A stretch of DNA of 64,000 nt from IMG/VR virus record IMGVR_UViG_3300042402_002792; one strand, given 5' to 3'. A program made the translations under genes and the position numbers. A model generated the notes under the pieces. That model searched no databases. It was not told the DNA's origin and saw only the letters and a program-made list of their open reading frames with translations. Positions 1-64,000 of the stretch are shown piece by piece; position 1 is the first letter of the stretch, and each line of letters opens with the position of its first letter. The DNA comes from a virus. Taxonomy: Duplodnaviria > Heunggongvirae > Uroviricota > Caudoviricetes.

Positions 1-57
1 TTACACGGGTGAATGGTTCCTATAACGATGGGGGAACTACTTTAACAAATTCAATAT

Positions 58-131
58 GTATCTCTAATGTAATGGCAGCATGACAGTCTCCAAAACTGTT
101 CGTCGGGGTTCGAGTCCCTGGAGGTACGCCA
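58..131 (+). tRNA. tRNA-Trp (anticodon CCA)
   Basis: Manual cloverleaf. Acceptor 58-64 GTATCTC pairs with 121-127. D-arm 67-81. Anticodon stem 83-87/95-99 with loop CTCCAAA. T-arm CGGGG-TTCGAGT-CCCTG. CCA is encoded. Confidence 0.6.
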
Positions 132-196
132 AACAAGGGCCGTGAGATAATATCAAGACGATCGGCGCTGGAGCACCTACCCAGCACAAATTTTAT

Positions 197-271
197 AGCC
201 GTGTAGCTCAGAGGAAGAGCAATCGCTTGATAAGCGATAGGTCGACATTTCGAAACTGTCCATGGCTACCA
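197..271 (+). tRNA. tRNA-Ile (anticodon GAT)
   Basis: Acceptor AGCCGTG pairs with CATGGCT including one G·U. D-arm GCTC/GAGC. Anticodon stem ATCGC/GCGAT with loop TTGATAA. T-loop TTCGAAA, with one mismatch in the T-stem. CCA is encoded. Confidence 0.55.
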
Positions 272-341
272 GTTTAGGATGCTAACAGCAAAGTTAAAAA
301 CTTTTCTTATGGTGAAAACAAAATGCATCCTGTTTTATTAT

Positions 342-415
342 TCCCGGATAGTGTAGTGGTAACACAACAGACTTTGACTCTGCTATTGTAGGTTCGATTC
401 CTACTCCGGGTGCCA
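342..415 (+). tRNA. tRNA-Gln (anticodon TTG)
   Basis: D-arm GTGT-AGTGGTAA-CACA. Anticodon loop CTTTGAC. T-arm GTAGG-TTCGATT-CCTAC. Acceptor TCCCGGA/TCCGGGT with a U1·U72 mismatch. CCA is encoded. Confidence 0.55.
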
Positions 416-420
416 GTTTT

Positions 421-495
421 GGATGTTTAGCTCAGAGGTAGAGCACCACGTCGACACCGTGAAGGTCAGTGGTTCAATCCCACTAACATCCACCA
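421..495 (+). tRNA. tRNA-Val (anticodon GAC); loop position 33 is C
   Basis: Perfect acceptor GGATGTT/AACATCC. D-arm GCTC-AGAGGTA-GAGC. T-arm AGTGG-TTCAATC-CCACT. Anticodon loop TCGACAC. Confidence 0.5.
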
Positions 496-523
496 AGTTA
501 AGGATACTAACAGCAAAACCCTT

Positions 524-600
524 TTCGCCTTGTAAGCGAGTGGTAGTTGGTTCGAATCCAACATTAGGCTCCAAGCCTGATTAGCTCATTTGGTAGAGCA
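524..600 (+). tRNA. Circularly permuted or split tRNA-Thr(TGT)-like gene. The 3' half (anticodon arm through CCA, 524-573) lies directly upstream of its cognate 5' half (acceptor plus D-arm, 575-600)
   Basis: Region 524-573 reads TTCGC-CTTGTAA-GCGAG, then variable region, then T-arm GTTGG-TTCGAAT-CCAAC, then acceptor-3' ATTAGGC-T-CCA. Region 575-600 reads GCCTGAT-TA-GCTC-ATTTGGTA-GAGC-A. The acceptor strands are complementary at 7 of 7 positions with one G·U. The break falls at tRNA position 26/27. The unit is flanked by the inverted repeat AGGATAC (502-508) and GTATCCT (610-616). Confidence 0.4.
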
Positions 601-626
601 CTTTAAAATGTATCCTGTTTTTCTAT

Positions 627-702
627 GGTGTTAGTAGTGTAGTGGTCTGCACATTGCTCTGTGAAAGCGATAGTATGGGATCGTTCCCCATCTAACACCC
701 CA
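627..702 (+). tRNA. tRNA-His (anticodon GTG) with an encoded G-1
   Basis: Extra G at 627 sits opposite discriminator C699. Acceptor GTGTTAG/CTAACAC. Anticodon stem TTGCT/AGCGA with loop CTGTGAA. T-arm ATGGG-ATCGTTC-CCCAT. CCA is encoded. Confidence 0.65.
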
Positions 703-708
703 ATCATT

Positions 709-784
709 GCCGCTTTAGCTGATGTGGTCATAGCACCGGTTTGAAGCACCGAGGAACGTGGTTCGATCCCACGAGGCGGCACCA
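709..784 (+). tRNA. tRNA-Phe (anticodon GAA)
   Basis: Acceptor GCCGCTT/AGGCGGC. D-arm GCTG..TAGC. Anticodon loop TTGAAGC. T-arm CGTGG-TTCGATC-CCACG. CCA is encoded. Confidence 0.6.
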
Positions 785-789
785 AACAT

Positions 790-864
790 ACCACTGTCGT
801 ATAATGGAGTATACTCCGGTCTACGAAACCGGCAATGGAGGTTCGATTCCTTCCAGTGGTGCCA
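790..864 (+). tRNA. tRNA-Arg (anticodon ACG)
   Basis: Acceptor ACCACTG/CAGTGGT. D-arm GTAT..ATAC. Anticodon stem CCGGT/ACCGG with loop CTACGAA. T-loop TTCGATT. CCA is encoded. Confidence 0.65.
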
Positions 865-1019
865 GTTTATGGGATAGACGATAGTTTTGAGTCCCGCCTA
901 GTCTAGCCGAGTGCGCCGCTCGGTGACAAAACAGTATGACTAAGAGCGGTCTGTTAAACTTGACTATTCGAGACAATCTAGCGAGTCCTCCCAGGAGGAT
1001 AGTTAGGCGCCCAACTTTT
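865..1019 (+). ncRNA. Unassigned structured non-coding segment of 155 nt inside the tRNA cluster. It is not tRNA-shaped
   Basis: No open reading frame is present. It contains local hairpins (CCGAG..CTCGG, TCCTCC..GGAGGA) and a repeated GATAGTT. It is probably co-transcribed with the flanking tRNAs. Confidence 0.25.
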
Positions 1020-1096
1020 GCCCTTATACGCTAATTGGTAACGCGAATGGATTTAAAATCCGTTGTCTGTAGGTTCGAATCCAACTAAGGGTACCA
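1020..1096 (+). tRNA. Class-I (short variable loop) tRNA with anticodon TAA, formally Leu(UUA)
   Basis: Acceptor GCCCTTA/TAAGGGT. D-arm CGCT-AATTGGTAA-CGCG. Anticodon stem ATGGA/TCCGT with loop TTTAAAA. Variable region is 5 nt. T-loop TTCGAAT. CCA is encoded. Confidence 0.45.
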
Positions 1097-1097
1097 T

Positions 1098-1172
1098 ACC
1101 GCTTTCGTATAATGGATAATACAGCAGGCTTCTACCCTGCGAATATGGGTTCGATTCCTCTAGGCGGTGCCA
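1098..1172 (+). tRNA. tRNA-Arg (anticodon TCT)
   Basis: Acceptor ACCGCTT/AGGCGGT. D-arm GTAT..ATAC. Anticodon stem GCAGG/CCTGC with loop CTTCTAC. T-loop TTCGATT. CCA is encoded. Confidence 0.6.
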
Positions 1173-1265
1173 TATAAGCAAACACATTAGTGAGAGAACG
1201 GTCATAGACCTTAGGGCTTAGCCTGCGGCATCGTTATTTACGGTGGCTAGTGTGTTTACTTATAT
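1173..1265 (+). ncRNA. Roughly 93-nt structured element: a long hairpin closed by a 15/16-bp terminal helix, lying between two tRNAs
   Basis: TAAGCAAACACATTAG (1175-1190) is complementary to CTAGTGTGTTTACTTA (1246-1261). The interior forms sub-hairpins (GGTC-ATA-GACC, AACG..CGTT). No open reading frame is present. Confidence 0.3.
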
Positions 1266-1342
1266 GCCCCTTTACGCTAATTGGTAGTGCGGATTCTCTC
1301 AAAAGGAGTTGGCTGTCTGTTCGAATCAGACAAGGGGTACCA
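1266..1342 (+). tRNA. Class-I tRNA with anticodon CAA, formally Leu(UUG). Paralog of the tRNA at 1020-1096
   Basis: Acceptor GCCCCTT/AAGGGGT. D-arm CGCT-AATTGGTAG-TGCG. Anticodon stem ATTCT/GGAGT with loop CTCAAAA. Perfect T-arm GTCTG-TTCGAAT-CAGAC. CCA is encoded. Confidence 0.45.
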
Positions 1343-1344
1343 AA

Positions 1345-1418
1345 GCTCTTATAGGTAAGTGGTATACCAGCACTTTGGTAAAGTGCAATCACAAGTTCAA
1401 TTCTTGTTAAGAGCACCA
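1345..1418 (+). tRNA. tRNA-Thr (anticodon GGT)
   Basis: Perfect acceptor GCTCTTA/TAAGAGC. D-arm GGTA-AGTGGTA-TACC. Anticodon stem GCACT/AGTGC with loop TTGGTAA. T-arm ACAAG-TTCAATT-CTTGT. CCA is encoded. Confidence 0.65.
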
Positions 1419-1430
1419 GGTAAATATTGT

Positions 1431-2096
1431 ATGATTTTTTTACCAGCATTTTGTGTAGATGATTTTTACAGCAATCCAGACGCAGTAAGAGAGTTTGCTC
1501 TAAAACAAGAATTTAGGTCATCTGAAGGTCGTTGGCCTGGAAAGAGAACTAGAGACTTATCCGAAATTGATCCTGCGTTTCACGAACAATTCGCTAAAAA
1601 AGTTTTTTCTTTATTTCTTGAAGATGTAAACGATGTTACCAGATATAATTTGAAAACCAGTTTTCAAATGGTACCTACTCTAGATCAAGATCCAAACTCG
1701 CCTAAAAATCAAGGATGGATTCATTTTGATGATCAAACTGTTTTCGCAGGCATTGTATATCTTTCACCTGATGCAAGACCAGAAAACGGAACTTCTATCT
1801 TTAAGCTGATTAACGAATCTACGTTAGATCACGATTCTACATGTAAACAAGATTTTTATACAGGTAAAGTCTCAGAAAATTATGACGAAACAATATCACG
1901 CCATAATGGATCGTATCTAGAAACAATTAGTTTTAATAATTTATATAATCGAATGATCTGCTTTGATCGCAGTCAACCCCATGGTGTAAAATCTTTTTAC
2001 ACTACAGGTGAGACTAGATTAACACAAGTGTTCTTTCTTATGGATTTCGAAACAACAGTAACACCCCCTATTATTAGGCATAAAAAATATTTATGA
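1431..2096 (+). CDS. 2OG-Fe(II) oxygenase superfamily-like protein, first of a tandem paralog family
   Basis: ORF 1359-2096 trimmed to the first ATG downstream of tRNA-Thr. An HFD motif and a distal FDRSQPHGV (H plus RxS) match the 2-His-1-carboxylate plus 2OG-binding pattern. Confidence 0.5.
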   Translation: MIFLPAFCVDDFYSNPDAVREFALKQEFRSSEGRWPGKRTRDLSEIDPAFHEQFAKKVFSLFLEDVNDVTRYNLKTSFQMVPTLDQDPNSPKNQGWIHFDDQTVFAGIVYLSPDARPENGTSIFKLINESTLDHDSTCKQDFYTGKVSENYDETISRHNGSYLETISFNNLYNRMICFDRSQPHGVKSFYTTGETRLTQVFFLMDFETTVTPPIIRHKKYL

Positions 2097-2656
2097 ACAC
2101 ATCAATTTTTAAAGATTACACTGTAATCGACAACGCATTAGAAAATCCATATGACTTAGTTAATCAAGCTAACTCAATAAATTACTACACTAATGAAACA
2201 AATTCATTTGAAGACTTTAATTTAAGTGTACAAAATAAACCACCTGGAATTTGGAGAGGTTACAGATCAGAAGAGCTTGATAAACTAGTTCCGGAGTTAT
2301 TTGCAAATATTACTAATCAAATTATTAGTAAGGTTTTAAATATACAGCAGTTTCAATATGTAGTAAGCTCTTATTTGCATAGAGGCGATCAATCTATTGA
2401 TAGTCAAGATTTATGGCATGTAGATAAAAATGTAGCATTTGCATTTGTACTATACCTAAATCATAATCCTCCGGCAAAAACGGGTACTTTATTAAAAATA
2501 AATCAAGAAATTGTTCCAATTGAGAATAAATTTAATAGACTCGTAGTGTATAATAGCTCTATAGAACACAGAGTTGAAAACTTTTTTGGAGATACATTTG
2601 AGTCTAGTAGACTAACACTTACAGGATTTATTCATAAGCTAGCAATTAGCTGTTGA
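2093..2656 (+). CDS. 2OG-Fe(II) oxygenase-like paralog
   Basis: 187-aa ORF with start/stop overlap to its neighbours. Motifs WHVDKN (HxD) and distal EHRV. Confidence 0.5.
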   Translation: MNTSIFKDYTVIDNALENPYDLVNQANSINYYTNETNSFEDFNLSVQNKPPGIWRGYRSEELDKLVPELFANITNQIISKVLNIQQFQYVVSSYLHRGDQSIDSQDLWHVDKNVAFAFVLYLNHNPPAKTGTLLKINQEIVPIENKFNRLVVYNSSIEHRVENFFGDTFESSRLTLTGFIHKLAISC

Positions 2657-3273
2657 CAATGTTTATTTTAGATAACTTTATTGATAGATACCACGCTGAT
2701 AAAATTGAACAAGAATTTTCTAGTAACAAATTTCCGTGGTATTATCTAGAACAATCATTGCCATTGCCAGCAGTAACTAGTTTTGTAAATACGTCAGTTT
2801 TTAGACATTCGTTTATTGTTGAAAATAAATCAAATTCGGATTATGTAAGTCTGTTAACTCCGTTCTTAGAAAAAATAACTAATATGTTTTCCAGTAAGAT
2901 TGAAGTAGCTTCAATTACTGCAAACTTCTTGACCCCAAATCAAGATCTTATTGGAAAACATATTATACCTCATTATGATGTAAAATATGAAAATAAAGTT
3001 TACAACGAATTTCAAACATACACAGGATTATATTATGTAAATGATAGTGATGGCGAAACTATCTTGTTTAACGAAAAACAAGATGATGAACCTATACTAT
3101 CATTTACTGAATTAGGTAGAGTAATTCCAAAGAAAAATAGATTTGTATTTTGGAACTCTCGGCACTATCATAGTGCTCCAGCATCAGCAACAAGGAATAG
3201 ATTCGTAATTAATTTTAATTTTATAGTTGAAAAAGGAAGTGTGGCAGAGCCCGGTTTATTGCAGCAGTCTTGA
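2653..3273 (+). CDS. 2OG-Fe(II) oxygenase-like paralog (PhyH-like pattern)
   Basis: 206 aa. Motifs HYD...HYHS...RxR. The 3' end overlaps the tRNA-Ser gene by about 39 nt. Confidence 0.5.
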   Translation: MTMFILDNFIDRYHADKIEQEFSSNKFPWYYLEQSLPLPAVTSFVNTSVFRHSFIVENKSNSDYVSLLTPFLEKITNMFSSKIEVASITANFLTPNQDLIGKHIIPHYDVKYENKVYNEFQTYTGLYYVNDSDGETILFNEKQDDEPILSFTELGRVIPKKNRFVFWNSRHYHSAPASATRNRFVINFNFIVEKGSVAEPGLLQQS

Positions 3274-3326
3274 AAACTGCCGGCTCCGAAAGGGGTCCGT
3301 GAGTTCGAATCTCACCGCTTCCACCA
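3235..3326 (+). tRNA. tRNA-Ser (anticodon TGA), class II
   Basis: Acceptor GGAAGTG/CGCTTCC. Anticodon stem GCAGT/ACTGC with loop CTTGAAA. 18-nt variable arm. T-arm GTGAG-TTCGAAT-CTCAC. CCA is encoded. Confidence 0.65.
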
Positions 3327-3332
3327 AATTAT

Positions 3333-3407
3333 CGCGGGGTACGTCAGTGGCAGACTATCGGGCTCATAACCCGAAAGACGGAGGTTCGAGTCCTTCCCCC
3401 GCAACCA
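3333..3407 (+). tRNA. Initiator tRNA-fMet (anticodon CAT)
   Basis: C1·A72 mismatch. Anticodon stem TCGGG/CCCGA (three G·C pairs next to the loop) with loop CTCATAA. T-arm GGAGG-TTCGAGT-CCTTC. CCA is encoded. Confidence 0.65.
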
Positions 3408-3412
3408 AATAT

Positions 3413-3511
3413 GCCGCCATAGCTTAATGGTAAAGAAGCGAGCTTATACCTCGCCAAAGCACAGGCCAGATAAGCCTGAGTGTGCAGGTTCGAGTCCTGC
3501 TGGCGGCACCA
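3413..3511 (+). tRNA. Oversized (99-nt) tRNA-like gene. The candidate anticodon arm is GCGAG-CTTATAC-CTCGC (anticodon TAT) and is followed by an unusually long (~29-nt) extra arm
   Basis: Perfect acceptor GCCGCCA/TGGCGGC and T-arm GCAGG-TTCGAGT-CCTGC. CCA is encoded. The interior contains a second hairpin, CAGGC-CAGATAA-GCCTG. Identity could not be resolved by eye. Confidence 0.35.
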
Positions 3512-3519
3512 AAATTTAT

Positions 3520-3597
3520 GTAGGGGTGGCAGAGAGGCCCAATGCAGTGGATTGCAAATCCGCAAAACCGTCGGTTCGAATCCGACTCCCTACTCCA
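3520..3597 (+). tRNA. tRNA-Cys (anticodon GCA)
   Basis: Acceptor GTAGGGG/TCCCTAC with discriminator U. Anticodon stem GTGGA/TCCGC with loop TTGCAAA. T-arm GTCGG-TTCGAAT-CCGAC. CCA is encoded. Confidence 0.55.
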
Positions 3598-3620
3598 TAA
3601 TAAAATATAAGTAGTATATT

Positions 3621-3697
3621 GCCCCGATGACGGAATTGGTATACGTGTTGGTCTTAGAAGCCAAATTTTGCGAGTTCGAGTCTCGCTTGGGGCACCA
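3621..3697 (+). tRNA. Class-I tRNA with anticodon TAG, formally Leu(CUA)
   Basis: Acceptor GCCCCGA/TTGGGGC. Anticodon stem TTGGT/GCCAA with loop CTTAGAA. Variable region is 5 nt. T-arm GCGAG-TTCGAGT-CTCGC. CCA is encoded. Confidence 0.45.
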
Positions 3698-3703
3698 AAT
3701 AAT

Positions 3704-3777
3704 GCGGGATTAGTTTAATGGTCAAACGAAACCTTGCCAAGGTTTAGTCAGGAGTTCGATTCTCCTATCCCGCTCCA
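3704..3777 (+). tRNA. tRNA-Gly (anticodon GCC)
   Basis: Perfect acceptor GCGGGAT/ATCCCGC. D-arm GTTT..AAAC. Anticodon stem AAACC/GGTTT with loop TTGCCAA. T-arm AGGAG-TTCGATT-CTCCT. CCA is encoded. Confidence 0.65.
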
Positions 3778-3792
3778 AACATGTAGGTTGCT

Positions 3793-5241
3793 ATGTATAA
3801 AATTGTTGTTGTTGGTGGAGGAACAGCTGGATTAATGGCTGCATCGTTTTTAAAATCTACATATGGTCCTCACGTAGATGTAACTGTAATCTATGATCAT
3901 AAAAATCCAGGAATAGGTGTTGGAGAAAGTTTAACTCCTATAATTTATGAATACTTAACTGCTGTCGGAATTACTAGAGAAGAACTTATTTTAAATGTTA
4001 ATGCTACAGTTAAATTAGGTTTAAAATTTAAGAACTGGTTAAATGACGGCGGGTACTACTGGCATCCATTTGTGCAAAAAGACTCACCTAGAAATGATAT
4101 CGATGCCGCATTTGATCTAGCACATAACACTTATGACTCAGATAATGGCTATAGTAGTTATTTTTTAGAATCAAATCGTATACCTAAACAATCCGGTACA
4201 CAGGCATTACATATTGATTCTGTTCTTTTTGCTAGATATATAGAACACAAATTTAAAGATAGAATTAATATTGTCGATGGTATTGTAGATGAAGTAAATG
4301 TAAGCGAACACAATCATATTACTCACGTTAGATTAACAGACGGTCGAGTATTTGACGGTAACTTTTTTGTTGATGCTAGCGGGATGCAGTATGCATTATT
4401 TAAACACTTAAATGTAAAATGGGTTGACAAATCAGACTGGCTACCAATTGATCGATGTATCCCAAATCCAGTTCCGTGGACATTTACAACACAGCCTACT
4501 TATACTACATCCGAAGCTAGCAAAGACGGATGGATATTACAAGTTCCGTTGAGTAATCGTTGGGGTACTGGGTACCTTTACTCTAGTCAATTTCAACAAG
4601 ATAACCGTGCTCACGATACATTTGATCAGTTTTTAAAAAATAACTACGGCACAGAACTTACAAGCTCAAGAGTAATTAAATTTAAAAGTGGCTTTTGGGA
4701 AGATCAATGGGTTGGTAATTGTATTGCTGTAGGATTGTCAAGTGGGTTTACCGAACCGTTAGAAGCTACAAACATACACCATGTTGTTTATCAATTATGG
4801 ATGTTTACTGAAATGTTTAATTTAGAAATACTTAATTACGATAGAAAAAAATATAATAAAATGATGACCAGTTTTTATAACAATGTCTATTTGTATCTTA
4901 GATTTTGTTATACTACAGGAAGAACCGATAGTGAATTTTGGAAATACATGACAGCAAACGTTCCCGAATCAGTTCGAGACTTAGAAGAAAAAATCTCACG
5001 TAACTCAATGAATACCTACTCATTACCAGGTACTGTGTTTTCGTATCATAACTTTACAAAAGTAGCTCACGGGTTAGGAAAAATTAATAGAATGAGCTAC
5101 CTAAACGAGCTCAGATTACGAAATATGATTGAACAAGCAAGGATTAAAGCAACTAAACTCAAAATTGAAAAATTAGTTGACTATGAGACTAGCATTGATC
5201 ATTTAGAATATATAAAATCGGTCCTTAACTCAACTGGATAG
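3793..5241 (+). CDS. FAD-dependent (tryptophan-type) halogenase-like protein
   Basis: 482 aa. N-terminal GxGxxG FAD-binding fold (VVVGGGTAGLMAASF) and a W-x-W/L-x-IP-like motif (DGWILQVP), giving an overall flavin-halogenase architecture. The 3' end overlaps the next tRNA. Confidence 0.55.
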   Translation: MYKIVVVGGGTAGLMAASFLKSTYGPHVDVTVIYDHKNPGIGVGESLTPIIYEYLTAVGITREELILNVNATVKLGLKFKNWLNDGGYYWHPFVQKDSPRNDIDAAFDLAHNTYDSDNGYSSYFLESNRIPKQSGTQALHIDSVLFARYIEHKFKDRINIVDGIVDEVNVSEHNHITHVRLTDGRVFDGNFFVDASGMQYALFKHLNVKWVDKSDWLPIDRCIPNPVPWTFTTQPTYTTSEASKDGWILQVPLSNRWGTGYLYSSQFQQDNRAHDTFDQFLKNNYGTELTSSRVIKFKSGFWEDQWVGNCIAVGLSSGFTEPLEATNIHHVVYQLWMFTEMFNLEILNYDRKKYNKMMTSFYNNVYLYLRFCYTTGRTDSEFWKYMTANVPESVRDLEEKISRNSMNTYSLPGTVFSYHNFTKVAHGLGKINRMSYLNELRLRNMIEQARIKATKLKIEKLVDYETSIDHLEYIKSVLNSTG

Positions 5242-5295
5242 AGTGCAAGTCTTCGAAACTTGAAGTTAGGGGTTCGAGTCCTCTAGGGCCGGCCA
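5219..5295 (+). tRNA. tRNA-Arg (anticodon TCG)
   Basis: Acceptor CGGTCCT/AGGGCCG. D-arm ACTC..GAGT. Anticodon stem CAAGT/ACTTG with loop CTTCGAA. T-arm AGGGG-TTCGAGT-CCTCT. CCA is encoded. The 5' end overlaps the last 23 nt of the halogenase CDS. Confidence 0.55.
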
Positions 5296-5298
5296 GTT

Positions 5299-5373
5299 GC
5301 CGCTGTAGTTCAATGGATAGAACAAGTTCCTCCTAAGAATTAGATGTAGGTTCGATTCCTGCCAGAGGCGCCA
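5299..5373 (+). tRNA. tRNA-Arg (anticodon CCT)
   Basis: Acceptor GCCGCTG/CAGAGGC with one mismatch. D-arm GTTC..GAAC. Anticodon stem AGTTC/GAATT with loop CTCCTAA. T-arm GTAGG-TTCGATT-CCTGC. CCA is encoded. Confidence 0.55.
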
Positions 5374-5379
5374 AACATG

Positions 5380-5408
5380 TTGACAACGAATCTGCTATTA
5401 TGTATAAT
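5380..5408 (+). promoter_or_regulatory. Perfect sigma70 consensus promoter TTGACA-N17-TATAAT. The predicted start coincides with the 5' end of the tRNA-like gene at 5415
   Basis: TTGACA at 5380-5385, a 17-nt spacer, TATAAT at 5403-5408. Confidence 0.55.
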
Positions 5409-5414
5409 TACATT

Positions 5415-5523
5415 GTAGCCGTAACGCAAATAGGCAAAGCTCCAATAGCAACATTGTATGTTGTGAGGGACGGGGTCGAATATAGTTCGGTAACCCATGG
5501 AGGTTCGAAGCCTCCCGGCTACA
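5415..5523 (+). tRNA. Oversized (109-nt) tRNA-like gene of unresolved identity. A candidate anticodon arm GCAAC-ATTGTAT-GTTGT would give anticodon TGT
   Basis: Perfect acceptor GTAGCCG/CGGCTAC and perfect T-arm GGAGG-TTCGAAG-CCTCC. No CCA is encoded. A long internal hairpin GGGTCGAA-TATAG-TTCGGTAACCC sits in the variable region. The D-region is irregular. Confidence 0.3.
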
Positions 5524-5536
5524 TAGGACATTAAAA

Positions 5537-6133
5537 ATGATTATAAGAAATGTATTTGATACCCCAGTTGTAATACATCATTGTCATGACGCAGAAATAT
5601 TTGCTAACAAATCTATCAGAGATAGTATAGAGTTTGTGTTTGGTCTAGAAGAAATTAGAGAAACTATTGATCCATCTCAAGTAGGAAATGCTTTTACAAC
5701 TTGCAATCATTTTGATAAATTTCCGTTGATCTCTATGCCCGGAACTGAAAACTTATCAGAATGGGTAGCTAGGAAAATATTAGAAAGCAGTAAACACTTT
5801 GGATTTGAAAATTCTACCAAAATAGAATTTTTGAGAACATGGATAAATCTTTACTTCTATGGTTGTGAAGGAACCTGCCATCATCATCCAACAGACATTG
5901 ACGGTGTGGGAATTTTTTATATAAAGGTTCCTTCTAATAGTAGCCAATTAGTTTTTATCCGTGACGGCATCGATGGTACTAAGATTAATCAATATCCACC
6001 AGAACAACTTGCGTTTCAACCTGTTGTACAAGGAGACCTGATTATTCACAATCCTAAGGTGCCACATGCTATTTCTCAACATAAAGCTCACGATTCACGA
6101 ATATGTTTTATATACGAGTTTAAATATCATTAA
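5537..6133 (+). CDS. Hypothetical protein, possibly a divergent 2OG oxygenase-like paralog
   Basis: 198-aa ORF. His-rich motifs (CHHHPTD ... VPHAISQH). An AAGGA-type ribosome-binding site is absent but the gene packing is tight. Confidence 0.4.
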   Translation: MIIRNVFDTPVVIHHCHDAEIFANKSIRDSIEFVFGLEEIRETIDPSQVGNAFTTCNHFDKFPLISMPGTENLSEWVARKILESSKHFGFENSTKIEFLRTWINLYFYGCEGTCHHHPTDIDGVGIFYIKVPSNSSQLVFIRDGIDGTKINQYPPEQLAFQPVVQGDLIIHNPKVPHAISQHKAHDSRICFIYEFKYH

Positions 6134-6222
6134 GGAGAGTTGGCAGAGTGGTAATGCACCGGATTGCTAATCCGCCGTTCATGAAAGTGGGCGCACAGGT
6201 TCGAGTCCTGTACTCTCCGCCA
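6134..6222 (+). tRNA. tRNA-Ser (anticodon GCT), class II
   Basis: Perfect acceptor GGAGAGT/ACTCTCC. Anticodon loop TTGCTAA. Long variable arm. T-arm ACAGG-TTCGAGT-CCTGT. CCA is encoded. Confidence 0.6.
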
Positions 6223-6233
6223 TTATTTGTTAT

Positions 6234-6815
6234 ATGAAAATATTTGATAAAGTTTTAGGTCAAAATGCTTTACAATCTTTACAAAAAGAGATTGTGCATA
6301 GCACAGCATTTCCATGGTATAAAACACTAACAACTTACGATTTGAAAGAACCGAATAGCATCAATGACTATAGTTGGTTTCACTTAGTATCAAAAGAAGG
6401 CGAAGTAGTTTCACAAGTCTATTCGTTGCTGTATCCTATGTTGCTATGTGCATTTGATAATATTAACGAACCTGTTAAAGATTTTATAAGATTACGGTTA
6501 GCATTGCAAACACCGATAGGTCAAAAGTTTGTAAATGATGCTCACACAGACTACGGCTTTGAACACAAGACAGCATTATTATATTTGAACACTTGCGATG
6601 GTAACACAATCATCTACAATGAAGCTTATGATCACAAATCGCAAATAAGTCCACTAGATTATTTAAATAACAACTTAAAAAATAATTTAACTGTATTAAG
6701 TGAAGTTGAACCAGTAGAAAATAGACTAGTGCTGTTTGATGGTTTACGTTATCATTCAAGTCAGCGTCCTATTAACTTTCCTTACAGAATTATTTTAAAC
6801 ATAAATTATAATTAA
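6234..6815 (+). CDS. 2OG-Fe(II) oxygenase-like paralog
   Basis: 193 aa. Motifs AHTD (HxD) and distal LRYHSSQR. Confidence 0.5.
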   Translation: MKIFDKVLGQNALQSLQKEIVHSTAFPWYKTLTTYDLKEPNSINDYSWFHLVSKEGEVVSQVYSLLYPMLLCAFDNINEPVKDFIRLRLALQTPIGQKFVNDAHTDYGFEHKTALLYLNTCDGNTIIYNEAYDHKSQISPLDYLNNNLKNNLTVLSEVEPVENRLVLFDGLRYHSSQRPINFPYRIILNINYN

Positions 6816-6823
6816 TATTTTAT

Positions 6824-6899
6824 TCCCTGATAGCTCAGTCGGTAGAGCGACGGACTGTTAATCCGCAGGTCCCTGGTTCGAGCCCAGGTCGGGGAGCCA
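6824..6899 (+). tRNA. tRNA-Asn (anticodon GTT)
   Basis: Acceptor TCCCTGA/TCGGGGA. D-arm GCTC-AGTCGGTA-GAGC. Anticodon loop CTGTTAA. T-arm CCTGG-TTCGAGC-CCAGG. CCA is encoded. Confidence 0.65.
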
Positions 6900-6914
6900 A
6901 ACAAAGAGGAAATT

Positions 6915-7232
6915 ATGAGCAAAGGTAGTAGACCTCGTCCATATAGTGTTAGTCAAAATACGTTTGCTAGCAACTACGATGCAATTTTTCGCAAGCCCGA
7001 TCCTAGGGTTCGAGAAGAATCTATTCAAGAAGACGAAGCATTTAAAGAATTAGAAAAAAGGAATACAATGAGTCCATCAGTAGAACAAATGAAACAAGGT
7101 ACGTGCGGGTGCGGCCGTAGCCCTACAGGAAACTGTTGTGGGTGGCATGCGCTAACAGAAGAACAATATCAGCAACGTAAAGAACTTTACGAAACTGGTA
7201 AAGCTGATTTGCAAGGTCGCGAAGTTAAGTAA
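6915..7232 (+). CDS. Hypothetical Cys-rich protein
   Basis: 105-aa ORF. Ribosome-binding site AAGAGGA. Cys cluster CGCGRSPTGNCCGWH. Confidence 0.45.
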   Translation: MSKGSRPRPYSVSQNTFASNYDAIFRKPDPRVREESIQEDEAFKELEKRNTMSPSVEQMKQGTCGCGRSPTGNCCGWHALTEEQYQQRKELYETGKADLQGREVK

Positions 7233-7235
7233 TCT

Positions 7236-7865
7236 TTGATGTTAAGCACAGTCCTTGATAAGATTAACACTGACGCTGTTCATTATCAACAGCAGGCCGT
7301 AAGCACTGACATTTTTTCTTGGGAAGAATTAGAACGCTTGTTAAATCTTAGGCCATTTGTTAATCATAAAAGATTTCACATACTTAATGATAAAAACTAC
7401 ACTTGGCATAATCCAGGATGGGCTAGTGACAATGGGTATCCTCCGTCTTTGATACAAGAAGAAATCAAAAAGTATGTTTGCTATTTGAGTGACTGTTCTA
7501 AAGTAAACAAATCAATTAATGAGTTGTGTAAACTGATTGAAAATCAGACAGGCAGCGAAGTTGATGCTCATGTTTATTTTTCGTTTTTCTATCAAGATCA
7601 AGACATAGAAAAATATATACACAAAGATAAATCTAATAATTTAATAATTCAAATTGATGGAGAGACTAACTTTAAGGTATTCGGGACTGATCGAAACAGC
7701 GATATTATCTTAGATGTAATTATGCAACCTGGGGATATGCTTTACATACCTGCAGGATATTGGCACGGTGCGCTAAGTCTGAGTCGTAGATTAAGCTTGA
7801 GTATTCCTATTAGTCCTCATCGAGTTGAAATACAAGAAGATAGACACTGGATACAATTAAAATGA
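7236..7865 (+). CDS. Cupin/JmjC-like protein
   Basis: 209 aa. A motif GDMLYIPAGYWHG typical of cupin/JmjC beta-barrel hydroxylases. Confidence 0.45.
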   Translation: MMLSTVLDKINTDAVHYQQQAVSTDIFSWEELERLLNLRPFVNHKRFHILNDKNYTWHNPGWASDNGYPPSLIQEEIKKYVCYLSDCSKVNKSINELCKLIENQTGSEVDAHVYFSFFYQDQDIEKYIHKDKSNNLIIQIDGETNFKVFGTDRNSDIILDVIMQPGDMLYIPAGYWHGALSLSRRLSLSIPISPHRVEIQEDRHWIQLK

Positions 7866-8479
7866 AATACGCTTACTTTAACCCTACTATTGTAGCAATG
7901 GACGATGTACCTGATGATATTTTTCAATGGTGTGTAAATGCTGTTGAGCAAGCACATCTCAGAGAAGATCTCAATGATGCTGGTAATCCAGTATTAAGTA
8001 TTCGAGGCGGCCAACAAGTACAAATACTGCCTAACGAAATGGGTATAGATATAGAGCCGTTGGCTAGATACATTGAAGATATATGCACTCAATATATTGA
8101 TTCTGTACGTGCAAGTGCCGGCATTACCGATGAATTGCCTGTTAAACCTGTATTAGTTAGTGCATGGACTTTAAAACAAGGTCCAGGAGACTATCAGGCA
8201 CTACATAGTCATGAAGCACACTTGAGCGGTAATATCTACATACAAGTTCCAGAACTTGATCTAGATTCTACTAATACAGATTCGTGTATTGAATTTAGAT
8301 TGCCTACTGTACGTAACCCGGCAAGATTTGTATTCACAGACACTTGGCGGTTCAAACCTGAACGTGCTAAAATAATAATGTTTCCTAGTTATCTTCCACA
8401 CACAGTTTATCCGTGGACGGGTAAAGGGCATAGAATTAGTTTAGCATGGGATGCCAAATTAATTGACAAGAGTATCTAA
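7862..8479 (+). CDS. 2OG-Fe(II) oxygenase-like protein
   Basis: 205 aa. Motifs HSHEAH ... PHTVYP ... RISLAWD (distal His plus RxS). Confidence 0.45.
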   Translation: MKYAYFNPTIVAMDDVPDDIFQWCVNAVEQAHLREDLNDAGNPVLSIRGGQQVQILPNEMGIDIEPLARYIEDICTQYIDSVRASAGITDELPVKPVLVSAWTLKQGPGDYQALHSHEAHLSGNIYIQVPELDLDSTNTDSCIEFRLPTVRNPARFVFTDTWRFKPERAKIIMFPSYLPHTVYPWTGKGHRISLAWDAKLIDKSI

Positions 8480-8491
8480 AAGATATATAAT
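8463..8491 (+). promoter_or_regulatory. Perfect sigma70 consensus promoter TTGACA-N17-TATAAT, placed upstream of tRNA-Thr, the structured RNA and tRNA-Gly
   Basis: TTGACA at 8463-8468, 17-nt spacer, TATAAT at 8486-8491. It is followed by AGACACA, as in the promoter at 10240. Confidence 0.55.
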
Positions 8492-8524
8492 AGACACAAG
8501 TTAGAAATTGTTCTTTAAAAATTT

Positions 8525-8599
8525 GCCGGATTAGCTCAGTGGTAGAGCAACCGCCTTGTAAGCGGTAGGTCGTCAGTTCAATCCCGACATCCGGCACCA
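8525..8599 (+). tRNA. tRNA-Thr (anticodon TGT)
   Basis: Perfect acceptor GCCGGAT/ATCCGGC. D-arm GCTC-AGTGGTA-GAGC. Anticodon stem ACCGC/GCGGT with loop CTTGTAA. T-loop TTCAATC. CCA is encoded. Confidence 0.65.
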
Positions 8600-8902
8600 A
8601 GAAAAACCCCGGTTTACTCTTTTACGTTATATAAAGAGCGTCCCTGTAACGATAGACCAGGGGGTACACTAGGACCTGACCTTACAGTCCCCGTTGGGGG
8701 ATACTGAAAACTGCCTAGGGTGAGGAACGCTAACCTCTTCCAAAAGAAGAAATACGTGGACAGAGTAACCGCTCAGTCTAGGGCTCATGTGGTGTGAGTA
8801 GCTAGACACTTTAATCAAATACATTTGGCTTAACTATAAGTTAAGTTGCAAGGACGGCACACCATCCGCAATGAAAAAGTGACAAGTGTGTTTGATTAAA
8901 GT
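8600..8902 (+). ncRNA. Highly structured ~300-nt non-coding RNA candidate lying between tRNA-Thr and tRNA-Gly
   Basis: No open reading frame. A 21-bp long-range helix (8802-8822 with 8879-8903). A perfect hairpin CTTAACT-ATA-AGTTAAG. Nested hairpins GTCTAGGGCTCA..TGAGTAGCTAGAC. CCCTG..CAGGG and CTCTTT..AAAGAG stems. This resembles the stable RNAs embedded in the T4 tRNA cluster. Confidence 0.35.
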
Positions 8903-8976
8903 GCGGGGTTAGTTTAATGGCAAAACAGCAGATTTCCAATCTTCGGTCGAGAGTTCGATTCTCTCACTCCGCTCCA
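8903..8976 (+). tRNA. tRNA-Gly (anticodon TCC)
   Basis: Acceptor GCGGGGT/ACTCCGC. D-arm GTTT..AAAC. Anticodon loop TTTCCAA. T-arm GAGAG-TTCGATT-CTCTC. CCA is encoded. Confidence 0.6.
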
Positions 8977-8987
8977 AAATATAAATT

Positions 8988-9620
8988 ATGGAATTAATAA
9001 CACATACAGCACCAAAACAAGGTATATCGTTTTTGGTAATTAAAAATTTATACTCTCAAAATGAGTTATTTTTAATCCAAAAAGAGTTAGACTTTCTTTG
9101 GAGTAGTCTTGCTTTTTCAAGAGATGAGGACTATCTAAATGTTGCAAAATTAGATGACGGATCAATATTAGGTAAAAGAAGTGGTGTTTGGTTAGATTTT
9201 TTCTATAACAAACGAGAAAGTTCTAGTATATTACGACTTAATCGAAAACCATTTTCAGACGATACAATAAGAAATACATTTGCTAATTTGAATCCATATC
9301 ATTTTCATTATCTTAAATTAGATTATGATAATACTTTACTTCAGTATTATGAAAATTCGGATTATTATAAACCGCACACTGATCATTCTATGTTTAGTTT
9401 AGTGACATGGTTTCATAAAGATCCAAAAAAATTTACTGGAGGAAATTTTAAGTTTACAGATTTAGACTATACAATTGAAATTGAAAATAATATGTGTGTA
9501 ATCTTTCCAAGTTTCTTGTGGCACGAAGTAGAAGAAATTAAAATAACAGAAACTAGTAAATATGAGCCAAATGGAAGATTTTCAATGACTCAATTTGTAG
9601 TGTATAATCCAACAAAATAG
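8988..9620 (+). CDS. 2OG-Fe(II) oxygenase (prolyl-4-hydroxylase-like pattern)
   Basis: 210 aa. Motifs HTD ... WHEV ... RFS (HxD...H...RxS). Confidence 0.55.
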   Translation: MELITHTAPKQGISFLVIKNLYSQNELFLIQKELDFLWSSLAFSRDEDYLNVAKLDDGSILGKRSGVWLDFFYNKRESSSILRLNRKPFSDDTIRNTFANLNPYHFHYLKLDYDNTLLQYYENSDYYKPHTDHSMFSLVTWFHKDPKKFTGGNFKFTDLDYTIEIENNMCVIFPSFLWHEVEEIKITETSKYEPNGRFSMTQFVVYNPTK

Positions 9621-9694
9621 GACCTTAGCTCAGTTGGTAGAGCGTCTGCCTTACACGCAGAATGTCGTCGGTTCGAACCCGGCAGGTCCTACCA
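9619..9694 (+). tRNA. tRNA-Val (anticodon TAC)
   Basis: Perfect acceptor AGGACCT/AGGTCCT. D-arm GCTC-AGTTGGTA-GAGC. Anticodon stem TCTGC/GCAGA with loop CTTACAC. T-loop TTCGAAC. CCA is encoded. Confidence 0.65.
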
Positions 9695-9701
9695 AAAAAT
9701 T

Positions 9702-9778
9702 CGGAGTGTAGCGCAGTCTGGTAGCGCACCTGGTTTGGGACCAGGGGGTCCAAGGTTCGAATCCTTGTACTCCGACCA
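9702..9778 (+). tRNA. tRNA-Pro (anticodon TGG)
   Basis: Acceptor CGGAGTG/TACTCCG. D-arm GCGC..GCGC. Anticodon stem CCTGG/CCAGG with loop TTTGGGA. T-arm CAAGG-TTCGAAT-CCTTG. CCA is encoded. Confidence 0.65.
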
Positions 9779-9794
9779 TATTTAAGGACTATGT

Positions 9795-9947
9795 ATGCCA
9801 ATGTATGAGACAACTGTAAGAACACCACAAGGTGAAGAAAAGAAGCGAATCTATGCGGATACACCGCAAGAGGCTAAAAAACTTTTTGAAACGTTGTACG
9901 GTGGTCCTCGAGCAGTTCCGTATATTCCAAAAATAGTCGCAAGTTAA
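9795..9947 (+). CDS. Small hypothetical protein of 50 aa
   Basis: Open reading frame MPMYETTVRTPQGEEKKRIYADTPQEAKKLFETLYGGPRAVPYIPKIVAS with an AAGGA ribosome-binding site 6 nt upstream. It sits between two tRNAs and was too short for the ORF track. Confidence 0.35.
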   Translation: MPMYETTVRTPQGEEKKRIYADTPQEAKKLFETLYGGPRAVPYIPKIVAS

Positions 9948-9948
9948 C

Positions 9949-10024
9949 GGGGGATTAGCTCAGCTGGGAGAGCGGTAGCTTTGCAAGCTATAGGTCAACG
10001 GTTCGATCCCGTTATCCTCCACCA
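9949..10024 (+). tRNA. tRNA-Ala (anticodon TGC)
   Basis: Acceptor GGGGGAT/ATCCTCC including a G3·U70. D-arm GCTC-AGCTGGGA-GAGC. Anticodon stem GTAGC/GCTAT with loop TTTGCAA. T-arm AACGG-TTCGATC-CCGTT. CCA is encoded. Confidence 0.65.
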
Positions 10025-10041
10025 ACAAACAGGAGAACGTA

Positions 10042-10242
10042 ATGAAAACGCAAGTTAAAACAAGACCCGTTCGCCTACGTAATATTCGGAATAATCAAGA
10101 AGTTATCTGCGATGATTATACCAATGTTCGGACTATCGACGGGCAGGACTTCGTTGAAGTCCATTTTGAAAATCAAACTCGTAAATTTTGGCTTAACAAA
10201 GCACCCTTACAAAAGGTAAAAGAGAAGTCCAAAAAGAGTTGA
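10042..10242 (+). CDS. Small basic hypothetical protein of 66 aa
   Basis: AGGAG ribosome-binding site 7 nt upstream of the ATG. Lys/Arg-rich. Confidence 0.5.
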   Translation: MKTQVKTRPVRLRNIRNNQEVICDDYTNVRTIDGQDFVEVHFENQTRKFWLNKAPLQKVKEKSKKS

Positions 10243-10268
10243 CAAAGATTAAGATCTATACTATAATA
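10240..10268 (+). promoter_or_regulatory. Perfect sigma70 consensus promoter TTGACA-N17-TATAAT driving a ~500-nt non-coding leader or RNA upstream of the TROVE-like gene
   Basis: TTGACA at 10240-10245, 17-nt spacer, TATAAT at 10263-10268. Confidence 0.55.
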
Positions 10269-10274
10269 GACACA

Positions 10275-10781
10275 TAGCAAGCAGAAATGCTTGTAGAGAG
10301 TTTTAGGATCGGTACAGCAACATTCATATTACTATGGATCGTTGGACCCTATGGTAGTCAGCTGGAGTTGAAAGGTTCGCCTGGAGACTGTGAAGGTTGC
10401 TATTGAAATAGACCAACAAGCACAGAGTGATGGCCTGTGTAAAATAAAAGCAGTCAACAACGATCCTGTTAGTTTTGGATGACTACAGCAATTTAAATCA
10501 ATCGAACTAAAGCTATAGAAGGTGGCCGCGGGGCACAGTAGAAATACTGTTTTAGAAATAGACGCTCAAGGAATAGCTAGGCCGGCAAAGCCCGGATATG
10601 ATTTACATACAGAAAAATATGTAATAGGCAACATGAATGTTGCTAGGGTCTGAGTGCCGTAATTGGTCAGACCAGAAAATAAACAAATTGGCACGATCAT
10701 CCTGTTAAAGTTTTAGAATGTTAACAGCAACTTTAAATTTTCAAGCATATCGAAAAAAAATACATTCTGTGAGGTAATAAA
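10275..10781 (+). ncRNA. Candidate ~500-nt structured non-coding RNA, possibly Y-RNA-like given its Ro60/TROVE-like neighbour, or a long structured 5' UTR
   Basis: No open reading frame of 60 aa or more on the plus strand across ~500 nt downstream of a consensus promoter. Multiple hairpins (CAAGCA-GAAA-TGCTTG, GGTCTGA..TCAGACC, GCAACAT..ATGTTGC). A T-loop-like GGTTCGCC. Two copies of the ATCCTGTTA..TAACAGCAA hairpin motif. Confidence 0.3.
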
Positions 10782-12191
10782 ATGAACGCATTTGTAAACG
10801 CAATCGCAAATCAAGAAGCCCGTACCGCAAACGGTATGAAGGCACGTAAGTCAACAGCTAAGGCTACCGTTGACCTGTTCTACAACATCGGTGCAAGCCG
10901 TGGTAAGGACATCACAGGCGACTTCACAGCCGCTTATGTGGAAAACGCAGACGTAGCATTACGCATCGCACAATGGGCACGTGATGTCCGAGGTGGTGCA
11001 GGTGAACGTCAACTGTTCCGTGATATTCTAGTTCATCTAGAAAAGCGTGACCCAGACGCCGCTTTGGCTCTTCTAAAGAAGATTCCAGAAGTTGGACGTT
11101 GGGATGACATCTTTGTCTTCACCAACCCTGTTCTGAAGTCAGCCGCTTATACCATGTTGGGCGATGCCCTTCGTGCTAATAACGGTCTGGCTGCAAAGTG
11201 GACCCCCCGTAAGGGTCAAATTGCCGCTGAGATTCGTGCCTTCTTTGGCATGACTCCGAAGCAATATCGTAAGAGCCTTGTTGCTCTTACCAAGGTGGTT
11301 GAAACCCAGATGTGTGCTAACGACTGGGATAACATCAACTTTAGCCATGTTCCTTCTGTGGCTGCTCGCAACTACAAGAAGGCATTCAACCGTCACACTC
11401 CTCTGTTCGCAGAGTATGTGGCCAAGTTGGTGGCAGGGGATAAGACTGTTAAGGTTAACGCCAGCGCAATCTTCCCACATGATGTCCTAAAGGGCATCGC
11501 ACACAGCTACACTAAGCTGAACAAGACAGAAACCGACCATGTGATTGCACAATGGGACGCTCTGCCTAACTATGTAGGTGACGCAAGTATCCTACCTCTA
11601 GTTGACGTTTCTGGTTCGATGACAACATCTGTTCCAGGTTCAACTGTTCGCTGTTTAGATGTAGCAGTCGGTCTAGGCTTGTATCTTGCAGATAAGAACA
11701 AGGGTGTGTTCAAGGACACGTTCTTGACTTTCTCAAGCAAGCCACAACTGGCTACTCTAAAGGGTAACATTGTTGCAAAGGTTGACCAAATGTCAAGTAG
11801 CAACTGGGAAATGAGCACTAACTTGCATGCCGCTATGGACAAGATCCTAAGCGTTGCAGTTAAGGGTTCAGTACCGGCTAGTGACATGCCAAAGATGTTA
11901 CTCATCTTGAGTGACATGCAGTTTAACCAATGTGCTCGTTTCGACGACTCAGCAATGCAAATGATTGAACGAAAGTTCGCAGATGCAGGTTACACTGTTC
12001 CGCAAATTGTTTTCTGGAACCTAAACAGTTCTGGCAACGTGCCTGTAAAGGCAGACAAGAGTGGCGCGGCACTGGTAAGTGGTTTTAGTCCAAGCATCAT
12101 GACAGCTCTGTTGTCAGCGGATATGGACCAATTCACTCCAGAAGGTATCATGATGAAGACTGTAATGGTTCCTCGTTATGACCTTAACTAA
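10782..12191 (+). CDS. Ro60/TROVE-like or DUF2828-like protein with a C-terminal vWA (MIDAS) domain
   Basis: 469 aa. MIDAS motif DxSxS (LVDVSGSMTT) within a vWA-like C-terminal half, and a helical N-terminal half. Noticeably GC-richer than its neighbours. AGGTAAT ribosome-binding site. Confidence 0.5.
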   Translation: MNAFVNAIANQEARTANGMKARKSTAKATVDLFYNIGASRGKDITGDFTAAYVENADVALRIAQWARDVRGGAGERQLFRDILVHLEKRDPDAALALLKKIPEVGRWDDIFVFTNPVLKSAAYTMLGDALRANNGLAAKWTPRKGQIAAEIRAFFGMTPKQYRKSLVALTKVVETQMCANDWDNINFSHVPSVAARNYKKAFNRHTPLFAEYVAKLVAGDKTVKVNASAIFPHDVLKGIAHSYTKLNKTETDHVIAQWDALPNYVGDASILPLVDVSGSMTTSVPGSTVRCLDVAVGLGLYLADKNKGVFKDTFLTFSSKPQLATLKGNIVAKVDQMSSSNWEMSTNLHAAMDKILSVAVKGSVPASDMPKMLLILSDMQFNQCARFDDSAMQMIERKFADAGYTVPQIVFWNLNSSGNVPVKADKSGAALVSGFSPSIMTALLSADMDQFTPEGIMMKTVMVPRYDLN

Positions 12192-12210
12192 AAAGTATTA
12201 ACTTTTGAAA

Positions 12211-12236
12211 TAGCACCTTCGGGTGCTATTTTTTTA
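12211..12236 (+). terminator. Rho-independent terminator
   Basis: Hairpin TAGCACC-TTCG-GGTGCTA followed by T7. Confidence 0.6.
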
Positions 12237-12238
12237 GG

Positions 12239-12267
12239 TTGACGTAGCCAAAGTTTGGTGCTATAAT
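12239..12267 (+). promoter_or_regulatory. Perfect sigma70-type promoter TTGACG-N17-TATAAT. The ATG at 12274 lies 6 nt after the -10 element, implying a leaderless transcript
   Basis: TTGACG at 12239-12244, 17-nt spacer, TATAAT at 12262-12267. Confidence 0.5.
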
Positions 12268-12465
12268 ATGTGTATGTACAAAGTAATAAACAAAGAAATA
12301 GAAACAGAATTTCCTAGCTTAGATGCGGCAATGGCCTATGCTAAGACTTTAGATGCTTTTGTTAGTATCACAGGAAGCGAATTTGAAATCGTAGGTAAGT
12401 TTGGCGTTGATGAAGTAGCTGATCCAAACTACGACGGATGGATATCTAGAAAACAAGGAGTGTAA
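12268..12465 (+). CDS. Small hypothetical protein, probably initiating at ATG 12274 as a leaderless mRNA
   Basis: 65-aa ORF. A second in-frame ATG at 12274 coincides with the predicted transcription start. Confidence 0.45.
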   Translation: MCMYKVINKEIETEFPSLDAAMAYAKTLDAFVSITGSEFEIVGKFGVDEVADPNYDGWISRKQGV

Positions 12466-12466
12466 A

Positions 12467-12958
12467 ATGCCGTGGATTGAAAATGTAAGTTTGGGAGATA
12501 TCCCAAAAGGTCGGCATCACCTTGCTGGCGAGAATAGTATGCTAATTCAGATTGTTGATCCCGGCATGGAGTTTCCTCACCCTATGCACAAGTTCAAAGA
12601 GACACATCGATTTCAGTTTCTGGACCTTGAGGTAGGTGATGCATTTGGTGAAGAATTTAAAGTCACCGATGCTCAGGCGGACCTACTTGTCAGACTATTA
12701 CAACATGCATTGGACAAAAGAATGAATGTAGTTGTTCACTGTGTTGCAGGAGTGTGCCGGTCGGGTGCGGTCTGTGAGGTTGGTGTAATGATAGGCTTTA
12801 ATGATACTGAAGTTTTTCGTAGTCCTAACTTAATGGTCAAGCATAAGATGATGAAAGTTTTAGGTTGGACTTATGATGAAAACGAAGCGCACACTATTAA
12901 TGGTGTAATTTTAGATTCTGGGCTTATTGTGCCTAAGAACTACGAAGGTGATATTTAA
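12467..12958 (+). CDS. Dual-specificity (Cys-based, CX5R) phosphatase
   Basis: VVVHCVAGVCRSGAV matches the VHCxAGxxRSG DSP/PTP P-loop signature. 163 aa. Confidence 0.65.
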   Translation: MPWIENVSLGDIPKGRHHLAGENSMLIQIVDPGMEFPHPMHKFKETHRFQFLDLEVGDAFGEEFKVTDAQADLLVRLLQHALDKRMNVVVHCVAGVCRSGAVCEVGVMIGFNDTEVFRSPNLMVKHKMMKVLGWTYDENEAHTINGVILDSGLIVPKNYEGDI

Positions 12959-12973
12959 AGAAAGGAGGGCAAG

Positions 12974-13579
12974 ATGCCTAGTGTATTTTTAGTTAGCGAC
13001 ACGCATTTCGGACATACCGGCGTCTGTCGCTTCACACGTAACGATGGTGTTACAAAGTTACGCCCATGGGATAGTCCTGAAGAAATGGACGAAGCTATGA
13101 TCAAGGCGTGGAACGAGCGAGTTAAACCCACTGACAAGGTCTACCACTTGGGCGATGTTGTCATCAACCGTAAGGCCATGTCAACGTTAGCTCGTTTAAA
13201 CGGCGACAAGGTTTTAATCCGCGGCAACCACGACATCTTCCGTGACGACGAGTACAGACAGTACTTTAGAGAATTACGTGCATACCATGTTATGAACGGA
13301 ATGATCTTAAGTCACATTCCTGTACATAGTGATAGCTTAGGACGTTTTGGAGTTAACATTCACGGACACTTACACGCAAACCGCGTTAAGAAGGCCCGTG
13401 GTGTTGATGCACGTACAGGAGAGATCTTATACAGCGATGAGAACGATGTTCGTTACCATTGTGTCTGCGTAGAGCAAACACCTAACTTTGCTCCTATATT
13501 GTTTGAAGAAGTAATTGCACGGATTGAAGCAGAAGGTGGCACAGTTGGTTTTAAAAACGGCAACGGCCCTACAATGTAA
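12974..13579 (+). CDS. Calcineurin-like metallophosphoesterase
   Basis: Motifs DTHFGH, GDVV, GNHD and GHLH. AAGGAGG ribosome-binding site. Confidence 0.65.
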   Translation: MPSVFLVSDTHFGHTGVCRFTRNDGVTKLRPWDSPEEMDEAMIKAWNERVKPTDKVYHLGDVVINRKAMSTLARLNGDKVLIRGNHDIFRDDEYRQYFRELRAYHVMNGMILSHIPVHSDSLGRFGVNIHGHLHANRVKKARGVDARTGEILYSDENDVRYHCVCVEQTPNFAPILFEEVIARIEAEGGTVGFKNGNGPTM

Positions 13580-13683
13580 AGAAAAAGAATGTCTTATCGT
13601 AAATATTATTTTAAACAAATGATTAGGACCGTTAAGGCATTCTTACTGTATACCAAAGGGTTTGTTTTAAATAGGAAAATATA

Positions 13684-14145
13684 ATGTCAAAATGTTATCA
13701 GTTAATCGGAGTACCGGCAAGCGGAAAAAGTACCTGGGCCGAAGCTCAAGACTGGGCGCATCTTTGTGCCCACATTAGCACAGACAAATGGGTAGAAATC
13801 TTTGCTAAAGAGATTGGCAGTACTTATAGTCAAGTGTTTACAGACTTTATGCCTACTGCTGTAGAACTTATGGCTAAAGAAGTTGTTGTTGCTCGAGACA
13901 TGGGACGAGATATTATTTGGGACCAAACTAGCACTACTGTAAAAAGTCGTACTAAGAAATTTGCTATGTTGCCAGATTATTATCATATTGCTGTGGTATT
14001 TAAAATACCCGAGCATAAAGAACTTTACCGCAGACTACTTAGCCGGCCAGGCAAGGATATTCCAGATCATGTTATTGCCAGCATGATTGCTAATTTCGAA
14101 ATGCCTACAGAAGAAGAAGGATTTAAAGAAATATGGTACGTATAA
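13684..14145 (+). CDS. Polynucleotide 5'-kinase, matching the T4 Pnk/PseT N-terminal kinase domain only
   Basis: Walker A GVPASGKSTWAEA compared with T4 Pnk GCPGSGKSTWAREF. IIWDQTSTT compared with T4 IISDTNLN. 153 aa, about the kinase-domain length. No HAD phosphatase domain is present. Confidence 0.6.
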   Translation: MSKCYQLIGVPASGKSTWAEAQDWAHLCAHISTDKWVEIFAKEIGSTYSQVFTDFMPTAVELMAKEVVVARDMGRDIIWDQTSTTVKSRTKKFAMLPDYYHIAVVFKIPEHKELYRRLLSRPGKDIPDHVIASMIANFEMPTEEEGFKEIWYV

Positions 14146-14876
14146 TTTTACTTTTATTATTTGTAACACAGAGTGCTTTTGCTCAGCAATGGACGTCAAT
14201 AGAATATTTTGATAAACCGATTCCGATTAAATTTTTTAAATCTGAAAAATCTGGTAAAAACCCTACAGTGTTAATAGTGCATGGAACAGCTGGCGTTTCG
14301 AACAGAGAAGAAAATTGGGCAAGATTTTTTCATAAAAATTCTTATAATGTGTTAATAGTTGATTTTAAAACAGGAAGATTTACTAGTCCACAAGATCGTA
14401 ATAAGGTAAATTTTGAAGGACTTGTTACGTGGACACATCAATGGTTAAAAGATCATCCAGAAGTAGACCCAAATAATATTACTTATATGGGACTAAGTTT
14501 AGGAGGATTTTTAGGTTTTTGGTTAGATAATACAGCCGCATTTAACAACTATATTTTGTTTTACCCAGGATGCTTTCATCTATTAAATAGAAGAGAAGGC
14601 CTTGTTGTAAAGGAAAGAATCAATCCTACATTAATAATATGGGGAGAATCGGACAGTTATGAAGAAGGAACTTACTGTCCTAGAGTTTTAAATAAAATGA
14701 ACGGAAAGGTTTCTGGGCATTCTATTCCTAATGCCGGACATGGATTTGATGGCGATAGATTTGTATCTTCATTTTCTGATCCAGCTAGCCCTAGTGGTCG
14801 AGCAAGTTTAGAACCAAATAACAATGCTTTAAATAGTTCTAGACAAAAAATAATAGAATTTTTATCAATTAAATAA
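14133..14876 (+). CDS. Secreted alpha/beta hydrolase (dienelactone-hydrolase-like)
   Basis: Signal peptide MVRIILLLLFVTQSAFA. GxSxG nucleophile elbow (GLSLGG). 247 aa. Confidence 0.5.
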   Translation: MVRIILLLLFVTQSAFAQQWTSIEYFDKPIPIKFFKSEKSGKNPTVLIVHGTAGVSNREENWARFFHKNSYNVLIVDFKTGRFTSPQDRNKVNFEGLVTWTHQWLKDHPEVDPNNITYMGLSLGGFLGFWLDNTAAFNNYILFYPGCFHLLNRREGLVVKERINPTLIIWGESDSYEEGTYCPRVLNKMNGKVSGHSIPNAGHGFDGDRFVSSFSDPASPSGRASLEPNNNALNSSRQKIIEFLSIK

Positions 14877-14879
14877 CAT

Positions 14880-15467
14880 ATGGATACTTTTGCAGAAATT
14901 TATTACCCAGAGTTAGTAGCTGATGTTCAAAACATATACTGGGATACTATTGATAAAATAGGTAAACAAACTGTAGGACGTACTATTAAAAGTATCACTA
15001 TTGATAAAGAAAATCCTGAACATTATCCATTGTGCCTTTTATATAAAAAATATGAATCAATTTTATCTCCCCATTTTTTACTTATTCATGTAACACCCAA
15101 ATTTACAACTCCGATACATTTAGACGGTGCGTTACCAACAAAACAAAGACAGACAAGTTTTAATATTCCTATAGAAGGATGCAACGGAGAGTGTGTAACT
15201 GAATTTTTTGATATTCCTGAAAATGACTTTTGGATAGATTATCCAAATGCAACTAGATTTTTAAAAGACGGCATTACCGAATCAAAAATCGGTGAATATC
15301 GATTAACTAGTAATCCAGTTTTAGTATGTCCTCAAACACCACATAGAGTCAACAATCTTCAAGGAACTGTTGATAGAATTACAGTTAGTTGGTCGTTAAG
15401 ACGAGACTGGTCATTTCGAAAAGCCTTTAATTTTTTTAAAGAACAAGGTCGACTTGTTTTAAATTAA
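14880..15467 (+). CDS. 2OG-Fe(II) oxygenase-like protein
   Basis: Motifs HLD ... PHRV ... RITVS (HxD, distal His, RxS). Confidence 0.4.
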   Translation: MDTFAEIYYPELVADVQNIYWDTIDKIGKQTVGRTIKSITIDKENPEHYPLCLLYKKYESILSPHFLLIHVTPKFTTPIHLDGALPTKQRQTSFNIPIEGCNGECVTEFFDIPENDFWIDYPNATRFLKDGITESKIGEYRLTSNPVLVCPQTPHRVNNLQGTVDRITVSWSLRRDWSFRKAFNFFKEQGRLVLN

Positions 15468-16289
15468 ACTATTTTCAATACTTGTTGTTATACTTTCGCC
15501 CAACGGTACACGCATAATACCATTTGGTCGTTTATAAAAATTATAAGATAAATCTTCAGTAGTTGCCAGCAGAGCACTGTCACTAGGGATTAGTTCTGTA
15601 TGTAGTTTACAGAATTTTTCTTGATAATGCTTTAGTGTTTCTGCTAATGATGTTATTGACATGTCTCTGCAAATTTTTAATGCTGATCTAAACACCCCAG
15701 GCCCCACATACCCAAATGTTTTTTGAAAAATTTCTAAATGCTGAATCGGTTTTTTACTAAAAATAATTCCAGATCTTAACTCTGGAATACCTAGATTTTT
15801 ACTAAAGCCTAATAAAACTATTTCGGTATTTTCAGGAATTGGTGTTTTAGTCAAACTAGTGCCTATGTATGCTCCGTCTAGTATGTGCATTTTGCTAGGC
15901 CAAGTTGTATTAACTACATTACCATCAACAGCACTAGGACATGATGCGTAACTAATTTCACAAGGGACTTTTTCATTTACTTCTAATCCGGCCTTGATAG
16001 TCTTAAGCCAGAAATAATCTCCTTGTAACAGATGTATATTCTTATACATTAGTCCTAGCGTTTCTAGACCTTGAGTAATGCCATTATTCATTAGATAAGA
16101 ATATCTAAATTGATCTAACTGTATTAACGGATTATACCATTCTTTAACTTCAGAACAAATATCATTTATTTCGGAGTTACCTATTGGTTCAACAAATCTA
16201 TCAACAATCTGAAGCTGATTAATAATACTAGGTAACCGAATAGGGGTTACTTTAGGAAAAGGATACTTTCCTTTTTGATCTAAAAACAT
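15459..16289 (-). CDS. PLP-dependent aminotransferase-like protein (short)
   Basis: 276 aa. SKNLGIPELRSG resembles the SKxxGxxGxRxG PLP-lysine motif of class I/II aminotransferases. Confidence 0.4.
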   Translation of the reverse strand: MFLDQKGKYPFPKVTPIRLPSIINQLQIVDRFVEPIGNSEINDICSEVKEWYNPLIQLDQFRYSYLMNNGITQGLETLGLMYKNIHLLQGDYFWLKTIKAGLEVNEKVPCEISYASCPSAVDGNVVNTTWPSKMHILDGAYIGTSLTKTPIPENTEIVLLGFSKNLGIPELRSGIIFSKKPIQHLEIFQKTFGYVGPGVFRSALKICRDMSITSLAETLKHYQEKFCKLHTELIPSDSALLATTEDLSYNFYKRPNGIMRVPLGESITTSIENSLI

Positions 16290-16299
16290 AGTTAACTTA

Positions 16300-17103
16300 T
16301 TAAGACTTTTTCGGTTTGCTAATTAATTTTGCTATCTGTCCTTCTAGGTCAAATTCCCACCAGCGATGAGTGTTAATTAATTCGCGTTGATTATGATGAT
16401 GGTTATTATGCCAACCAAACCCTAATGTGAGATAACCCACAAGTATGTTATTTTGACTAGTATCAGTCGTATCAAAATTACGATAGTTTAGGAAAGGTAT
16501 GTTCATGTGTGTTATACTACTGACAATATTTTCTCTTGTGTGTTCTAAAATAGCAGGCAGTAGATACAAACTTAGGGCTAGGCTAAGATCAATATATGCC
16601 AGTGCAAGGAAGACAATCCAGTTAATCTTTATAAAGTGTTTACTAATCCACATCAAGAACGGGTCTTTGAACACACGCCTTGAACAATAATTTTGTAAAC
16701 TAATAACCTTGTTAGTGCTTTCTTTTAGTCTGTAGATTAAAAAACTTTGTAGAAATCCATACTGACTAGGACTGCTAGGATCTGCAGGAAGATCTGATAT
16801 CTTATGATGCTTCTGATGAATAGCTACCCAAAAATGTATTGGAGCAAAGCCCCCTAACGTACTAAGAACAGCTAGGGTATACTCTACAGGTTTCCATGTT
16901 TCAAATTGTCTGTGGGCAAAAAGTTTATGACTACCTACACCGTTTCCTATAGGACCAACAAGGAACCATGCGAGCACGACCAACCACCAGTTGATTGTTA
17001 AATGCCCTAGATAAACAGCTATTAACATCATCACAGCTATGATGTGCATGGGCAACCAGTATCTCCAAAAATATCTATTCATAGTATTAAAAAATATTGT
17101 CAT
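16300..17103 (-). CDS. Membrane fatty-acid desaturase
   Basis: Three His boxes (HKLFAHRQF, HQKHHK, HNNHHH) and multiple transmembrane segments. Confidence 0.65.
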   Translation of the reverse strand: MTIFFNTMNRYFWRYWLPMHIIAVMMLIAVYLGHLTINWWLVVLAWFLVGPIGNGVGSHKLFAHRQFETWKPVEYTLAVLSTLGGFAPIHFWVAIHQKHHKISDLPADPSSPSQYGFLQSFLIYRLKESTNKVISLQNYCSRRVFKDPFLMWISKHFIKINWIVFLALAYIDLSLALSLYLLPAILEHTRENIVSSITHMNIPFLNYRNFDTTDTSQNNILVGYLTLGFGWHNNHHHNQRELINTHRWWEFDLEGQIAKLISKPKKS

Positions 17104-17129
17104 ACAGTATTTAACCTATAAATATTTTC

Positions 17130-18614
17130 ATGAAGAAAAATATACATGCATTGCTTATTGGAAGTATTGATTTTGATTTAGTATCTCGGCCTATAGGATT
17201 ATTTAGACTTAGAACTGCTGCTGAAGATCAAGGATTTGATGTTGAGGTAATTGACTATAGTTGGTGTATTAGCGAAAATGAAATGTTAGCCATATGTGAT
17301 CACTGTATAGGAGACAATACATTAGTCTTTGGAATTAGCGGTGTCTGGTGGTCATTTTTAGGTCTAGACGCAGGTACAAAAAAACATTCATGGGCGTGTG
17401 AAAGTTTTTTTAATACATTTAAGAAAAAATATCCGCATGTAAAAATAGTACTAGGGTCGCCGCCAACTGGAATGAATATACCTCGAGTGTTAAAAGATAA
17501 TTCTGATTGGGTTTTTAGCGGATTTTCTGATCAAAGTTTTCCAGAACTGCTTAAAAAACTATCTGGACAAGATTCTACTTTAAAATATTTTAAAGAAAAT
17601 AATCATTATGTAGTTAATAGTAATAGAGATCATATAACGCACGACATGTCAACAATACAGACAAAATGGAAAAAATCTGATGGGTGGACTGAACATCAAC
17701 CTATCCCATTAGAGTTAAGTAGAGGTTGTATTTTTAAATGCGCTTTTTGTAACCATCCATTTCTTGGAAAAAAGTCTTTTGACTATATTAGATCGTCAGA
17801 AAGCATTGCAGACGAATTATCACAAAATTATGAGTTGTTCGGGACTACTAGATACCTATTACTTGATGACACTATGAATGATAGTTTAGAAAAGTTAGAC
17901 CGATTAGACAAGGCTATTGAATTATCTAAAATTCCAAATTTTGAATTCTGTGCCTATATTAAACCAGAAACAATCGTTGCTAACCCTAGCATGATTGAAA
18001 AATTAAAACATCTAGGGTTAAGAGGCGGCTTTGTCGGTATCGAAAGTTTTAATATGCCAGCTAGAAAGATCATAGGAAAAGGGATGGATATTGACAAAGT
18101 TAACGACGTGTGTGCTAAACTAGTATCTCAAAGTAACGCAAAACTTTTTTGTAGTTTAATTTTAGGTCTACCTGGTGATAAATTAGAAGATGCTGATAAA
18201 TGGTTAGACTTTCTAAAAGCAAATAAAAACGATCTTTATTCTTGCTGGAATATGCATCCTTTAGGAATTATGGGAGAGGTTGGAGAGAATGGCGCAAGTT
18301 TAATCGAAAAAAATCCAGAAAAATTTGGATACACATTACTAGGATTTAATCCATCTCAAAATATATGGAATTGGAAGAATGAGAATATGTCTAATATCTC
18401 AGCCAGTCTTAAAGCCAATCAGTTTAGACATAACAGTGCAGGGTATGTAACTGCCGGAGGGTGGGCTGTTGGTAGTCACTGGTATATAGGATCCAGTGAC
18501 GATGTCATTGATAATCAAGAGTTAAAATTAGATAGGCTTGCTAAAGCTACTTCTGCTATTAGTGTTGACCGTAAAAAACAGATTTTGCAATTTTTAAATT
18601 ATTTTGAAAAATAA
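17130..18614 (+). CDS. B12-binding-domain radical SAM enzyme
   Basis: 494 aa. CxxxCxxC (RGCIFKCAFCNH) following an N-terminal Rossmann-like, B12-binding-type region. Confidence 0.55.
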   Translation: MKKNIHALLIGSIDFDLVSRPIGLFRLRTAAEDQGFDVEVIDYSWCISENEMLAICDHCIGDNTLVFGISGVWWSFLGLDAGTKKHSWACESFFNTFKKKYPHVKIVLGSPPTGMNIPRVLKDNSDWVFSGFSDQSFPELLKKLSGQDSTLKYFKENNHYVVNSNRDHITHDMSTIQTKWKKSDGWTEHQPIPLELSRGCIFKCAFCNHPFLGKKSFDYIRSSESIADELSQNYELFGTTRYLLLDDTMNDSLEKLDRLDKAIELSKIPNFEFCAYIKPETIVANPSMIEKLKHLGLRGGFVGIESFNMPARKIIGKGMDIDKVNDVCAKLVSQSNAKLFCSLILGLPGDKLEDADKWLDFLKANKNDLYSCWNMHPLGIMGEVGENGASLIEKNPEKFGYTLLGFNPSQNIWNWKNENMSNISASLKANQFRHNSAGYVTAGGWAVGSHWYIGSSDDVIDNQELKLDRLAKATSAISVDRKKQILQFLNYFEK

Positions 18615-19369
18615 AATTTTATAAACCATGCAGGTATATCTAATTCCCACCATTTATGTCCTAATTTCCAATTATTAGGATCAGCATGATGATTATTGTG
18701 CCAACCTTCTCCCATGGTAAGATATCCAGCCCATAAACTATTTGTTGCTTGATCTTTTTCTAAATTATAATTTTTATAACCGTGTAAATGACAATACCAA
18801 TTTACAAACAAGTTGGCTTCGATTTTCCATAAAACAGCAGCTGGCACAAATACATACCAAAATGCCTTACTGCTAACAGCAAGTATCACAGTGAAAACTA
18901 TTATTAAAATTTTATAGTAATGCTGATCATACCAAAGTAAAAATTTATCACGTAGCAAATCTCTGTATATTTTCATTTGCAATACTTTTTGTCTTTGTTC
19001 TAAAGTAAGTTCCCAACCTATTACAGTATTCCAAAAACCAGTAGTAGGACCGTGGACATCTTTATCTTCTCCCTGGTCGCTGTGTTTATGATGGTGTCTA
19101 TGACTTATAGCAAATTTTAAAGGGCTATGATTGACTTGAAAGATACTTAAAAAAATTATTAAATTATTTTTAAACTTGCTGCCTGCTTCAAAACTACGAT
19201 GACTTACAAGTCGATGGTGTAAACTTAGACACATGTGATTAAATCTAATCATGAACCATAACGGAATTAACCAAAGCCAATCTGCACCCTTATACATTAG
19301 ATAAAAACCAGTTAAGGTTAATATCCAAAACACAATGACAGTAAACTGATATTTAGAAATACGACTCAT
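18599..19369 (-). CDS. Membrane fatty-acid desaturase
   Basis: His boxes HRLVSH, HRHHH and HNNHH. Transmembrane N-terminus. Confidence 0.65.
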   Translation of the reverse strand: MSRISKYQFTVIVFWILTLTGFYLMYKGADWLWLIPLWFMIRFNHMCLSLHHRLVSHRSFEAGSKFKNNLIIFLSIFQVNHSPLKFAISHRHHHKHSDQGEDKDVHGPTTGFWNTVIGWELTLEQRQKVLQMKIYRDLLRDKFLLWYDQHYYKILIIVFTVILAVSSKAFWYVFVPAAVLWKIEANLFVNWYCHLHGYKNYNLEKDQATNSLWAGYLTMGEGWHNNHHADPNNWKLGHKWWELDIPAWFIKFYFSK

Positions 19370-19379
19370 TCAATTTAGA

Positions 19380-20165
19380 TTAAACAGTAGATTCTTTTTT
19401 CATAAAGAAGTGTTTTATCATAAAAGCAGGCGGGTCTATTTCATACCATCTTTCACCTTGCCACCAGCGGCCGGGATTAGCATGATGATTGTTATGCCAT
19501 CCTTCACCTAAAGCTAAAATACTAGCTAGCCAGTTATTATGACTTAGATCTTTTACTTCATAGCGTCGATACCCTAACTGCCACTTGCCAGTAAGATGAG
19601 GAAGTACGCCAATTGCCGCTGCTCCGTGGAAACACCCTATTGCAGGTAAGCAATAGGCAAATGCGGCCAATTTCCAATCTATTAGTGCAAGTATCAAGAT
19701 CGTAAAAAAGTTTAAAGCAAAATAATTTCTATGAACGAATCGCATAGAAGCAGTTTTAAGAAAGGGTACAACATGTCGTTTAGGCATAGATAACGGAGCC
19801 CAAACTGTAAACCATGTTTTAATCCAACCATCTCTAGCAGGATTGTGTGGATCTCGATTAGTATCACTAGTTGTGTGATGTAATCGATGAACGCTACACC
19901 ACATTGCAGGACTTCCTAAACTTGTAAAAATACTCGAAATTAAAAGTATCTTTTCTTTAATAGGTGTTGTTTCAAAACTCTTGTGGCTATAATACCTGTG
20001 AAGTGCTACATTTACTCCAACGATCCCAGTCCATAAAAAACATAAAAATCCTATAAGAGGCCATGTCCACGTAGGGTTATAAAATAACCATACAACTCCT
20101 GCGGTTGCAATAACATGATTTGTTACATGTAATATGCGAAATTTAGTAATATTATTAAAACTCAT
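19380..20165 (-). CDS. Membrane fatty-acid desaturase
   Basis: His boxes HRYYSH, HRLHH and HNNHH. Confidence 0.65.
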   Translation of the reverse strand: MSFNNITKFRILHVTNHVIATAGVVWLFYNPTWTWPLIGFLCFLWTGIVGVNVALHRYYSHKSFETTPIKEKILLISSIFTSLGSPAMWCSVHRLHHTTSDTNRDPHNPARDGWIKTWFTVWAPLSMPKRHVVPFLKTASMRFVHRNYFALNFFTILILALIDWKLAAFAYCLPAIGCFHGAAAIGVLPHLTGKWQLGYRRYEVKDLSHNNWLASILALGEGWHNNHHANPGRWWQGERWYEIDPPAFMIKHFFMKKESTV

Positions 20166-20190
20166 ACCTGTGCCTCTTTTATACTGGTAT

Positions 20191-20814
20191 TTATTTTTTC
20201 CGCCATTCAGGTTTTAGAACTCCGGTTCTTACAATGTAATCTTTGTGTGTATGTGTAACCCTACCCATCATTGCATAAACCCAATCGATATTAGATATTG
20301 TATTAGCAGGTATTTCGCACAGCGTATAAAAATCATATCTATTGTTTATTTCTGGAACTACTTTTATCCCAAAAGCATCAAATGCCCGGTGACGTTTTTT
20401 TTCTGTAATTGTGTGCCATCTAAGTTTTCCTCGAGATTCTGAATAAGAAAACATTTCTAACCAAAGTAACCGTAATCCTCCGTTTGACATTACATTTATT
20501 TTAGGATCTGCTTTTAAATAAGAAACCACCCAACCGTCATTCCACTCTTGAGGAAGATCATATCTAATAGCTACATATGCTAATAGTTGTTCTTCCTGAA
20601 AAATTCCCATCAATATATGATCAGTATCTTCTTCTGACAAATAATATTTTTCAACAGCAGAAAACCATAAGTCTGTCATTTTATAAAAATGCTCATCTTT
20701 AGATATACCTTCTCCTGTTTTTTTAGTCTGCTTTTTAGATATAGAATCAAAATTTCTATAATATATGTCTTTAATTTGAAAAAAATGATCTCGAGTTAGT
20801 ATTTTTACCTGCAT
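20191..20814 (-). CDS. Hypothetical protein
   Basis: 207-aa ORF in the minus-strand operon. Confidence 0.4.
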   Translation of the reverse strand: MQVKILTRDHFFQIKDIYYRNFDSISKKQTKKTGEGISKDEHFYKMTDLWFSAVEKYYLSEEDTDHILMGIFQEEQLLAYVAIRYDLPQEWNDGWVVSYLKADPKINVMSNGGLRLLWLEMFSYSESRGKLRWHTITEKKRHRAFDAFGIKVVPEINNRYDFYTLCEIPANTISNIDWVYAMMGRVTHTHKDYIVRTGVLKPEWRKK

Positions 20815-21344
20815 GGTTTATTCCATTCTTTAAGAACATTTTTATCACCGTAGTATAGTACATGTTGATAACAATCCGATGCATCTCCTTCACAGACCCA
20901 GATGTTTTCTCCTACAAAAAAATCTAAATTAATTTTTTTTAAATCTGAGATCATTTTATAAAATAATCTTTTATTTTTATTACGTGTAATAATTGCTATT
21001 CTAAAATTTGGTTGTTGCTTGCACCAAGAAATTTGTTCAGAAATCATTTCATATAATCCATCATTGATTGACTTTTGAACTGCTGTAACCCTAGGATATT
21101 GCCATGTCCTATTTAAAATTCTATAAGATCCTACAGGCCACCAATCTCGTCTATAGACTGTACTAAAGATTGTAGGATCTTGAGTTTGATTTTTTTTAAA
21201 ATATGTTAATATTTCTTGCTCATCTAAATTGAAACGTTCATCGCTATAATTTAAAGCAAGTTTGCTAGGCAAAGTTGATTGTATTTTCTTATACTGTTCG
21301 AAAACATAACGTCGAGGATCTCGACTGTCAAATAATTCTACCAT
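20805..21344 (-). CDS. Hypothetical protein
   Basis: 179-aa ORF whose start/stop overlaps its neighbours. Confidence 0.4.
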   Translation of the reverse strand: MVELFDSRDPRRYVFEQYKKIQSTLPSKLALNYSDERFNLDEQEILTYFKKNQTQDPTIFSTVYRRDWWPVGSYRILNRTWQYPRVTAVQKSINDGLYEMISEQISWCKQQPNFRIAIITRNKNKRLFYKMISDLKKINLDFFVGENIWVCEGDASDCYQHVLYYGDKNVLKEWNKPCR

Positions 21345-21349
21345 AAATC

Positions 21350-22099
21350 TTAATAGGTATCAAGATGTGATATACCTATTTTTTCTCTAAAGTCATCAGT
21401 AAATTTGCCGTCAATTCTTAAACTATATGTATAGGTTGATATGGCATCACCGCCGTGCCAGTCTAAACTATTAAAAAAGGCAGCTGGGGTATCTATATAA
21501 GTTTTTTCTTTAGTATCAGGATCTAATAGCCAAAACTTTTTTTTACCAGTAGGGTTAATCCAAACAAATTCTTCCCTATGTGGGAAATATTTAGGAGCAT
21601 CTCGATGTACTTGTAAAGTACAATCGTGTTCATTTAAAAAGAATACTATTCTACCTACATCTTCAAAAATTTTAATTTGATAAATCCATTCTAGTAATTT
21701 TGGGAAGTGTTCAGCATTTTCAGTAACTTCTGTATGTTCTGATCTGCCTTTTAAAAAATAATTTTCTAATCTTTTTTCTGGAGGCATATCACGTAATGTT
21801 ACCACTCTACTAGCATTGTACATTTCTTCGTACAGTTTAAAAAACACAGCACGTTGATCCCAATTAAGAGAATTAAAAATTTCTTTATCAAACTCATCAT
21901 GAGAAATTTTGTATTGTTTTGCTAAATCCATAAAAGATTTGCGTTGTTGAAGGTCCCCTAATCCTACACCATATATAGTAGTGCTTGTTTTACTTTTAGC
22001 TAGACCATAACATATTTCTTTATGTAAGGATTGTAAGGTACTTAGATCAATAAAATTAGTTAAATCAATATAGGATTGATTGTTTATACCCTTTAACAT
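21350..22099 (-). CDS. 2OG-Fe(II) oxygenase-like protein
   Basis: Motifs HRD ... WHGG (HxD plus distal His). Confidence 0.4.
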   Translation of the reverse strand: MLKGINNQSYIDLTNFIDLSTLQSLHKEICYGLAKSKTSTTIYGVGLGDLQQRKSFMDLAKQYKISHDEFDKEIFNSLNWDQRAVFFKLYEEMYNASRVVTLRDMPPEKRLENYFLKGRSEHTEVTENAEHFPKLLEWIYQIKIFEDVGRIVFFLNEHDCTLQVHRDAPKYFPHREEFVWINPTGKKKFWLLDPDTKEKTYIDTPAAFFNSLDWHGGDAISTYTYSLRIDGKFTDDFREKIGISHLDTY

Positions 22100-22102
22100 A
22101 AA

Positions 22103-22552
22103 TTACATTTCTTCTATTTTATTCCATGCTGATTCTAGATCATCAAAAGTTGTAGCAAGAGTTAACGGTAAAAAATAATCACCAGTTTTTTGAAAACTCT
22201 GGATCCCACTTAATTTTAAATAAGCTGCTCGTTTATTAGCGTAGTCTGTAAACCACGGTGTATCAGCAATAGATAACAAATCATCAACAGAATTAAACAC
22301 TGTTATAGTATAAGAAGTATCAACAGAATTGTCTCTTGAAAAATACGTTACAATTCCATTTGGTTTCTCTCTAAACTCTAACATTGCTACTGCCAAATCT
22401 TGATAAACTTGTGCGTTATAATACTGAAGCGGAACAATTGGATTATTGTCGGCATCTAAATTATTTTTTTGAAAAATACCTGTTACGCCGTCTAGTCCTT
22501 TATAAACAAGTCCGGGAACAGATGAAACATACTTTGTAAAAGAAATAAACAT
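22103..22552 (-). CDS. Hypothetical protein, paralog of the gene at 23505-23966
   Basis: Shared motif ADNNPIVPLQYYNAQVY compared with ADNQPIIPNQYFNKQVF. CAGGAG ribosome-binding site. Confidence 0.45.
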   Translation of the reverse strand: MFISFTKYVSSVPGLVYKGLDGVTGIFQKNNLDADNNPIVPLQYYNAQVYQDLAVAMLEFREKPNGIVTYFSRDNSVDTSYTITVFNSVDDLLSIADTPWFTDYANKRAAYLKLSGIQSFQKTGDYFLPLTLATTFDDLESAWNKIEEM

Positions 22553-22635
22553 GATTTTCTCCTGATTTGTAACTATTTAGCGATTGATAATTCACTTTAT
22601 TTTTTTCTGAAAAATTTCAAAATAAATATTGTACT

Positions 22636-23508
22636 ATGCAAGATAAAATTTACTTAGATGAAATACCTCACAATCATGCTGTTGACCGATACATCATGGA
22701 TGTAACTGGATCTAAAGAAAAGTGGTTAGCTGTAAAACATAGCTTAGTTAAAAATAAAGCCAAACTGAAAATTTTAGATTATAATCACGAAGCCCTGTCA
22801 GCTGATACTTTAGAAGCTATTCAACGATTTGGGTTTCATGGATGGACCAATAAGAGTATTTTACAACCAAACATTTCTAAATATGGAGGATTAAGCTTTG
22901 TTTATAATCCTAAACATCTAGACGAAATGGACAAAAACTCTAGTACGTTGGGTACAAGTAGAAACACTATAGATCAGTTTTATGATTATAATACTACAAA
23001 TACACCAAATCTAAAAAATAGCTATTTAGACACATATAGTTTTACTGAAAATACAGATTTAAGAAATTTTGGTTATATTAAAGATTTTCTAGATAGTAGA
23101 TCAAAAAGAACGCTTATTAGAAGTCGACTAGGTGTTATCAAAGCAGGAAATCCTAATTTTAAATTTAACGAATATGCATGGCATAGAGACGAGCAAATAT
23201 GTGTAAACATACGTATAAACATACCTATTGTTACAGAATTAGATTATCTGTTTCAATTAAGAGATGAAGAACCCTATCACTTAGAGACAGGGTATGCTTA
23301 TACATGGGACACTACTCACCCGCATAGGGTATATCATTTTGCTGAAACTACTAAAGATAGGATACATTTTGTATTAGGATATAGTCCGTGGTTTGATTTT
23401 GATAAAGAAAATCAATGCTGGATAAAAAATGAGTTTTGGGGTAAACACCCTATACAAATGGTTATGGACGGTGATATATTTTCAGGATTAGAGCTAGTTG
23501 ACAATTAG
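22636..23508 (+). CDS. 2OG-Fe(II) oxygenase-like protein
   Basis: 290 aa. Motifs HRD ... HPHRVYHF ... RIHF. Confidence 0.4.
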   Translation: MQDKIYLDEIPHNHAVDRYIMDVTGSKEKWLAVKHSLVKNKAKLKILDYNHEALSADTLEAIQRFGFHGWTNKSILQPNISKYGGLSFVYNPKHLDEMDKNSSTLGTSRNTIDQFYDYNTTNTPNLKNSYLDTYSFTENTDLRNFGYIKDFLDSRSKRTLIRSRLGVIKAGNPNFKFNEYAWHRDEQICVNIRINIPIVTELDYLFQLRDEEPYHLETGYAYTWDTTHPHRVYHFAETTKDRIHFVLGYSPWFDFDKENQCWIKNEFWGKHPIQMVMDGDIFSGLELVDN

Positions 23509-23966
23509 TCTAAAGATGATGCTGAATCTTCAAACATTTGAGCTGCAACAGCATAATTTGGAGGAAGTTCAGTAAGTTGCTGAGAAGAAAATTTAGCTGT
23601 CATAGTAACATCAATAAGATTTAAAAAATTTTGTCTAGCAGTGTTAAACGATGCTCTTTCCTCTGTTTGTAACAGTTCTCGATACTTTACATCATTTTTG
23701 TAAACTTGTAAGGTTATTATTTCGCTGTTTGCAGGATTAACATACGTATCATAATTGATAAAATCGCCGTCTGAAAAGCAGTTTCTAAAATTTCTTGCAG
23801 CATTCATCCACTCCATGAATACCTGCTTGTTAAAGTATTGGTTAGGGATAATAGGCTGATTATCCGCCGAATTATTTTCAGTAGAAATAATTTCTGCTAC
23901 CATCTGTAAGGGTATATATTTTGCATCAGGGGAGTTAGGTGACCACTTACTAATTATCAAAAACAT
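23505..23966 (-). CDS. Hypothetical protein, paralog of the gene at 22103-22552
   Basis: 153 aa with a conserved N-terminal motif shared with its paralog. Confidence 0.45.
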   Translation of the reverse strand: MFLIISKWSPNSPDAKYIPLQMVAEIISTENNSADNQPIIPNQYFNKQVFMEWMNAARNFRNCFSDGDFINYDTYVNPANSEIITLQVYKNDVKYRELLQTEERASFNTARQNFLNLIDVTMTAKFSSQQLTELPPNYAVAAQMFEDSASSLD

Positions 23967-24055
23967 GATTTAAATTCCTTTTAACACACGTATATTTATT
24001 ATCAACCTAATAATTGAAGGTAAAGCTGACCTTTTAAACTGCGTACTTTTTACTA

Positions 24056-25210
24056 TTATTCTTCAAATAATCTAGTAACTATGACTTCGTCGTTCAATAG
24101 TTGTTCTTTATCTTTATTAAAGAAAATAACCATTGCAGTTGTGTCTAATGAATTTTTTCTAGCAATTGGGACCATTACTTGACTTTTTATGTGTTTGAAT
24201 ACTTGTTGGACTGATTTTGAATTTTCAATGTCTTTCCATTTTATGTTTTTAGATAATCTTTCTCTATCATTTAGCAAATAGATTCTAGAAATAAATCCAT
24301 TTATTTTGTATGTTGACAAATCGGAGTTGTAAGGAAATTTATTTGTATAACATTCTATAGTTAACGAATGCTGAGTGTATTCTAGTGCTTTTGATGCGGC
24401 AATATAAGACATATGTCCGTGTAAGCGAAAATTAATTTCTATACAAAAAAATTGATTATCTTTAACTTTAAGCTCAATATGTGTAGGTCCAAACTGATGA
24501 TTCAATACATTTAACCATCCTGTTACTGCTTTATATATAGCATCAATAAGAAGCACTTCTTCATGAGGATCAATTAATTGTATCTTGTGCTTCCATATTT
24601 TTTCATCATTATTCCTTATATATTTCCAAACTGCAACTAGTTTATGTTTCCCCTCGCTACTAACTAAATCTACACCATACTCCTCACCTTCAAAATACTG
24701 AGAAATAAAATATTTTCCATTTTCATCTTTTGGATTATATGTGTCTCTAAAATAAACATCTACACATCCGCCTGTTAATTTTATGTCATAAGGTTTAACA
24801 ATACAATTTTTATATTGTTCTATAAATTCTTTAAAATTGTTTTTAGAAGAATTTTGTCCTAATAATTGGTACAAATGAAACTTATCGTATCTTTCATTGG
24901 AAAAAGTTTTGTCGTTCGATTTATCTAAACTTAACAGTTCATCTATAAGGTCTTTACACTGTTGAGCAGATTCTGTGCAAGCAAATGAAAATAATATGTT
25001 GTGTTTAAATGATTGTATTTCATTTAAAAATTTTTCTGGAGTTTCAAAAATAAAACAAGTTTTATAAAGATAAGATTCTACTTTGTTAAAATGAGTATGA
25101 AAAGATTCTTTTGAACTAAAAATATGAATAGGAATGATTCCGTAGTTAGCACTTACCGCTGCTATGGAATTATGAGACATAAAACCATCTATAATAAGAG
25201 AGTATTTCAT
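24056..25210 (-). CDS. ATP-grasp family enzyme
   Basis: 384 aa. C-terminal ...CIEINFRLHG (catalytic E-x-N plus R of ATP-grasp). Glycine-rich ATP-binding region. Confidence 0.5.
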   Translation of the reverse strand: MKYSLIIDGFMSHNSIAAVSANYGIIPIHIFSSKESFHTHFNKVESYLYKTCFIFETPEKFLNEIQSFKHNILFSFACTESAQQCKDLIDELLSLDKSNDKTFSNERYDKFHLYQLLGQNSSKNNFKEFIEQYKNCIVKPYDIKLTGGCVDVYFRDTYNPKDENGKYFISQYFEGEEYGVDLVSSEGKHKLVAVWKYIRNNDEKIWKHKIQLIDPHEEVLLIDAIYKAVTGWLNVLNHQFGPTHIELKVKDNQFFCIEINFRLHGHMSYIAASKALEYTQHSLTIECYTNKFPYNSDLSTYKINGFISRIYLLNDRERLSKNIKWKDIENSKSVQQVFKHIKSQVMVPIARKNSLDTTAMVIFFNKDKEQLLNDEVIVTRLFEE

Positions 25211-25836
25211 TATATGTTATTTTTTTCTATTACAAATTTATTATATTTGTTATAAGACATTTCTATAAGATTTAAAAATTTATTATAATTGTTAATTTTT
25301 CCTCTAATAATTCCTAAAACTTTTTTTCCGTTTGGGACAGTTGCACCGTGTTTGCAACTATAATTATTAAAAGCAAACACGTTTGCATCGGGTGGTAAAT
25401 CTATATACTTAGAACGATTTTCATACTTAATAAAAAATGAAGGGTCTTCTTGTATTAGTACAAATCTAAATCTAAAATCCGTTTCTTGGTCGTACACTTT
25501 TTGATCCATATGTGCAGGAACAGCTATTTTATTACACCACAGACTTATAGTTTCAACTTCTATAGGAAGATATTCATTTAATATGTTAATTTCTTCAATT
25601 AACAACTCTTTAATATCTAAGAACTTTCCAGGATATAAGATTTTCGATTCATCAACATCTTCTTTTTTATAGCACAACATTCCTTCCCAGAATTCGGGAA
25701 TTTTGCTATCACTAGGCTTGCTTATTGATTCTTTGTGCGTTAAAAAAATATCTAAGATTTTATCTTTATATCTAAAAGGCAAGTAAGGAATAGCCAACGG
25801 CAAAAAAAATACATCATTAACATTTAAATTAGACAT
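25210..25836 (-). CDS. 2OG-Fe(II) oxygenase-like protein (Asp/Asn beta-hydroxylase-like pattern)
   Basis: Motifs AHMD ... KHGATVP. AGGAG ribosome-binding site upstream. Confidence 0.35.
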   Translation of the reverse strand: MSNLNVNDVFFLPLAIPYLPFRYKDKILDIFLTHKESISKPSDSKIPEFWEGMLCYKKEDVDESKILYPGKFLDIKELLIEEINILNEYLPIEVETISLWCNKIAVPAHMDQKVYDQETDFRFRFVLIQEDPSFFIKYENRSKYIDLPPDANVFAFNNYSCKHGATVPNGKKVLGIIRGKINNYNKFLNLIEMSYNKYNKFVIEKNNI

Positions 25837-25912
25837 TGCTCCTATTTATAAAAGTTTAATTTGGTTATTGTTAGCTACGATTTTTACTAGTAAAATTTGA
25901 AGATATAAGTAC

Positions 25913-25941
25913 TTGACTAAAGAAAAACAATTGTGTATAAT
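25913..25941 (+). promoter_or_regulatory. Perfect sigma70 consensus promoter TTGACT-N17-TATAAT, with an ATG 6 nt downstream (leaderless)
   Basis: TTGACT at 25913-25918, 17-nt spacer, TATAAT at 25936-25941, ATG at 25948. Confidence 0.5.
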
Positions 25942-25947
25942 AATAAA

Positions 25948-26499
25948 ATGACTAAGATTTCAAAAAGCCTCCAACGGAATACATTTCAAAAGAAAAATTA
26001 CCTTGAGCGACAAGCTGAGAAAGGTAAAACTCCGGAAAACGACGAAGACACTCGTGCTATGCAAGAGTACTATGAATCTTGGGATGCCAACGAAGAGCAA
26101 AAAGAAGCAGATCCAAAATGGTACGAATACAATCTCGAAGCAGACTTACGTACTACCGATTGGATTTTGGAGAAAGTTAGAGCAGACGAACTCTATGCTC
26201 AAAACTTGTATGCGGCAATGTGTAACAATGATTTCATCAAACGTGAAATGTGGCCTATTCTCAAAGACCAAAAATGGTCATGTTCATGGCGCTACGCTGG
26301 TGGAATTGTTGCTCACATGCGTCAAGAAGGCGACTACATCGACTGGTATTGTAGCGGTATTCGAAATGACTACGATGATGAGAAAGAAAACAAACTAGCA
26401 GGCGGTCGTAACTATGCGCCCGAAAGTGTAGTTACTGAAGAAATTGAAAATGACCTGTATAAATTAGGCTGGTTAGTAGTAAAGGATAACAATGAATAG
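25948..26499 (+). CDS. Acidic hypothetical protein
   Basis: The ORF track starts at GTG 25933 inside the -10 element. The first ATG at 25948 is preferred. 183 aa. Confidence 0.45.
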   Translation: MTKISKSLQRNTFQKKNYLERQAEKGKTPENDEDTRAMQEYYESWDANEEQKEADPKWYEYNLEADLRTTDWILEKVRADELYAQNLYAAMCNNDFIKREMWPILKDQKWSCSWRYAGGIVAHMRQEGDYIDWYCSGIRNDYDDEKENKLAGGRNYAPESVVTEEIENDLYKLGWLVVKDNNE

Positions 26500-26872
26500 A
26501 ATTGAAGGTAAAAAAGATCACGGTTGGGGATTTGAAATAGCATGGGCTAACAAAGACAAGTACTGCGGTAAGTTACTAATATTCAATAATCCCGGAGCAA
26601 AAACTAGTATGCATTTTCATAAAGAACGCGAGAAAAGCTGGTTTATTAATGCAGGTGTTTTTCAATTGAGATACATTGATATTAAAACTGCAGAACTTAA
26701 ACAGTTAACTCTTAAAGAAGGCGACACACATACTATGCCTCCTTTAACTCCGCATCAACTTATAGCTATGAGTCCTGAAGCTATGATCATTGAAGTAAGC
26801 ACACCCGAAGTAGAAAATGATAACTACAAAATAGGACCAGGAGATAGTGATGGAAAGAACATACCTAGCTGA
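26492..26872 (+). CDS. Cupin-domain protein
   Basis: 126 aa. SMHFHKEREKSWF...GD conserved cupin motifs. Confidence 0.45.
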   Translation: MNRIEGKKDHGWGFEIAWANKDKYCGKLLIFNNPGAKTSMHFHKEREKSWFINAGVFQLRYIDIKTAELKQLTLKEGDTHTMPPLTPHQLIAMSPEAMIIEVSTPEVENDNYKIGPGDSDGKNIPS

Positions 26873-27017
26873 AGAAATCTTTGAAGATATACCCGGAGAT
26901 CCGGATAATGTTATTATGAAGTTTCCTCCGGACCTTATTAAAGAATTAGGATGGAAAGAAGGTGATTCTATTGATGTTAAACTTGAAAATGGCGCAATCG
27001 TATTGCAAAGGATATAA
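26850..27017 (+). CDS. AbrB/MazE-fold (SpoVT/AbrB-like) small DNA-binding protein
   Basis: 55 aa. KFPPDLIKELGWKEGDSIDVKLENGAIVLQ resembles the MazE/AbrB looped-hinge-helix domain. It overlaps the upstream gene by 23 nt and its stop overlaps the infA ATG. Confidence 0.4.
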   Translation: MERTYLAEEIFEDIPGDPDNVIMKFPPDLIKELGWKEGDSIDVKLENGAIVLQRI

Positions 27018-27238
27018 TGGCTAAAAATTCAGAGTTAATTGAACTTACAGGCAAAGTAGACGAAGTACTTCCTAACTCTACATTTAGGGTTAGGGTTGAT
27101 AACACAGCAAGTATAGTACTGTGTTATATGGGCGGTAGACTTAAACAAAACAAAATTAAAGTGATTCTAGGCGATAAGGTTAAAATAGAAATTAGCCCAT
27201 ATGACCTCACAAAGGGCAGAATAACTTATAGGATGTAA
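27017..27238 (+). CDS. infA: Translation initiation factor IF-1
   Basis: 73 aa. GKVDEVLPNSTFRVRVDN...ILGDKVKIEISPYDLTKGRITYR aligns along its length with bacterial IF-1 (GTVLETLPNTMFRVELENG...[23 protein letters not shown]). Confidence 0.8.
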   Translation: MAKNSELIELTGKVDEVLPNSTFRVRVDNTASIVLCYMGGRLKQNKIKVILGDKVKIEISPYDLTKGRITYRM

Positions 27239-27239
27239 T

Positions 27240-27902
27240 ATGAACACCATACTCGAACGTGTAAATTTTGTCTGCAAGAACGTTCGAGAAATTAATCGAA
27301 CGGGTGTTACATTTAAAAAACTTATAACTTCTATGAGGTCTCTGTTTAAACAACAGAACTTTGACCTTACAATCAAAACTAAAAAAGACAAATATCTAGA
27401 GTCTTTTGAGTTCTATGTTAATGCGTATTACGATCCAGAAGACGACTTTAATAATGATACTCCTATCGAAGTTATCATACACCATAACTTTGACGATGTT
27501 AGCGTGTTTACCAGTAGCCAATTAACAGACTTTCTTATACAGATTTACGATGCTACAGTACATGAGTATCGTCATCAACAACAAAGTGCCTCTAGAAATT
27601 ATCAAACATACAGCAGTCATATACAATCACCTTACGAAGAATATCTAACAGATCCTGATGAAGTAGACGCTTATGCACTTAGTATCGCCATAGAACTGCT
27701 AAGATTTATGCACAAAGAAAGAGCCAAAAAATACCTAACTAGAATACGCACTTTGGCTAAAATGCGTGTGGATAATGGTTATGTTAGTCCAAATTTAAAA
27801 GCCTATGTTGAACACTTTGGCATTAATGATACAACCAAAAAGTTATCCAAAAAGGTATATAAGCATCTAGATGCTATTGACAAAGAACAAATTTTCATGT
27901 AA
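27240..27902 (+). CDS. Hypothetical protein
   Basis: 220-aa ORF. Confidence 0.4.
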   Translation: MNTILERVNFVCKNVREINRTGVTFKKLITSMRSLFKQQNFDLTIKTKKDKYLESFEFYVNAYYDPEDDFNNDTPIEVIIHHNFDDVSVFTSSQLTDFLIQIYDATVHEYRHQQQSASRNYQTYSSHIQSPYEEYLTDPDEVDAYALSIAIELLRFMHKERAKKYLTRIRTLAKMRVDNGYVSPNLKAYVEHFGINDTTKKLSKKVYKHLDAIDKEQIFM

Positions 27903-27935
27903 AATAACGCTATCATAACACAGTTAGAGAGCGAC

Positions 27936-28625
27936 ATGAGCCAAACTTTTCCCACCCGTCGTGTACTTGAACTTGCCTGTGCGGCACAACGAACTAACAA
28001 AGAATACCTTAAAGAAAATCAAAGTGTCTTTGACAACGAAGGCAAGTTCCTTTTTGTCAAACACACTAACAAAGGACTTGTCCGTTGGGCGTTAGGTATC
28101 GATCGTGCAGGAATAGCGCAAGAATTTGCACCTCAAGATATATTTGTTGAGGACTGCGATAAAGAACAGGCAGACGAAATTCAAAAGTATTTTCGTAGAC
28201 TGATGTTTTCGGCTATTAAGGGCGACAACGAATTTCAAACCGAAGTCAATGCCTTGCTTAACGAAGCAGAAGTACCTGCTAACAAGATTGGCTACATTGC
28301 CTGCTTGCCTAGCGTTTATCTTAAAGACTCATCTCGAAACAGTTTTGAAAAACGTATTCGTGGCCTAGATGAAGGGTATGTTGCAGATGTAGATAAATGG
28401 ATTACTGATCGAGACTGCGAAATTGTACAATGCATCCGTTCAAAAAACTTTGATGCTTTCAATGTTGATGCTATTATAGATAATAAACTAACCAGCTGGT
28501 TTAGCAAATTTGAAATTAAAATTGGACCAGCTGTCCTTGTTAAAGGCAAAGTCAAAGAACACAGTCATAACTGGTTAACCAAAAAGTCTACTACTAGACT
28601 TAATTACGTAAAGATTGCACAATGA
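27936..28625 (+). CDS. Hypothetical protein
   Basis: 229-aa ORF. Confidence 0.4.
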   Translation: MSQTFPTRRVLELACAAQRTNKEYLKENQSVFDNEGKFLFVKHTNKGLVRWALGIDRAGIAQEFAPQDIFVEDCDKEQADEIQKYFRRLMFSAIKGDNEFQTEVNALLNEAEVPANKIGYIACLPSVYLKDSSRNSFEKRIRGLDEGYVADVDKWITDRDCEIVQCIRSKNFDAFNVDAIIDNKLTSWFSKFEIKIGPAVLVKGKVKEHSHNWLTKKSTTRLNYVKIAQ

Positions 28626-28867
28626 ATCGTCTAAAAGAAATTTTAAGTTTCCTTAAATGGCAGGTCCGTCAATGGAAATGGCACGACTATCTTTGGTTTG
28701 CAGCCTGCTTCATGGTTAGCTTTGACTTTGAAAACAAAGGTACCGTATTTGTTATTGGTATTACCATTGCCGTAATTATGATACTCAGTACCTTGACTAA
28801 GTGGCAATGGAATAATTGGAAGCGTGAGCGTGAAGAACTACTTAAAACTATTAAGGATGGAAAGTAA
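28622..28867 (+). CDS. Small membrane protein
   Basis: 81 aa with two hydrophobic helices. Confidence 0.4.
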   Translation: MNRLKEILSFLKWQVRQWKWHDYLWFAACFMVSFDFENKGTVFVIGITIAVIMILSTLTKWQWNNWKREREELLKTIKDGK

Positions 28868-29307
28868 TGTACACCGAAGAAGAATATGATGCATTTGCTG
28901 AAAAAATGGAAGAAGCCTATCCTAAACTATTTCAAGAGCCCTATGGAGGATTTTGCGTAGGACCAGGTTGGTGGCCTATTATCGAAACACTTAGTAGACA
29001 GATTCATCATCATGTTGAATGGAAGCAAAATCAACTTGAAAAATACAAACAAGGTAACGGTTGCCCTGATGTAACAGTAAATCAAATTAAAGAAAAGTTT
29101 GGCGGTCTACGTTTCTACTACAGTGGTGGTGACGACGAAGTATCTGGTATGGTTCGTATGGCTGAAGCATGGGCTGAACATACTTGTGAAGAATGTGGTG
29201 CCCCCGGTAAGAGCCGAGATAGTGGGTGGATTAAGACTCTGTGTGATCATCACGAAGCAGAGCGTCAACAACGAAACAAAGAATATGAAAATCAAATTAG
29301 TCAGTGA
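28867..29307 (+). CDS. Hypothetical protein with a Cys-rich C-terminus
   Basis: 146 aa. CEECGAP...CDHH motif. Confidence 0.4.
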   Translation: MYTEEEYDAFAEKMEEAYPKLFQEPYGGFCVGPGWWPIIETLSRQIHHHVEWKQNQLEKYKQGNGCPDVTVNQIKEKFGGLRFYYSGGDDEVSGMVRMAEAWAEHTCEECGAPGKSRDSGWIKTLCDHHEAERQQRNKEYENQISQ

Positions 29308-30133
29308 TCTACATTTAGAGTTCTCTGACATCAATATTAAAAACGATGAAGGCTGCGATGTCCTAATCCTTTCTGGCGACATTATGATCGCTGAAGAACT
29401 CTACGATCATCCTGAAACCAGCTACAACATGTATTCAAATGTAAATCTAGCGGATCTCGGACGTAAGCAACAGCGTGTTCAAGTGTTCCGTGACTTCTTA
29501 AAGCGTGTGAGCTTTCAGTTCCCGCATGTGGTATACGTTGCAGGCAATCATGAGTTCTATCACGGCAAATGGGAACGCACACTAAAAGTTCTGCATGACG
29601 AGTGCGCTAAGTTTCCCAACGTCTACTTTTTAGAGCAAGAGTCTAAGACCATCGATGATGTTACCTTTATTGGTGGCACACTTTGGACTGACATGAACAA
29701 AGGTGATCCTTTGACTCTGCATGCCGTTCGAGACATGATGAGTGACTTCCGTGTAATTCTCAAAGAGAATGAAGGCTACACTAGACTCAAGCCCGCAGAC
29801 ACTTGCGTTCGTCATAAGAAGATGTTACAATACATCAGAACAGTGGTTGCAGAACAACATGATAGAAAGTTTGTAGTAGTTGGACATCACAGTCCCAGCA
29901 AGCTGTCAACTCATGAACAGTATGCTAATGAACACTTGATGAATGGTGCTTACAGCAGTGACTTGAGCGAGTTCATTATGGATCACCCACAGATTAAATT
30001 GTGGACACATGGACATACACATCATCCTTTTGACTATGTCCTTGGGGAGACACGTATTGTTTGTAACCCTCGTGGCTATGAAGGCTATGAGCCAGAGAGT
30101 GGCTGGAACCCTAACATTGTACTGGAGATATAA
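29285..30133 (+). CDS. Calcineurin-like metallophosphoesterase
   Basis: The ORF track's 29099 start was trimmed to ATG 29285 (MKIKLVSDLHLEF). Motifs GDxx, GNHE and GHTH. Confidence 0.55.
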   Translation: MKIKLVSDLHLEFSDINIKNDEGCDVLILSGDIMIAEELYDHPETSYNMYSNVNLADLGRKQQRVQVFRDFLKRVSFQFPHVVYVAGNHEFYHGKWERTLKVLHDECAKFPNVYFLEQESKTIDDVTFIGGTLWTDMNKGDPLTLHAVRDMMSDFRVILKENEGYTRLKPADTCVRHKKMLQYIRTVVAEQHDRKFVVVGHHSPSKLSTHEQYANEHLMNGAYSSDLSEFIMDHPQIKLWTHGHTHHPFDYVLGETRIVCNPRGYEGYEPESGWNPNIVLEI

Positions 30134-30268
30134 ATGGAACCGAATATTGCAGAAATGCTAAGAAGCACAGCTAAAAATATGAGTGAACTTTTTCTTATGT
30201 TAGCTAATAGAGTTGAACAGTTAGAACAAGAAAATCAAGAACTTAGAGAAAAACTGGAACAAAAATGA
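30134..30268 (+). CDS. Small coiled-coil protein of 44 aa
   Basis: MEPNIAEMLRSTAKNMSELFLMLANRVEQLEQENQELREKLEQK. ATGA overlap with the next gene. Confidence 0.35.
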   Translation: MEPNIAEMLRSTAKNMSELFLMLANRVEQLEQENQELREKLEQK

Positions 30269-30714
30269 AAATTGGTCTTAGTTACAGCCGTTGCGTTCGA
30301 GACATTGTAGAAGGCAAAGTTGATATTGCCGATGTGCTTGTTATTATTGCTCGCACAGATTTTGATCCTAATAACAACGAGCAATGGCAAGGCATTTGGG
30401 AAGGTTATGCTGGCGGCAGTAATCGTGGCAGTATGATTAGAATGTTTGCTGGCTCAAATCCTGAATGGAGTAATTATGGAGACGAGGATGAAGACCTTTT
30501 CCGTAGTGTCAGTATTGAACTTTACGACTCAGGTAAACTACACCAACCTCGCAAGTTTGGTGCTCATCCTCGGCGACTGCCTTACTACTGGCTTAATACT
30601 TTCTTGCCTGACGACGAATTAGATAGTAACCCTGCGGCAAAAAAAGCATTTGAAAAATTTCAAATGCTTGCAGGGTTAACTAATGGCAAACCATTTCAAA
30701 CGGAGCACGAGTGA
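30265..30714 (+). CDS. Hypothetical protein
   Basis: 149-aa ORF. Confidence 0.4.
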   Translation: MKIGLSYSRCVRDIVEGKVDIADVLVIIARTDFDPNNNEQWQGIWEGYAGGSNRGSMIRMFAGSNPEWSNYGDEDEDLFRSVSIELYDSGKLHQPRKFGAHPRRLPYYWLNTFLPDDELDSNPAAKKAFEKFQMLAGLTNGKPFQTEHE

Positions 30715-31427
30715 CTACCTCGATCATATCTCAGATAATGAATCGTCAACACATTGACACTATTGATAATCTTTTTAAAAATGAATATCGAGAAGATCCT
30801 ATTAAGCTCGATGTTAATCCTCTAGTATTGAGTGTGCGTCTTAAAAAGATTCGAGAAGAAAATCCTAATCAGTGGTTTCGATTAGAAAGTCCTGAAGTCA
30901 AAGCTAGACTAATGGGCGATGACTTTAACGAAGCTGAAGATATTAAGGACTATTACAGTAAAAAATTAATGTGGACTAGTCTTAAAGACACAAAACTCAG
31001 TGACTATAGAACTCATTTGATGAGTTATCTTGCACATCCAAAGACTGTTTTATCTCGCAAAGAAGCAGGCATGATTGTATCACTGCCCTATTTTTATGCA
31101 GAAGATCAAGTAATGGATTCGATTGCTAAAAACTATCTTGTCACAGACTGTCCAGATGTTCGCCCAAACTTGAATAAATTTACTAGACAAATGGTCTTTA
31201 TTCATAGTACTAAACGGTGGGTTAACAGAAAACAATTTATATTTTACTGGTTTGCAGATGACAATAGATTTGTGTATAATATACAGCTAGAGGAAGGTAA
31301 CCTCTTGCGTAAATTTTTTGAAGACGTAGTGTTAACACAATCAACCACTACATTCGAAACACATATCGCCAAAGTTGATTACCCGTTTGATTATTACAAA
31401 ATGTTTGATTTTAGGATGGTAAAATGA
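30711..31427 (+). CDS. Hypothetical protein
   Basis: 238-aa ORF. Confidence 0.4.
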   Translation: MTTSIISQIMNRQHIDTIDNLFKNEYREDPIKLDVNPLVLSVRLKKIREENPNQWFRLESPEVKARLMGDDFNEAEDIKDYYSKKLMWTSLKDTKLSDYRTHLMSYLAHPKTVLSRKEAGMIVSLPYFYAEDQVMDSIAKNYLVTDCPDVRPNLNKFTRQMVFIHSTKRWVNRKQFIFYWFADDNRFVYNIQLEEGNLLRKFFEDVVLTQSTTTFETHIAKVDYPFDYYKMFDFRMVK

Positions 31428-31600
31428 TTAGAGTAATAATTCTTTTTATTCTGTTGACACTAATGACTTTTGGTGCAATTTGGGGGGTGAAGAAATTATC
31501 CGGACAGCAGATTATAGACTTGACTCGTATCGGCATTTATGCTATAATTAGCTCATCTGTTGCAGTTGCACTGATGTTTATTTTGGTTGAAATTTTTTAA
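31424..31600 (+). CDS. Small two-helix membrane protein of 58 aa
   Basis: MIRVIILFILLTLMTFGAIWG...ALMFILVEIF. ATGA overlap with the upstream gene. It contains an internal promoter for the SPFH gene. Confidence 0.4.
   Translation: MIRVIILFILLTLMTFGAIWGVKKLSGQQIIDLTRIGIYAIISSSVAVALMFILVEIF
31520..31548 (+). promoter_or_regulatory. Perfect sigma70 consensus promoter TTGACT-N17-TATAAT, upstream of the SPFH-ClpP genes
   Basis: TTGACT at 31520-31525, 17-nt spacer, TATAAT at 31543-31548. Confidence 0.5.
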
Positions 31601-31609
31601 GGATTTATA

Positions 31610-32404
31610 ATGAAACATATTGCTACTCTTTCTCTTATTGCCGCTGCAATTCTGGCCACCGGTTGTACCCGTATTGAAACCGGTGAGGTCGGAGTTCGCG
31701 TTGGTTTTGATAAACAAGTTAAACCAGGTGAGCTCCAACCAGGCTCGTTTAATCAGGTGCTGATCGGTGATGTGTTGACCTTCCCCTACAAGGACGTCAA
31801 CGTTGTGATTGAAAACATGACTCCTGTGGCCAAAGACAACAGCACCATGAAAGATCTCGACGCTGTGGTTGTTTACAACATCAACAAGGATCAAGCGTCT
31901 GAACTGTATAGTTCTAAGAACCGCAGTTTCCACGCAGACTTCAAAGGCGACACTTACCTGATGTATAACTACATCGTGCAAAATGCTCGTAATGCAGTGT
32001 ACAAGGCTGCTCGAAAATACGAAGCATTGGACATGGCCGATAACCGTGACAATATGGAAACTTTCATCAAGGAAGAAATTACTCGCAACCTTGCTGAAGA
32101 AAAACTGGACGGTAGTATCACTATTACACAGGTCATGATTCGTAATGTTCTGCCTGCTGATTCAGTTGTGGCTAGTGCCAACGAATTGGTTCGTAGCAAG
32201 AACGAACTCAAGCAGAAAGAGATCGAAGTTAAGACTGCCGAAGCAGAAGCACGTCGAATGGCTGCTCTAGCTAACAATAGTTCTAGTTCCATTGCGTTCA
32301 TGAATGCTCAGGCTGCTCTTAATATCTCCGAGGGTATTAAGAATGGCAAGGTGCAGACTATTGTTGTGCCCAGCAACATGACCAGTTTGATGTTGCCGAA
32401 ATAA
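31610..32404 (+). CDS. SPFH/band-7 (stomatin/prohibitin-like) lipoprotein
   Basis: Lipobox LATGC in the signal peptide. SPFH-like body with a C-terminal coiled coil (EVKTAEAEARRMAALA). GC-richer than neighbours. Confidence 0.55.
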   Translation: MKHIATLSLIAAAILATGCTRIETGEVGVRVGFDKQVKPGELQPGSFNQVLIGDVLTFPYKDVNVVIENMTPVAKDNSTMKDLDAVVVYNINKDQASELYSSKNRSFHADFKGDTYLMYNYIVQNARNAVYKAARKYEALDMADNRDNMETFIKEEITRNLAEEKLDGSITITQVMIRNVLPADSVVASANELVRSKNELKQKEIEVKTAEAEARRMAALANNSSSSIAFMNAQAALNISEGIKNGKVQTIVVPSNMTSLMLPK

Positions 32405-32419
32405 CTAAGGAAAAATAAT

Positions 32420-33010
32420 ATGCCTAATCTTGTACCCATGGTTATCGAGCAAGAAGCTCGAGGAGAACGTAGTTATGACATCTACAGTCGACTGCTTAAA
32501 GATCGTATTGTAATGTTAGACACAGATGTAAATGAGCATAGTGCTAGTTTACTGATTGCACAGTTGTTATTTTTAGAAAGTCAAGGAAATGAAGACATCA
32601 ACTTCTTTATCAACAGCCCAGGCGGAGTCGTTACTGCGGGAATGGCAATATACGATACAATGCAGTTTATTAAACCCGATGTTAGCACCATTGTTATGGG
32701 CCAGGCTTGCAGTATGGGCAGTCTCCTTGCCACAGCAGGAGCCCCAGGCAAGCGAAAAATGCTGCCAAACGCCCGACACATGATTCATCAGCCCTCGGGA
32801 GGTGCTCGCGGACAAGCTACAGACATGCAGATTCAAGTTGAAGAAATCTTAAAAATGAAGAAATCTTTAACCGATATCTATGTCAAGCACAATTCTAAGG
32901 GTAAAACTTTTGCACAGTTTAGCCACGATATGGAACGTGATAAGTTTATGAGTGCTGAAGAAGCTTTAGACTACGGTTTGATTGACGAAATTGTAGATAA
33001 ACGCTCATAA
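32420..33010 (+). CDS. clpP: ATP-dependent Clp protease proteolytic subunit
   Basis: 196 aa. Catalytic Ser (GQACSMGS), His (MIHQP) and Asp context. Conserved N-terminus ...[16 protein letters not shown]. Confidence 0.8.
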
Positions 33011-33066
33011 AGTGCGTACATAATAGAAATAGGCACAGCACTTAAATATTTAAAATAGGAGAGGCT

Positions 33067-33792
33067 GTGTCTAGAAAACCGTTTAATTGGTCGTTGTTGG
33101 ACAGAGATAACTTGTACACAATGATGTACGAGTTAAAACCCTTTGTAGTGGGCAAACGTTTAGCCGTTCGAGCCCTACAAAAACTCCTCTCTGATCACTT
33201 AAAATATTATTTGCCCATTAGAGTTCGAATGGATCATGACTCTACACACGAAAAGGGGCTAGTATATATCGGTGGCGCATACTATTCTTATCATGATCAA
33301 GAAGAACATAGGCAGATAGAAATTGTCTTCAGCTATAAATCCAAAGATGCTACACTAGTATTATCAGATCATCGATGGGGGAGAATGTGCAAACTGTTTG
33401 CAGATACAATCTTGCACGAAGTTGTCCATATGCGACAATATCGAACTAGAAATTTCAAAGATATTCCGGGCTACCTAAGCACAGCATATTATGCTAGAGA
33501 TCGTCGAGAGCAAGAATACTACGGTCATAAAGACGAAATGGGTGCATTTGCCTTTAACATTGCCTGCGAGTTAAATGACAAATTTGGCAACGATTTTGAC
33601 GCAGCCAAGCACTATTTGGACAGCAATCTATCTAAACGTGCCAAAAAGTCCTGCTGGCACAAGTATATGAAAACATTTGATTGGAACCATAACCATCCAG
33701 TTATACGCTCTATGAAAAAGAAAATTATCCGAAACTTACCCTATGCCCAAATAGGCAAGCCATTTAAAACGCCAGACTACTTGACCTATTAA
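33067..33792 (+). CDS. Putative zinc metalloprotease (HExxH)
   Basis: 241 aa. GTG start with an AGGAG ribosome-binding site. LHEVVHMRQY zincin motif. Confidence 0.4.
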   Translation: MSRKPFNWSLLDRDNLYTMMYELKPFVVGKRLAVRALQKLLSDHLKYYLPIRVRMDHDSTHEKGLVYIGGAYYSYHDQEEHRQIEIVFSYKSKDATLVLSDHRWGRMCKLFADTILHEVVHMRQYRTRNFKDIPGYLSTAYYARDRREQEYYGHKDEMGAFAFNIACELNDKFGNDFDAAKHYLDSNLSKRAKKSCWHKYMKTFDWNHNHPVIRSMKKKIIRNLPYAQIGKPFKTPDYLTY

Positions 33793-33809
33793 TTTATTGA
33801 TGTTATAAT
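33781..33809 (+). promoter_or_regulatory. sigma70-type promoter TTGACC-N17-TATAAT, upstream of the ligase gene
   Basis: TTGACC at 33781-33786, 17-nt spacer, TATAAT at 33804-33809. TAGGAG ribosome-binding site at 33828. Confidence 0.5.
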
Positions 33810-33839
33810 TAGACATTGATAAACTAATAGGAGTTCACC

Positions 33840-35153
33840 GTGAGCGATCCCTGTCATAGTGTTGTTTGGGCACTAGAAACTCACCCTAGCCGCCTTAACA
33901 AAGAAGGCATTATAGAAGTTCAAATGAACGAAGGTAACGATGAGTTCTTTGCAGGATGTCGTCTTGCACTAGATCCTATGATTACTTTTGGACTTAAACA
34001 AATACCGGAGAAAACAAATGAAGACGGCCTTGGCTTATCTTGGGATGCTTTTAATAGTGTTGCTCAGCGTTTATGTAATCGTGAGCTCACAGGCAATGTT
34101 GCCAGGAGTGCCGTTGAAGCTCTAATGAATACAGCAACTAATTCCGAATGGAATGGTTGGTATAGACGCATTCTTATCAAAGATTTGCGTTGCGGTGTTA
34201 GCGAAAAAACTATTAATAAAGTTGTAAAGAAGGTTAAAAAATATGCTATTCCTACTTTCGAATGTCAGCTTGCTCACGATAGTGCTAATCATGAATCGAA
34301 AGTATCTGGAAAGAAACTTATCGAAGTTAAACTCGACGGCGTCCGTGTTATCACTATTGCTTATCCAGACGGGCGTGTTGATCAGTATAGCCGCAACGGT
34401 AAAGAACTTGTAAATTTTCCTCACATTAAAGAACAGCTCAGTGAAGTAGCCAAAGGCTTTGACATACCTTACGTGCTCGATGGTGAGGTAATGAGTAGCT
34501 CATTCCAGGATCTTATGAAACAGGTTCACCGTAAGAGCGATGTTCAGAGTAAGGATGCTATTCTTTATCTGTTTGACATAATGCCTTTGGTAGATTTTAA
34601 GAAAGGCTTTAGCAATTTGTTGCAGACAGAGCGCAGTGGATTACTGCAAAGTTGGCATGAACTTGAAGAAAAAAACTTGCCTAACATTCGTGTACTTGAA
34701 CACGAGCTGGTAGATCTTGATACTGAGGCAGGTCGTAATCTGTTTAAAGAGATTAATCGTGATGCTATCGATAATGGTTACGAAGGTATTATGATTAAGG
34801 ATCCCGATGCGCCATATGAATGTAAACGTAGTACAGCTTGGCTCAAACTCAAGCCGTTTATCGAAGTATCGCTAACTGTTACGGCTGTAGAAGAAGGCAC
34901 TGGTCGTAATGTAGGTAAATTGGGTGCCTTGGTATGTGAAGGTATTGATGATGGAAAAGGTATATCCGTTAATGTTGGTAGCGGCTTTACTGATGCTAAT
35001 CGGGATGATTATTGGACGAGTCGTGAAGAAGTGGTTGGCAAAGTCGTGGAAGTACGGGCTGACGCAATCACTCAGAATCAAGACGGTTCTTATTCGTTAC
35101 GTTTTCCGCGGTTTATACGCTTCAGGGGGTTTAAAGATGGCGAGAAAATTTAA
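33840..35153 (+). CDS. ATP-dependent DNA ligase
   Basis: 437 aa. Adenylation motif I KxDGxR (VKLDGVRVI) and a downstream OB-domain-like region. GTG start. Confidence 0.7.
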   Translation: MSDPCHSVVWALETHPSRLNKEGIIEVQMNEGNDEFFAGCRLALDPMITFGLKQIPEKTNEDGLGLSWDAFNSVAQRLCNRELTGNVARSAVEALMNTATNSEWNGWYRRILIKDLRCGVSEKTINKVVKKVKKYAIPTFECQLAHDSANHESKVSGKKLIEVKLDGVRVITIAYPDGRVDQYSRNGKELVNFPHIKEQLSEVAKGFDIPYVLDGEVMSSSFQDLMKQVHRKSDVQSKDAILYLFDIMPLVDFKKGFSNLLQTERSGLLQSWHELEEKNLPNIRVLEHELVDLDTEAGRNLFKEINRDAIDNGYEGIMIKDPDAPYECKRSTAWLKLKPFIEVSLTVTAVEEGTGRNVGKLGALVCEGIDDGKGISVNVGSGFTDANRDDYWTSREEVVGKVVEVRADAITQNQDGSYSLRFPRFIRFRGFKDGEKI

Positions 35154-35385
35154 TATTAGACGGAGTATGAACAAGGATATTGTCTATGGTGCTTTGTTAG
35201 AATTAAGTCAAAATCAACGTGTCTGGCACGAAAGTTCTGTTAGTCCCGAATACAGCAAGTTGACTGAAGAAGGCAGAGAAGCTATCATTCATGTCATTGA
35301 AGAAATGTTCCGTGGACTTCAAACTATTCATCAGTTAGAAATTAAGGAAGAAGCCAAACGACAAACTCTCGAGGCACTACGATGA
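35137..35385 (+). CDS. Small hypothetical protein
   Basis: ORF 34924-35385 trimmed to ATG 35137 (MARKFNIRRS...), which overlaps the ligase stop. Confidence 0.4.
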   Translation: MARKFNIRRSMNKDIVYGALLELSQNQRVWHESSVSPEYSKLTEEGREAIIHVIEEMFRGLQTIHQLEIKEEAKRQTLEALR

Positions 35386-35606
35386 AATTTATTCAACAAG
35401 TATCAAAAATACGAACAGTGAGACAAGGTGATAGTAAGTTTATGCTCAACGACGGTCTAGTGATATGCCCTAGAGCAGGATTTGAAATTAACGAACACTG
35501 CCCACGAGAATATCGACAGATTATTGCTGCCTGTATTGATCAAGGTTGGCTTAAACCCGTTGCTCATGTGTACGGCAAAGAACTAACAATGGATGCATTA
35601 CGATGA
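35382..35606 (+). CDS. Small hypothetical protein
   Basis: 74 aa with overlapping start/stop. Confidence 0.4.
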   Translation: MKFIQQVSKIRTVRQGDSKFMLNDGLVICPRAGFEINEHCPREYRQIIAACIDQGWLKPVAHVYGKELTMDALR

Positions 35607-35803
35607 GCTCAGTCAGCAATGTTACAGCACGTATTAACGAAATTTATCGTTATAACGAAATTAAAAAAGCAGATATTCGACTAGAACAACAGCGTGTTGA
35701 CGAGCGCAGAATTAAATATCAAAAAGAGGTCGAAGAACAAAAACGAATTGAAATGAATCGTAGAATGAATCGGCCTGGACAGAATGTAGATAGGATGGCT
35801 TGA
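35603..35803 (+). CDS. Small basic coiled-coil protein
   Basis: 66 aa. Confidence 0.4.
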   Translation: MSSVSNVTARINEIYRYNEIKKADIRLEQQRVDERRIKYQKEVEEQKRIEMNRRMNRPGQNVDRMA

Positions 35804-35807
35804 TTAA

Positions 35808-35993
35808 ATGATAAAGATAGAAAAGGATCAAATATGGACTTCTCAAAATAGAACAGAATTTCATATAGACGATATTAGAGAAACAGAAAAAGGTGTGTGG
35901 ATACACTATACTAATACCTTTACTCAGCAGACATATAGTTGTCTTGAGGAAGCATTTAGACAAAGATTTTACCCGGTAATGAACCGGGGTTAA
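35808..35993 (+). CDS. Small hypothetical protein
   Basis: 61 aa. Confidence 0.35.
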   Translation: MIKIEKDQIWTSQNRTEFHIDDIRETEKGVWIHYTNTFTQQTYSCLEEAFRQRFYPVMNRG

Positions 35994-36015
35994 ATATATT
36001 TTTAAAGGAGATAAT

Positions 36016-36702
36016 ATGTTTGGAACAGCTTATACAGGCGGAGTAGTTTATCGTTCTGCCAGTGAAATTAATTCAGCTATGGGTCGTGTCTACGGACATA
36101 TGAGTCTTGCTGTATTAACTAGCATGATTGTCAGCTACTTTGTGGGCACTAGTCCAGAGTTGCTACAATTTTTCTTTACAGGTGTAATGAAATGGATTGT
36201 GATTTTTGCACCGTTAGTGGCTATTTTTGCCTTTGCGTTTGCATCAGAAAAATTTAGCAAAACAGGATTGCAGGCATTCTTGCACGGCTTTGCAGCTCTA
36301 ATGGGACTTAGCTTTGCCACAATTTTTGCAGTATTCACTATGGGCAGTATTGTTAGTGCCTTTATGGGTGCGGCTATATTGTTTGCAGTAATGAGCGGCT
36401 ATGGTTATTTTACTAAGAAAGATCTTAGCGGTGTTGGACAATTCATGTTTATTGGATTGATTGCTATCATTATTGCCAGCATTGTGAATATTTTTATTGG
36501 CAGCACGGTTATGCAGATGGTAATTTCAGCATTGGCTATTATCATCTTCTTAGGGCTAACTGCCTACGATACTCAACGAATTCGTGAAATGGTTAGTATT
36601 GATAATACCGGCCGTGAGGAAGTAATCGGCGCATTGACTCTATATATGGATTTTATCAACTTGTTTATCAACTTGTTACAACTGTTTGGCGATAGAAAAT
36701 GA
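36016..36702 (+). CDS. Bax-inhibitor-1/YccA (TMBIM) family membrane protein
   Basis: 228 aa with 7 predicted transmembrane helices. AAAGGAG ribosome-binding site. Confidence 0.5.
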   Translation: MFGTAYTGGVVYRSASEINSAMGRVYGHMSLAVLTSMIVSYFVGTSPELLQFFFTGVMKWIVIFAPLVAIFAFAFASEKFSKTGLQAFLHGFAALMGLSFATIFAVFTMGSIVSAFMGAAILFAVMSGYGYFTKKDLSGVGQFMFIGLIAIIIASIVNIFIGSTVMQMVISALAIIIFLGLTAYDTQRIREMVSIDNTGREEVIGALTLYMDFINLFINLLQLFGDRK

Positions 36703-37136
36703 TACGTGAATTTATCAATATTGTAGAAGGCATTCGCATCACTGACGATTGGTTCAAAGACGGTGGGTTCAAAACCTACAAACGTCCAGCCAAAGAGCGT
36801 TATGAGATTGCCAGCGAACCCGGCACTATCGACACACTGGAAGGTCCGGTTAAGTATCCAAAAGGATTCTACATCATGACCGGGCCAAAAGGTGAACAGT
36901 ATCCTATCAGTCCAGAGAAGTTTAACGATCTTAAAGATGATCTAGGTGATGGTGTTTGCACACCAAAAAAGATCATCAAAGTGGCTAAACTAGCAGATCA
37001 CTCCGGAACAGTTGACACAAGTTGGGGAGAGAAGTTACACTATAATCCAGGCGAAGACGTTGTTGTTCGTCATGGTGAGAACGACTACGGTGTTGTTAAG
37101 AAAGACATATTCGCACAAACATACGAGAAAATGTAA
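36699..37136 (+). CDS. Hypothetical protein
   Basis: 145-aa ORF. Confidence 0.4.
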   Translation: MIREFINIVEGIRITDDWFKDGGFKTYKRPAKERYEIASEPGTIDTLEGPVKYPKGFYIMTGPKGEQYPISPEKFNDLKDDLGDGVCTPKKIIKVAKLADHSGTVDTSWGEKLHYNPGEDVVVRHGENDYGVVKKDIFAQTYEKM

Positions 37137-37972
37137 TGGCACAAAGAAGCAATTATTGGTCATGCAGTAAATTTGCAGACTGGGTTCGTGGAACACCTAA
37201 GGCAGGTGCTAAAACTTCGGACGGGTGGCACGAATGGGAAGTTGAAGCAAAACGATACAATCCCGTTCGCTACTGGATTGCAGAAGAAGCCTTAGACGCC
37301 ATACAGAACTTTATCTGGTGGCCAGTAGATAGGATTTATGATGTCAAGTACTATATTAATAACCGTTGGGTTAGTCGGACTCATAGTCTTACTGCTCACC
37401 CTCGCGACATCAAACCCGGCCAGTGGCAGGATGTTGGTAACAGGTTTCTTCCCTGCTTGTTCAACGAACTTGTAGACTTTGTTGAAATTGAATCTGCATG
37501 GAGCCACATTGCATGGGGTGATGCCAAAGATAAAGCCAAATACAATGCTCCCTTCTGGGCAAGTGGGTGGTTCCGTTGGCGTGTGTGGCGCTGTCCACAA
37601 GCCGGCATTGACCACCTTGATTGGGCAATGACACTGACCAACACTGACTGGTGTGAACCTGACGATCCAGAATATGGCAAACCTACATTACAAGCAGAAC
37701 GTGCAAAAGAAATCAAAGAACTCTACACTTGGTGGACTGTGACCTATCGTGCTCGCCCTGATCCATATGATGCAAGTGGGTGGACTGAATACTGCGAACA
37801 GGCACGGTTGCTCAACGATGGCAGACTATTTGGCAGCAAGAAGACTCCTGAACTTGAAGAACTCAGCACACGCTCACATGAACTGCTACAGAAGATTGAA
37901 GCAGAATACGCTGCCGAAGATGAAGCTATGATGATCCGACTAATCAAGGCACGTGACAGTCTTTGGACATAA
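37136..37972 (+). CDS. Hypothetical Trp-rich protein
   Basis: 278-aa ORF. Confidence 0.4.
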   Translation: MAQRSNYWSCSKFADWVRGTPKAGAKTSDGWHEWEVEAKRYNPVRYWIAEEALDAIQNFIWWPVDRIYDVKYYINNRWVSRTHSLTAHPRDIKPGQWQDVGNRFLPCLFNELVDFVEIESAWSHIAWGDAKDKAKYNAPFWASGWFRWRVWRCPQAGIDHLDWAMTLTNTDWCEPDDPEYGKPTLQAERAKEIKELYTWWTVTYRARPDPYDASGWTEYCEQARLLNDGRLFGSKKTPELEELSTRSHELLQKIEAEYAAEDEAMMIRLIKARDSLWT

Positions 37973-38047
37973 AAGTCTAATTTTGTAATCATTTTGTAAT
38001 CTCTTTGTGTTTAAATAATTATATCACTAACACAAGGAGACTTACAG

Positions 38048-39048
38048 TGAAAAAACTATTTGCTATTCTATTAGCCTCGGTGGCTATGTCAGTTCAAGCT
38101 GATATCACAGGCGCAGGCGCAACGTTCCCGTTTCCAATCTATGCCAAATGGGCTGAAGGATATAAGAAAGCCACAGGTAACAGTTTAAACTATCAAAGTA
38201 TTGGTAGTTCTGGTGGTATTAGACAAATCAACGCAAAGACCGTCGACTTTGGTGCAACGGACGCTCCAGTAAGTGGAGAGAACTTAGACAAGATGGGACA
38301 AGTACAGTTTCCAGCAATCATCGGCGGAACAGTGCCAGTTGTCAACTTAGATGGTATCAAGCCCGGCGAACTAAAGATCACTGGACCTGTTATGGCTGAA
38401 GTATTCATGGGCAACATCACTAAGTGGAATGATCCTAAGTTAGTAGCATTGAATCCAGGCAAAACATTACCTAACACAGAAATCACTGTTGTCCATCGTG
38501 CTGATGGATCAGGAACAACATTTAACTGGACAGACTATCTTGCTACAGTAAGTCCTGAGTGGCTAGCTAAAGTAGGTCGTGGTGCCGCAGTTAAATGGCC
38601 CTCACCAAATAGTGTAGGTGGCAAAGGCAATGAAGGTGTTGCTGCCAACGTGAATCGTATCAAAGGCTCAATTGGTTATGTAGAGTATGCTTATGTTAAG
38701 AAGAACAACATGGTGTTTCTACAACTACAAAACAAGTCAGGTAAGTTTGTTAGTCCAGATGACCTAACATTTGCTGCCGCAGCCGATGGTGCTGATTGGT
38801 TTAGTGTCCCCGGTATGGGATTAAGCATTGTGGATCAGAAGAATCCTAATGCATGGCCAGTAAGTTCAGCAAGTTTTATCATTATGTACAAAGAGCCAAA
38901 AAACAAAGCCACTAGCGATGAAGTATTAAAGTTCTTTGATTGGGCATTTAAGAATGGTAAAAAGGATGCCATAGATTTAGACTATGTTCCATTACCGGAT
39001 GCACTAACAAAGCAAATACGTGAACGTGTTTGGACACAAATTAAATAA
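38048..39048 (+). CDS. pstS: Periplasmic phosphate-binding protein PstS
   Basis: The ORF track's 38005 start was trimmed to GTG 38048 (AAGGAG ribosome-binding site 7 nt upstream). Signal peptide MKKLFAILLASVAMSVQA. Conserved PstS motifs (GATFPFPIYAKWA, SGGI, GATDAP, GSIGYVEYAY). GC-richer than neighbours. Confidence 0.8.
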
Positions 39049-39131
39049 TATTGTGTAAACGATTAAAGGGGCTACCGCGTTATATATATGTAGGATATAA
39101 ATTTCTACATTAACCAAAAAGGAAACTTATC

Positions 39132-39374
39132 ATGAAATTGATCGCAACTTTAATCGCTACTATGTTTGCCGCTACTGCTTTTGCTCAAGCACCAGCTAAG
39201 AAAGAAGAAAAGAAAGTGGAAGCTAAGCCTGCTGTTACTGCACCGGCTCCAGCTGCTAGTACTCCTGCACCCAGCGCACCTGCTGCCAAAGCAGACACTA
39301 AAAGCGAAGCCAAAGCCGCTCCCGCTAAAAAGGACGACAAAAAGCCTGCTGACGCAGCTCCAGCTAAGAAGTGA
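39132..39374 (+). CDS. Secreted Ala/Pro/Lys-rich low-complexity protein
   Basis: 80 aa. Signal peptide MKLIATLIATMFAATAFAQA followed by PAPA/AKK repeats. Confidence 0.45.
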   Translation: MKLIATLIATMFAATAFAQAPAKKEEKKVEAKPAVTAPAPAASTPAPSAPAAKADTKSEAKAAPAKKDDKKPADAAPAKK

Positions 39375-39544
39375 TCTTGAAGACGGCGAAGATTGTTTCT
39401 GTGAAGAATTAGCCCTTCACGTTTCATATCGCCGTCCAGAATTAGTTCAGGATAGTAAAATCGTTGATGACGATGAAAAACTGCCCGAACATATTCGTTG
39501 GAAACTATTTTTAGCTAGGCAATTAGCATTAGTAAAATACAGAG

Positions 39545-39575
39545 AAGCCCATGGTTAAGCCCTGGGCTTTTTTGT
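39545..39575 (+). terminator. Rho-independent terminator
   Basis: Hairpin AGCCCA..TGGGCT followed by T6. Confidence 0.5.
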
Positions 39576-39603
39576 GTAAATAAAATATCAAAAGGAGACT
39601 GCT

Positions 39604-39870
39604 ATGAAATTATTAGCCGCGTTAGTATTAGGATTATCATTAGGTCTAGCACAAGCTAGCGAACCTGCTAAAAAGCCAGAAGGCGAAACTAAAGATGTTA
39701 AAGTTGGTAACAAGACTCAAGAAGTCCGTGTGCCAAAGTCTGCTAAAATTGACTGTAAAGTAGAAGCAAACAAGGACAAGACTGAGTGCAAGAAGCAACC
39801 AAAAGAAATGCCAAAGATTGATAAACCAGTAGTCAAAGAAGAACCAAAAAAAGAATCAGCTAAGAAGTAA
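39604..39870 (+). CDS. Secreted Lys-rich small protein
   Basis: 88 aa. Signal peptide MKLLAALVLGLSLGLAQA. AAAGGAG ribosome-binding site. Confidence 0.5.
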   Translation: MKLLAALVLGLSLGLAQASEPAKKPEGETKDVKVGNKTQEVRVPKSAKIDCKVEANKDKTECKKQPKEMPKIDKPVVKEEPKKESAKK

Positions 39871-39878
39871 GCTGTTGT

Positions 39879-39911
39879 AACCTGTAGATTTAACTCTACA
39901 GGTTTTCTTTT
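39879..39911 (+). terminator. Rho-independent terminator
   Basis: 10-bp perfect hairpin AACCTGTAGA-TTTAAC-TCTACAGGTT followed by TTCTTTT. Confidence 0.65.
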
Positions 39912-39940
39912 GACTAATTATCTGCGTATATAAATAATCG

Positions 39941-40642
39941 ATGAGAATTTGTATACTTGCATCTCCAAGAACCGGTAGCCAGCATTTAGCTGAGATTATA
40001 AGAAGATCATATCCTAATATGACAGACTGCCTAGAGCCGTTTACTGATAGTGATTTCCTAAGAGATATAGAATTAAAAAATAATCAAATTATTCTATCAA
40101 CAAATAAAAAATATAAATCTGTTAGACAGCGTGTTGAAACTGTTTGTAATTTCATTGATAAGTCCGATTCAAATCAAAATTTAGTATTAAGATTATTTTT
40201 ATTAGATTATATAGAATCTTTTTTACCCCAAATTGTTTACTTTCTTAAAAAAAATAATTTTAAATTTTTAGTTCTAAAAAGAGACTTGTCGGAACAATTA
40301 TTAAGTTGGGCTATTGCAAGAACCACAGACAAATATAATACCGTTACTAAAGGTTATGATATTGGGCAGAAATTTAAAGTTACAGACTTTCACAGTGTTC
40401 AATGGTTGTTTAATCAACAAAAAGAATTTGATAGAAGATTAAGTGCCTTAGATATCGAATACAAAACTATCCATTATACTACATTATATCAAGACTTAGA
40501 ACAGTTATTGAATATTCAAGTTAATCAAACTAGTCTCACTCTTAAAAAACAAGTTGTAGGTAACCATTACGATTATATAGAAAATGCAGAGCAAGTAAAA
40601 GAAATTATAGAGAATATTACAAATGGAACAAAAATATATTAA
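39941..40642 (+). CDS. Sulfotransferase-family (Stf0-like) protein
   Basis: 233 aa. N-terminal PAPS-binding-like P-loop (ILASPRTGSQHL). A TATAAATA late-promoter-like motif sits at about 39921. Confidence 0.4.
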   Translation: MRICILASPRTGSQHLAEIIRRSYPNMTDCLEPFTDSDFLRDIELKNNQIILSTNKKYKSVRQRVETVCNFIDKSDSNQNLVLRLFLLDYIESFLPQIVYFLKKNNFKFLVLKRDLSEQLLSWAIARTTDKYNTVTKGYDIGQKFKVTDFHSVQWLFNQQKEFDRRLSALDIEYKTIHYTTLYQDLEQLLNIQVNQTSLTLKKQVVGNHYDYIENAEQVKEIIENITNGTKIY

Positions 40643-41573
40643 ATTAGTACATTCAAATCCCGACCACGAAAACTGGTTTGTAGTCAACTGGTGTTTGGGT
40701 AATACTTGCAATTTTGAGTGTAGTTATTGCCCAGCTGCACTACACGACGGATCAAAACGTTGGCCAGATCCTCAAGTAATTAAAAATTTTATTGCTCGTG
40801 TTAAAGATCATTTTTTTCATAAAAATATCTATTTTGAATTTACAGGTGGCGAAGTTACCATGTACAAGCACTTTACTGAAATTTGTCAATTTTGTGCAGA
40901 CATGGGAATCAAAGTAGGATTGATCAGCAACGGTTCTCGAACTATTCGATACTGGGAAGAAAACAAACAGTTCTTTGATCACGTATGTCTAAGCTTCCAC
41001 CCGGAGTTTGCTGATGAAAAACATTTTGTTGAGGTAGTTAAGACCTTGCACAAAGATGTAAGAACTCATGTTAACATTATGATGAGTCCAGAAAAGTTTG
41101 ACTATTGCTATGCTGTAGCTAACAAAGTTAAAAACTTAGGAAATATAAGCATGGCCTTACAGCCGTTAATTCACGACTTTGGTGACACACTTTATAATTA
41201 CAGCGAATTCCAAAAAAAGATCTTTGATAAACAGCACGAACTAATTACCAAACATATTAAGTTTGATCAGTCGTTTGATTATTATAGAGGTGCTATGAAG
41301 ATGGTCAATGAAGAAGGACAATCGATGATTTCTAGCGCACATAGATTTATCAGTGATAAAACTAATGACTGGTCCAACTGGAATTGCTACGCTGGTGTAG
41401 AACAGCTGATAGTTGATATGGACGGATCAATCTATCGAGGATGGTGCAAGATGGGAGGAGCAATAGGCAATATTGCCGATCATGTGTTTGATTTACCAAC
41501 TGAACCTATTCAATGTCAAAAAACAATGTGCCATTGTAATTTTGATATTATGTGTACTAAAGAAAAAATTTAA
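40623..41573 (+). CDS. Radical SAM enzyme (family A) with a C-terminal Cys-rich, SPASM-like tail
   Basis: CxxxCxxC (CNFECSYC). C-terminal block AGVEQLIVDMDGSIYRGWCKMGGAIGN...CQKTMCHCNFDIMC, shared with the gene at 46080-47135. Confidence 0.6.
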   Translation: MEQKYIKLVHSNPDHENWFVVNWCLGNTCNFECSYCPAALHDGSKRWPDPQVIKNFIARVKDHFFHKNIYFEFTGGEVTMYKHFTEICQFCADMGIKVGLISNGSRTIRYWEENKQFFDHVCLSFHPEFADEKHFVEVVKTLHKDVRTHVNIMMSPEKFDYCYAVANKVKNLGNISMALQPLIHDFGDTLYNYSEFQKKIFDKQHELITKHIKFDQSFDYYRGAMKMVNEEGQSMISSAHRFISDKTNDWSNWNCYAGVEQLIVDMDGSIYRGWCKMGGAIGNIADHVFDLPTEPIQCQKTMCHCNFDIMCTKEKI

Positions 41574-42391
41574 AAAAAGGCAACATTCATTGCATCAACA
41601 TCTTTTTGAGTCTTATAAAGATGTGTTGCAAATTTTGTAACATCCCAGGATGCAATAGATTGAGTTGTTATTATATTAGCTAACTGATCGCTTAGTATGT
41701 TTCGATTAATTTTACTAATATGATTTACTCTATAGTCTAACCCTGGAGTCTTTGCATTTGAAGATAGCATATATTGGTGTAAAGACGAACTGCTAAATTC
41801 ATTACTGCTAATATCTGCTAGTGTATCAGTTTCATTTAGTATAGGAAAAAAGTTATCAGTAGCAGTTACTAACTTGTTTAATTGACTAATCTTTTTTCCT
41901 TCTTCTGGAGAACGAAAACATTTTAAAACAATCACTTTGTTTGTTATATTATGCTGACTCCACACTTTTAAAAACGATGCTAATTTTAAAATATTGTAAT
42001 TAAGAGAAGGATGTAATACTTCTTCCATAGCCCATAATGCATGATCTTTATTTTCTTTAATCCATTGTTGTTCTCGGCGGCTTCTTAAATCTACTACATC
42101 TAATAAATTATAGAAAATACCTAGACTAGGATCCGGCATATTCCATGCATATAATCTTTGCTCGTTAGTTAATGCAAAAACAAATATGTCTTCTTTGTCG
42201 TATTCTTCGTTTATCAAATATTGATGAAATCTCATCATGGTAAAATTTAAACCACTGCCAGATACAGCATGATTAATTGAAGGTACATTTAACTTTTGTC
42301 CTAAATATGTAGACCAGTGTAATGGACTAACTTCTTTTAGTACCCAGTCATAACCGGCAAAACTGTCTCCAAATACAACTACTTTCTTCAT
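41570..42391 (-). CDS. SGNH/GDSL-like hydrolase family protein (paralog 1)
   Basis: N-terminal MKKVVVFGDSFAGY (GDSx block I). Paralogous to the gene at 42388-43197. Confidence 0.4.
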   Translation of the reverse strand: MKKVVVFGDSFAGYDWVLKEVSPLHWSTYLGQKLNVPSINHAVSGSGLNFTMMRFHQYLINEEYDKEDIFVFALTNEQRLYAWNMPDPSLGIFYNLLDVVDLRSRREQQWIKENKDHALWAMEEVLHPSLNYNILKLASFLKVWSQHNITNKVIVLKCFRSPEEGKKISQLNKLVTATDNFFPILNETDTLADISSNEFSSSSLHQYMLSSNAKTPGLDYRVNHISKINRNILSDQLANIITTQSIASWDVTKFATHLYKTQKDVDAMNVAFF

Positions 42392-43197
42392 AAAGGGCCT
42401 CGTGTATTACTCAATCTTACAACTTCATCTTTAGTATTATAAATGTTTTTAATAAAATGATTAGAATCGAATCCGTTAGTGCTGTTATTTTTAAATATTT
42501 CATAAACTAGTCTAACTAAAATTTCTCTGTTTACTTTTGAAAAATGATTCATTCTAGGATCATTGCCGCCGATACATTGAGCAAACATTTCGTAACTAGC
42601 AAATTCATCTATGGATAATTTATACAATGAATTTTCTTTTTCTAATATAGGAAAAAAATTACTATTAGGTTTTATTATCTCATTGAGAGATTCGATGTGT
42701 TGATCAAAATATATACCAAATACACGCATAACCAGTAACTTGTTAGTTAAATGAGAGTCGGCCCAAACTTTTAAAGTAGCAAACGTCTGTACTAACTCAA
42801 AATTTAACCCTTGATTAGCACAACTCATTTGATACCACTCAAAACTCTTTATATTATTTTTAAGCCATCTCTTTTCATGTCTAGTATAAAAAGGATTATG
42901 CAGAGCACCAGGTGCTACACCTAGACTAGGATGTGGCATGGTTTTTGTGTAAGATCTCGAAACTGGGTCACTTGTTAAAAATATAATGTAATCTTCAGAA
43001 TCGTATTCTTCAGACAAATAGTATTCAAAAAACATATGTAACGAATAAGATAAACTACTACCCGCTATACCATACATAAGTAAAGGTAAATTGAGCTTGT
43101 TGGCTAATTCAGTAGTCCAGGAGCAGGTAATATCACCTGCTTCTACACCCTTAGAATAATTAGCAAAGCTATCACCAAATACTACTAGCTTCTTCAT
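42388..43197 (-). CDS. SGNH/GDSL-like hydrolase family protein (paralog 2)
   Basis: N-terminal MKKLVVFGDSFANY. Start/stop overlap with neighbours. Confidence 0.4.
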   Translation of the reverse strand: MKKLVVFGDSFANYSKGVEAGDITCSWTTELANKLNLPLLMYGIAGSSLSYSLHMFFEYYLSEEYDSEDYIIFLTSDPVSRSYTKTMPHPSLGVAPGALHNPFYTRHEKRWLKNNIKSFEWYQMSCANQGLNFELVQTFATLKVWADSHLTNKLLVMRVFGIYFDQHIESLNEIIKPNSNFFPILEKENSLYKLSIDEFASYEMFAQCIGGNDPRMNHFSKVNREILVRLVYEIFKNNSTNGFDSNHFIKNIYNTKDEVVRLSNTRGPL

Positions 43198-44711
43198 CTT
43201 AGACCGTGTTCTTTATAATATTCTTCACAGAGGTAATAAAATTCAAACATTTCAGGAAATATTTCTAAAAAGTCTTTACCACGACGCTCTTTAATTTTAT
43301 TTACAAAGTCGTAGAAATATGCTCTGCTATCTAAATCAAAAGGTGTACGTTCAGGAATAGCCATTGACTTTGCTTCATGCGAAAGGAAATAAGAAGAATA
43401 TTCTGTCCATGATCCAGAATGTTTAGCTCTTATACCTCTAGCTCGCATAGCCCTAATATCAGTGTCATTTTTAAATGAATGATCTAAAATAAACTGGTTG
43501 GTAATTTCAAAATACTTTGCATACTCTGCTGGCAATATGTGAGGATTGTGATGTCTAGGGAACGACACAAGATTAGGATATAAACCTAAATTAAACCCGT
43601 GTGTATCAATTTTCTTCTGTACCCAGTAGGCAAAATCAGGCATAGTAGTGATACTGAAAGTATTAATAGCTGCTTGGAATCCCATGCTAAAATTATCAGG
43701 ATTAAGACCAAACTTGTCTCTGTTTCCTAGAATATAATCAATGTTTCTTTCAAATCGTTCCCATGACAAGTTCTGTCTAATATACTCTGCTCTAACGCCT
43801 ACTGATTCCATACTAGGCTGTAATCTTACATATAGATGCTTAGTTAGTCTAGGTAGGAATCCTAAAAATCGATCTAACAAATCTGCTCTAGTATTCATAT
43901 TAGATAATATACCTAGTTCAACGTGTCGATCACGTTTGCCTAAATCTTCATAAGCATTGATTAATTTTTCCATCACTTCGTAAAATTTTGGCATGTATGT
44001 AGGTTCGCCACCTAGTATGTTAATATTACGGGTTGAGTGTCTTCCTACATCGTAGAACCACTCCCAGAATACTTTCTCAAGTTTTTCTGGTGCAGCAGGG
44101 AATTGTTTTTCAACATCTTCTTTATTAAGCTCACCGTATTTTAACAGTTCGGAAACCCATTGACTACTGTAGTGTACAGAACAATAGGTACATTTTAAAT
44201 CACAAGTATTACCTAAAATTATTTCTAACATGTCAACTTTGTCAGACATTAATAAAGGATGTCCATAATGAAGTTCATCTGCTGTCTGAGGAACGTTATC
44301 TAAATGAAATTGATATACATCATTAACTATGTTCGGATGCAGTTTTTTATCTTCAATTAAAACCTCGTTAACAAATCGTTTTAAACCAGTTCTCGGAGGA
44401 TTAGTTTTATTAGCTTCTAATCTAAGACAAGATTCACAATCAACATGAGTTATACCTAGCAATTTTTCTTTTCTACGATCTTGCTCATACGGCAAATTTT
44501 GTATGGCATTGATACCATGCAACTCTATGTCTTGTTCAGTGATTACCTGTTTAGGTGTTCTACAGCAGTTGCGAATATGGCCACTTTGTAGATTAACAAT
44601 AGGATAATTCCATTTAAAGGCACAAGCAACGTTATCTATTTCTAATTTCTGACCAAAGTGGATTACCTGTTCGACAACAGCCTTTGGAGGCGTACTCTGA
44701 TTATCATACAT
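43194..44711 (-). CDS. Radical SAM enzyme (family B) with an N-terminal Cys-rich domain
   Basis: 505 aa. CDLKCTYCSVHYSSQW core. N-terminal NCCRT...CESC motif shared with the genes at 44704-46083 and 47164-48426. Confidence 0.6.
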   Translation of the reverse strand: MYDNQSTPPKAVVEQVIHFGQKLEIDNVACAFKWNYPIVNLQSGHIRNCCRTPKQVITEQDIELHGINAIQNLPYEQDRRKEKLLGITHVDCESCLRLEANKTNPPRTGLKRFVNEVLIEDKKLHPNIVNDVYQFHLDNVPQTADELHYGHPLLMSDKVDMLEIILGNTCDLKCTYCSVHYSSQWVSELLKYGELNKEDVEKQFPAAPEKLEKVFWEWFYDVGRHSTRNINILGGEPTYMPKFYEVMEKLINAYEDLGKRDRHVELGILSNMNTRADLLDRFLGFLPRLTKHLYVRLQPSMESVGVRAEYIRQNLSWERFERNIDYILGNRDKFGLNPDNFSMGFQAAINTFSITTMPDFAYWVQKKIDTHGFNLGLYPNLVSFPRHHNPHILPAEYAKYFEITNQFILDHSFKNDTDIRAMRARGIRAKHSGSWTEYSSYFLSHEAKSMAIPERTPFDLDSRAYFYDFVNKIKERRGKDFLEIFPEMFEFYYLCEEYYKEHGLR

Positions 44712-46083
44712 ATGTTAGTTCTTTTAATTTTGCAAATTCAGGGAATGTCTTATACCATGTGGTTCCTCGACGTTGGTCAAGTTTGTCAAAGAACGCAACA
44801 AAATTTTTCCCCCAGGTTGGATTATTAACCATATTTAAATTTTGTTCTATACTAAGGTCTTTAACCTTTTGTAGGCTACGTATAAAATATTGTATGCTTT
44901 TTATTTGCCACTCGTCTATACTCACTACTTGAAATAATCTAAGTGATGTTAAGCAATCATCAATATGAGGGATAACTTCTAAAGGAATAAAATCTAGATT
45001 AAATTCTTTTGGCCAATCTACAGATGCCCAGTTTAGTTTGATCGGTTTCTTATATTTTAAGAAAATCTCTCTAACAAAGTCAATATAATTCTTCATCGAA
45101 GGGATAGTTACTAACTGAACTGCTGGCAAAAACTGAACTTCAATATGACTGCAAGTCATGTATTTTTCTACATTTTCTTTCCACTGAGCCCACTCAGTAC
45201 CAAATCTTACATATTCTAATTGTTCTTCGGTATTTTCTCCGCTTATCTGCACATGTATGTTAAAATATTTTGATAATTTTTTTGAATATTCTAAAAACCT
45301 ATCTAGCAAATGTGATGGTGTATTACCGTTAGTAACGATTGATAAGCCTTTTTTATCTATTGTTGTTTGATCTAATATTAAAGACATGCGATCGCCTATC
45401 TCTAGCATCTTGTCTAAGTATCTAAAAAAGTCTTTAATTATTAGTGGCTCACCACCAATAAAGTTTACATGGGGCAATGTAGGCCAGGCTTCTTCAAAAT
45501 ATTCCCAAAACGTTTTTACAAGTGGAGAATCAAAATCGTTTTCCCAGGTTAGGTAAACATCTTCTCCGTATTTTCTTTTTTCAGCAGCCCATAAACTACT
45601 AAAGTAATCTGAACAATATATACACTTTGAATCACAGGTATTGCCTAATACAATTTCTAGTACTCGAGTATTTTTACTAGTATAAAATGTGTCCCAGGGA
45701 GCATTATCAGCATTTATATCAGATCCGTCTGGTGGAACATTAGGGTGACTTTTTCTTAGTTCATAAAGCATAGCATGTGATGTCCTTTTACTTTGAAGGC
45801 CTTTGTCTTCTAGTTTCCAACACACACCACAGTCTCCAGGTCGTTTACCAGCAAGCATATCTTTTCTACGCTGTACAACATGACGAGGATTCCAAAACAA
45901 ATTTGTACCTTGATCTGCTACTTCTTCGTCAGTAACTTCTAAAGGAGCTGTTCTACAACAATAATTTACAGCATTACGTTGAGGAAAAAATTGTACATAA
46001 TTCCATGCCTGGTCACACATTGTGTCAGTTCTTGCATAGATTTGATTGTCTTGCTCTTGTTTAATATTAATTGTTTTTGTCAT
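44704..46083 (-). CDS. Radical SAM enzyme (family B)
   Basis: 459 aa. CDSKCIYCSDYFSSLW core. N-terminal YCCRT...CGVCW motif. Confidence 0.6.
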   Translation of the reverse strand: MTKTINIKQEQDNQIYARTDTMCDQAWNYVQFFPQRNAVNYCCRTAPLEVTDEEVADQGTNLFWNPRHVVQRRKDMLAGKRPGDCGVCWKLEDKGLQSKRTSHAMLYELRKSHPNVPPDGSDINADNAPWDTFYTSKNTRVLEIVLGNTCDSKCIYCSDYFSSLWAAEKRKYGEDVYLTWENDFDSPLVKTFWEYFEEAWPTLPHVNFIGGEPLIIKDFFRYLDKMLEIGDRMSLILDQTTIDKKGLSIVTNGNTPSHLLDRFLEYSKKLSKYFNIHVQISGENTEEQLEYVRFGTEWAQWKENVEKYMTCSHIEVQFLPAVQLVTIPSMKNYIDFVREIFLKYKKPIKLNWASVDWPKEFNLDFIPLEVIPHIDDCLTSLRLFQVVSIDEWQIKSIQYFIRSLQKVKDLSIEQNLNMVNNPTWGKNFVAFFDKLDQRRGTTWYKTFPEFAKLKELTYV

Positions 46084-47135
46084 TTCCTATCACCAAAGAG
46101 AATATAATCTTCTTTAGTATATCCTTCCATAATTTCACTACCAGAATTAGCTGTAGGTTTACTATTTTTATTGTCAAGGCCGCCTCTAATAGGAACTATA
46201 GCCCATGTACAGTAGTCTACAAAATACGGCAATTCTTTTAACTCTTGTTCTAAACTTAATGTCTCTTCTCGATTATGAGGGGCCATCATAAATTTTATTT
46301 CTAAATGACCTAGACCACCATGCTCTGCTTTTTCTTTAGCAATAGCTTCAATGACCTTAACAAGTTTAGGTCTATCATAAAATTCAAAGTGTACACTAAT
46401 ATTCAAATCACCGTAGTGTATAATTTCTTTATAATAGTCTGGCTTGCGACTACCGTTGCTATGCAAACTTACGTGATGTCCCATGGCGTTTAAATAACGC
46501 AACCAGTCTAAAAAATCTTTGTTAGCAGTAGGTTCACCGCCACTAATGATAAAATTTACACTTTCCCCTTTGGTAAATCTTTCTTCTATAAGCGAAGTAG
46601 CTTGCATAAGTTCTTCTAAAGATTTATGCGGATCAGTATTATTATGAATCCAGGGCCAGCAGTAACTACAATCGTAATTGCAACGTCGGCCTATCTCCCA
46701 GTACACTTGTTTTTGTGTACTAGCATGAGTACGTTCCATTGCTACAAATTGTACTAGATCGTTATTTCTATGTTCATTTAGGGGTTCTAAATTGTGACTT
46801 TTGCGTAACAATGGTTTAAATTCTATATTACTAACTTTGGGTATAAACAAATCTGCACCACAACTACATATATTTCTTTTGCAATCTATCCAATCGTTTG
46901 GTACTGTAAAGTCATCCCATACACTACCTAATTTTCCGCCCACCCGGCAACTAGCAGTCCACACGCCGCCGTCCATATCAATAAACAAACTGTCAACACC
47001 TGCACCACATTTCCAGTTTGCAAGATAATTTAATTTTGCGCCAACAAGTTCGTCTGTACTCCAATCTCGCCATGTGCCATCTTTATCATATGTTCTAATT
47101 GGTTTACCTGGAGTGAAATCTGCATTATGTGTCAT
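46080..47135 (-). CDS. Radical SAM enzyme (family A)
   Basis: 351 aa. CNYDCSYCW core. C-terminal GAGVDSLFIDMDGGVWTASCRVGGKLGS...CKRNICSCGADLF block paralogous to the gene at 40623-41573. Confidence 0.6.
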   Translation of the reverse strand: MTHNADFTPGKPIRTYDKDGTWRDWSTDELVGAKLNYLANWKCGAGVDSLFIDMDGGVWTASCRVGGKLGSVWDDFTVPNDWIDCKRNICSCGADLFIPKVSNIEFKPLLRKSHNLEPLNEHRNNDLVQFVAMERTHASTQKQVYWEIGRRCNYDCSYCWPWIHNNTDPHKSLEELMQATSLIEERFTKGESVNFIISGGEPTANKDFLDWLRYLNAMGHHVSLHSNGSRKPDYYKEIIHYGDLNISVHFEFYDRPKLVKVIEAIAKEKAEHGGLGHLEIKFMMAPHNREETLSLEQELKELPYFVDYCTWAIVPIRGGLDNKNSKPTANSGSEIMEGYTKEDYILFGDRK

Positions 47136-47163
47136 AGTAGATTATTTATTGCTATATATTAAC

Positions 47164-48426
47164 ATGACAAATAAAATATGTCCTTTGCCGTGGAATCAAT
47201 TAATGATTCAGCAGAACGGAGACTTTAGATTGTGCTGTCAATGTGTACATCCTCCTTTTGGTAAGACAGATATGCGTATTCAGGAACAGTCTATAAATGA
47301 TGCACGTAACAGTGAACTTCACCAACGGGTGCGGACTCAGATGCTTGCAGGAGAAGAGCCCACAGAATGTAAGTTATGCTGGGATGAAGAAAGCCATGGG
47401 CTGAGTAGTAAACGACTTCACATGCTCAAACATTACCCTATAGACAAAATTAAACAAACTACATCGGGCTACATAGACGTAAATGAATTTCCGTTATTGT
47501 ATCTCGATCTGCGATTTGGGAACTTATGTAACATGAAGTGTCGAAGTTGTGGCCCGGCAGATAGCAGTCTTTGGTACGAAGATGTAGAAGCTGTTAATCC
47601 GCCCGAGTATATCGCGTTTGATTTTTACCTGTCTAAACAGTATCAGCTAAAGAAGATTAACAATACGTGGACCTTAAAGGACGATGACTTTGCATGGTAT
47701 GAAAGTGAATCGTTTTGGGATATGATGCAACACATAGTTCCGCAAATAGATAGGCTATACCTAACAGGTGGGGAGCCGTTAATTAATAAAGCACAATGGC
47801 GATTGCTAGACCTGTGTATTGAATTGGGGGTTAGCAATAAGATTGTATTAGAATACAACAGTAATATGACACGAGTTCCCGATACAGCTTTTGATATATG
47901 GAAACAGTTTAAAGAAGTACACATCGGTTGCAGTATTGATGCGGTGGAAGATTTAGCCTACTATATTCGTTATCCAGGCAAGTGGGACGATATACAAGCT
48001 AACATTATTAAATTAGGTAACGCAGATTGCCGCAACTTAGTTGCAAAATTTTCACCCACTATTAGTGTGTTTAATATTTTAGGATTCCTTGAGCTTGTTG
48101 ATTGGCTACACTCTAATCCTCTACCAAGAATTAGGGTAGTACCGTCGTTTCATATTTTGGAAGGACCGGGATTCCAAAATATACAATCTCTACCAAAAGA
48201 AACCAAAGATTGGATAGTAGTACAGTACAACGAATGGTATGCTGGCGCTCCGTGGCGTATGCGCCACAAAACTCAATTCGATACTATTTTAAGTTATATG
48301 CAGGCGCAGGATCGTAGTCATTTACTAGCAGACTTAAAAGAACATACTGCAAAATTGGACAACCATCGTAACCAACAGCTAGCAGACTACGTTCCTTGGC
48401 TAGCCAAAATATTAGAAAACACTTGA
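47164..48426 (+). CDS. Radical SAM enzyme (family B)
   Basis: The ORF track's 47074 start was trimmed to ATG 47164 (MTNKICPLPW). N-terminal LCCQC...CKLCW motif. Core CNMKCRSCGPADSSLW. Confidence 0.55.
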   Translation: MTNKICPLPWNQLMIQQNGDFRLCCQCVHPPFGKTDMRIQEQSINDARNSELHQRVRTQMLAGEEPTECKLCWDEESHGLSSKRLHMLKHYPIDKIKQTTSGYIDVNEFPLLYLDLRFGNLCNMKCRSCGPADSSLWYEDVEAVNPPEYIAFDFYLSKQYQLKKINNTWTLKDDDFAWYESESFWDMMQHIVPQIDRLYLTGGEPLINKAQWRLLDLCIELGVSNKIVLEYNSNMTRVPDTAFDIWKQFKEVHIGCSIDAVEDLAYYIRYPGKWDDIQANIIKLGNADCRNLVAKFSPTISVFNILGFLELVDWLHSNPLPRIRVVPSFHILEGPGFQNIQSLPKETKDWIVVQYNEWYAGAPWRMRHKTQFDTILSYMQAQDRSHLLADLKEHTAKLDNHRNQQLADYVPWLAKILENT

Positions 48427-48451
48427 CGTAACCCACTGTTGACTGTATAAT
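48423..48451 (+). promoter_or_regulatory. sigma70-type promoter TTGACG-N17-TATAAT
   Basis: TTGACG at 48423-48428, 17-nt spacer, TATAAT at 48446-48451. AAGGAG ribosome-binding site at 48471 before ATG 48484. Confidence 0.5.
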
Positions 48452-48483
48452 ATACATATTGTTTAACGCAAAGGAGCATCCAA

Positions 48484-49665
48484 ATGGCAACTAAACTCAA
48501 AAAAGAATCTATTGCACTTCGTGAAAAAGCCAAACGTGACTACAGTCCAAGTTGGGTTGGTTGCGAGTCTTGGGATGAGAATAAGTTCCTGCGTTTCTTT
48601 CACAGTTCTATGCAATACTATCGTATGGAATCTACGGGCAAAGAACTCAAAAGCAAAGTTATTGACTGGATGGGCAAGAATGGTTACGACAAAAAGACTA
48701 TTGCTAGTTTTAAGAAAACTAAAGACAATCGTTGCTCTCTGACTGTAGGTTCTATTGCTGCCTGTTTGCTTAAAGGCATGCCTAGTACACGCCCTGACTT
48801 TAATAACGGTCGTGACACTGCCACTTGGTTAGGTGCAGAGATTGCTAAGATTATTGATGAAGGTAAGAACGACATTGATGAAGAAGCAGTTAAGGCAGCT
48901 GAAGATGCAAAGCCTGCCGTCTACGTTCCTAGTATCCAAGAACGTGTTCGAGAAGCAGCCTATCTAATGACTGAAGAAATTGAAGATGCTTATCAAAGTT
49001 TCAGTCAAGATCCCGAAAACTTTGATCCCAAGGCATTTAAGATTCTTAACTTGCTCAAAGGTAAGGGAGCTAAGGCAGCTCACGCACGTATTATTCGTGA
49101 TTACTATGCTCGCGATCTTGCAGAGCTTAATGAACTTGCTAGCGGCAATGCTGACGAACAGTTGAAAGAAGGTTACAAGCATCGTAGCCGTAAGCAGATC
49201 AAGGCGTTTATTGCATTCTTGCAGGAAATTGAAAGTGCCTGCAACATGCTGATGCAAGAAGCTAAAGTTAACAAAAAGCCTCGCAAAACTAAAGCAGTTA
49301 GCAAGGACAAGCTGGTAGCAAAGCTCAAGTACAAGAAGACTGACGAGCCGCTGAAGCTGGTTAGTGTTAACCCTGCAGACATTGTTGGTGCTCAAGAGCT
49401 GTGGATTTACAATAGTAAAACTCGTAAATTGGGCAAGTATGTAGCAGAAGAATTTAAAGAGTTGGGTATTAAAGGCACTACAATTACCGGTTTTAGTGAA
49501 ATGAAATCTGTACAAAAGACATTACGTAAGCCTGCAGATCAACTTAAAGAGTTCAAAGCCGCAGGCAAAGTAGCACTACGCAAGTTTTTAGAAGACATTA
49601 ATGCTGTAGATACTAAAATGAATGGTCGCATTAATGAAGAAACTATTCTACTTAAAGTAGCATAA
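48484..49665 (+). CDS. Hypothetical protein
   Basis: 393 aa. Good ribosome-binding site. GC-richer than neighbours. Confidence 0.5.
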   Translation: MATKLKKESIALREKAKRDYSPSWVGCESWDENKFLRFFHSSMQYYRMESTGKELKSKVIDWMGKNGYDKKTIASFKKTKDNRCSLTVGSIAACLLKGMPSTRPDFNNGRDTATWLGAEIAKIIDEGKNDIDEEAVKAAEDAKPAVYVPSIQERVREAAYLMTEEIEDAYQSFSQDPENFDPKAFKILNLLKGKGAKAAHARIIRDYYARDLAELNELASGNADEQLKEGYKHRSRKQIKAFIAFLQEIESACNMLMQEAKVNKKPRKTKAVSKDKLVAKLKYKKTDEPLKLVSVNPADIVGAQELWIYNSKTRKLGKYVAEEFKELGIKGTTITGFSEMKSVQKTLRKPADQLKEFKAAGKVALRKFLEDINAVDTKMNGRINEETILLKVA

Positions 49666-49709
49666 AATAGTTCAGGCCATGGATAAATACTCAAAAGAGA
49701 GTATTTTCT

Positions 49710-51050
49710 ATGGCCATTAATGTTTTTGAACCACTAAAATTTAGTACGCAAGGTATTATCGATCTTGCTACAAAACAGTCTTTGGTTGTCACAGACGGTA
49801 AAATTACCGTAGACACCGTTGAACCAAAAAAGGATATTGCCTTTGTTGGATCTAGCTTTGCTGATGTAGAAGGCAAAGGAATCAAATGGTCCGACGGTAA
49901 AAAGAATAAAGGACTAAGTTACAAAAAATCAAAACTAAGTTCTGATCTTAGTTTAAATCTTGTAGAAGAACAAGATTATCAAATTGGCGACACTTCTGTT
50001 CTTAGCTTCTCAGAACTAGGTCCTACTGTTACAAAAAGTAATCTTAAACAATTAGGAACTCTCAAATCATTAAAAGTATCCGGCGATGTTATCTTAGGAG
50101 AATTTGCTGGTTTTTACAGTGAACTAAATCGTTTAGGTATTAACACAGAAACACCTGCGGGTGCGTTAGGTGTATTTGAAAACGGTGTTGATATGTTCTT
50201 CGGCAGTAATAAAATTGATACTGCTACACTAGGTACTATCGGCAACGATCATTTAGAACTAGTTACAGATAGCACAGTAAGAATCACTGTAGCTAATAAC
50301 GGTGATGTTAGAGTACACGGAAAACTCTACGCTGAAGAAGTTATCACAGCAAGATCTAGCCCATTAGTATTTCAAGAAACAGACACTAGTACAAATTACG
50401 GTAAAGGTATAGTTTGGTCTAAGATTCGTGGTAGTATAAAACAATTTGTTTTACAAGCTAGCCCAGATAGAATTTGGTCTACAGAACACATTGACCTACA
50501 GGGTGGTAAGCATTTTAGTATTGACAATATGCCAGTGCTGGCCTATACCGAACTAGGATCAACAGTTACCGAAAGTTCTTTACAAAAGTTAGGTGTTCTT
50601 AGAGAATTACAAGTAGCTGGAGATGCCGCAGTTACTAGAACCTTATCAACTACTAGATTAAGTATAGGTAACACTAGCCTTGTTGATAATGAACTACATG
50701 CTTATGGAGATCTAAAAATAGGTCGCCATGAAAGCACAGAGATTAGTTTAGGTCAAAATATAGTAATTGGTAACTCAGAAAACTATGCAAGAACAGTGTC
50801 AGTATATGGTAACCTTACTGTAGGAGTTGCACAACCAGATCCAGGTTTTGCGTTGACAGTAGCAGGTCCAGTTAGCATAGATAATAAAAAATTCTTAAAA
50901 GGAATTACAAAACCAACACAAGGTCAATATAACAAAGGCGACATTGTGTGGAATACCGATCCTAAGGCTACAGATTATATCGGTTGGGTTTGTGTAACTT
51001 CAGGTGAACCAGGACACTGGTTGCCGTTTGGTATGATTGCTAGCCAGTGA
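49710..51050 (+). CDS. Putative virion structural or fibre-like protein with an internal duplicated motif
   Basis: 446 aa. The repeat FSELGPTVTKSNLKQLGTLKSLKVSGD matches YTELGSTVTESSLQKLGVLRELQVAGD. Gly/Thr/Val-rich beta-type composition. Confidence 0.4.
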   Translation: MAINVFEPLKFSTQGIIDLATKQSLVVTDGKITVDTVEPKKDIAFVGSSFADVEGKGIKWSDGKKNKGLSYKKSKLSSDLSLNLVEEQDYQIGDTSVLSFSELGPTVTKSNLKQLGTLKSLKVSGDVILGEFAGFYSELNRLGINTETPAGALGVFENGVDMFFGSNKIDTATLGTIGNDHLELVTDSTVRITVANNGDVRVHGKLYAEEVITARSSPLVFQETDTSTNYGKGIVWSKIRGSIKQFVLQASPDRIWSTEHIDLQGGKHFSIDNMPVLAYTELGSTVTESSLQKLGVLRELQVAGDAAVTRTLSTTRLSIGNTSLVDNELHAYGDLKIGRHESTEISLGQNIVIGNSENYARTVSVYGNLTVGVAQPDPGFALTVAGPVSIDNKKFLKGITKPTQGQYNKGDIVWNTDPKATDYIGWVCVTSGEPGHWLPFGMIASQ

Positions 51051-51625
51051 TAGCATGGGCAATAGGCAACGGACAAAGTCGTTTAAGTTTTGATTTAACA
51101 TCAATAACAGACTATACTGTTGGTTGTAACGCACTTTATCGAGATTTTTATTCTAGTGAACTAGTAGCGGTTGATCGTAGAATGGTCGCAGAAATACTAA
51201 CTAGTTCTTATGCTAACCCTGTATACACAAGACCCGATTGGTGTAATGAGTTTAGGGATTCGCGGGTGCGATCTTTGCCAGACATACCGTTCACTGGTCC
51301 TCAAAAAGCTGACATACCATTTCACTGGAACAGCGGACCGTACGCTATCCTGTTAGCCTGTTTACAATATCCTAAAGAAATTAATTTAGTAGGTTTTGAT
51401 CTTTGGGGTGATCAACAACTAGTTAACAACGTCTACAAAGGTACTAGTAATTACGACCCTGTTTCTCATCGGGCTATTGATCCTAGTCATTGGATTTATC
51501 AATTTAAAAAAATCACTACTCATTTTAATTCTATACATTTCATACAACACCAAACGATCAATTGGGCGATTCCGGACGAGTGGACCAGCATCAAGAACTT
51601 GACAATTAAATACTTTCCTGTATAA
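51047..51625 (+). CDS. Hypothetical protein
   Basis: 192-aa ORF with ATGA overlap to the upstream gene. Confidence 0.4.
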   Translation: MIAWAIGNGQSRLSFDLTSITDYTVGCNALYRDFYSSELVAVDRRMVAEILTSSYANPVYTRPDWCNEFRDSRVRSLPDIPFTGPQKADIPFHWNSGPYAILLACLQYPKEINLVGFDLWGDQQLVNNVYKGTSNYDPVSHRAIDPSHWIYQFKKITTHFNSIHFIQHQTINWAIPDEWTSIKNLTIKYFPV

Positions 51626-51711
51626 TTACTACAGCGGCCTTATACGTCATTCAACCCGCTATATAAATTCTGCATGTCGTCAAACTTGCTCATACATTAA
51701 GGAGACTAGAG

Positions 51712-52239
51712 ATGGCAAAATATCTTTCAACAAAAACTTACGGCAACGACAGAGGTCTGTCATGCTGCTTTAGACAATGGCGATCTACCCATTCACATTG
51801 TTCTTTACTTCACGGTTATTCAATTGGTATTCGATTGGTATTCGAATCTGACACGTTAGATGATCGTAATTGGGTTATGGACTTTGGCGGACTTAAAGCA
51901 TTTAAAGAATGGTCAGAGTGGCAATTCGATCATACATTAGTCATCGGTAAAGACGATCCAGAACGTGGAACATTTGTAGAACTAAACAAAATTCAAGGCG
52001 GTTTCAAAAACATGGGCATCATTGATCTACGTATTGTAGACGGTGTTGGTTGTGAACTGTTTGCTGAACTTGCTTATCGTACAATGAATGAAATTTTACA
52101 AGCTTACAAAGAAGGTCGAGGATGGACTCATCCAGATGGTCGTGTATTTGAAGCAAGGTATCCTACTGGTCAAAGTGTTCGACTTCGTTCAGCAGAAGTA
52201 TTTGAACACGAAGGTAATTCAGCTACTTACGAAGGCTGA
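51712..52239 (+). CDS. 6-pyruvoyl-tetrahydropterin synthase (PTPS/QueD)-like protein
   Basis: 175 aa. Cys...His-Gly motif (HSHCSLLHGYS) and PTPS-like size and fold. AGGAG ribosome-binding site. Confidence 0.45.
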   Translation: MAKYLSTKTYGNDRGLSCCFRQWRSTHSHCSLLHGYSIGIRLVFESDTLDDRNWVMDFGGLKAFKEWSEWQFDHTLVIGKDDPERGTFVELNKIQGGFKNMGIIDLRIVDGVGCELFAELAYRTMNEILQAYKEGRGWTHPDGRVFEARYPTGQSVRLRSAEVFEHEGNSATYEG

Positions 52240-52934
52240 TGTTAAACGTTATTTGTTTAAAACACGGGATCAAATATGGTCCCGAGTATGTTAACAATCT
52301 TTACAATATGATTCAGAGGCACTTAACTGTGCCTCATCGTTTTGTTTGTTTTACTGAAGACGTCTCAGGATTAGATCCTAAAATTGAAATTAAACCGTTA
52401 GACGGTCCCAAACTAAAAGGTTGGTGGTGGAAACCTTATCTTTTTAAACAAGGTCATTTTCCAAACGGGGATACTAATCTATTTTTTGATTTAGACATGG
52501 TCATAATCAAAAACATTGATAATATAGCACAATATATGCCTGACAGCTTTGTAGGACTTAGAGATGTTGGCCGTGTATTTCAAAGAGGTAATGATCGATT
52601 AGGCAGTGCTGTATTAAAATGGGCAGCAAATCAGTATTCAGAAATATGGACTCAATTAGAATCTAACCCCCAGTATGCTGGTCAGTTTCACGGAGATCAA
52701 GATTATATCTGGTGCTTCCATAGAGACAAAATAAAATTTTTTCCAGATAAATGGATTATGAGCTACAAGTGGGAAGTTAGAGATCGGACAGAACTTGTTC
52801 GTATAAATGGACGTTTTAACTTCGATACGGTTAAAGATGTAACACCTGATCCAGATACTAGTGTACTAGCGTTTCACGGCAGTCCAGATCCTCACGAAGT
52901 TAAAGATCCGATTATAGTTGACAACTGGCGATAA
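52239..52934 (+). CDS. Hypothetical protein
   Basis: 231-aa ORF. Confidence 0.4.
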   Translation: MLNVICLKHGIKYGPEYVNNLYNMIQRHLTVPHRFVCFTEDVSGLDPKIEIKPLDGPKLKGWWWKPYLFKQGHFPNGDTNLFFDLDMVIIKNIDNIAQYMPDSFVGLRDVGRVFQRGNDRLGSAVLKWAANQYSEIWTQLESNPQYAGQFHGDQDYIWCFHRDKIKFFPDKWIMSYKWEVRDRTELVRINGRFNFDTVKDVTPDPDTSVLAFHGSPDPHEVKDPIIVDNWR

Positions 52935-52946
52935 ATCGTCTATAAT
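52918..52946 (+). promoter_or_regulatory. Perfect sigma70 consensus promoter TTGACA-N17-TATAAT, with an ATG 6 nt downstream (leaderless)
   Basis: TTGACA at 52918-52923, 17-nt spacer, TATAAT at 52941-52946, ATG at 52953. Confidence 0.5.
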
Positions 52947-52952
52947 TGTAGT

Positions 52953-54002
52953 ATGTTACACACAGAGACTACTATGACAAAACGTATCGGATTTGCTTGT
53001 AAATGGATTGATAATCCTACTCAAGTAGATGGCATTAAACCCAAAGATGATTGTAAAAAATACAATACCGGATCAACTACTGTTGCTTGGTTAAATAGAC
53101 AAAGCAAAGATGTAGCTGTTGAAAAACTATGGAACCTTATGAAAGGTAACATTGAATCTACTCGTTTGCTAGTTGAAAGGGTAGGTAATTTAAATGAAAA
53201 TCTTAGAATGGTACGACTCAGTAGCGATATCCTTCCTGTGTACACTGAGCCAACTTGGTCTTGGTTTTATAGGCAGTCCGATGTTAGAAGTTACGCCGAA
53301 CGATTTTTCGGAGAAGTCGGATCTCTGGCTAGGAAGAATTCTGTTAGGCTTAGCTTCCATCCTGGTCAGTTTTGCGTGTTGGCATCTGCTGACCCTGATA
53401 TTGTAAACAGATCCATTGAGGAATTTGAATATCATGCAGATATGGCGAGATGGATGGGGTTTGGTCAAAGATATCAGGACTTTAAGATCAACGTCCACAT
53501 CTCCGGTAGAGCCGGTCCAGAAGGTATTCGGTCTGCCCTCAAACGCCTTACCCCCGAAGCAAGAAACTGCATTACCATCGAAAACGAAGAAATGTCCTGG
53601 GGACTCGATTCAACCCTCGAGCTCGCAGGGGATCTCGCTTTGGTGTTAGACATACACCATCACTGGATTCGAGAAGGCGAGTATATCCATCCGAATGATG
53701 ATCGAGTTAAGAGAGTTATTGATAGTTGGCGTGGTGTTCGCCCAGTTTGCCATTACAGTGTGAGTCGAGAAGATGTCTTAGTTGCTCACTGTAATATAAC
53801 ACTCCCCGATCATAAGAGCCTCTTAGAATCAGGACATAAAAAACAAAAACTGCGAGCCCATAGTAATTTCTATTGGAACACCGCAGTTAATGAATGGGCA
53901 TTAGGCTTTACCGAAACTCACGATATCATGTGTGAATCTAAAGCAAAGAACCTAGCTAGTTTTGCACTGCATCAGCAGGCTACAACTTTAGGTCTTTTGT
54001 GA
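52953..54002 (+). CDS. TIM-barrel endonuclease-like protein (UV-damage endonuclease UvdE-like)
   Basis: 349 aa. N-terminal RIGFACKWID resembles the UvdE start. Overall length and predicted fold are consistent. This is an uncertain call. Confidence 0.3.
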   Translation: MLHTETTMTKRIGFACKWIDNPTQVDGIKPKDDCKKYNTGSTTVAWLNRQSKDVAVEKLWNLMKGNIESTRLLVERVGNLNENLRMVRLSSDILPVYTEPTWSWFYRQSDVRSYAERFFGEVGSLARKNSVRLSFHPGQFCVLASADPDIVNRSIEEFEYHADMARWMGFGQRYQDFKINVHISGRAGPEGIRSALKRLTPEARNCITIENEEMSWGLDSTLELAGDLALVLDIHHHWIREGEYIHPNDDRVKRVIDSWRGVRPVCHYSVSREDVLVAHCNITLPDHKSLLESGHKKQKLRAHSNFYWNTAVNEWALGFTETHDIMCESKAKNLASFALHQQATTLGLL

Positions 54003-54305
54003 TTTAGGCTTACGTGGAGCACGTGGCTGTTTTGGAGCAGGTGCTGCCTTAGGTGCTTTTGGCTTTGCTGGTGCTTTTGGCTTTGCTGGTGCTTTTGGCT
54101 TTGCTGGTTTAGCAGGTGCTGCCTCAACTACTGCCGCAGGTACAACCGCTTCTGGAACAACTACGACCGCATCAACTACTGCTGGTGCTGCCTCAATAAC
54201 CGGGGCTGCTTCTACTTTATACGGTGCCTCTGGGACTGCTTCTGGCTTTTTGCCTGTGAAGAATTCTGCAATTTTCTTGAACATTCTATGTTCCTCCTTA
54301 GGCAA
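53988..54305 (-). CDS. Histone H1-like Lys/Ala/Pro-rich DNA-binding protein
   Basis: 105 aa. C-terminal (AKPKAP)x3 plus KPK repeats, encoded by a perfect 18-bp x3 tandem repeat. Confidence 0.45.
   Translation of the reverse strand: MPKEEHRMFKKIAEFFTGKKPEAVPEAPYKVEAAPVIEAAPAVVDAVVVVPEAVVPAAVVEAAPAKPAKPKAPAKPKAPAKPKAPKAAPAPKQPRAPRKPKSQKT
54053..54106. repeat. Perfect tandem repeat (18 bp x 3) within a coding sequence
   Basis: GTGCTTTTGGCTTTGCTG repeated three times, encoding AKPKAP on the minus strand. Confidence 0.8.
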
Positions 54306-54328
54306 TTATTTATAAGCTAAATATAAAC

Positions 54329-54898
54329 ATGCCATTTAATTTTATAAAAAACGTTGTTTTAAATGAAAATACTCCTAGTAAAGAGCTAGAGTTATTACCG
54401 TTACCTTATTCAAAAGGTGATTTAGAACCTTCTATATCGGAAGATACTATCAACTATCACTATGGCAAACTAGCAAAGACCTATGTGGATCGTTACAATG
54501 CTAGAGAGGGCGACTTAGACTTTAATGAAGCTGGTGCATTCCTGCATAATATCCTATTTCCACAGTACAAGAAACCCAACGGTAAGAATGATCCAGATGG
54601 TAGCGCCAGTGAGTTTATCACTAAACATTTTAAGACATTTGCTAACTTTAAAGAAGAATTTAGCAAAGTAGCAATGGGCATACAAGGATCGGGCTGGGCA
54701 TATCTTGCTAAAGATGGTAAGATCAAAACAATTAAGAATCATCAGATCAAAAACGACATTGTTCTTTTAATAGATTGGTGGGAACATGCTTGGGCTCTTG
54801 ATTATCAAAGTGACAAAAAGAAGTACTTAGAAAATCAGTGGAAAATTATCAACTGGAATGTTATTAGTGCTAGATTAGGATTAGTTACAAACGACTAA
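54329..54898 (+). CDS. Fe/Mn superoxide dismutase family protein
   Basis: 189 aa. Metal-ligand positions are conserved: H in NYHYGK, H in FLHNILF, and D-x-x-x-H in IDWWEHAW (compare the DVWEHAYY signature). Confidence 0.5.
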   Translation: MPFNFIKNVVLNENTPSKELELLPLPYSKGDLEPSISEDTINYHYGKLAKTYVDRYNAREGDLDFNEAGAFLHNILFPQYKKPNGKNDPDGSASEFITKHFKTFANFKEEFSKVAMGIQGSGWAYLAKDGKIKTIKNHQIKNDIVLLIDWWEHAWALDYQSDKKKYLENQWKIINWNVISARLGLVTND

Positions 54899-55172
54899 TA
54901 TCTCTAGTACTAGATACTGGCATATCCCATATTAGGCGTCGCTCGACGCCTTTCTTTTGAGCAAACCGTTTGGCATCACAATGCTCACAACAATGAAAGT
55001 AGTTGTTGTTTAGTCGCTTGGGGCTAATCTTTTCTTTTGGTCTACGAAAAGTTTCGCCACAATTGTCGCAGCGGAACAATACTAGTGTTTGTGTTCTACT
55101 ATACTCGTGTATAACACCTGTTTTACTAGGTCTATGATATATGTTAACTTCTTTTTCTGTGCCTAAGAACAT
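54885..55172 (-). CDS. Small zinc-finger protein
   Basis: 95 aa. CDNCGETF...CCEHCD four-Cys motifs. Confidence 0.4.
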   Translation of the reverse strand: MFLGTEKEVNIYHRPSKTGVIHEYSRTQTLVLFRCDNCGETFRRPKEKISPKRLNNNYFHCCEHCDAKRFAQKKGVERRLIWDMPVSSTRDISRL

Positions 55173-55230
55173 AAAAGTATTTACATTAGGGTTATAAAAA
55201 TTTTAGGTAAATATCAAAAGAGGACAAAAA

Positions 55231-55554
55231 ATGATCACAGTTACTGAGACTGCTGCTGACAAAATTAAAGATATCTTAGCAGAAGAAAACAACCCAGGCG
55301 CCAAATTACGTATGTTTGTACAAGGAGGCGGGTGTTCAGGATTTAGTTATGGCTTTACTATCGACGATAAACTAGCCGAAGACGACTGGGATATTGAAGC
55401 TAACGGTGTACATGTCCTTGTAGATTCTATGAGTGCTCAATATTTAGAAGGTGCAATTGTAGACTACAAAGAAGAATTAATGGGTTCAAATTTTACAATC
55501 AAGAACCCAAATGCAACAACAACATGCGGTTGCGGATCTAGTTTCGGGGTATAA
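55231..55554 (+). CDS. IscA/HesB-family Fe-S cluster insertion protein
   Basis: 107 aa. C-terminal CGCGSSF signature and conserved [15 protein letters not shown] ribosome-binding site. Confidence 0.75.
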
Positions 55555-55555
55555 T

Positions 55556-58500
55556 ATGGCAAGACAAGAAATTGATATCGGTGTACAAGGTAATGACGGC
55601 ACAGGCGACAGTATTCGTGAAGCCTTTAGAAAAGTTAACGAAAATTTAAGCGATCTATATGCAGTCATAGGAGAAGGTGATTTAATTAAATCTACTAGTT
55701 TAGATGACTTTCCTAGCTCATATGCTCCTAATCAAATATTTGTTGTTAACGATCCCGGTGATGCAGTACTTGCTAAAACCATTGTAGGCACTAATGGTAT
55801 TAGCATTGACAATACTAACGAAGACGAATTAATTATCAGTGCTGGTGGTGCAAAGTTAAATGGTGACTTAACGCCTAGTCTCGGTGCTCCGCTAAATGCT
55901 AACAGTCTACCTATTGGTCGTGTTGGTGAGCCAAATGCTACAAATGTAAACCTTTTTAACAGTGTTCACGGTACTAATATAACCGTTGACGATCTTGCTG
56001 TTACCAAAGGATACGCTGACCGCAGATATTTACAATCATCAGGCGGGTCAGGTGCTGGCCAGATTCGTATTAGAACTGAACCAGTTGATCAATCAGAATA
56101 TACACAAACTATCGAAGCCTATCAAAATGGTAATATTAAAATTACAGGTCACGGATACGATAGTGGTAGTGATGGTATTGCTTTTAAATATTATTCAACT
56201 GGTTCATCTGCAACCGGCCTAGTTGAGGGGACAACTTATTATTTAAAATATGTAAACACTGTTGAATTAAGTGTACATCCTACATTTGACGATGCTAGAG
56301 CAAATCCTGGAACTAATAGAATAGCTATTCCCACAGGATCAGGATCAGGTGTACAAACTCTTACAGATGCGTTTTTAGACACGTCTATACCAGGTAATTT
56401 CTTAACCAACGAAGCATTACCTAGAATAAGCACAGTTCGACGTCAAGGCGATGTAATGGCCGGTCCGTTATATTTGTCAGATCATCCTGAGCCGTTAAAC
56501 GAAAATCCTATACCGGCAGTAACAGGTGCTAATCCAGATTTTCAAGCTGCTACAAAATATTACGTTGACAATAACAGTTTTGCTAGCAATATTAATTTAT
56601 TTGTAAGCACATCAGGTGACGATGATCAAACAAATACTCCTCCTGGTAAGGAAGGTAGAGCGTTAGCTTATGCCTATGAAACACTAGGAGCAGCTTGCCG
56701 TAAAGCTGAAGAATTGATTGAACTAGCAGCAAACGAACCTGGACCTTATAGACAGCGTCTAGCATTTACAGTAGGCGGAGAAACTACTAACAGTCAAGTT
56801 CAGTCAGTAGCTATAACTGGTGGCACTGGTTATAGTGCTGTTGAAATATTACTATCTAAAAATAGAGAATATATTCGAGCTGAAGTTATCGGATATATCA
56901 ATTCTACTTTCCCTAATTTTAATTACGACGAAGAACTGTGTTCTCGAGATGTAGGATTAATTATCGACGCTGTAATTTTAGATGTATTATTTGATAGTAA
57001 TCATCAATCAATTAATGCAGGTCGATCATATTTTAGTAATTTAAGTGCTAGAATTGCTAGCGGAAATCAAAAAACTGAAACACTTGCTGGTATTAATTAT
57101 GCTAAATCATTGGCAGATTATGTACTACAAAAAATTAATCCGCCGGTAAGTTACCAGTCAGTATATACAAGACAAAGTGATCTTATTAACAGTAACAGCA
57201 CACAACGAACTCTTGTTGGGACAAAATTTAATGTAATTACTGGAATTATAAACAACGGTTTATCGTCAACTCCAAACATTGATTATGGTACTGGATTAGT
57301 ATCATTTGTGGTAAACAACGGTGGACAAGGATATGTTGATCAAGGTAATCCAACAAACATTGATATTATTCCCGGTAAAATTGTTCGAGGTATAAATTCT
57401 GAAGCTGTTGCTAGAGTTGTTAGTTATACCGCAGGTGTAACAACTGATACTATAGAATGTACACTTCTAACACCATTTAATTTTAGTGTAGCTGAAGAAA
57501 TTGAATTTGCCGAGGCTAACAAAGTTTATCAAATTACAATTAGACCCGAAAGTGGAATTTATTACGAAGACTATCCTATTAGAGTTCCTGCTAACGTAAC
57601 TATTAGAGGCGATGATTTCCGCAGAACAATTATACGTCCTAAAGATCGTGCAAGTCAAAGCCCATGGATTGAGACTTATTTTTACAGAGATACAAATTTT
57701 GACGGCTTAGATCTTGCTCCTACATACTATCCTGAAGCAGTTAGATTGCTTGAAGATAACAAAGACTTCTTAAAGAGAGAGGTTATTGCATGGATTGCTG
57801 CTCAAGTGTCAGGTAACATATCACCGTTTACGTCTGGCTTTACTTACAATCAAGGTAAGTGCTCTCGTGATGTAGGATTAATTGTCGACGCATTAATTCA
57901 AGACATTAAGTATGGTGGCAATGCTTCAACTTATGACGCTTCATCATTATATTATAACGGTGTTACAAGTAAGATTACTGGGCAAGAAGCACAGACCGCA
58001 GCAGCACTTACACAATTAAAAACTATTGTTGTAAACTTTGTTTTAACTAACACTGCATACACTGCACTTCAGGCAGCAGTTAGTCAAACTATTACAGCTC
58101 CTGCAAGTGAGGCTGGTGCTGTTACTAAATCAAATACATTGTTAACCAGTGTAGCTAGTGTAGTATCAACTGGATTATCTGCCTTGCCAGCTACTTATGA
58201 TAGTCCTAGATATGGATATCATTACTTAACAGATACTACAAGGGTTATGGATTTAGGTCCGTCATACACAAATGAAGGCGGTTACGTAAACTCTGCTAAG
58301 TTGTTAGAAATAAACAAAGAATATATTAAGGCAGAAGTTACAGCATTTGTGTCTGCACAACCTGGTGTTATATCTTTTGATACTGCAAAAAGTTCTAGAG
58401 ACACAGGATTAATATTAGATGCAATTATTGCAGATTTACGAGCAGGTGGACGAATTAATGCTGTAAGCACAGCAGCAACATTCTTAAATTCAGCGCCTAC

Positions 58501-61500
58501 TGTTACACAGGCAGCATGTATTGCTGGCATGAATCATATTAATACAATTGCACAAAAAATTATTTTAAACCAAGCACCAACTGTAACTTATCAAAGTTCC
58601 GTAGCGCAAATTTTAAACAATACACTCACTGCTGAAACTGGCAGTGGTGCTGATATTACTAATTTAGTAAGTACAGTAGTATTTGCATTTAATCCTAGTT
58701 TTAATCCTCCAAAGAATAATTCTAATGTTGACGTATTCTTGTTTAATGATGCAGTGAGGGTTAGTAATATAACAGCACAAGGACATGGCGGTTTTATGTG
58801 TGTCCTTGATCCGTCTGGATCAATTGGATCTAAGAGTCCGTATGTACAAGAAAGTGGATGTTTTTCTAAAAGTATTAATAGACAAACGTTTGCAGGTGGT
58901 ATGTTTATCGACGGCTTCTGTGGAAGATTGAAAACTAAGATCACTAATGTCAGTGGATTAAACTTAACACTGTCAGGATTAACTTATCGTAGACCTGTGG
59001 CGCCAGCAGCGTTTTATTATAACGGATTCCGTTATCAAGTTGATAACATTAAATCTTATAATGCAGGTACTGGAGTAGCTGTTATTGAATTAAATCCAAC
59101 TACACCATGGACAAATGGCAACCTTAATATTATTTTAGAAACCCCCGGCAATCGATCAATGCTAGCTAATGACTTTACACAAGTTAACGACTTAGGCTAC
59201 GGTATTGTTGCACACAACACTGGATTAACAGAGCAAGTTTCAACATTTACATATTACTGTCATACTGCTTATCTTGCCAGTTACGGTGGACAGATTCGTT
59301 CTGTTGCTGGGTCAAATGCACAAGGTAATTACGGTCTTAAGGCCATTGGTGCTGATCCAACCGAAATTCCAGACCAGGTATCATTATCTCAAAATATGAC
59401 GCAGGTAGCTAAGGTCTATCGTTTTGACGACTTTAGTGCTGACAATCAAAAGAATGACATTGAACTATATGTTAAACGATATGCATATATTCCTAGTTCA
59501 ATTAGTGAAATTGAAATTGATCATAACAACGGTAGTATTTCAAGATATGAACTTAGAACTATTACTAGAACTGGTTTAAATGAAAGTCAATACACTTATC
59601 GAATCACAGGTGTAACACAAGCATCAACTGCTGTAGTTACAGTCATGGGTACATTACCTTTAACTATTACAGGTATTACTAGAGCTAGTCCAGCTGAAGT
59701 AACTGTCAGCGGTAGTCATGGAATGACAAATGGTGACTTTGTAACAATTACTGGTGTTGTAGGTATGACTCAGATCAACAACGGTAGTTACTACATTAAG
59801 TCTACCGGTGCTAGTACTTTTGAATTATATACTGACGACACACTAATTCCAGAATTAGATAGCGTTAACTTTACTTCTTATGCTAGTGGTGGTACTGTTG
59901 AAAGTCCTATTAAATTTTACAAAGGTGACAGAATTGCTATCAGCGGTGTAGGAGGTATGACGCAACTTAACGGAAACAAATACTATGCTAAACCGTTAAC
60001 ATATAAAACATTCGAACTATATGCTGACTACAATCCTGCTACTGATACACTAAGTAGTCCTATTAACTCCACAGCATTTACTGCTTATACAAGTGGTGGT
60101 ACTGTAAATGAAAAATTCACTTATAATATTTCAGCTATAACTAAAGCTAATCCTGCACAGGTTACATTTAGTGAAAACCATCACTTCATTGACGGCGACC
60201 TTGTAAAAATTGAAAGTGTAGCTGGCATGATACAGATTACCGGATTGTACTATGTCAAACGTAATGGCGCAAATACTATTCAACTTTATCAAGATCCTAC
60301 ACTAGCTACAACAGTTGACAGCACTTCTTTTAGTACCTACACTAGCGGTGGTACTTGCTTCGGTGGTAAAGAAATATTGTTACTGAGCATTAGCACAAAT
60401 TCAAACGATAACAGAGAAGCTAACGGTTTTACTACTCAATTACATGATCACATGAACATCGGAATTCGAGAATTACAAAACTTTAGATTCAATGAAGTTG
60501 AGAACGTAAACCCAACTAGACCTAGTACTGCTTTAGAATTTGATGCAACGTTACCGGATGTTTATAGGATTATTGCCTATGGTACTAGTCTTGCAGACGG
60601 ATCAAAGTTACCTGCTAATAGTGCCGTTCTAAGTGCAGATACTTCTTTTGTTTATATTAAGCCAACTAGCGATCCAACTAAAATTACCACAGTAGATCCT
60701 GATAATGGTGCAAAAACTATGGGGTCATTAGTTGGAGATGATAAAGTTGCTATCTTTGAAATCTCTGGTGCAGAAAATGCATCTAAACGTGATTTGTTAA
60801 ACACTGGTACACTGCTTTTTGCATGGAACGGTAAAATGCATCGAATTACCGGCTATACTCCGGCTGTAGGAATGGTGCCACCATATATCAGTTTTACTGA
60901 TGTAACTGACAACAATAATTACGGAACAAGTACTGGTCTTAATCGAGTCCTTAGTGGCTCAAGTTCTACTGTATTGCGAGCAGGTTTACCAGCAGGCTCA
61001 ACCGCTAGTATCACAGTTAAAATTTCAACATGTCGAGCAACTGGTCATGATTTCTTAGATATAGGAACTGGTGGTTACAATACTACAAACTATCCTAGTG
61101 CAATCTTTGGTAATCCTAGTCAAGGTCCTACACAAGAAAACGAAGTCACTGAATTATTAAAAGGTCGTGTATTCTATGTAACAACAGATCAAGACGGTGT
61201 GTTCCGTGTAGGTCGATTCTTTACAGTTGACCAGGGTACTGGTACTGTTACGTTCTCAGCTAGTATTGCTCTAAGCAACTTAGACGGTATTGGATTTAAG
61301 CGTGGTGTTACTGTTGCTGAATTCTCAACAGATGCAACAATGACTAATAATGCTACCGATACTGTTCCAGTACAGTCAGCAATTAGAGGATATATTGACA
61401 AACGACTAGGTTTAGATCATAGTGGTAATACTGTTCCAGTACCAAACTTAATCGGTTCTGGTTACTTACCGCTTAACGGTGCGCTACCTATGAAAGCTAA

Positions 61501-63010
61501 CTTTAATGCAGGCGGCTTTAATATTCAAAACCTAGCAGCACCTATGGATCCGTCGGAAGCAGCTACCAAACTGTATGTTGATAATTTAGTTGGATTGAAC
61601 GACGAATTATCTGAGCTAACAGATATGGCTATTCTAAATGCCGCATCTGGTGATGTGTTAATGTTTACAGGTGGCAATTTAAATGCTGTCAGTGCAACTA
61701 TAAGTGGAGATATTGTACCTACTTACACTAGTTTATATGCTTCACCGTTAGTAGGTGGTATTACCAGTGCTCCAACAATTGACTCAGGCATTGCTGGAAC
61801 TAGTAATATATTTGTATCTGGTGGTATTGTTGTCGACGATATTACTGGTTTCCCAACAGTTGGTTATATTCAAATCAACGGAGAAATTTTCCAATACACA
61901 GGAATTACAGCGCCGAGTAATAGATTTGATGGTATCACAAGAGCAAAATACAGTACCAGTGCAGCAATTCATGCAGGCGGATCTATTGTTAAAAGTGTGG
62001 AACATGCAAGATTAGATTTACAATATGCACCTTTAAGTATTGTTAATGCTGATGTAAGTCTCACAGCAGCTATTGCACAAAGTAAATTGGCAATGACTGC
62101 GGCTACTACCCGTGCTAATGCTACAGGCATTACACAAGCAGATAGAGGCTTAGCAAGTTTTGACAGTGCTAATTTTGAAATTACTAACGGATGGGTTGGT
62201 ATTAAAGCTGGTGGTGTTACATTAAGTGAAATAGCAAATATTACTGATGCTAGAATATTAGGTAACTTTACAGGATCAGCGGCAGCACCGCAAGAACTAA
62301 CAGCATCAACTGTTGGTACAAAATCACTTGAAGCTTTGTTTACTTCTAACGGTGCATTGACTAGAACTGGTTCTGAAACATTCGCTGTAGTTGGAATTAC
62401 AACTAACGGAGCTAACGACAGCATTGTAAAAACATCCGGTAGTGGTACTATAGATGTTAAAGGGTTGTTAATTAACGGTAGTAATGCACTAACGCACAGT
62501 AGTACAACTATTAAACTAACTACACCAGGCGGTATTGATATAATAAGTGCTAGCGGTACAGCTAATAATGCTACTCCAGTAACTATATTAGGACAGTGGG
62601 CTTTAGGTACTAATGCTACATTACAAGCAACATTTGCTGACTTAGCAGAATTTTACAGCAGTGATCAAATATATGAGCCAGGAACAGTTTTAGTATTTGG
62701 TGGCGATGCTGAAGTAACTACTACTAATATATTCGGCGATACTAGAGTAGCTGGTGTTGTGTCAACAGAACCAGGCTTTATGATGAATGGTGAGCTTGCA
62801 GGTACTAGAGCATGTATTGCACTACAAGGGCGTGTACCATGTAAAGTCGTAGGTAAAGTTAAAAAAGGTGACTTACTAACAACGGCTGGAGTACTAGGTC
62901 ATGCTGCTAAAGCTATAAATCCTCAAGTAGGTACACTAATAGGTAAAGCATTACAAGATAAAGATTACTCCGAAGCTGGTGTAATCGAAGTTGCAGTGGG
63001 GCGTGTATAA
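55556..63010 (+). CDS. Giant virion structural (fibre/adhesin-like) protein of 2484 aa with internal ~75-aa tandem repeats
   Basis: The ORF track's 55511 start was trimmed to the ATG after the IscA stop. N-terminal GDSIREAFRKVNENLSDLY motif shared with the next gene. Gly/Thr/Ser/Asn/Val-rich. Three tandem repeats span about 59660-60360. Confidence 0.55.
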   Translation: MARQEIDIGVQGNDGTGDSIREAFRKVNENLSDLYAVIGEGDLIKSTSLDDFPSSYAPNQIFVVNDPGDAVLAKTIVGTNGISIDNTNEDELIISAGGAKLNGDLTPSLGAPLNANSLPIGRVGEPNATNVNLFNSVHGTNITVDDLAVTKGYADRRYLQSSGGSGAGQIRIRTEPVDQSEYTQTIEAYQNGNIKITGHGYDSGSDGIAFKYYSTGSSATGLVEGTTYYLKYVNTVELSVHPTFDDARANPGTNRIAIPTGSGSGVQTLTDAFLDTSIPGNFLTNEALPRISTVRRQGDVMAGPLYLSDHPEPLNENPIPAVTGANPDFQAATKYYVDNNSFASNINLFVSTSGDDDQTNTPPGKEGRALAYAYETLGAACRKAEELIELAANEPGPYRQRLAFTVGGETTNSQVQSVAITGGTGYSAVEILLSKNREYIRAEVIGYINSTFPNFNYDEELCSRDVGLIIDAVILDVLFDSNHQSINAGRSYFSNLSARIASGNQKTETLAGINYAKSLADYVLQKINPPVSYQSVYTRQSDLINSNSTQRTLVGTKFNVITGIINNGLSSTPNIDYGTGLVSFVVNNGGQGYVDQGNPTNIDIIPGKIVRGINSEAVARVVSYTAGVTTDTIECTLLTPFNFSVAEEIEFAEANKVYQITIRPESGIYYEDYPIRVPANVTIRGDDFRRTIIRPKDRASQSPWIETYFYRDTNFDGLDLAPTYYPEAVRLLEDNKDFLKREVIAWIAAQVSGNISPFTSGFTYNQGKCSRDVGLIVDALIQDIKYGGNASTYDASSLYYNGVTSKITGQEAQTAAALTQLKTIVVNFVLTNTAYTALQAAVSQTITAPASEAGAVTKSNTLLTSVASVVSTGLSALPATYDSPRYGYHYLTDTTRVMDLGPSYTNEGGYVNSAKLLEINKEYIKAEVTAFVSAQPGVISFDTAKSSRDTGLILDAIIADLRAGGRINAVSTAATFLNSAPTVTQAACIAGMNHINTIAQKIILNQAPTVTYQSSVAQILNNTLTAETGSGADITNLVSTVVFAFNPSFNPPKNNSNVDVFLFNDAVRVSNITAQGHGGFMCVLDPSGSIGSKSPYVQESGCFSKSINRQTFAGGMFIDGFCGRLKTKITNVSGLNLTLSGLTYRRPVAPAAFYYNGFRYQVDNIKSYNAGTGVAVIELNPTTPWTNGNLNIILETPGNRSMLANDFTQVNDLGYGIVAHNTGLTEQVSTFTYYCHTAYLASYGGQIRSVAGSNAQGNYGLKAIGADPTEIPDQVSLSQNMTQVAKVYRFDDFSADNQKNDIELYVKRYAYIPSSISEIEIDHNNGSISRYELRTITRTGLNESQYTYRITGVTQASTAVVTVMGTLPLTITGITRASPAEVTVSGSHGMTNGDFVTITGVVGMTQINNGSYYIKSTGASTFELYTDDTLIPELDSVNFTSYASGGTVESPIKFYKGDRIAISGVGGMTQLNGNKYYAKPLTYKTFELYADYNPATDTLSSPINSTAFTAYTSGGTVNEKFTYNISAITKANPAQVTFSENHHFIDGDLVKIESVAGMIQITGLYYVKRNGANTIQLYQDPTLATTVDSTSFSTYTSGGTCFGGKEILLLSISTNSNDNREANGFTTQLHDHMNIGIRELQNFRFNEVENVNPTRPSTALEFDATLPDVYRIIAYGTSLADGSKLPANSAVLSADTSFVYIKPTSDPTKITTVDPDNGAKTMGSLVGDDKVAIFEISGAENASKRDLLNTGTLLFAWNGKMHRITGYTPAVGMVPPYISFTDVTDNNNYGTSTGLNRVLSGSSSTVLRAGLPAGSTASITVKISTCRATGHDFLDIGTGGYNTTNYPSAIFGNPSQGPTQENEVTELLKGRVFYVTTDQDGVFRVGRFFTVDQGTGTVTFSASIALSNLDGIGFKRGVTVAEFSTDATMTNNATDTVPVQSAIRGYIDKRLGLDHSGNTVPVPNLIGSGYLPLNGALPMKANFNAGGFNIQNLAAPMDPSEAATKLYVDNLVGLNDELSELTDMAILNAASGDVLMFTGGNLNAVSATISGDIVPTYTSLYASPLVGGITSAPTIDSGIAGTSNIFVSGGIVVDDITGFPTVGYIQINGEIFQYTGITAPSNRFDGITRAKYSTSAAIHAGGSIVKSVEHARLDLQYAPLSIVNADVSLTAAIAQSKLAMTAATTRANATGITQADRGLASFDSANFEITNGWVGIKAGGVTLSEIANITDARILGNFTGSAAAPQELTASTVGTKSLEALFTSNGALTRTGSETFAVVGITTNGANDSIVKTSGSGTIDVKGLLINGSNALTHSSTTIKLTTPGGIDIISASGTANNATPVTILGQWALGTNATLQATFADLAEFYSSDQIYEPGTVLVFGGDAEVTTTNIFGDTRVAGVVSTEPGFMMNGELAGTRACIALQGRVPCKVVGKVKKGDLLTTAGVLGHAAKAINPQVGTLIGKALQDKDYSEAGVIEVAVGRV
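59660..60360 (+). repeat. Three tandem in-frame coding repeats of about 230 nt inside the giant structural gene
   Basis: Protein repeats I(T/S)xIT(R/K)A(S/N)PA(E/Q)VT.S..H...GD.V.I..V.GM.Q(I/L)NG..YY.K....FELY.D...(V/I)(D/N)S..FT.YTSGGT occur three times. Confidence 0.55.
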
Positions 63011-64000
63011 TGACAAAACAAATAGTTAACTTAGGTGTAGCTAATAAAGGCAACGGAGATCCTATCCGTACAGCATTTGATAAAGTTAATCAAAACTTTA
63101 CAGAACTTTATAATGCTATAGGATTAGGAGATGGTAATCTCAACATAGGAGCATTTGAGTTTTCAGGTAGCACTATGACTACAACTGACAGCAGTGACAT
63201 TGTCATTGCTCAACGAACTCAAATTACCAGCAACTTAACTGTACAGGGAGACATACTTCCTTCAGTAGCCAACGGTGGAGATCTAGGAAGTTTGACTAGG
63301 CCATGGCGAAGTTTGTATGTTAGCAATTCAACAATTTATCTTGGAAGCACACCATTAAGTGTTGATGCAGGCGGAAATATTTTAATTGATGGTAATGTCT
63401 ACGGCGGCGGTGGCGATAGCCTAACCAGCAGCAACGACATCGATATCACCATCAACAATGATGATAGTAGTAGTTACACATGGAATTACGGTAACACTGG
63501 TACATTAACGCTACCAAACAGTCAAACTATAGACGCTTCATCATCGACTATCTTAACGGTAGGTTCAACTGATGCTCGTTTACATTTAGATTCATTCAAT
63601 CAAGTAGCAAAGATAACAGCCAAGAAATCTTTTAACAGGAATTTTTATAGTGGCGGTAGTGAAACGTTTACCTATGCTGAAGGAACGGTGACTGTTCAGT
63701 TTTTAGATAATACCAATTTATATTTTAGAGAACTATTGTCAAGACTCGAAAGTCACTTTAATGGAAACGATAATTTTGCTTTTGACTACAGCAATGTTGT
63801 CTTAACAATAAACACCGAGGGAGAAAATCTAGCATCGACTGTGACTAATGTCACTAGTGATTTTGCTGACCCGCCAACATTTACCATAACACTGGAAACA
63901 CTCCACCCAGAACCTATAACAATAACTGATATCACAATTGATTACGATTACAATAATACCATTGGTTTAGATGTAGACGGTGATTATTTTGGAATAGCCA
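63010..64000 (+). CDS. Second structural protein (partial, continues beyond the window), paralogous at its N-terminus to the giant protein
   Basis: Begins MTKQIVNLGVANKGNGDPIRTAFDKVNQNFTELYNAIG, compared with MARQEIDIGVQGNDGTGDSIREAFRKVNENLSDLYAVIG. TAATG overlap with the upstream gene. Confidence 0.5.
   Translation, partial: MTKQIVNLGVANKGNGDPIRTAFDKVNQNFTELYNAIGLGDGNLNIGAFEFSGSTMTTTDSSDIVIAQRTQITSNLTVQGDILPSVANGGDLGSLTRPWRSLYVSNSTIYLGSTPLSVDAGGNILIDGNVYGGGGDSLTSSNDIDITINNDDSSSYTWNYGNTGTLTLPNSQTIDASSSTILTVGSTDARLHLDSFNQVAKITAKKSFNRNFYSGGSETFTYAEGTVTVQFLDNTNLYFRELLSRLESHFNGNDNFAFDYSNVVLTINTEGENLASTVTNVTSDFADPPTFTITLETLHPEPITITDITIDYDYNNTIGLDVDGDYFGIA

Follow-up and report, generated by a model that had tools for sequence, protein, structure and literature searches.

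A desaturase-rich gene island in a freshwater jumbo phage, tentatively assigned to the biosynthesis of a specialised lipid

In cyanophages, vFAD is a single delta-9 lipid desaturase gene found among photosynthesis-related auxiliary genes (Roitman et al., 2018, PMC5776448). In bacteria, the alkyne/polyyne clusters cay, pgn, ccn and col encode a 'desaturase triad' whose members are jointly needed (PMC9828172; PMC8406139). No comparable phage desaturase cassette was found in the literature searched.

The island described here spans positions 15459-25836 of the window (the whole stretch of DNA analysed, 64,000 nucleotides), which belongs to a T4-like jumbo phage of about 364 kb from freshwater. 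It has a GC content of 31.8% versus about 40%, and its genes lie mostly on the minus strand, in agreement with the original prediction of a minus-strand island of lipid-type enzymes; the domain calls of that prediction were right, and all the open reading frames that it named are present. The genes, preceded by one flanking gene, are the following:

14880-15467, plus strand: F29, flanking protein of 195 aa with an HxD...H pattern
15459-16289, minus strand: F0, truncated (276 aa) PLP-dependent-like enzyme of the class-I aminotransferase fold
16300-17103, minus strand: D1, SCD/DesC-type di-iron membrane desaturase
17130-18614, plus strand: radical SAM enzyme (subfamily A, 494 aa) with an N-terminal B12-binding-like domain
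18599-19369, minus strand: D2, desaturase
19380-20165, minus strand: D3, desaturase
20191-20814, minus strand: F6, GNAT-fold N-acyltransferase
20805-21344, minus strand: F30, protein of 179 aa, shortened relative of F19
21350-22099, minus strand: F20, cupin-like HxD...H protein, candidate non-haem iron oxygenase
22103-22552, minus strand: F4a, protein of 149 aa, paralogue of F4b
22636-23508, plus strand: F21, candidate Asp/Arg-beta-hydroxylase-like 2-oxoglutarate oxygenase
23505-23966, minus strand: F4b, protein of 153 aa, paralogue of F4a
24056-25210, minus strand: ATP-grasp ligase of the L-amino-acid-ligase type
25210-25836, minus strand: F14, second HxD...H cupin-like protein, of the same superfamily as F20

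Our preferred explanation, which we put forward tentatively, is that the genes of the island may work together, as a biosynthetic cassette carried by the phage, to make a specialised, multiply unsaturated lipid.

The three predicted membrane desaturases with canonical histidine boxes are borne out by the Pfam FA_desaturase model, whose gathering score of 29.7 bits is exceeded by D1 (E = 1.6e-11, 44.9 bits), D2 (E = 1.4e-15, 58.2 bits) and D3 (E = 1.2e-13, 51.9 bits). The HX4H, HX2HH and HNNHH boxes are intact in each (HKLFAH, HQKHH and HNNHH in D1; HRLVSH, HRHHH and HNNHH in D2), and D3 aligns with mouse SCD1 (4ymk) with E = 9e-13. All three are SCD/DesC-type enzymes, so that an identity as carotenoid or sterol hydroxylases, which the original prediction had named as the outcome that would overturn it, is rejected. 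Among 383 homologues of D3 (E <= 1e-5), the best 120 of the 383 are 50-84% identical, and every His-box histidine, together with H180 and H190, is invariant across 28 orthologues. When 50,697 phage records were searched by tblastn, one genuine phage relative was obtained, from Pelagibacter phage Mosig (24% identity); two other phage records matched in the same search look bacterial. Among plasmid sequences, D3 is best matched by a desaturase of a jamABC-like natural-product cluster of B. gladioli (FAAL-desaturase-desaturase-ACP); together with the published triads (PMC9828172; PMC8406139), this indicates that SCD-type desaturases work in thiotemplated pathways. The phage desaturases are about 30% identical to those of biosynthetic gene clusters (BGCs), and in a neighbour-joining tree they are no nearer to them than to housekeeping desaturases.

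The locus was compared with 12 related clustered contigs (loci). F0 is present in all 12 and is the signature gene of the cassette; in each of the 10 loci with enough flanking sequence, one to seven desaturases lie beside it. Orthologues of D1 and of D3 occur in nine loci each, with all His boxes intact, and those of D2 in five. The desaturase orthogroups share 27-31% identity with each other; D1, D2 and D3 each fall in a paralogue group of its own that diverged long ago and has been conserved separately. The ATP-grasp gene is found in nine loci, mostly immediately downstream of F0, and related cassettes usually also hold radical SAM paralogues and a GNAT. The orders desaturase-GNAT-desaturase and D1-(F13)-F0-ATP-grasp are maintained on one strand, with stop codons overlapping the start codons of the next gene, and within the jumbo-phage lineage the cassette occupies a single fixed genomic place. 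In more distant metagenomic variants the desaturases are again accompanied either by F0 or by radical SAM and PP-loop genes, and in Mosig, despite its distance, Asp_Arg_Hydrox, desaturase and F0 genes stand side by side. As this gene set recurs over the 12 related loci, the island genes are not chance neighbours, and desaturases, PLP enzyme and ATP-grasp form the core of the cassette. The flanking F29, which has no Pfam match and occurs only in the window and in L001-L003, is a doubtful member.

Compared with the sister phage L004, the desaturases are 76-86% identical (D1, 86%), whereas most of the phage core genes compared from the flanks reach 50-64% (IF1, 84%). The ratio dN/dS is 0.04-0.26 in 11 of the 13 island genes; D1 has saturated synonymous sites but a low dN (0.083), and for the ATP-grasp pair (26% identity) divergence is too great for the ratio to be used. 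Purifying selection therefore acts on 12 of the 13 genes, and the ATP-grasp gene has been replaced by a distant subtype, at least three such subtypes, about 25% identical to one another, being present among the cassettes.

The radical SAM gene lies between D1 and D2 on the opposite strand, as originally described. Its product matches Radical_SAM (E = 7e-13) and has an invariant CX3CX2C motif (C200/C204/C207). The proposed B12-binding domain gives only a weak signal, with 14.8 bits for PF02310 (cut-off 32.1); 11 of 37 homologues match that model (best E = 2e-5). The top NCBIfam matches are PhpK, TIGR04072, HpnJ and QCMT-type enzymes, all far under their cut-offs, and no named family, lipid-related or not, reached its own. 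The profile comparison suggested for hopanoid and lipid C-methyltransferases gave scores of 21 against a cut-off of 650 for HpnR and 47 against 578 for HpnJ, and the ladderane-associated TIGR04072 scored 60 against 360. The nearest solved relative by sequence is QCMT (9ccb), a protein glutamine C-methyltransferase (E = 8.6e-6). An identity as a tRNA or protein methylthiotransferase, also named beforehand as damaging, is rejected, the match to RimO being limited to the radical SAM core (E = 0.005). No homologue was found among cultured phages; phage-like metagenomic contigs and short contigs of MAGs were the sole sources of the closest relatives (at least 29% identity). Radical SAM paralogues from three subfamilies recur within cassettes, including tight same-strand desaturase-desaturase-radical SAM operons in L011, L012, L047 and L058, but L016 and L017 have no radical SAM gene, and subfamily A also occurs in jumbo-phage contigs devoid of desaturases. 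In view of the sub-cut-off scores, of QCMT as the nearest relative and of these desaturase-free contigs, lipid C-methylation by this enzyme is possible but not supported. Of the lipid-tailoring reading originally offered, the idea of a single cassette is thus strengthened by recurrence, while the C-methylation role is not.

It should be noted that the island's content varies strongly, as is seen in hyperplastic regions, where unrelated genes accumulate; this counts against its being one unit, as do the desaturase-free contigs with subfamily A and the cassettes that have no radical SAM gene. Each desaturase might simply remodel host membrane lipids, adjusting fluidity or stress tolerance in the manner shown for the single cyanophage vFAD, the other genes being unrelated auxiliaries in such a region. 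We regard this as unlikely, even though there is a phage precedent for delta-9 desaturation of host lipids (PMC5776448), the island has a low GC and a variable gene content, ACP, FAAL and thioesterase genes are missing from the window, the radical SAM subfamily occurs elsewhere without desaturases, and the ATP-grasp gene has been exchanged independently of its neighbours. A single fluidity function needs no set of three to seven paralogues kept as distinct orthogroups; furthermore, F0 stands beside desaturases wherever the flank suffices, even in a different phage family, and the same-strand gene order is conserved.

F0 has no Pfam match, and its profile matches solely fold-type-I aminotransferases (HisC, ACC synthase, alliinase, CobD). 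An AF2 model (pLDDT 92.6) gave DapC, HisC, TAA1, BacF and PatB as top Foldseek matches, and K164 (in GFSK), D138, Y141 and R172 are invariant, so that the gene originally called PLP-enzyme-like deserves that description. It has 99 metagenomic homologues and no relative in 185,579 species genomes. The ATP-grasp assignment likewise holds, both ATP-grasp_4 and ATP-grasp_3 of Pfam scoring above their cut-offs; the protein matches PRK07206 of NCBIfam (E = 9e-29), and its nearest solved structures are L-amino acid ligases. F6, overlooked in the original prediction, has the GNAT fold, and its matches include the tabtoxin and phosphinothricin resistance acetyltransferases. Two of these results count against a lipid cassette: F0 is similar to common aminotransferases and C-S lyases rather than to oxoamine synthases of the acyl-condensing kind, and the structures nearest to F6 are acetyltransferases, not long-chain N-acyl amino acid synthases.

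The same enzymes, together with the Asp/Arg-hydroxylase-like oxygenases and the B12 radical SAM enzyme as a C-methylase, could point to a pathway centred on amino acids or peptides, yielding a modified amino acid, a dipeptide antimetabolite or a protein modification by a logic akin to that of bacilysin, tabtoxin or phosphinothricin, with the desaturases in a side role. The likeness of F0 to BacF, HisC and DapC, the ligase type of the ATP-grasp enzyme, the resistance acetyltransferases matched by F6, the radical SAM matches to PhpK and QCMT, and an Asn-synthase/QueC-like PP-loop enzyme in other cassettes would all fit. We nevertheless consider it improbable, because the desaturases are the most numerous cassette members and among the best conserved, and to our knowledge no role has been established for integral membrane di-iron desaturases in amino-acid or peptide antimetabolite pathways.

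Four hydroxylase-like genes had been proposed, of which three were found within the coordinates given for the island. F21 scores 19.1 bits against Asp_Arg_Hydrox (cut-off 22.6), with H183 and H230 invariant and D185 and R242 near-invariant, and an HMM search relates it to both annotated Asp_Arg_Hydrox proteins of Mosig. F20 and F14 have no match in Pfam or PDB; in their superfamily, which includes F13 and F36, the H(xD) and the second histidine are invariant. F14 occurs in L012, L017 and L018, and is missing from the closest relative, L001. F30 (dN/dS 0.06), for which Pfam and PDB gave no match, was linked by iterative HMM searching to F19 of L011, L014 and L017, and F19 adjoins the ATP-grasp gene in other cassettes. 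The F4 family is present in seven loci by BLAST clustering, iterative HMM searching adding L013; F4a gave no match. Three island proteins are without any match, and three gene families lacking a functional match count against a single pathway.

For the specialised-lipid cassette that we favour, we infer a shared pathway as follows. During infection D3, D2 and D1 would work on a single acyl chain, either one after another or as a complex, the chain being drawn from a host lipid, from CoA or from a carrier protein, which the sister phage would supply itself (the L004 cassette encodes an ACP with the motif GADSLD). Further changes to the chain or head group, such as C-methylation, C-C bond formation or hydroxylation, might come from the HxD...H oxygenases and the B12-type radical SAM enzyme; F0 would make or alter an amino acid or amine, and the ATP-grasp enzyme and GNAT would form amide bonds, giving a product like an N-acyl amino acid or a lipoamino acid, whose head group would differ from phage to phage along with the subtype of the ATP-grasp enzyme. 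The modified acyl chain or amino-acid-conjugated lipid of the original prediction gains from the conserved co-occurrence, the sister-phage ACP and the GNAT, which fits a conjugated product; the window's lack of any FAAL, ACP, thioesterase, ferredoxin or rubredoxin gene counts against it. Least probable is a thiotemplated alkyne/polyyne-type toxin pathway, in which the triad would comprise desaturases and acetylenases acting on a carrier-bound fatty acid, as in caryoynencin and protegencin, and the reactive product would act against competitors, grazers or the host: three SCD-type desaturases in the window, the joint need for all three in bacteria, the L004 ACP and the B. gladioli match speak for it, but neither the window nor the related loci inspected contain FAAL, thioesterase or rubredoxin, the ACP is seen in the L004 type only, and neither the tree nor the identity to BGC desaturases indicates a special grouping.

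The cassette is a member of neither the vFAD-type nor the polyyne triad-type systems. With vFAD it shares DesC/SCD (delta-9) membrane desaturases with three His boxes, T4-like myoviruses of aquatic bacteria and a presumed action on fatty acyl chains during infection; it differs in its three to seven deeply diverged paralogues, accompanied by a PLP enzyme, ATP-grasp, GNAT, oxygenases and radical SAM enzymes. Like the polyyne clusters, whose desaturases repeatedly modify one acyl chain, it encodes paralogous SCD-type membrane desaturases together and, in one sister phage, a dedicated ACP; unlike them, it has no fatty acyl-AMP ligase, thioesterase or rubredoxin, and has the PLP enzyme, ATP-grasp, GNAT, HxD...H oxygenases and B12 radical SAM enzymes instead. 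The best sequence matches of the radical SAM protein fall in class B (QCMT 9ccb, TokK, PhpK, HpnR/HpnJ, GDGT-modifying enzymes), with which it shares an N-terminal Rossmann-type domain followed by the CX3CX2C core, but it is far under the family cut-offs and its cobalamin-binding domain does not reach the Pfam threshold. A hyperplastic auxiliary-gene island is carried by Pelagibacter phage Mosig EXVC030M (MT647606, Kyanoviridae), which has a 141-kb genome and belongs to a different lineage. There, an F0 homologue annotated as 'putative aminotransferase' (30% identity) stands next to Asp_Arg_Hydrox and FA_desaturase genes, with radical SAM and other tailoring genes nearby, as in the present cassette; Mosig differs in its single, shorter desaturase (216 aa), in having no ATP-grasp annotated beside F0 and in lacking a B12-type radical SAM enzyme of the cassette's family.

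The window is part of the genome of a large T4-like phage, with PHROG matches to families of tail-fibre, virion and endonuclease proteins. Its 25 tRNA genes (58-10024) cover most amino acids and are interleaved with protein-coding ORFs, an unusually large set that is typical of jumbo phages. A protein identical to the 276-aa F0, which is encoded at the left end of the island, occurs on contigs 363,992-364,317 bp long, and at least 37 blocks of the assembly collection contain it. A megablast search against cultured phages revealed no near-identical DNA for the island or its right flank, and the left flank matched at tRNA genes only. Outside the island, the following genes were recognized:

3793-5241, plus strand: flavin-dependent tryptophan halogenase, among the tRNA genes (Pfam Trp_halogenase, E 6e-84)
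10782-12191, plus strand: DUF2828/DUF7788 protein (PHROG 850 'RNA-binding protein', E 3e-140)
14133-14876, plus strand: alpha/beta hydrolase, dienelactone hydrolase-like, with an N-terminal signal-peptide-like sequence; it looks secreted
38005-39048, plus strand: PstS-like periplasmic phosphate-binding protein (PBP_like_2, E 2e-36)
40623-41573, plus strand: radical SAM gene
43194-44711, minus strand: radical SAM gene
44704-46083, minus strand: radical SAM gene
46080-47135, minus strand: radical SAM gene
47074-48426, plus strand: radical SAM gene with a SPASM domain
55511-63010, plus strand: giant protein of 2499 aa, with a T4 gp9/10 N-terminal domain and three E1_FCCH-like repeats

The 2499-aa protein probably belongs to the baseplate or to a fibre. 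PstS-like proteins are common phage auxiliary genes in phosphate-poor waters. The five radical SAM genes form a second low-GC (34%) island (40623-48426) and may be a peptide-maturation-like set. The DUF2828/DUF7788 gene is flanked by the tRNA region on one side and, on the other, by a phosphatase/kinase trio (12467-14145: DSP phosphatase, metallophosphoesterase and AAA_33 kinase). The alpha/beta hydrolase is one ORF (F29, 14880-15467, plus strand) away from the left edge of the desaturase island and is common only to the closest relatives, the metagenomic loci L001 and L002.

The island itself (15459-25836) consists of 13 tightly packed ORFs, 11 of them on the minus strand in otherwise plus-strand surroundings, and its GC content is 31.8%, against 41.2% to the left and 39.8% to the right. 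In a PHROGs search with the island proteins, the sole match was one function-less family, for the desaturases, and a promoter and terminator scan found sites no commoner than by chance. The ORFs are:

15459-16289, minus strand: F0, PLP-like aminotransferase-fold protein
16300-17103, minus strand: D1, desaturase
17130-18614, plus strand: radical SAM enzyme
18599-19369, minus strand: D2, desaturase
19380-20165, minus strand: D3, desaturase
20191-20814, minus strand: F6, GNAT
20805-21344, minus strand: F30, a shortened relative of the family F19
21350-22099, minus strand: F20, HxD...H cupin-like protein
22103-22552, minus strand: F4a, 150-aa family
22636-23508, plus strand: F21, oxygenase-like candidate
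23505-23966, minus strand: F4b, 150-aa family
24056-25210, minus strand: ATP-grasp
25210-25836, minus strand: F14, HxD...H cupin-like protein

Our preferred reading, held at a little under even confidence, is that the island is a phage-borne pathway for a specialized lipid. The sequences themselves establish what the genes are, their catalytic residues, their conserved linkage and fixed position, and purifying selection; we infer a fatty acyl substrate, a single pathway and the type of product.

The original prediction of three desaturases with canonical His boxes was borne out. D1, D2 and D3 score 44.9, 58.2 and 51.9 bits, respectively, against Pfam FA_desaturase (PF00487; gathering threshold 29.7), and the boxes HX4H, HX2HH and (G/E)GWHNNHH are present in all three and in their orthologues. 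H180 and H190 are invariant among D3 orthologues, and D3 aligns box for box with mouse stearoyl-CoA desaturase (4ymk, E 9e-13). A simple hydropathy scan, which does not resolve four helices per protein, showed hydrophobic stretches near residues 10-55 and 150-190. Judged from their sequences, D1-D3 are SCD/DesC-type (delta-9 family) membrane desaturases, any delta-9 activity on acyl-CoA or acyl-lipid being putative; their scores for the NCBIfam DesA equivalog (47-72 bits) are below its cut-off of 400. They share only 27-31% identity with one another and constitute a minimal triad. In a lipid pathway, the paralogues would work on a single acyl chain, either in succession or as a complex. No ORF of the window carries the DSL motif of an ACP, and none has a rubredoxin or ferredoxin motif apart from one unrelated CxxC ORF (54885-55172). 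With neither an electron donor nor an acyl carrier encoded in the window, the cassette would need host ferredoxin and host acyl donors.

Related metagenomic loci were fetched by means of the radical SAM protein, F0 and D3, and their ORFs were then clustered. The linkage of the cassette genes is conserved: F0 is present in 12 of 12 clustered loci, and one to seven desaturases stand beside it in all 10 that have enough flanking sequence. D1 and D3 orthologues each recur in nine loci and D2 orthologues in five, with the His boxes intact throughout. An ATP-grasp gene is found in nine loci, mostly directly downstream of F0, and a member of the F4 family in seven by clustering, to which iterative HMM search added the locus L013. 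The GNAT occurs in six loci, in four of which it lies between two desaturases, and HxD...H family members and F19/F30 are also recurrent. Other versions of the cassette contain, as extra genes, a Rieske protein and a QueC/Asn-synthase-like PP-loop ATPase. The sister phage type (L004-L006) has five desaturases and is the only one with an ACP, an 81-aa protein with a GADSLD motif (L004 17184-17429). In this lineage the position of the cassette is fixed, always upstream of a block encoding cupin, IF1, metallophosphoesterase, ClpP and DNA ligase. Between the window and L004, identity is 76-86% for the desaturases, 57% for the radical SAM enzyme, 50-64% for most flanking phage genes and 84% for IF1. 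The genes are under purifying selection, with dN/dS values between the window and L001, its closest relative, of 0.04-0.26 for 11 island genes; for D1, synonymous sites are saturated and dN is low (0.083). A metagenome scan with the D3 profile responded to the generic GEGWHNN motif; most of its hits were distant desaturases, and only about a dozen loci were informative. In the distant loci L027, L029, L033 and L034 the desaturases are again paired with F0, and in L030, L036, L041, L047 and L058 with radical SAM and PP-loop genes. Several of the cassette protein families have been seen only in phage-like contigs, and a search of 185,579 species genomes of bacteria and archaea gave no relative of F0.

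The 494-aa enzyme encoded on the plus strand between D1 and D2 had been described as a B12-binding radical SAM enzyme. The radical SAM part of this description stands (PF04055, 49.5 bits vs. 29.5; C200, C204 and C207 of the CX3CX2C motif invariant in 37 sequences), and the N-terminal domain is B12-binding-like: the cobalamin-binding profile PF02310 (residues 19-140) scores 14.8 bits in the window protein, below the Pfam threshold of 32.1, and is matched by 11 of the 37 homologues (best E 2e-5). The best NCBIfam matches are the B12 radical SAM families PhpK, TIGR04072, HpnJ, MJ_1487, ApyD and MCR glutamine C-methyltransferase, all far below their cut-offs. Among solved structures the nearest in sequence is 9ccb, which is QCMT, a class-B B12 radical SAM enzyme according to a 2026 review (PMC12931638). 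The match to hopanoid or lipid C-methyltransferase families that had been proposed as a check was not obtained, the scores being 21.4 for HpnR (cut-off 650), 47.4 for HpnJ (577.6) and 60 for the 'ladderane' family TIGR04072 (360; aligned over residues 21-360). The contrary case named in the original prediction, a methylthiotransferase (RimO/MiaB), was rejected as well, since the similarity is weak and confined to the radical SAM core (RimO, E 7.5e-4 in NCBIfam, 0.005 in the PDB), with no full-length match including UPF0004 and TRAM.

This broad radical SAM family comprises at least three subfamilies. Subfamily A, which includes the window enzyme, is found inside the cassettes of the window, L004 and L013, and also on the jumbo-phage contigs L007 and L008 with no desaturase nearby; subfamilies B and C, about 30% identical to the window enzyme, are found in tight desaturase-desaturase-radical SAM operons (L011, L012, L047, L058, L030 and L036); and two cassettes, L016 and L017, have no radical SAM gene. 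Radical SAM enzymes of this kind are therefore recurrent, not obligatory, partners of desaturases, and the link of the window enzyme to its neighbours is suggestive only. In the cellular search, MAG contigs (most <5 kb, one 58 kb) were the only source of relatives of about 29-33% identity, and these contigs may represent mis-binned phage DNA; other cellular matches were 20-27% identical or of partial coverage. The radical SAM genes closest to that of the window adjoin an HxD...H member of the F14/F20 family on unrelated contigs (L004 10001-12068 and L110 1840-4265), which hints at a two-gene module. We regard it as unlikely that the island genes have independent functions within a hyperplastic region. 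If the island is a specialized lipid pathway, the radical SAM enzyme and the oxygenases would make further modifications.

The PLP-enzyme-like gene and the ATP-grasp ligase that had been predicted were both confirmed at the level of family. F0 has no Pfam match, Aminotran_1_2 included. Its profile (26 homologues) finds fold-type-I aminotransferases only (HisC, ACC synthase, alliinase, TAA1 and CobD) and spans the lysine motif; K164 (GFSK), D138, Y141 and R172 are invariant, and the alignment places K164 opposite the FSK lysine of HisC (3ffh). The structural neighbours of the predicted model (pLDDT 92.6) are class-I aminotransferases and C-S lyases (DapC, HisC, BacF and PatB), with a TM of about 0.6 over the query. 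At 276 aa, F0 is some 50-120 residues shorter than these structural neighbours (317-394 aa) and does not have the full-length (~350-400 aa), two-domain aminotransferase architecture; by its Schiff-base Lys, Asp and Arg it is predicted to be a fold-type I PLP-like enzyme. A sphingolipid-like reading (PLP oxoamine synthase, GNAT ceramide synthase, ACP) was not favoured, because the model matches aminotransferases and C-S lyases and not the BioF/SPT type.

The ATP-grasp protein exceeds both Pfam thresholds (ATP-grasp_4, 32.5 vs. 27; ATP-grasp_3, 31.3 vs. 23.2), and its closest solved structures are L-amino acid ligases (E 1.2e-5 and 1.1e-3 in the PDB); by homology it appears to be of the L-amino acid ligase type. 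F6 has a GNAT fold. Comparison of the 24056-25836 region with L001 (16887-18086) revealed a non-orthologous replacement of the ATP-grasp (26% identity, vs. 74-95% for neighbouring genes), and the adjoining 208-aa HxD...H gene is absent from L001; at least three ATP-grasp subtypes occur across the cassettes. These genes could also be read as the centre of an amino-acid or peptide pathway to which the desaturases are secondary, which we consider quite improbable. In the lipid pathway that we prefer, the PLP enzyme, the ATP-grasp and the GNAT would make and attach an amino-acid-derived part and, because the ATP-grasp subtype varies, the attached part is suggested to differ between phages.

Candidate 2OG/Fe(II) or HxD...H oxygenase-like proteins are F21, F20 and F14. 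F21 keeps H183, D185, H230 and R242, scores 19.1 against a cut-off of 22.6 for PF05118, and was connected, in an iterative HMM search, with proteins of Pelagibacter phage Mosig that are annotated as Asp_Arg_Hydrox. F20 and F14 belong together in a family whose two invariant histidines are arranged as HxD...H. Profiles of F14/F20, F4 and F19/F30 gave nothing significant against the PDB, F14/F20 being without any database match, and the searches assigned no function to the ORFs at 20805-21344, 22103-22552 and 23505-23966. A sulphotransferase assignment for F19/F30, based on a 'PRSGS' motif, found no Pfam or PDB support, and the motif is missing in the window copy; a halogenase-like HxG reading of F13, a further member of the HxD...H family, was dropped because the alignment is ambiguous.

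A fuller proposal, which must be considered doubtful, is that freshwater jumbo phages have a self-contained pathway of the natural-product kind, so far phage-only, whose product would be a polyunsaturated, possibly methyl-branched or cyclized lipoamino acid, built by a conserved desaturase core and a swappable ATP-grasp 'head-group' ligase. If true, this would be a new class of virus-made specialized lipid, serving to alter the host envelope, to keep rivals out or to deter grazers, and a new kind of viral metabolite for aquatic ecology. It would also provide a compact, co-evolved set of desaturases for studying the origin of regiospecificity and multi-desaturase cooperation, and a concrete experimental context for the function-less families F0, F4, F14/F20 and F19/F30. 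Until now, phage lipid genes have been known as single desaturases with a presumed role in tuning host membranes; the cassette combines up to seven desaturases with radical SAM, PLP, ATP-grasp and GNAT genes, is kept under selection, and has its genes on many metagenomic contigs and samples. This multi-enzyme content, selection and occurrence suggest that phages can run their own multi-step specialized lipid chemistry.

We found no account in the literature of a phage cassette with desaturases, radical SAM, ATP-grasp and PLP enzymes. The cyanophage vFAD is a single gene (PMC5776448), a DesC-like desaturase that a cyanomyovirus carries beside photosynthesis genes, whereas the window has three paralogues in a biosynthetic cassette; psbA and psbD are absent from the window, and tblastn at E<=1e-5 gave no cyanophage match. 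The cassette differs from the vFAD situation.

In mechanism, the closest precedent is the 'desaturase triad' of bacterial polyyne clusters, which acts on an ACP-bound fatty acid (PMC9828172, PMC8406139). Like the alkyne/polyyne cassette (jamABC plus two desaturases, thioesterase and rubredoxin), the window co-encodes three desaturases. A polyyne-type toxin pathway is nevertheless the least probable of the three rival readings: the best plasmid match of D3 is a 32% identical desaturase inside a FAAL-desaturase-desaturase-ACP cluster of B. gladioli, but a neighbour-joining tree gave no informative affiliation and no specific affinity to polyyne-cluster enzymes, and the FAAL, thioesterase and rubredoxin that define polyyne clusters are missing, with no AMP-binding match in any island ORF and no FAAL among the called genes of related loci. 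The phage cassette is not a member of the polyyne-cluster family. In Pelagibacter phage Mosig, which belongs to another family (Kyanoviridae), Asp_Arg_Hydrox, a desaturase and an F0 homologue stand side by side. The cassette is akin both to viral lipid-modifying auxiliary genes and to multi-desaturase clusters already known.

Follow-up and report, generated by a model that had tools for sequence, protein, structure and literature searches.

A mobile radical SAM cassette in a freshwater jumbo phage and its possible role in tailoring a fibre-associated substrate

Large phages with many radical SAM (rSAM) genes have been described before. Campylobacter phages CP220 and CPt10 carry 11-12 such genes, with a five-rSAM module that is interchangeable (PMC2853527). 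A marine T4-like environmental genome harbors 12 together with an A-type Fe-S carrier (PMC5332604); the function is uncharacterised in each. The cassette described here lies in a 64 kb window, the whole stretch of DNA analysed, which holds part of the contig of a freshwater jumbo phage of ~364 kb. Its five rSAM genes, called exceptional for a phage in an earlier note on this DNA, are therefore unusual but not unique. As in the marine genome, an A-type Fe-S carrier accompanies the rSAM genes, here ~7 kb downstream, but the cassette differs from all three precedents in its gene families and in its partner enzymes: no CP220 homologue of B3 was found at E<=1e-5, and A1 is 29% identical to a CP220 protein over the rSAM core only.

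Twitch/SPASM rSAM enzymes acting on sugars and grouped with tailoring enzymes are familiar from antibiotic pathways (BtrN, BlsE, AprD4, DesII and GenK-type B12 enzymes), and BlsE ranks high among the structural and profile neighbours of the cassette rSAMs. Virion glycosylation is established in mycobacteriophages and giant viruses, where viral sugar pathways encoded beside structural genes decorate capsid, tail or fibrils by means of conventional glycosyltransferases and sugar-nucleotide enzymes. The present cassette resembles these systems in the siting of candidate decoration genes beside structural genes and differs in its proposed reliance on an rSAM array; we know of no virion glycosylation system in those viruses that relies on one.

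Enzyme families of the locus

Eight tightly packed genes (39941-48426, in the order ST, A1, H1, H2, B1, B2, A2, B3) encode five rSAM enzymes, two predicted SGNH-fold proteins and one carbohydrate-type sulfotransferase. The features of the region are as follows.

39879..39938, +, terminator-like hairpin (39879-39904), then promoter-like site (39910-39938), immediately 5' of ST; consensus scan
39941..40642, +, ST, predicted NodH/Stf0-like PAPS sulfotransferase, 233 aa; family-profile match, PAPS motifs; 20-base overlap with A1
40623..41573, +, A1, radical SAM, 316 aa; Pfam PF04055 42.6 bits; CX3CX2C at residue 29
41570..42391, -, H1, predicted SGNH-fold protein, 273 aa; AlphaFold2 and Foldseek; GDS motif
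42388..43197, -, H2, predicted SGNH-fold paralog of H1, 269 aa; 33% identity to H1
43194..44711, -, B1, N-terminal twitch radical SAM, 505 aa; NF033640 199.8 bits; CX3CX2C at residue 170
44704..46083, -, B2, N-terminal twitch radical SAM, 459 aa; NF033640 244.2 bits; CX3CX2C at residue 150
46080..47135, -, A2, radical SAM, 351 aa; PF04055 59.2 bits; CX3CX2C at residue 152
47164..48426, +, B3, N-terminal twitch radical SAM, 420 aa; NF033640 346 bits; start ATG 47164 (an upstream GTG at 47074 was rejected)
48484-49665, +, y, possibly cassette-associated; phrog_11903 match (E 2e-65), a PHROG family without assigned function
49710-51050, +, z, tail-fibre-like, possibly cassette-associated; PHROG virion structural protein, short tail fibre and tail fibre families
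54329-54898, Fe-SOD gene; precomputed Pfam PF00081/PF02777
55231..55554, +, A-type Fe-S carrier (IscA/HesB-like), possibly supporting; precomputed Pfam PF01521

The last two rows derive from precomputed Pfam calls on the identical contig, with coordinates converted by an offset of 37163. The region shows no excess of promoter-like sites over chance (44, with an expectation of 38.3 +/- 4.5), and the hairpin and promoter-like site upstream of ST accordingly constitute weak evidence for an operon boundary. Elsewhere the window contains a sixth rSAM gene (17130-18614), a PTPS/QueD-like gene 3.3 kb downstream of the cassette, and 25 tRNA genes. A B12-type rSAM is located in a second low-GC island of the window, along with an ATP-grasp gene and three genes resembling fatty-acid desaturases.

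The five rSAM proteins each carry CX3CX2C and GGE motifs and score above the PF04055 Radical_SAM cut-off of 29.5 bits (38.3, 39.5 and 33.9 bits for B1, B2 and B3), and they fall into the two paralog families recognised earlier. Family B (pairwise E: B1/B2 1e-45, B2/B3 1e-23, B1/B3 1e-10) passes the 170-bit cut-off of NCBIfam NF033640, 'twitch domain-containing radical SAM protein' (N_Twi_rSAM), in all three members. The N-terminal cysteine module and the auxiliary twitch/SPASM domain that the earlier note had proposed from the letters are both corroborated: C6, C24, C25, C69 and C72 are invariant in 21 family B sequences ahead of the core, which is followed by 'SSLW', and residues 6-73 of B3 match Pfam SPASM at 26.8 bits (cut-off 21.5). 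B1-B3 thus share the NF033640 architecture, a Cys-rich twitch module N-terminal to the CX3CX2C core, and differ in occurring as multiple phage paralogs tied to fibre genes; no characterised member of NF033640 was found.

A1 and A2, the second rSAM family, match each other at E 1e-16 and 2e-15 (BLASTP) in two segments whose collinearity is broken, and are circular permutants. The Cys-rich SPASM/twitch-like block that they were said to share at the C-terminus is there in A1 (residues 225-313; C255, C275, C298, C303, C305), but in A2 it is N-terminal (residues 13-100; C43, C63, C85, C90, C92), ahead of the core, and the cysteine motif of the tail is C-x4-C-x-C, not C-x2-C-x-C. The permutation is kept among orthologues, with the block N-terminal in 28 ORFs and C-terminal in 32. 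A1 is the most conserved component, with 55-83% identity across divergent phage contigs. Its best NCBIfam matches, viperin (57.9 bits, cut-off 180) and STM4011 (55.1 bits, cut-off 200), were rejected as assignments, both scores being under the family cut-offs. For the rSAM genes as a group, QueE, NrdG, MoaA and viperin were likewise rejected on NCBIfam scores far under the cut-offs, which supports the view of an uncharacterised modification or biosynthetic system over that of disparate housekeeping enzymes.

The sulfotransferase call was upheld by more distant comparison. ST itself has no direct match in Pfam, NCBIfam or PHROG; the profile of its family (full HMMER search, 100 representatives) matches PDB 9vki, 'LPS sulfotransferase NodH' (E 1.4e-4), and 1tex, Stf0 (E 0.004), and invariant residues form both PAPS-binding motifs (R10, G12 and S13, 5'-PSB; R114 and S122, R-x7-S, 3'-PB), identifying ST as a putative NodH/Stf0-like PAPS sulfotransferase. 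In two relatives (L006, 727 aa, and P0201) ST is fused to an N-twitch rSAM, and a substrate common to both activities is therefore implied.

H1 and H2 were correctly taken for SGNH/GDSL-like paralogs (E 2e-48). G8, D9, S10, G45, D219, N223 and H224 of H1 are invariant, and H2 shares the GDS and D..NH residues. The AlphaFold2 model of H1 (pLDDT 91.6, pTM 0.90) retrieves with Foldseek almost exclusively SGNH/GDSL enzymes as top PDB matches, at a TM of only about 0.4, led by the CE2 carbohydrate esterase 2w9x (E 5.6e-4) and including TesA and acetyl-xylan esterases; an SGNH fold is accordingly predicted for both proteins.

Conservation, mobility and tail-fibre neighbours

Relatives keep the cluster as a unit, the full eight-gene arrangement recurring in six of them (L001, L003, L051, L052, L057, L058). 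Six of the genes are also present in a 68 kb contig of another, otherwise unrelated phage (L050), in the order A2-B2-B1-H2-H1 with A1 convergent, at identities of 78% (A2), 67% (B2), 80% (B1), 42% (H2), 56% (H1) and 83% (A1); no other window ORF has a match in the 21 kb around that cassette, which adjoins a UDP-glucose/GDP-mannose dehydrogenase gene. Such comparisons indicate that the cassette is horizontally mobile. Its conserved core consists of the two permuted rSAMs, A1 and A2, together with one or more N-twitch rSAMs (B3), and the stretch between A1 and A2, which differs among relatives, is a variable accessory slot, occupied here by B1, B2, H1 and H2 and adjoined by ST. One relative carries A1, the ST::N-twitch fusion, A2 and B3 (L006); others combine ST with four or five N-twitch rSAMs and different SGNH-like proteins (L014-L017), in L014 with an additional B12-type rSAM, a type located in the window in the desaturase island. 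NodU/CmcH-type carbamoyltransferases (PF02543) occur in L007 and in the cultured Ralstonia phage RsoM2USA, and viral arrays of N-twitch rSAM genes also hold an Asp/Asn beta-hydroxylase-like gene.

In the window, y and the tail-fibre-like z lie directly downstream of B3 and remain syntenic with it in relatives. A metagenome scan seeded on cl2, a non-rSAM neighbour, gave at least 571 matches, and in all 49 loci that were informative, one to five N-twitch rSAM genes come immediately after cl2. Upstream of cl2 the order is largely fixed (cl61, cl19, cl20, cl6, cl3, cl7), single genes being absent in some loci; cl61 is fibre-like, with a weak Peptidase_G2 IMC match, and cl19 is Ser/Thr/Gly-rich. 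RsoM2USA has the same block. Invariant DxD motifs are found in cl6 and cl2. The glycogenin (GT8) matches of cl6/cl3 are weak and sub-threshold (E 0.15, then 1.7 with a deeper profile), weak GT2 matches occur in 2 of 29 members, and cl2 gave no match in a structural or Pfam search; no glycosyltransferase is established in the window or in the fibre-linked loci. Since the 64 kb window contains no homologue of cl2, cl3 or cl6, its own link to the fibre block is at the family level only.

Proposed function and alternatives

In a great many uncultured phages these enzyme families adjoin tail-fibre genes, which makes decoration of the virion surface the most likely role, probably with a modified sugar and by uncharacterised chemistry. 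We tentatively propose a modular, mobile rSAM tailoring cassette whose substrate is associated with the fibre and is most likely a glycan. The rSAMs, via 5'-deoxyadenosyl radicals and auxiliary Fe-S clusters, would remodel unactivated C-H positions of a sugar, probably nucleotide-activated (a uronic acid, for example), by oxidation, epimerisation, deoxygenation or C-C bond formation. ST would then O-sulfate the sugar, or a glycan built from it, while H1/H2, as SGNH-fold acyl-esterases or transferases, would add or remove O-acyl groups, and the product would decorate a structure of the virion surface, the tail fibres encoded beside the cassette.

Among the products listed in the earlier note (peptide, sugar, lipid or nucleic acid), the accessory enzymes and genomic associations lead us to infer a modified sugar or glycan ahead of the others. 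The accessory types decorate sugar hydroxyls (the NodH/Stf0-like ST, the SGNH proteins with their CE2 top match, the carbamoyltransferases and B12-rSAMs), which suggests a glycan, and they recall the decoration of Nod factors with sulfate (NodH-like ST), carbamoyl (PF02543 in L007 and RsoM2USA) and acyl groups (SGNH). That likeness is a functional analogy only; a chitin-oligosaccharide synthase is absent, and NodL has no relationship to the SGNH proteins. Counting against the glycan reading, no nucleotide-sugar pathway gene lies beside the cassette in the window, SPASM/twitch rSAM enzymes most often modify peptides, and the Asp/Asn beta-hydroxylase-like gene of related arrays would fit a protein substrate.

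These last two points favour the chief alternative, possible though on balance doubtful, in which a virion protein is modified directly by RiPP-like chemistry on the tail fibre: fibre residues would receive cross-links, epimerisations or C-methylations from the rSAMs and sulfate on Tyr, Ser or Thr from ST, with acylation or deacylation of side chains by the SGNH proteins. Adjacency to fibre genes including the Ser/Thr/Gly-rich cl19 in 49 of 49 loci is consistent with it, and the nearest solved structures include SkfB, SuiB, anSME and CteB-type enzymes. In these maturases, however, the auxiliary domain follows the core, whereas in the cassette, A1 aside, it precedes it, and Pfam and NCBIfam profiles detected neither an RRE/PqqD domain nor did we find a co-conserved precursor gene. 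ST matches the carbohydrate/glycolipid sulfotransferases NodH and Stf0, not TPST or RaxST; the NodU-type carbamoyltransferase and UDP-sugar dehydrogenase neighbours suit sugars better; and the single cysteine of cl19 in L018 argues against thioether cross-linking.

Action of A1/A2 on nucleotides in the manner of viperin, MoaA, BlsE or QueE, to make a modified nucleotide or a DNA or RNA hypermodification, with the product entering phage DNA or tRNA, is improbable. The best profile matches of A1 are models of these types, yet their scores are two- to ten-fold under the thresholds of those families, and the alignments are confined to the rSAM core common to all. The PTPS/QueD-like gene and the tRNA genes of the window, RNA ligase genes downstream in L053/L054 and a dCMP deaminase near the L050 cassette would suit such a role, but the PTPS gene is kept in relatives irrespective of cassette content, the surroundings of the cassette showed no dNMP hydroxymethylase, DpdA, QueC or DNA glycosyltransferase, and it is fibre genes, rather than replication genes, that show a consistent linkage.

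Remodelling of host envelope lipid or LPS during infection, jointly with the desaturase-bearing island, seems slightly more improbable still. A1 and A2 match the lipid rSAM GDGT-MAS/Tes (E 7e-4 to 2e-3 in PDB, 1e-6 to 1e-7 in NCBIfam), but only within the rSAM core; a desaturase-like gene lies 4 kb from an rSAM trio in L019 and L020, but this is 2 of ~50 loci against a nearly universal fibre linkage. The B12-rSAM found inside the cluster in relatives and in the desaturase island here, and the 'LPS sulfotransferase' annotation of the best ST match, also point to lipid, while an obvious membrane-spanning segment, as judged by eye, is missing from all eight proteins.

Least credible is the suggestion of the earlier note that the two Lys/Ala/Pro-rich small proteins encoded upstream (39132-39374 and 39604-39870) are RiPP precursors: although they adjoin the cluster and the second is syntenic in close relatives, both have Sec-type signal peptides, each gene is followed by a terminator-like hairpin (consensus scan) separating it from ST, the first lacks cysteine, and, being restricted to close relatives and absent from L050 and all other A1/A2/B-bearing lineages, they do not travel with the cassette.

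Under the glycan-tailoring proposal, exchange of tailoring genes between related phages would diversify the virion surface. If correct, these families, widespread in uncultured phages beside tail-fibre genes, would represent virion-surface decoration by rSAM chemistry that nobody has characterised.

Gene arrangement and genomic setting

Eight genes with almost no spacing between them occupy 39941-48426 of the window, comprising a sulfotransferase-like gene (ST), two SGNH paralogs (H1 and H2) and five radical SAM genes that fall into two families, A (A1 and A2) and B (B1, B2 and B3).

Genes of the cluster
39941-40642, plus strand: ST, sulfotransferase-like, 233 aa
40623-41573, plus strand: A1, radical SAM family A, 316 aa
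41570-42391, minus strand: H1, SGNH paralog, 273 aa
42388-43197, minus strand: H2, SGNH paralog, 269 aa
43194-44711, minus strand: B1, radical SAM family B, 505 aa
44704-46083, minus strand: B2, radical SAM family B, 459 aa
46080-47135, minus strand: A2, radical SAM family A, 351 aa
47164-48426, plus strand: B3, radical SAM family B, 420 aa

The overlap is 20 bases between ST and A1 and 4 bases between the convergent genes A1 and H1; the minus-strand genes H1, H2, B1, B2 and A2 overlap one another by 4-8 bases, so that these five are apparently translationally coupled. The GC content is 0.31-0.34 over 40-46 kb, compared with 0.38-0.43 in the flanks. An identical locus is present on a JGI metagenome contig of 363,992 bp (3300059473). 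Besides 25 tRNA genes, the window encodes tail-fibre-like proteins, a DNA ligase and UvdE, and we read the DNA as that of a jumbo phage.

The tRNA genes form an array at 58-10024 with small ORFs between them. Host-like auxiliary genes lie on both sides of the cluster (36016-39048 and 51712-54002) and encode a Bax1-I/YccA-like membrane protein, a PGDYG protein, a PstS-like phosphate-binding protein (missing from the relatives L057 and L058), a PTPS/QueD-like protein and the UV endonuclease UvdE. The regions 26850-27238 and 31610-33010 contain small ORFs with precomputed Pfam matches to the MazE antitoxin (weak) and to an eIF-1a/IF1-like family, together with a Band_7 plus ClpP-like (NfeD-type) gene pair. 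A second low-GC island (14133-25836, GC 0.27-0.35, mostly minus strand) may be functionally linked to the cluster; a homologue of its desaturases lies 4 kb from an A1-A2-B3 trio in two other loci (L019 and L020). The Fe-superoxide dismutase and the A-type carrier encoded a short way downstream of the cluster could plausibly support the Fe-S enzyme load of the phage. The giant ORF probably encodes a baseplate or fibre protein; its counterpart in the compared locus L006 is 2477 aa long and has, besides, a weak N-terminal match to T4 gp9/gp10.

Other genes of the window
14133-14876: alpha/beta hydrolase
16300-17103, 18599-19369 and 19380-20165: three fatty-acid-desaturase-like paralogs
17130-18614: sixth radical SAM gene, 494 aa, resembling the B12-type radical SAM enzymes inside clusters of relatives
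22636-23508: Asp/Asn beta-hydroxylase-like gene (weak)
24056-25210: ATP-grasp gene
51047-51625: gene u, 192 aa, N-terminal GNG.S motif, weak match to a PHROG alpha-2,3-sialyltransferase (E 0.007)
54329-54898: Fe-superoxide dismutase, conserved in relatives
55231-55554: A-type Fe-S carrier (IscA/HesB-type), conserved in relatives
55511-63010: giant ORF, 2499 aa, Pfam E1_FCCH in contig look-ups

Enzymes of the cluster

Assignment to the radical SAM superfamily was based on a score above the Pfam gathering threshold combined with the CX3CX2C and GGE motifs. All five proteins score 33.9-59.2 bits against PF04055 (gathering cut-off 29.5), and all five carry CX3CX2C, starting at residue 29 in A1, 170 in B1, 150 in B2, 152 in A2 and 122 in B3, as well as a GGE(V/P) SAM-binding motif. 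The earlier note had named identity with housekeeping enzymes as one finding that would overturn its proposal of a modification or biosynthetic system. The best scores against NCBIfam equivalogs were 57.9 for viperin (cut-off 180), 47.3 for NrdG (131), 31.9 for MoaA (325), 23 for QueE (206-260) and 31 for Tes (450); QueE, NrdG, MoaA, viperin, anSME, BlsE and Tes were accordingly all rejected, as was every other named equivalog, both families lying far under the respective cut-offs.

Family B belongs to NF033640, the NCBIfam "twitch domain-containing radical SAM protein" (cut-off 170), which B1, B2 and B3 match at 199.8, 244.2 and 346.0 bits in alignments spanning model positions 2/3 to 397/398 of 398. 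The N-terminal residues C6, C24, C25, C69 and C72 are invariant among 21 sequences, and Pfam SPASM scores 26.8 on residues 6-73 of B3 against a cut-off of 21.5. In a confident AlphaFold2 model of B3 (pLDDT 88.8), a beta-hairpin at 12-22 lies between Cys residues. The family membership, the invariant cysteines and the SPASM score support the auxiliary Fe-S domain suggested earlier for family B, in the form of a Cys-rich twitch/SPASM module that lies ahead of the core and would bind the putative cluster. PDB sequence and profile searches with A1, A2 and the family B profile gave just marginal matches, confined to the radical SAM core; as far as modelling indicates, family B has no close solved relative and its structure does not reveal a substrate class. 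A literature search on the N-terminal twitch, NF033640 and phage multi-radical-SAM clusters found no functional study.

BLASTP breaks the alignment of A1 with A2 into two parts whose order is exchanged: the core of A1 (residues 21-172) aligns to A2 144-302, and the Cys-rich block at the C-terminus of A1 (225-313) aligns to A2 13-100, which identifies A2 as a circular permutant of A1. The block had been described as C-terminal in family A, which is correct for A1 but not for A2, where, just as in family B, the core comes after the auxiliary module; across about 60 orthologues it is N-terminal in 28 ORFs and C-terminal in 32. Five cysteines are common to A1 and A2 (C-x19-C-x21/22-C-x4-C-x-C), the second of which is not evident in some distant A2-type orthologues. 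The start of the block is SPASM-like, with the pattern C-x-AG...(I/V)-D-x-DG-x-(I/V)...C..GG, and its end is C-x4-C-x-C. Pfam SPASM gave no match to A1 or A2 at E<=0.1, and a comparison of the Cys domain of family A with the twitch module of family B in hhalign paired the motif at a non-significant E of 0.42, so that the twitch label for family A denotes motif resemblance only.

No direct match to ST alone was found among Pfam, NCBIfam and PHROG families. A full HMMER search with ST returned 100 representatives, and the family profile matched PDB entries for NodH (9vki, "LPS sulfotransferase", E 1.4e-4) and Stf0 (1tex, E 0.004), with both motifs covered. These motifs, the 5'-phosphosulfate-binding loop (P9, R10, G12, S13) and the 3'-phosphate-binding R-x7-S (R114...S122), are invariant or nearly so among 60 ST sequences, 7 of which weakly match Pfam sulfotransferase models. 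ST is therefore a predicted PAPS-dependent sulfotransferase of the NodH/Stf0 type, in keeping with its earlier description as sulfotransferase-like.

H1 and H2 likewise lacked a direct match in Pfam, NCBIfam and PHROG. An AlphaFold2 model of H1 built from a 22-sequence alignment (pLDDT 91.6) retrieved SGNH enzymes as about 40 of the first 42 Foldseek matches, mostly at a probability of 0.7-1.0, with TM scores of just 0.4-0.6, a best E of 5.6e-4 and a CE2 carbohydrate esterase as the leading match. One homologue (P0166) carries PF00657. The model and its matches bear out the SGNH/GDSL-like label given to these proteins at first reading, and both are predicted to adopt the SGNH alpha/beta/alpha fold of the SGNH/GDSL superfamily. 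SGNH block I (G8, D9, S10) and G45 are invariant in the H1/H2 alignment, as is the block V equivalent D219-x3-N223-H224, for which DxxH would be canonical; the Asn of block III (GxND) is missing from H2-type proteins.

Conservation, mobility and linkage to tail-fibre genes

The full eight-gene arrangement is kept in six related loci (L001, L003, L051, L052, L057 and L058), and the cluster is in this respect conserved as a unit, contrary to the second outcome that the earlier note had held against its proposal. On a 68 kb contig of a different phage (L050), the genes A2-B2-B1-H2-H1 recur with A1 in convergent orientation (42-83% identity), adjoining a UDP-glucose/GDP-mannose dehydrogenase, and no other gene of the window had a match within the 21 kb fetched around them. 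The cassette is therefore mobile.

Within the lineage of the window phage itself, the interval between A1 and A2 is a variable slot. In L006 it holds a single 727 aa fusion of ST to an N-twitch radical SAM protein, and L014-L017 have ST, four or five N-twitch radical SAM genes and different SGNH-like proteins, with a B12-type radical SAM gene in L014 as well. Of 36 IMG/VR loci compared, about 18 contigs share the gene order A1-A2-B3, and A1 (55-83% identity) is far more conserved than A2 or B3. Arrays of 6-10 N-twitch paralogs occur on other IMG/VR viral contigs of 60-184 kb (L036-L049). These arrays are interleaved with genes for Asp/Asn beta-hydroxylase-like, aminotransferase-like and SPASM radical SAM proteins and two tandem cl10 proteins (~450 aa); one of the contigs, at 183,842 bp, is near in size to a 183 kb marine T4-like genome with 12 radical SAM genes (PMC5332604).

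No GenBank phage matched the cluster by megablast, a plasmid search was likewise negative, and tblastn of B3 in the phage search matched a marine single-virus contig and, at 22% identity, RsoM2USA, a cultured jumbo phage of Ralstonia, but nothing else. A GTDB scan with the family B profile gave just four loci, all in Bdellovibrionales MAGs, a low yield explained by the use of no more than two peptide patterns; these are multi-paralog clusters by Mfd and NuoH in which informative partner genes are absent. Two of the MAG contigs (L011 and L012) hold three to four N-twitch paralogs plus other radical SAM genes, pointing to cells as a reservoir of the family; in L011 a B12-type radical SAM gene is present and the paralogs adjoin the housekeeping genes Mfd and NuoH.

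At family level, N-twitch radical SAM genes are linked to fibre genes. In trio-type loci the radical SAM genes follow a fixed block of the genes cl61, cl19, cl20, cl6, cl3, cl7 and cl2, of which cl61 is fibre-like with a weak match to the Peptidase_G2 intramolecular chaperone and cl19 is Ser/Thr/Gly-rich. Since seeding on a radical SAM gene would have been circular, the metagenome scan was seeded on cl2, which is not a radical SAM protein, and gave at least 571 matches. Each of the 49 loci whose downstream sequence is long enough has one to five N-twitch radical SAM genes directly after cl2; the order upstream of cl2 is largely invariant, with single genes missing in some loci. In RsoM2USA (MG752970.1; regions L055 and L056, 118879-136102 and 210750-227673) this block is present as cl61-cl6-cl3-cl2 followed by an N-twitch radical SAM gene, _349 (genes 355-347), and a second N-twitch gene, _202, lies beside SGNH-like and carbamoyltransferase-like genes (202-199); every one of these genes is annotated as hypothetical. 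A search of the 64-kb window found no homologue of cl2, cl3 or cl6. There, B3 is followed by gene y (48484-49665) and then by the tail-fibre-like gene z (49710-51050). Directly after z lies u, present in some relatives only.

Candidate substrates and significance

Two small secreted proteins encoded upstream of ST, sp1 (39132-39374) and sp2 (39604-39870), had been put forward as substrates or precursors. Both are Lys/Ala/Pro-rich with Sec-type signal peptides, a terminator-like hairpin follows each gene, and they are restricted to close relatives and absent where the cassette has moved. On these grounds we rejected them as RiPP precursors and do not regard them as part of the system. No co-conserved precursor gene emerged among ORFs of at least 45 aa, and Pfam and NCBIfam gave no RRE/PqqD-like domain, the pair that marks a RiPP cluster.

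The partner types found with these genes, NodH/Stf0-type ST, SGNH proteins, NodU-type carbamoyltransferases and a UDP-sugar dehydrogenase, are of kinds that decorate sugar hydroxyls. Because of these partners, the invariant DxD motif of cl6 and cl2, the repeated matches of cl6 and cl3 to glycogenin (GT8), every one sub-threshold, and the lack of RiPP hallmarks, we favour a sugar or glycan as the candidate substrate. No significant match of cl6, cl3 or cl2 to a glycosyltransferase emerged from Pfam (single proteins; 29 members), PHROGs or PDB profiles at two depths, cl2 having no match of any kind in these collections despite its DxD, and the window encodes no established glycosyltransferase or sugar-nucleotide enzyme. 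The main rival to a sugar or glycan substrate is that the enzymes act directly on the fibre protein, whose gene neighbourhood the N-twitch enzymes share. Modification of nucleotides or DNA and remodelling of lipids are less likely, because what speaks for them is limited to similarity in the radical SAM core or to rare linkage.

Large phages with arrays of radical SAM genes have been noted since 2010, when multi-radical-SAM modules were reported for CP220/CPt10 (PMC2853527), and again in 2017 for the marine T4-like genome, which combines several radical SAM genes with an A-type Fe-S carrier (PMC5332604), in both cases with function unassigned. The window resembles the marine genome in encoding such a carrier, whereas the radical SAM families of CP220 differ from those described here. 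The present analysis ties one such set of radical SAM families to a fixed tail-fibre block on hundreds of environmental phage contigs, to a variable slot of tailoring genes and to decoration enzymes of carbohydrate type. We regard the locus as a putative radical-SAM tailoring cluster whose phage setting is unusual, widespread and open to testing, RsoM2USA (genes 347-355 and 199-202) being a cultured phage that allows a direct test.

A broader proposal, which we hold tentatively and think somewhat doubtful, is that the N-twitch enzymes and the permuted A1/A2 pair may form the catalytic heart of a hitherto unrecognised and very widespread phage system that rewrites the tail-fibre surface, its radical chemistry being directed at a glycan on the fibre or at the fibre protein. 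The interchangeable tailoring genes (further radical SAM paralogs and sulfo-, acyl-, carbamoyl- and methyltransferases) would then be a hypervariable "serotype" locus by which the phage adjusts its host range or evades host recognition. If the product is a radical-made decoration of the virion, it would constitute a new layer in phage-host recognition and would supply the first substrate for the uncharacterised radical SAM family NF033640 and for a naturally circularly permuted radical SAM pair.
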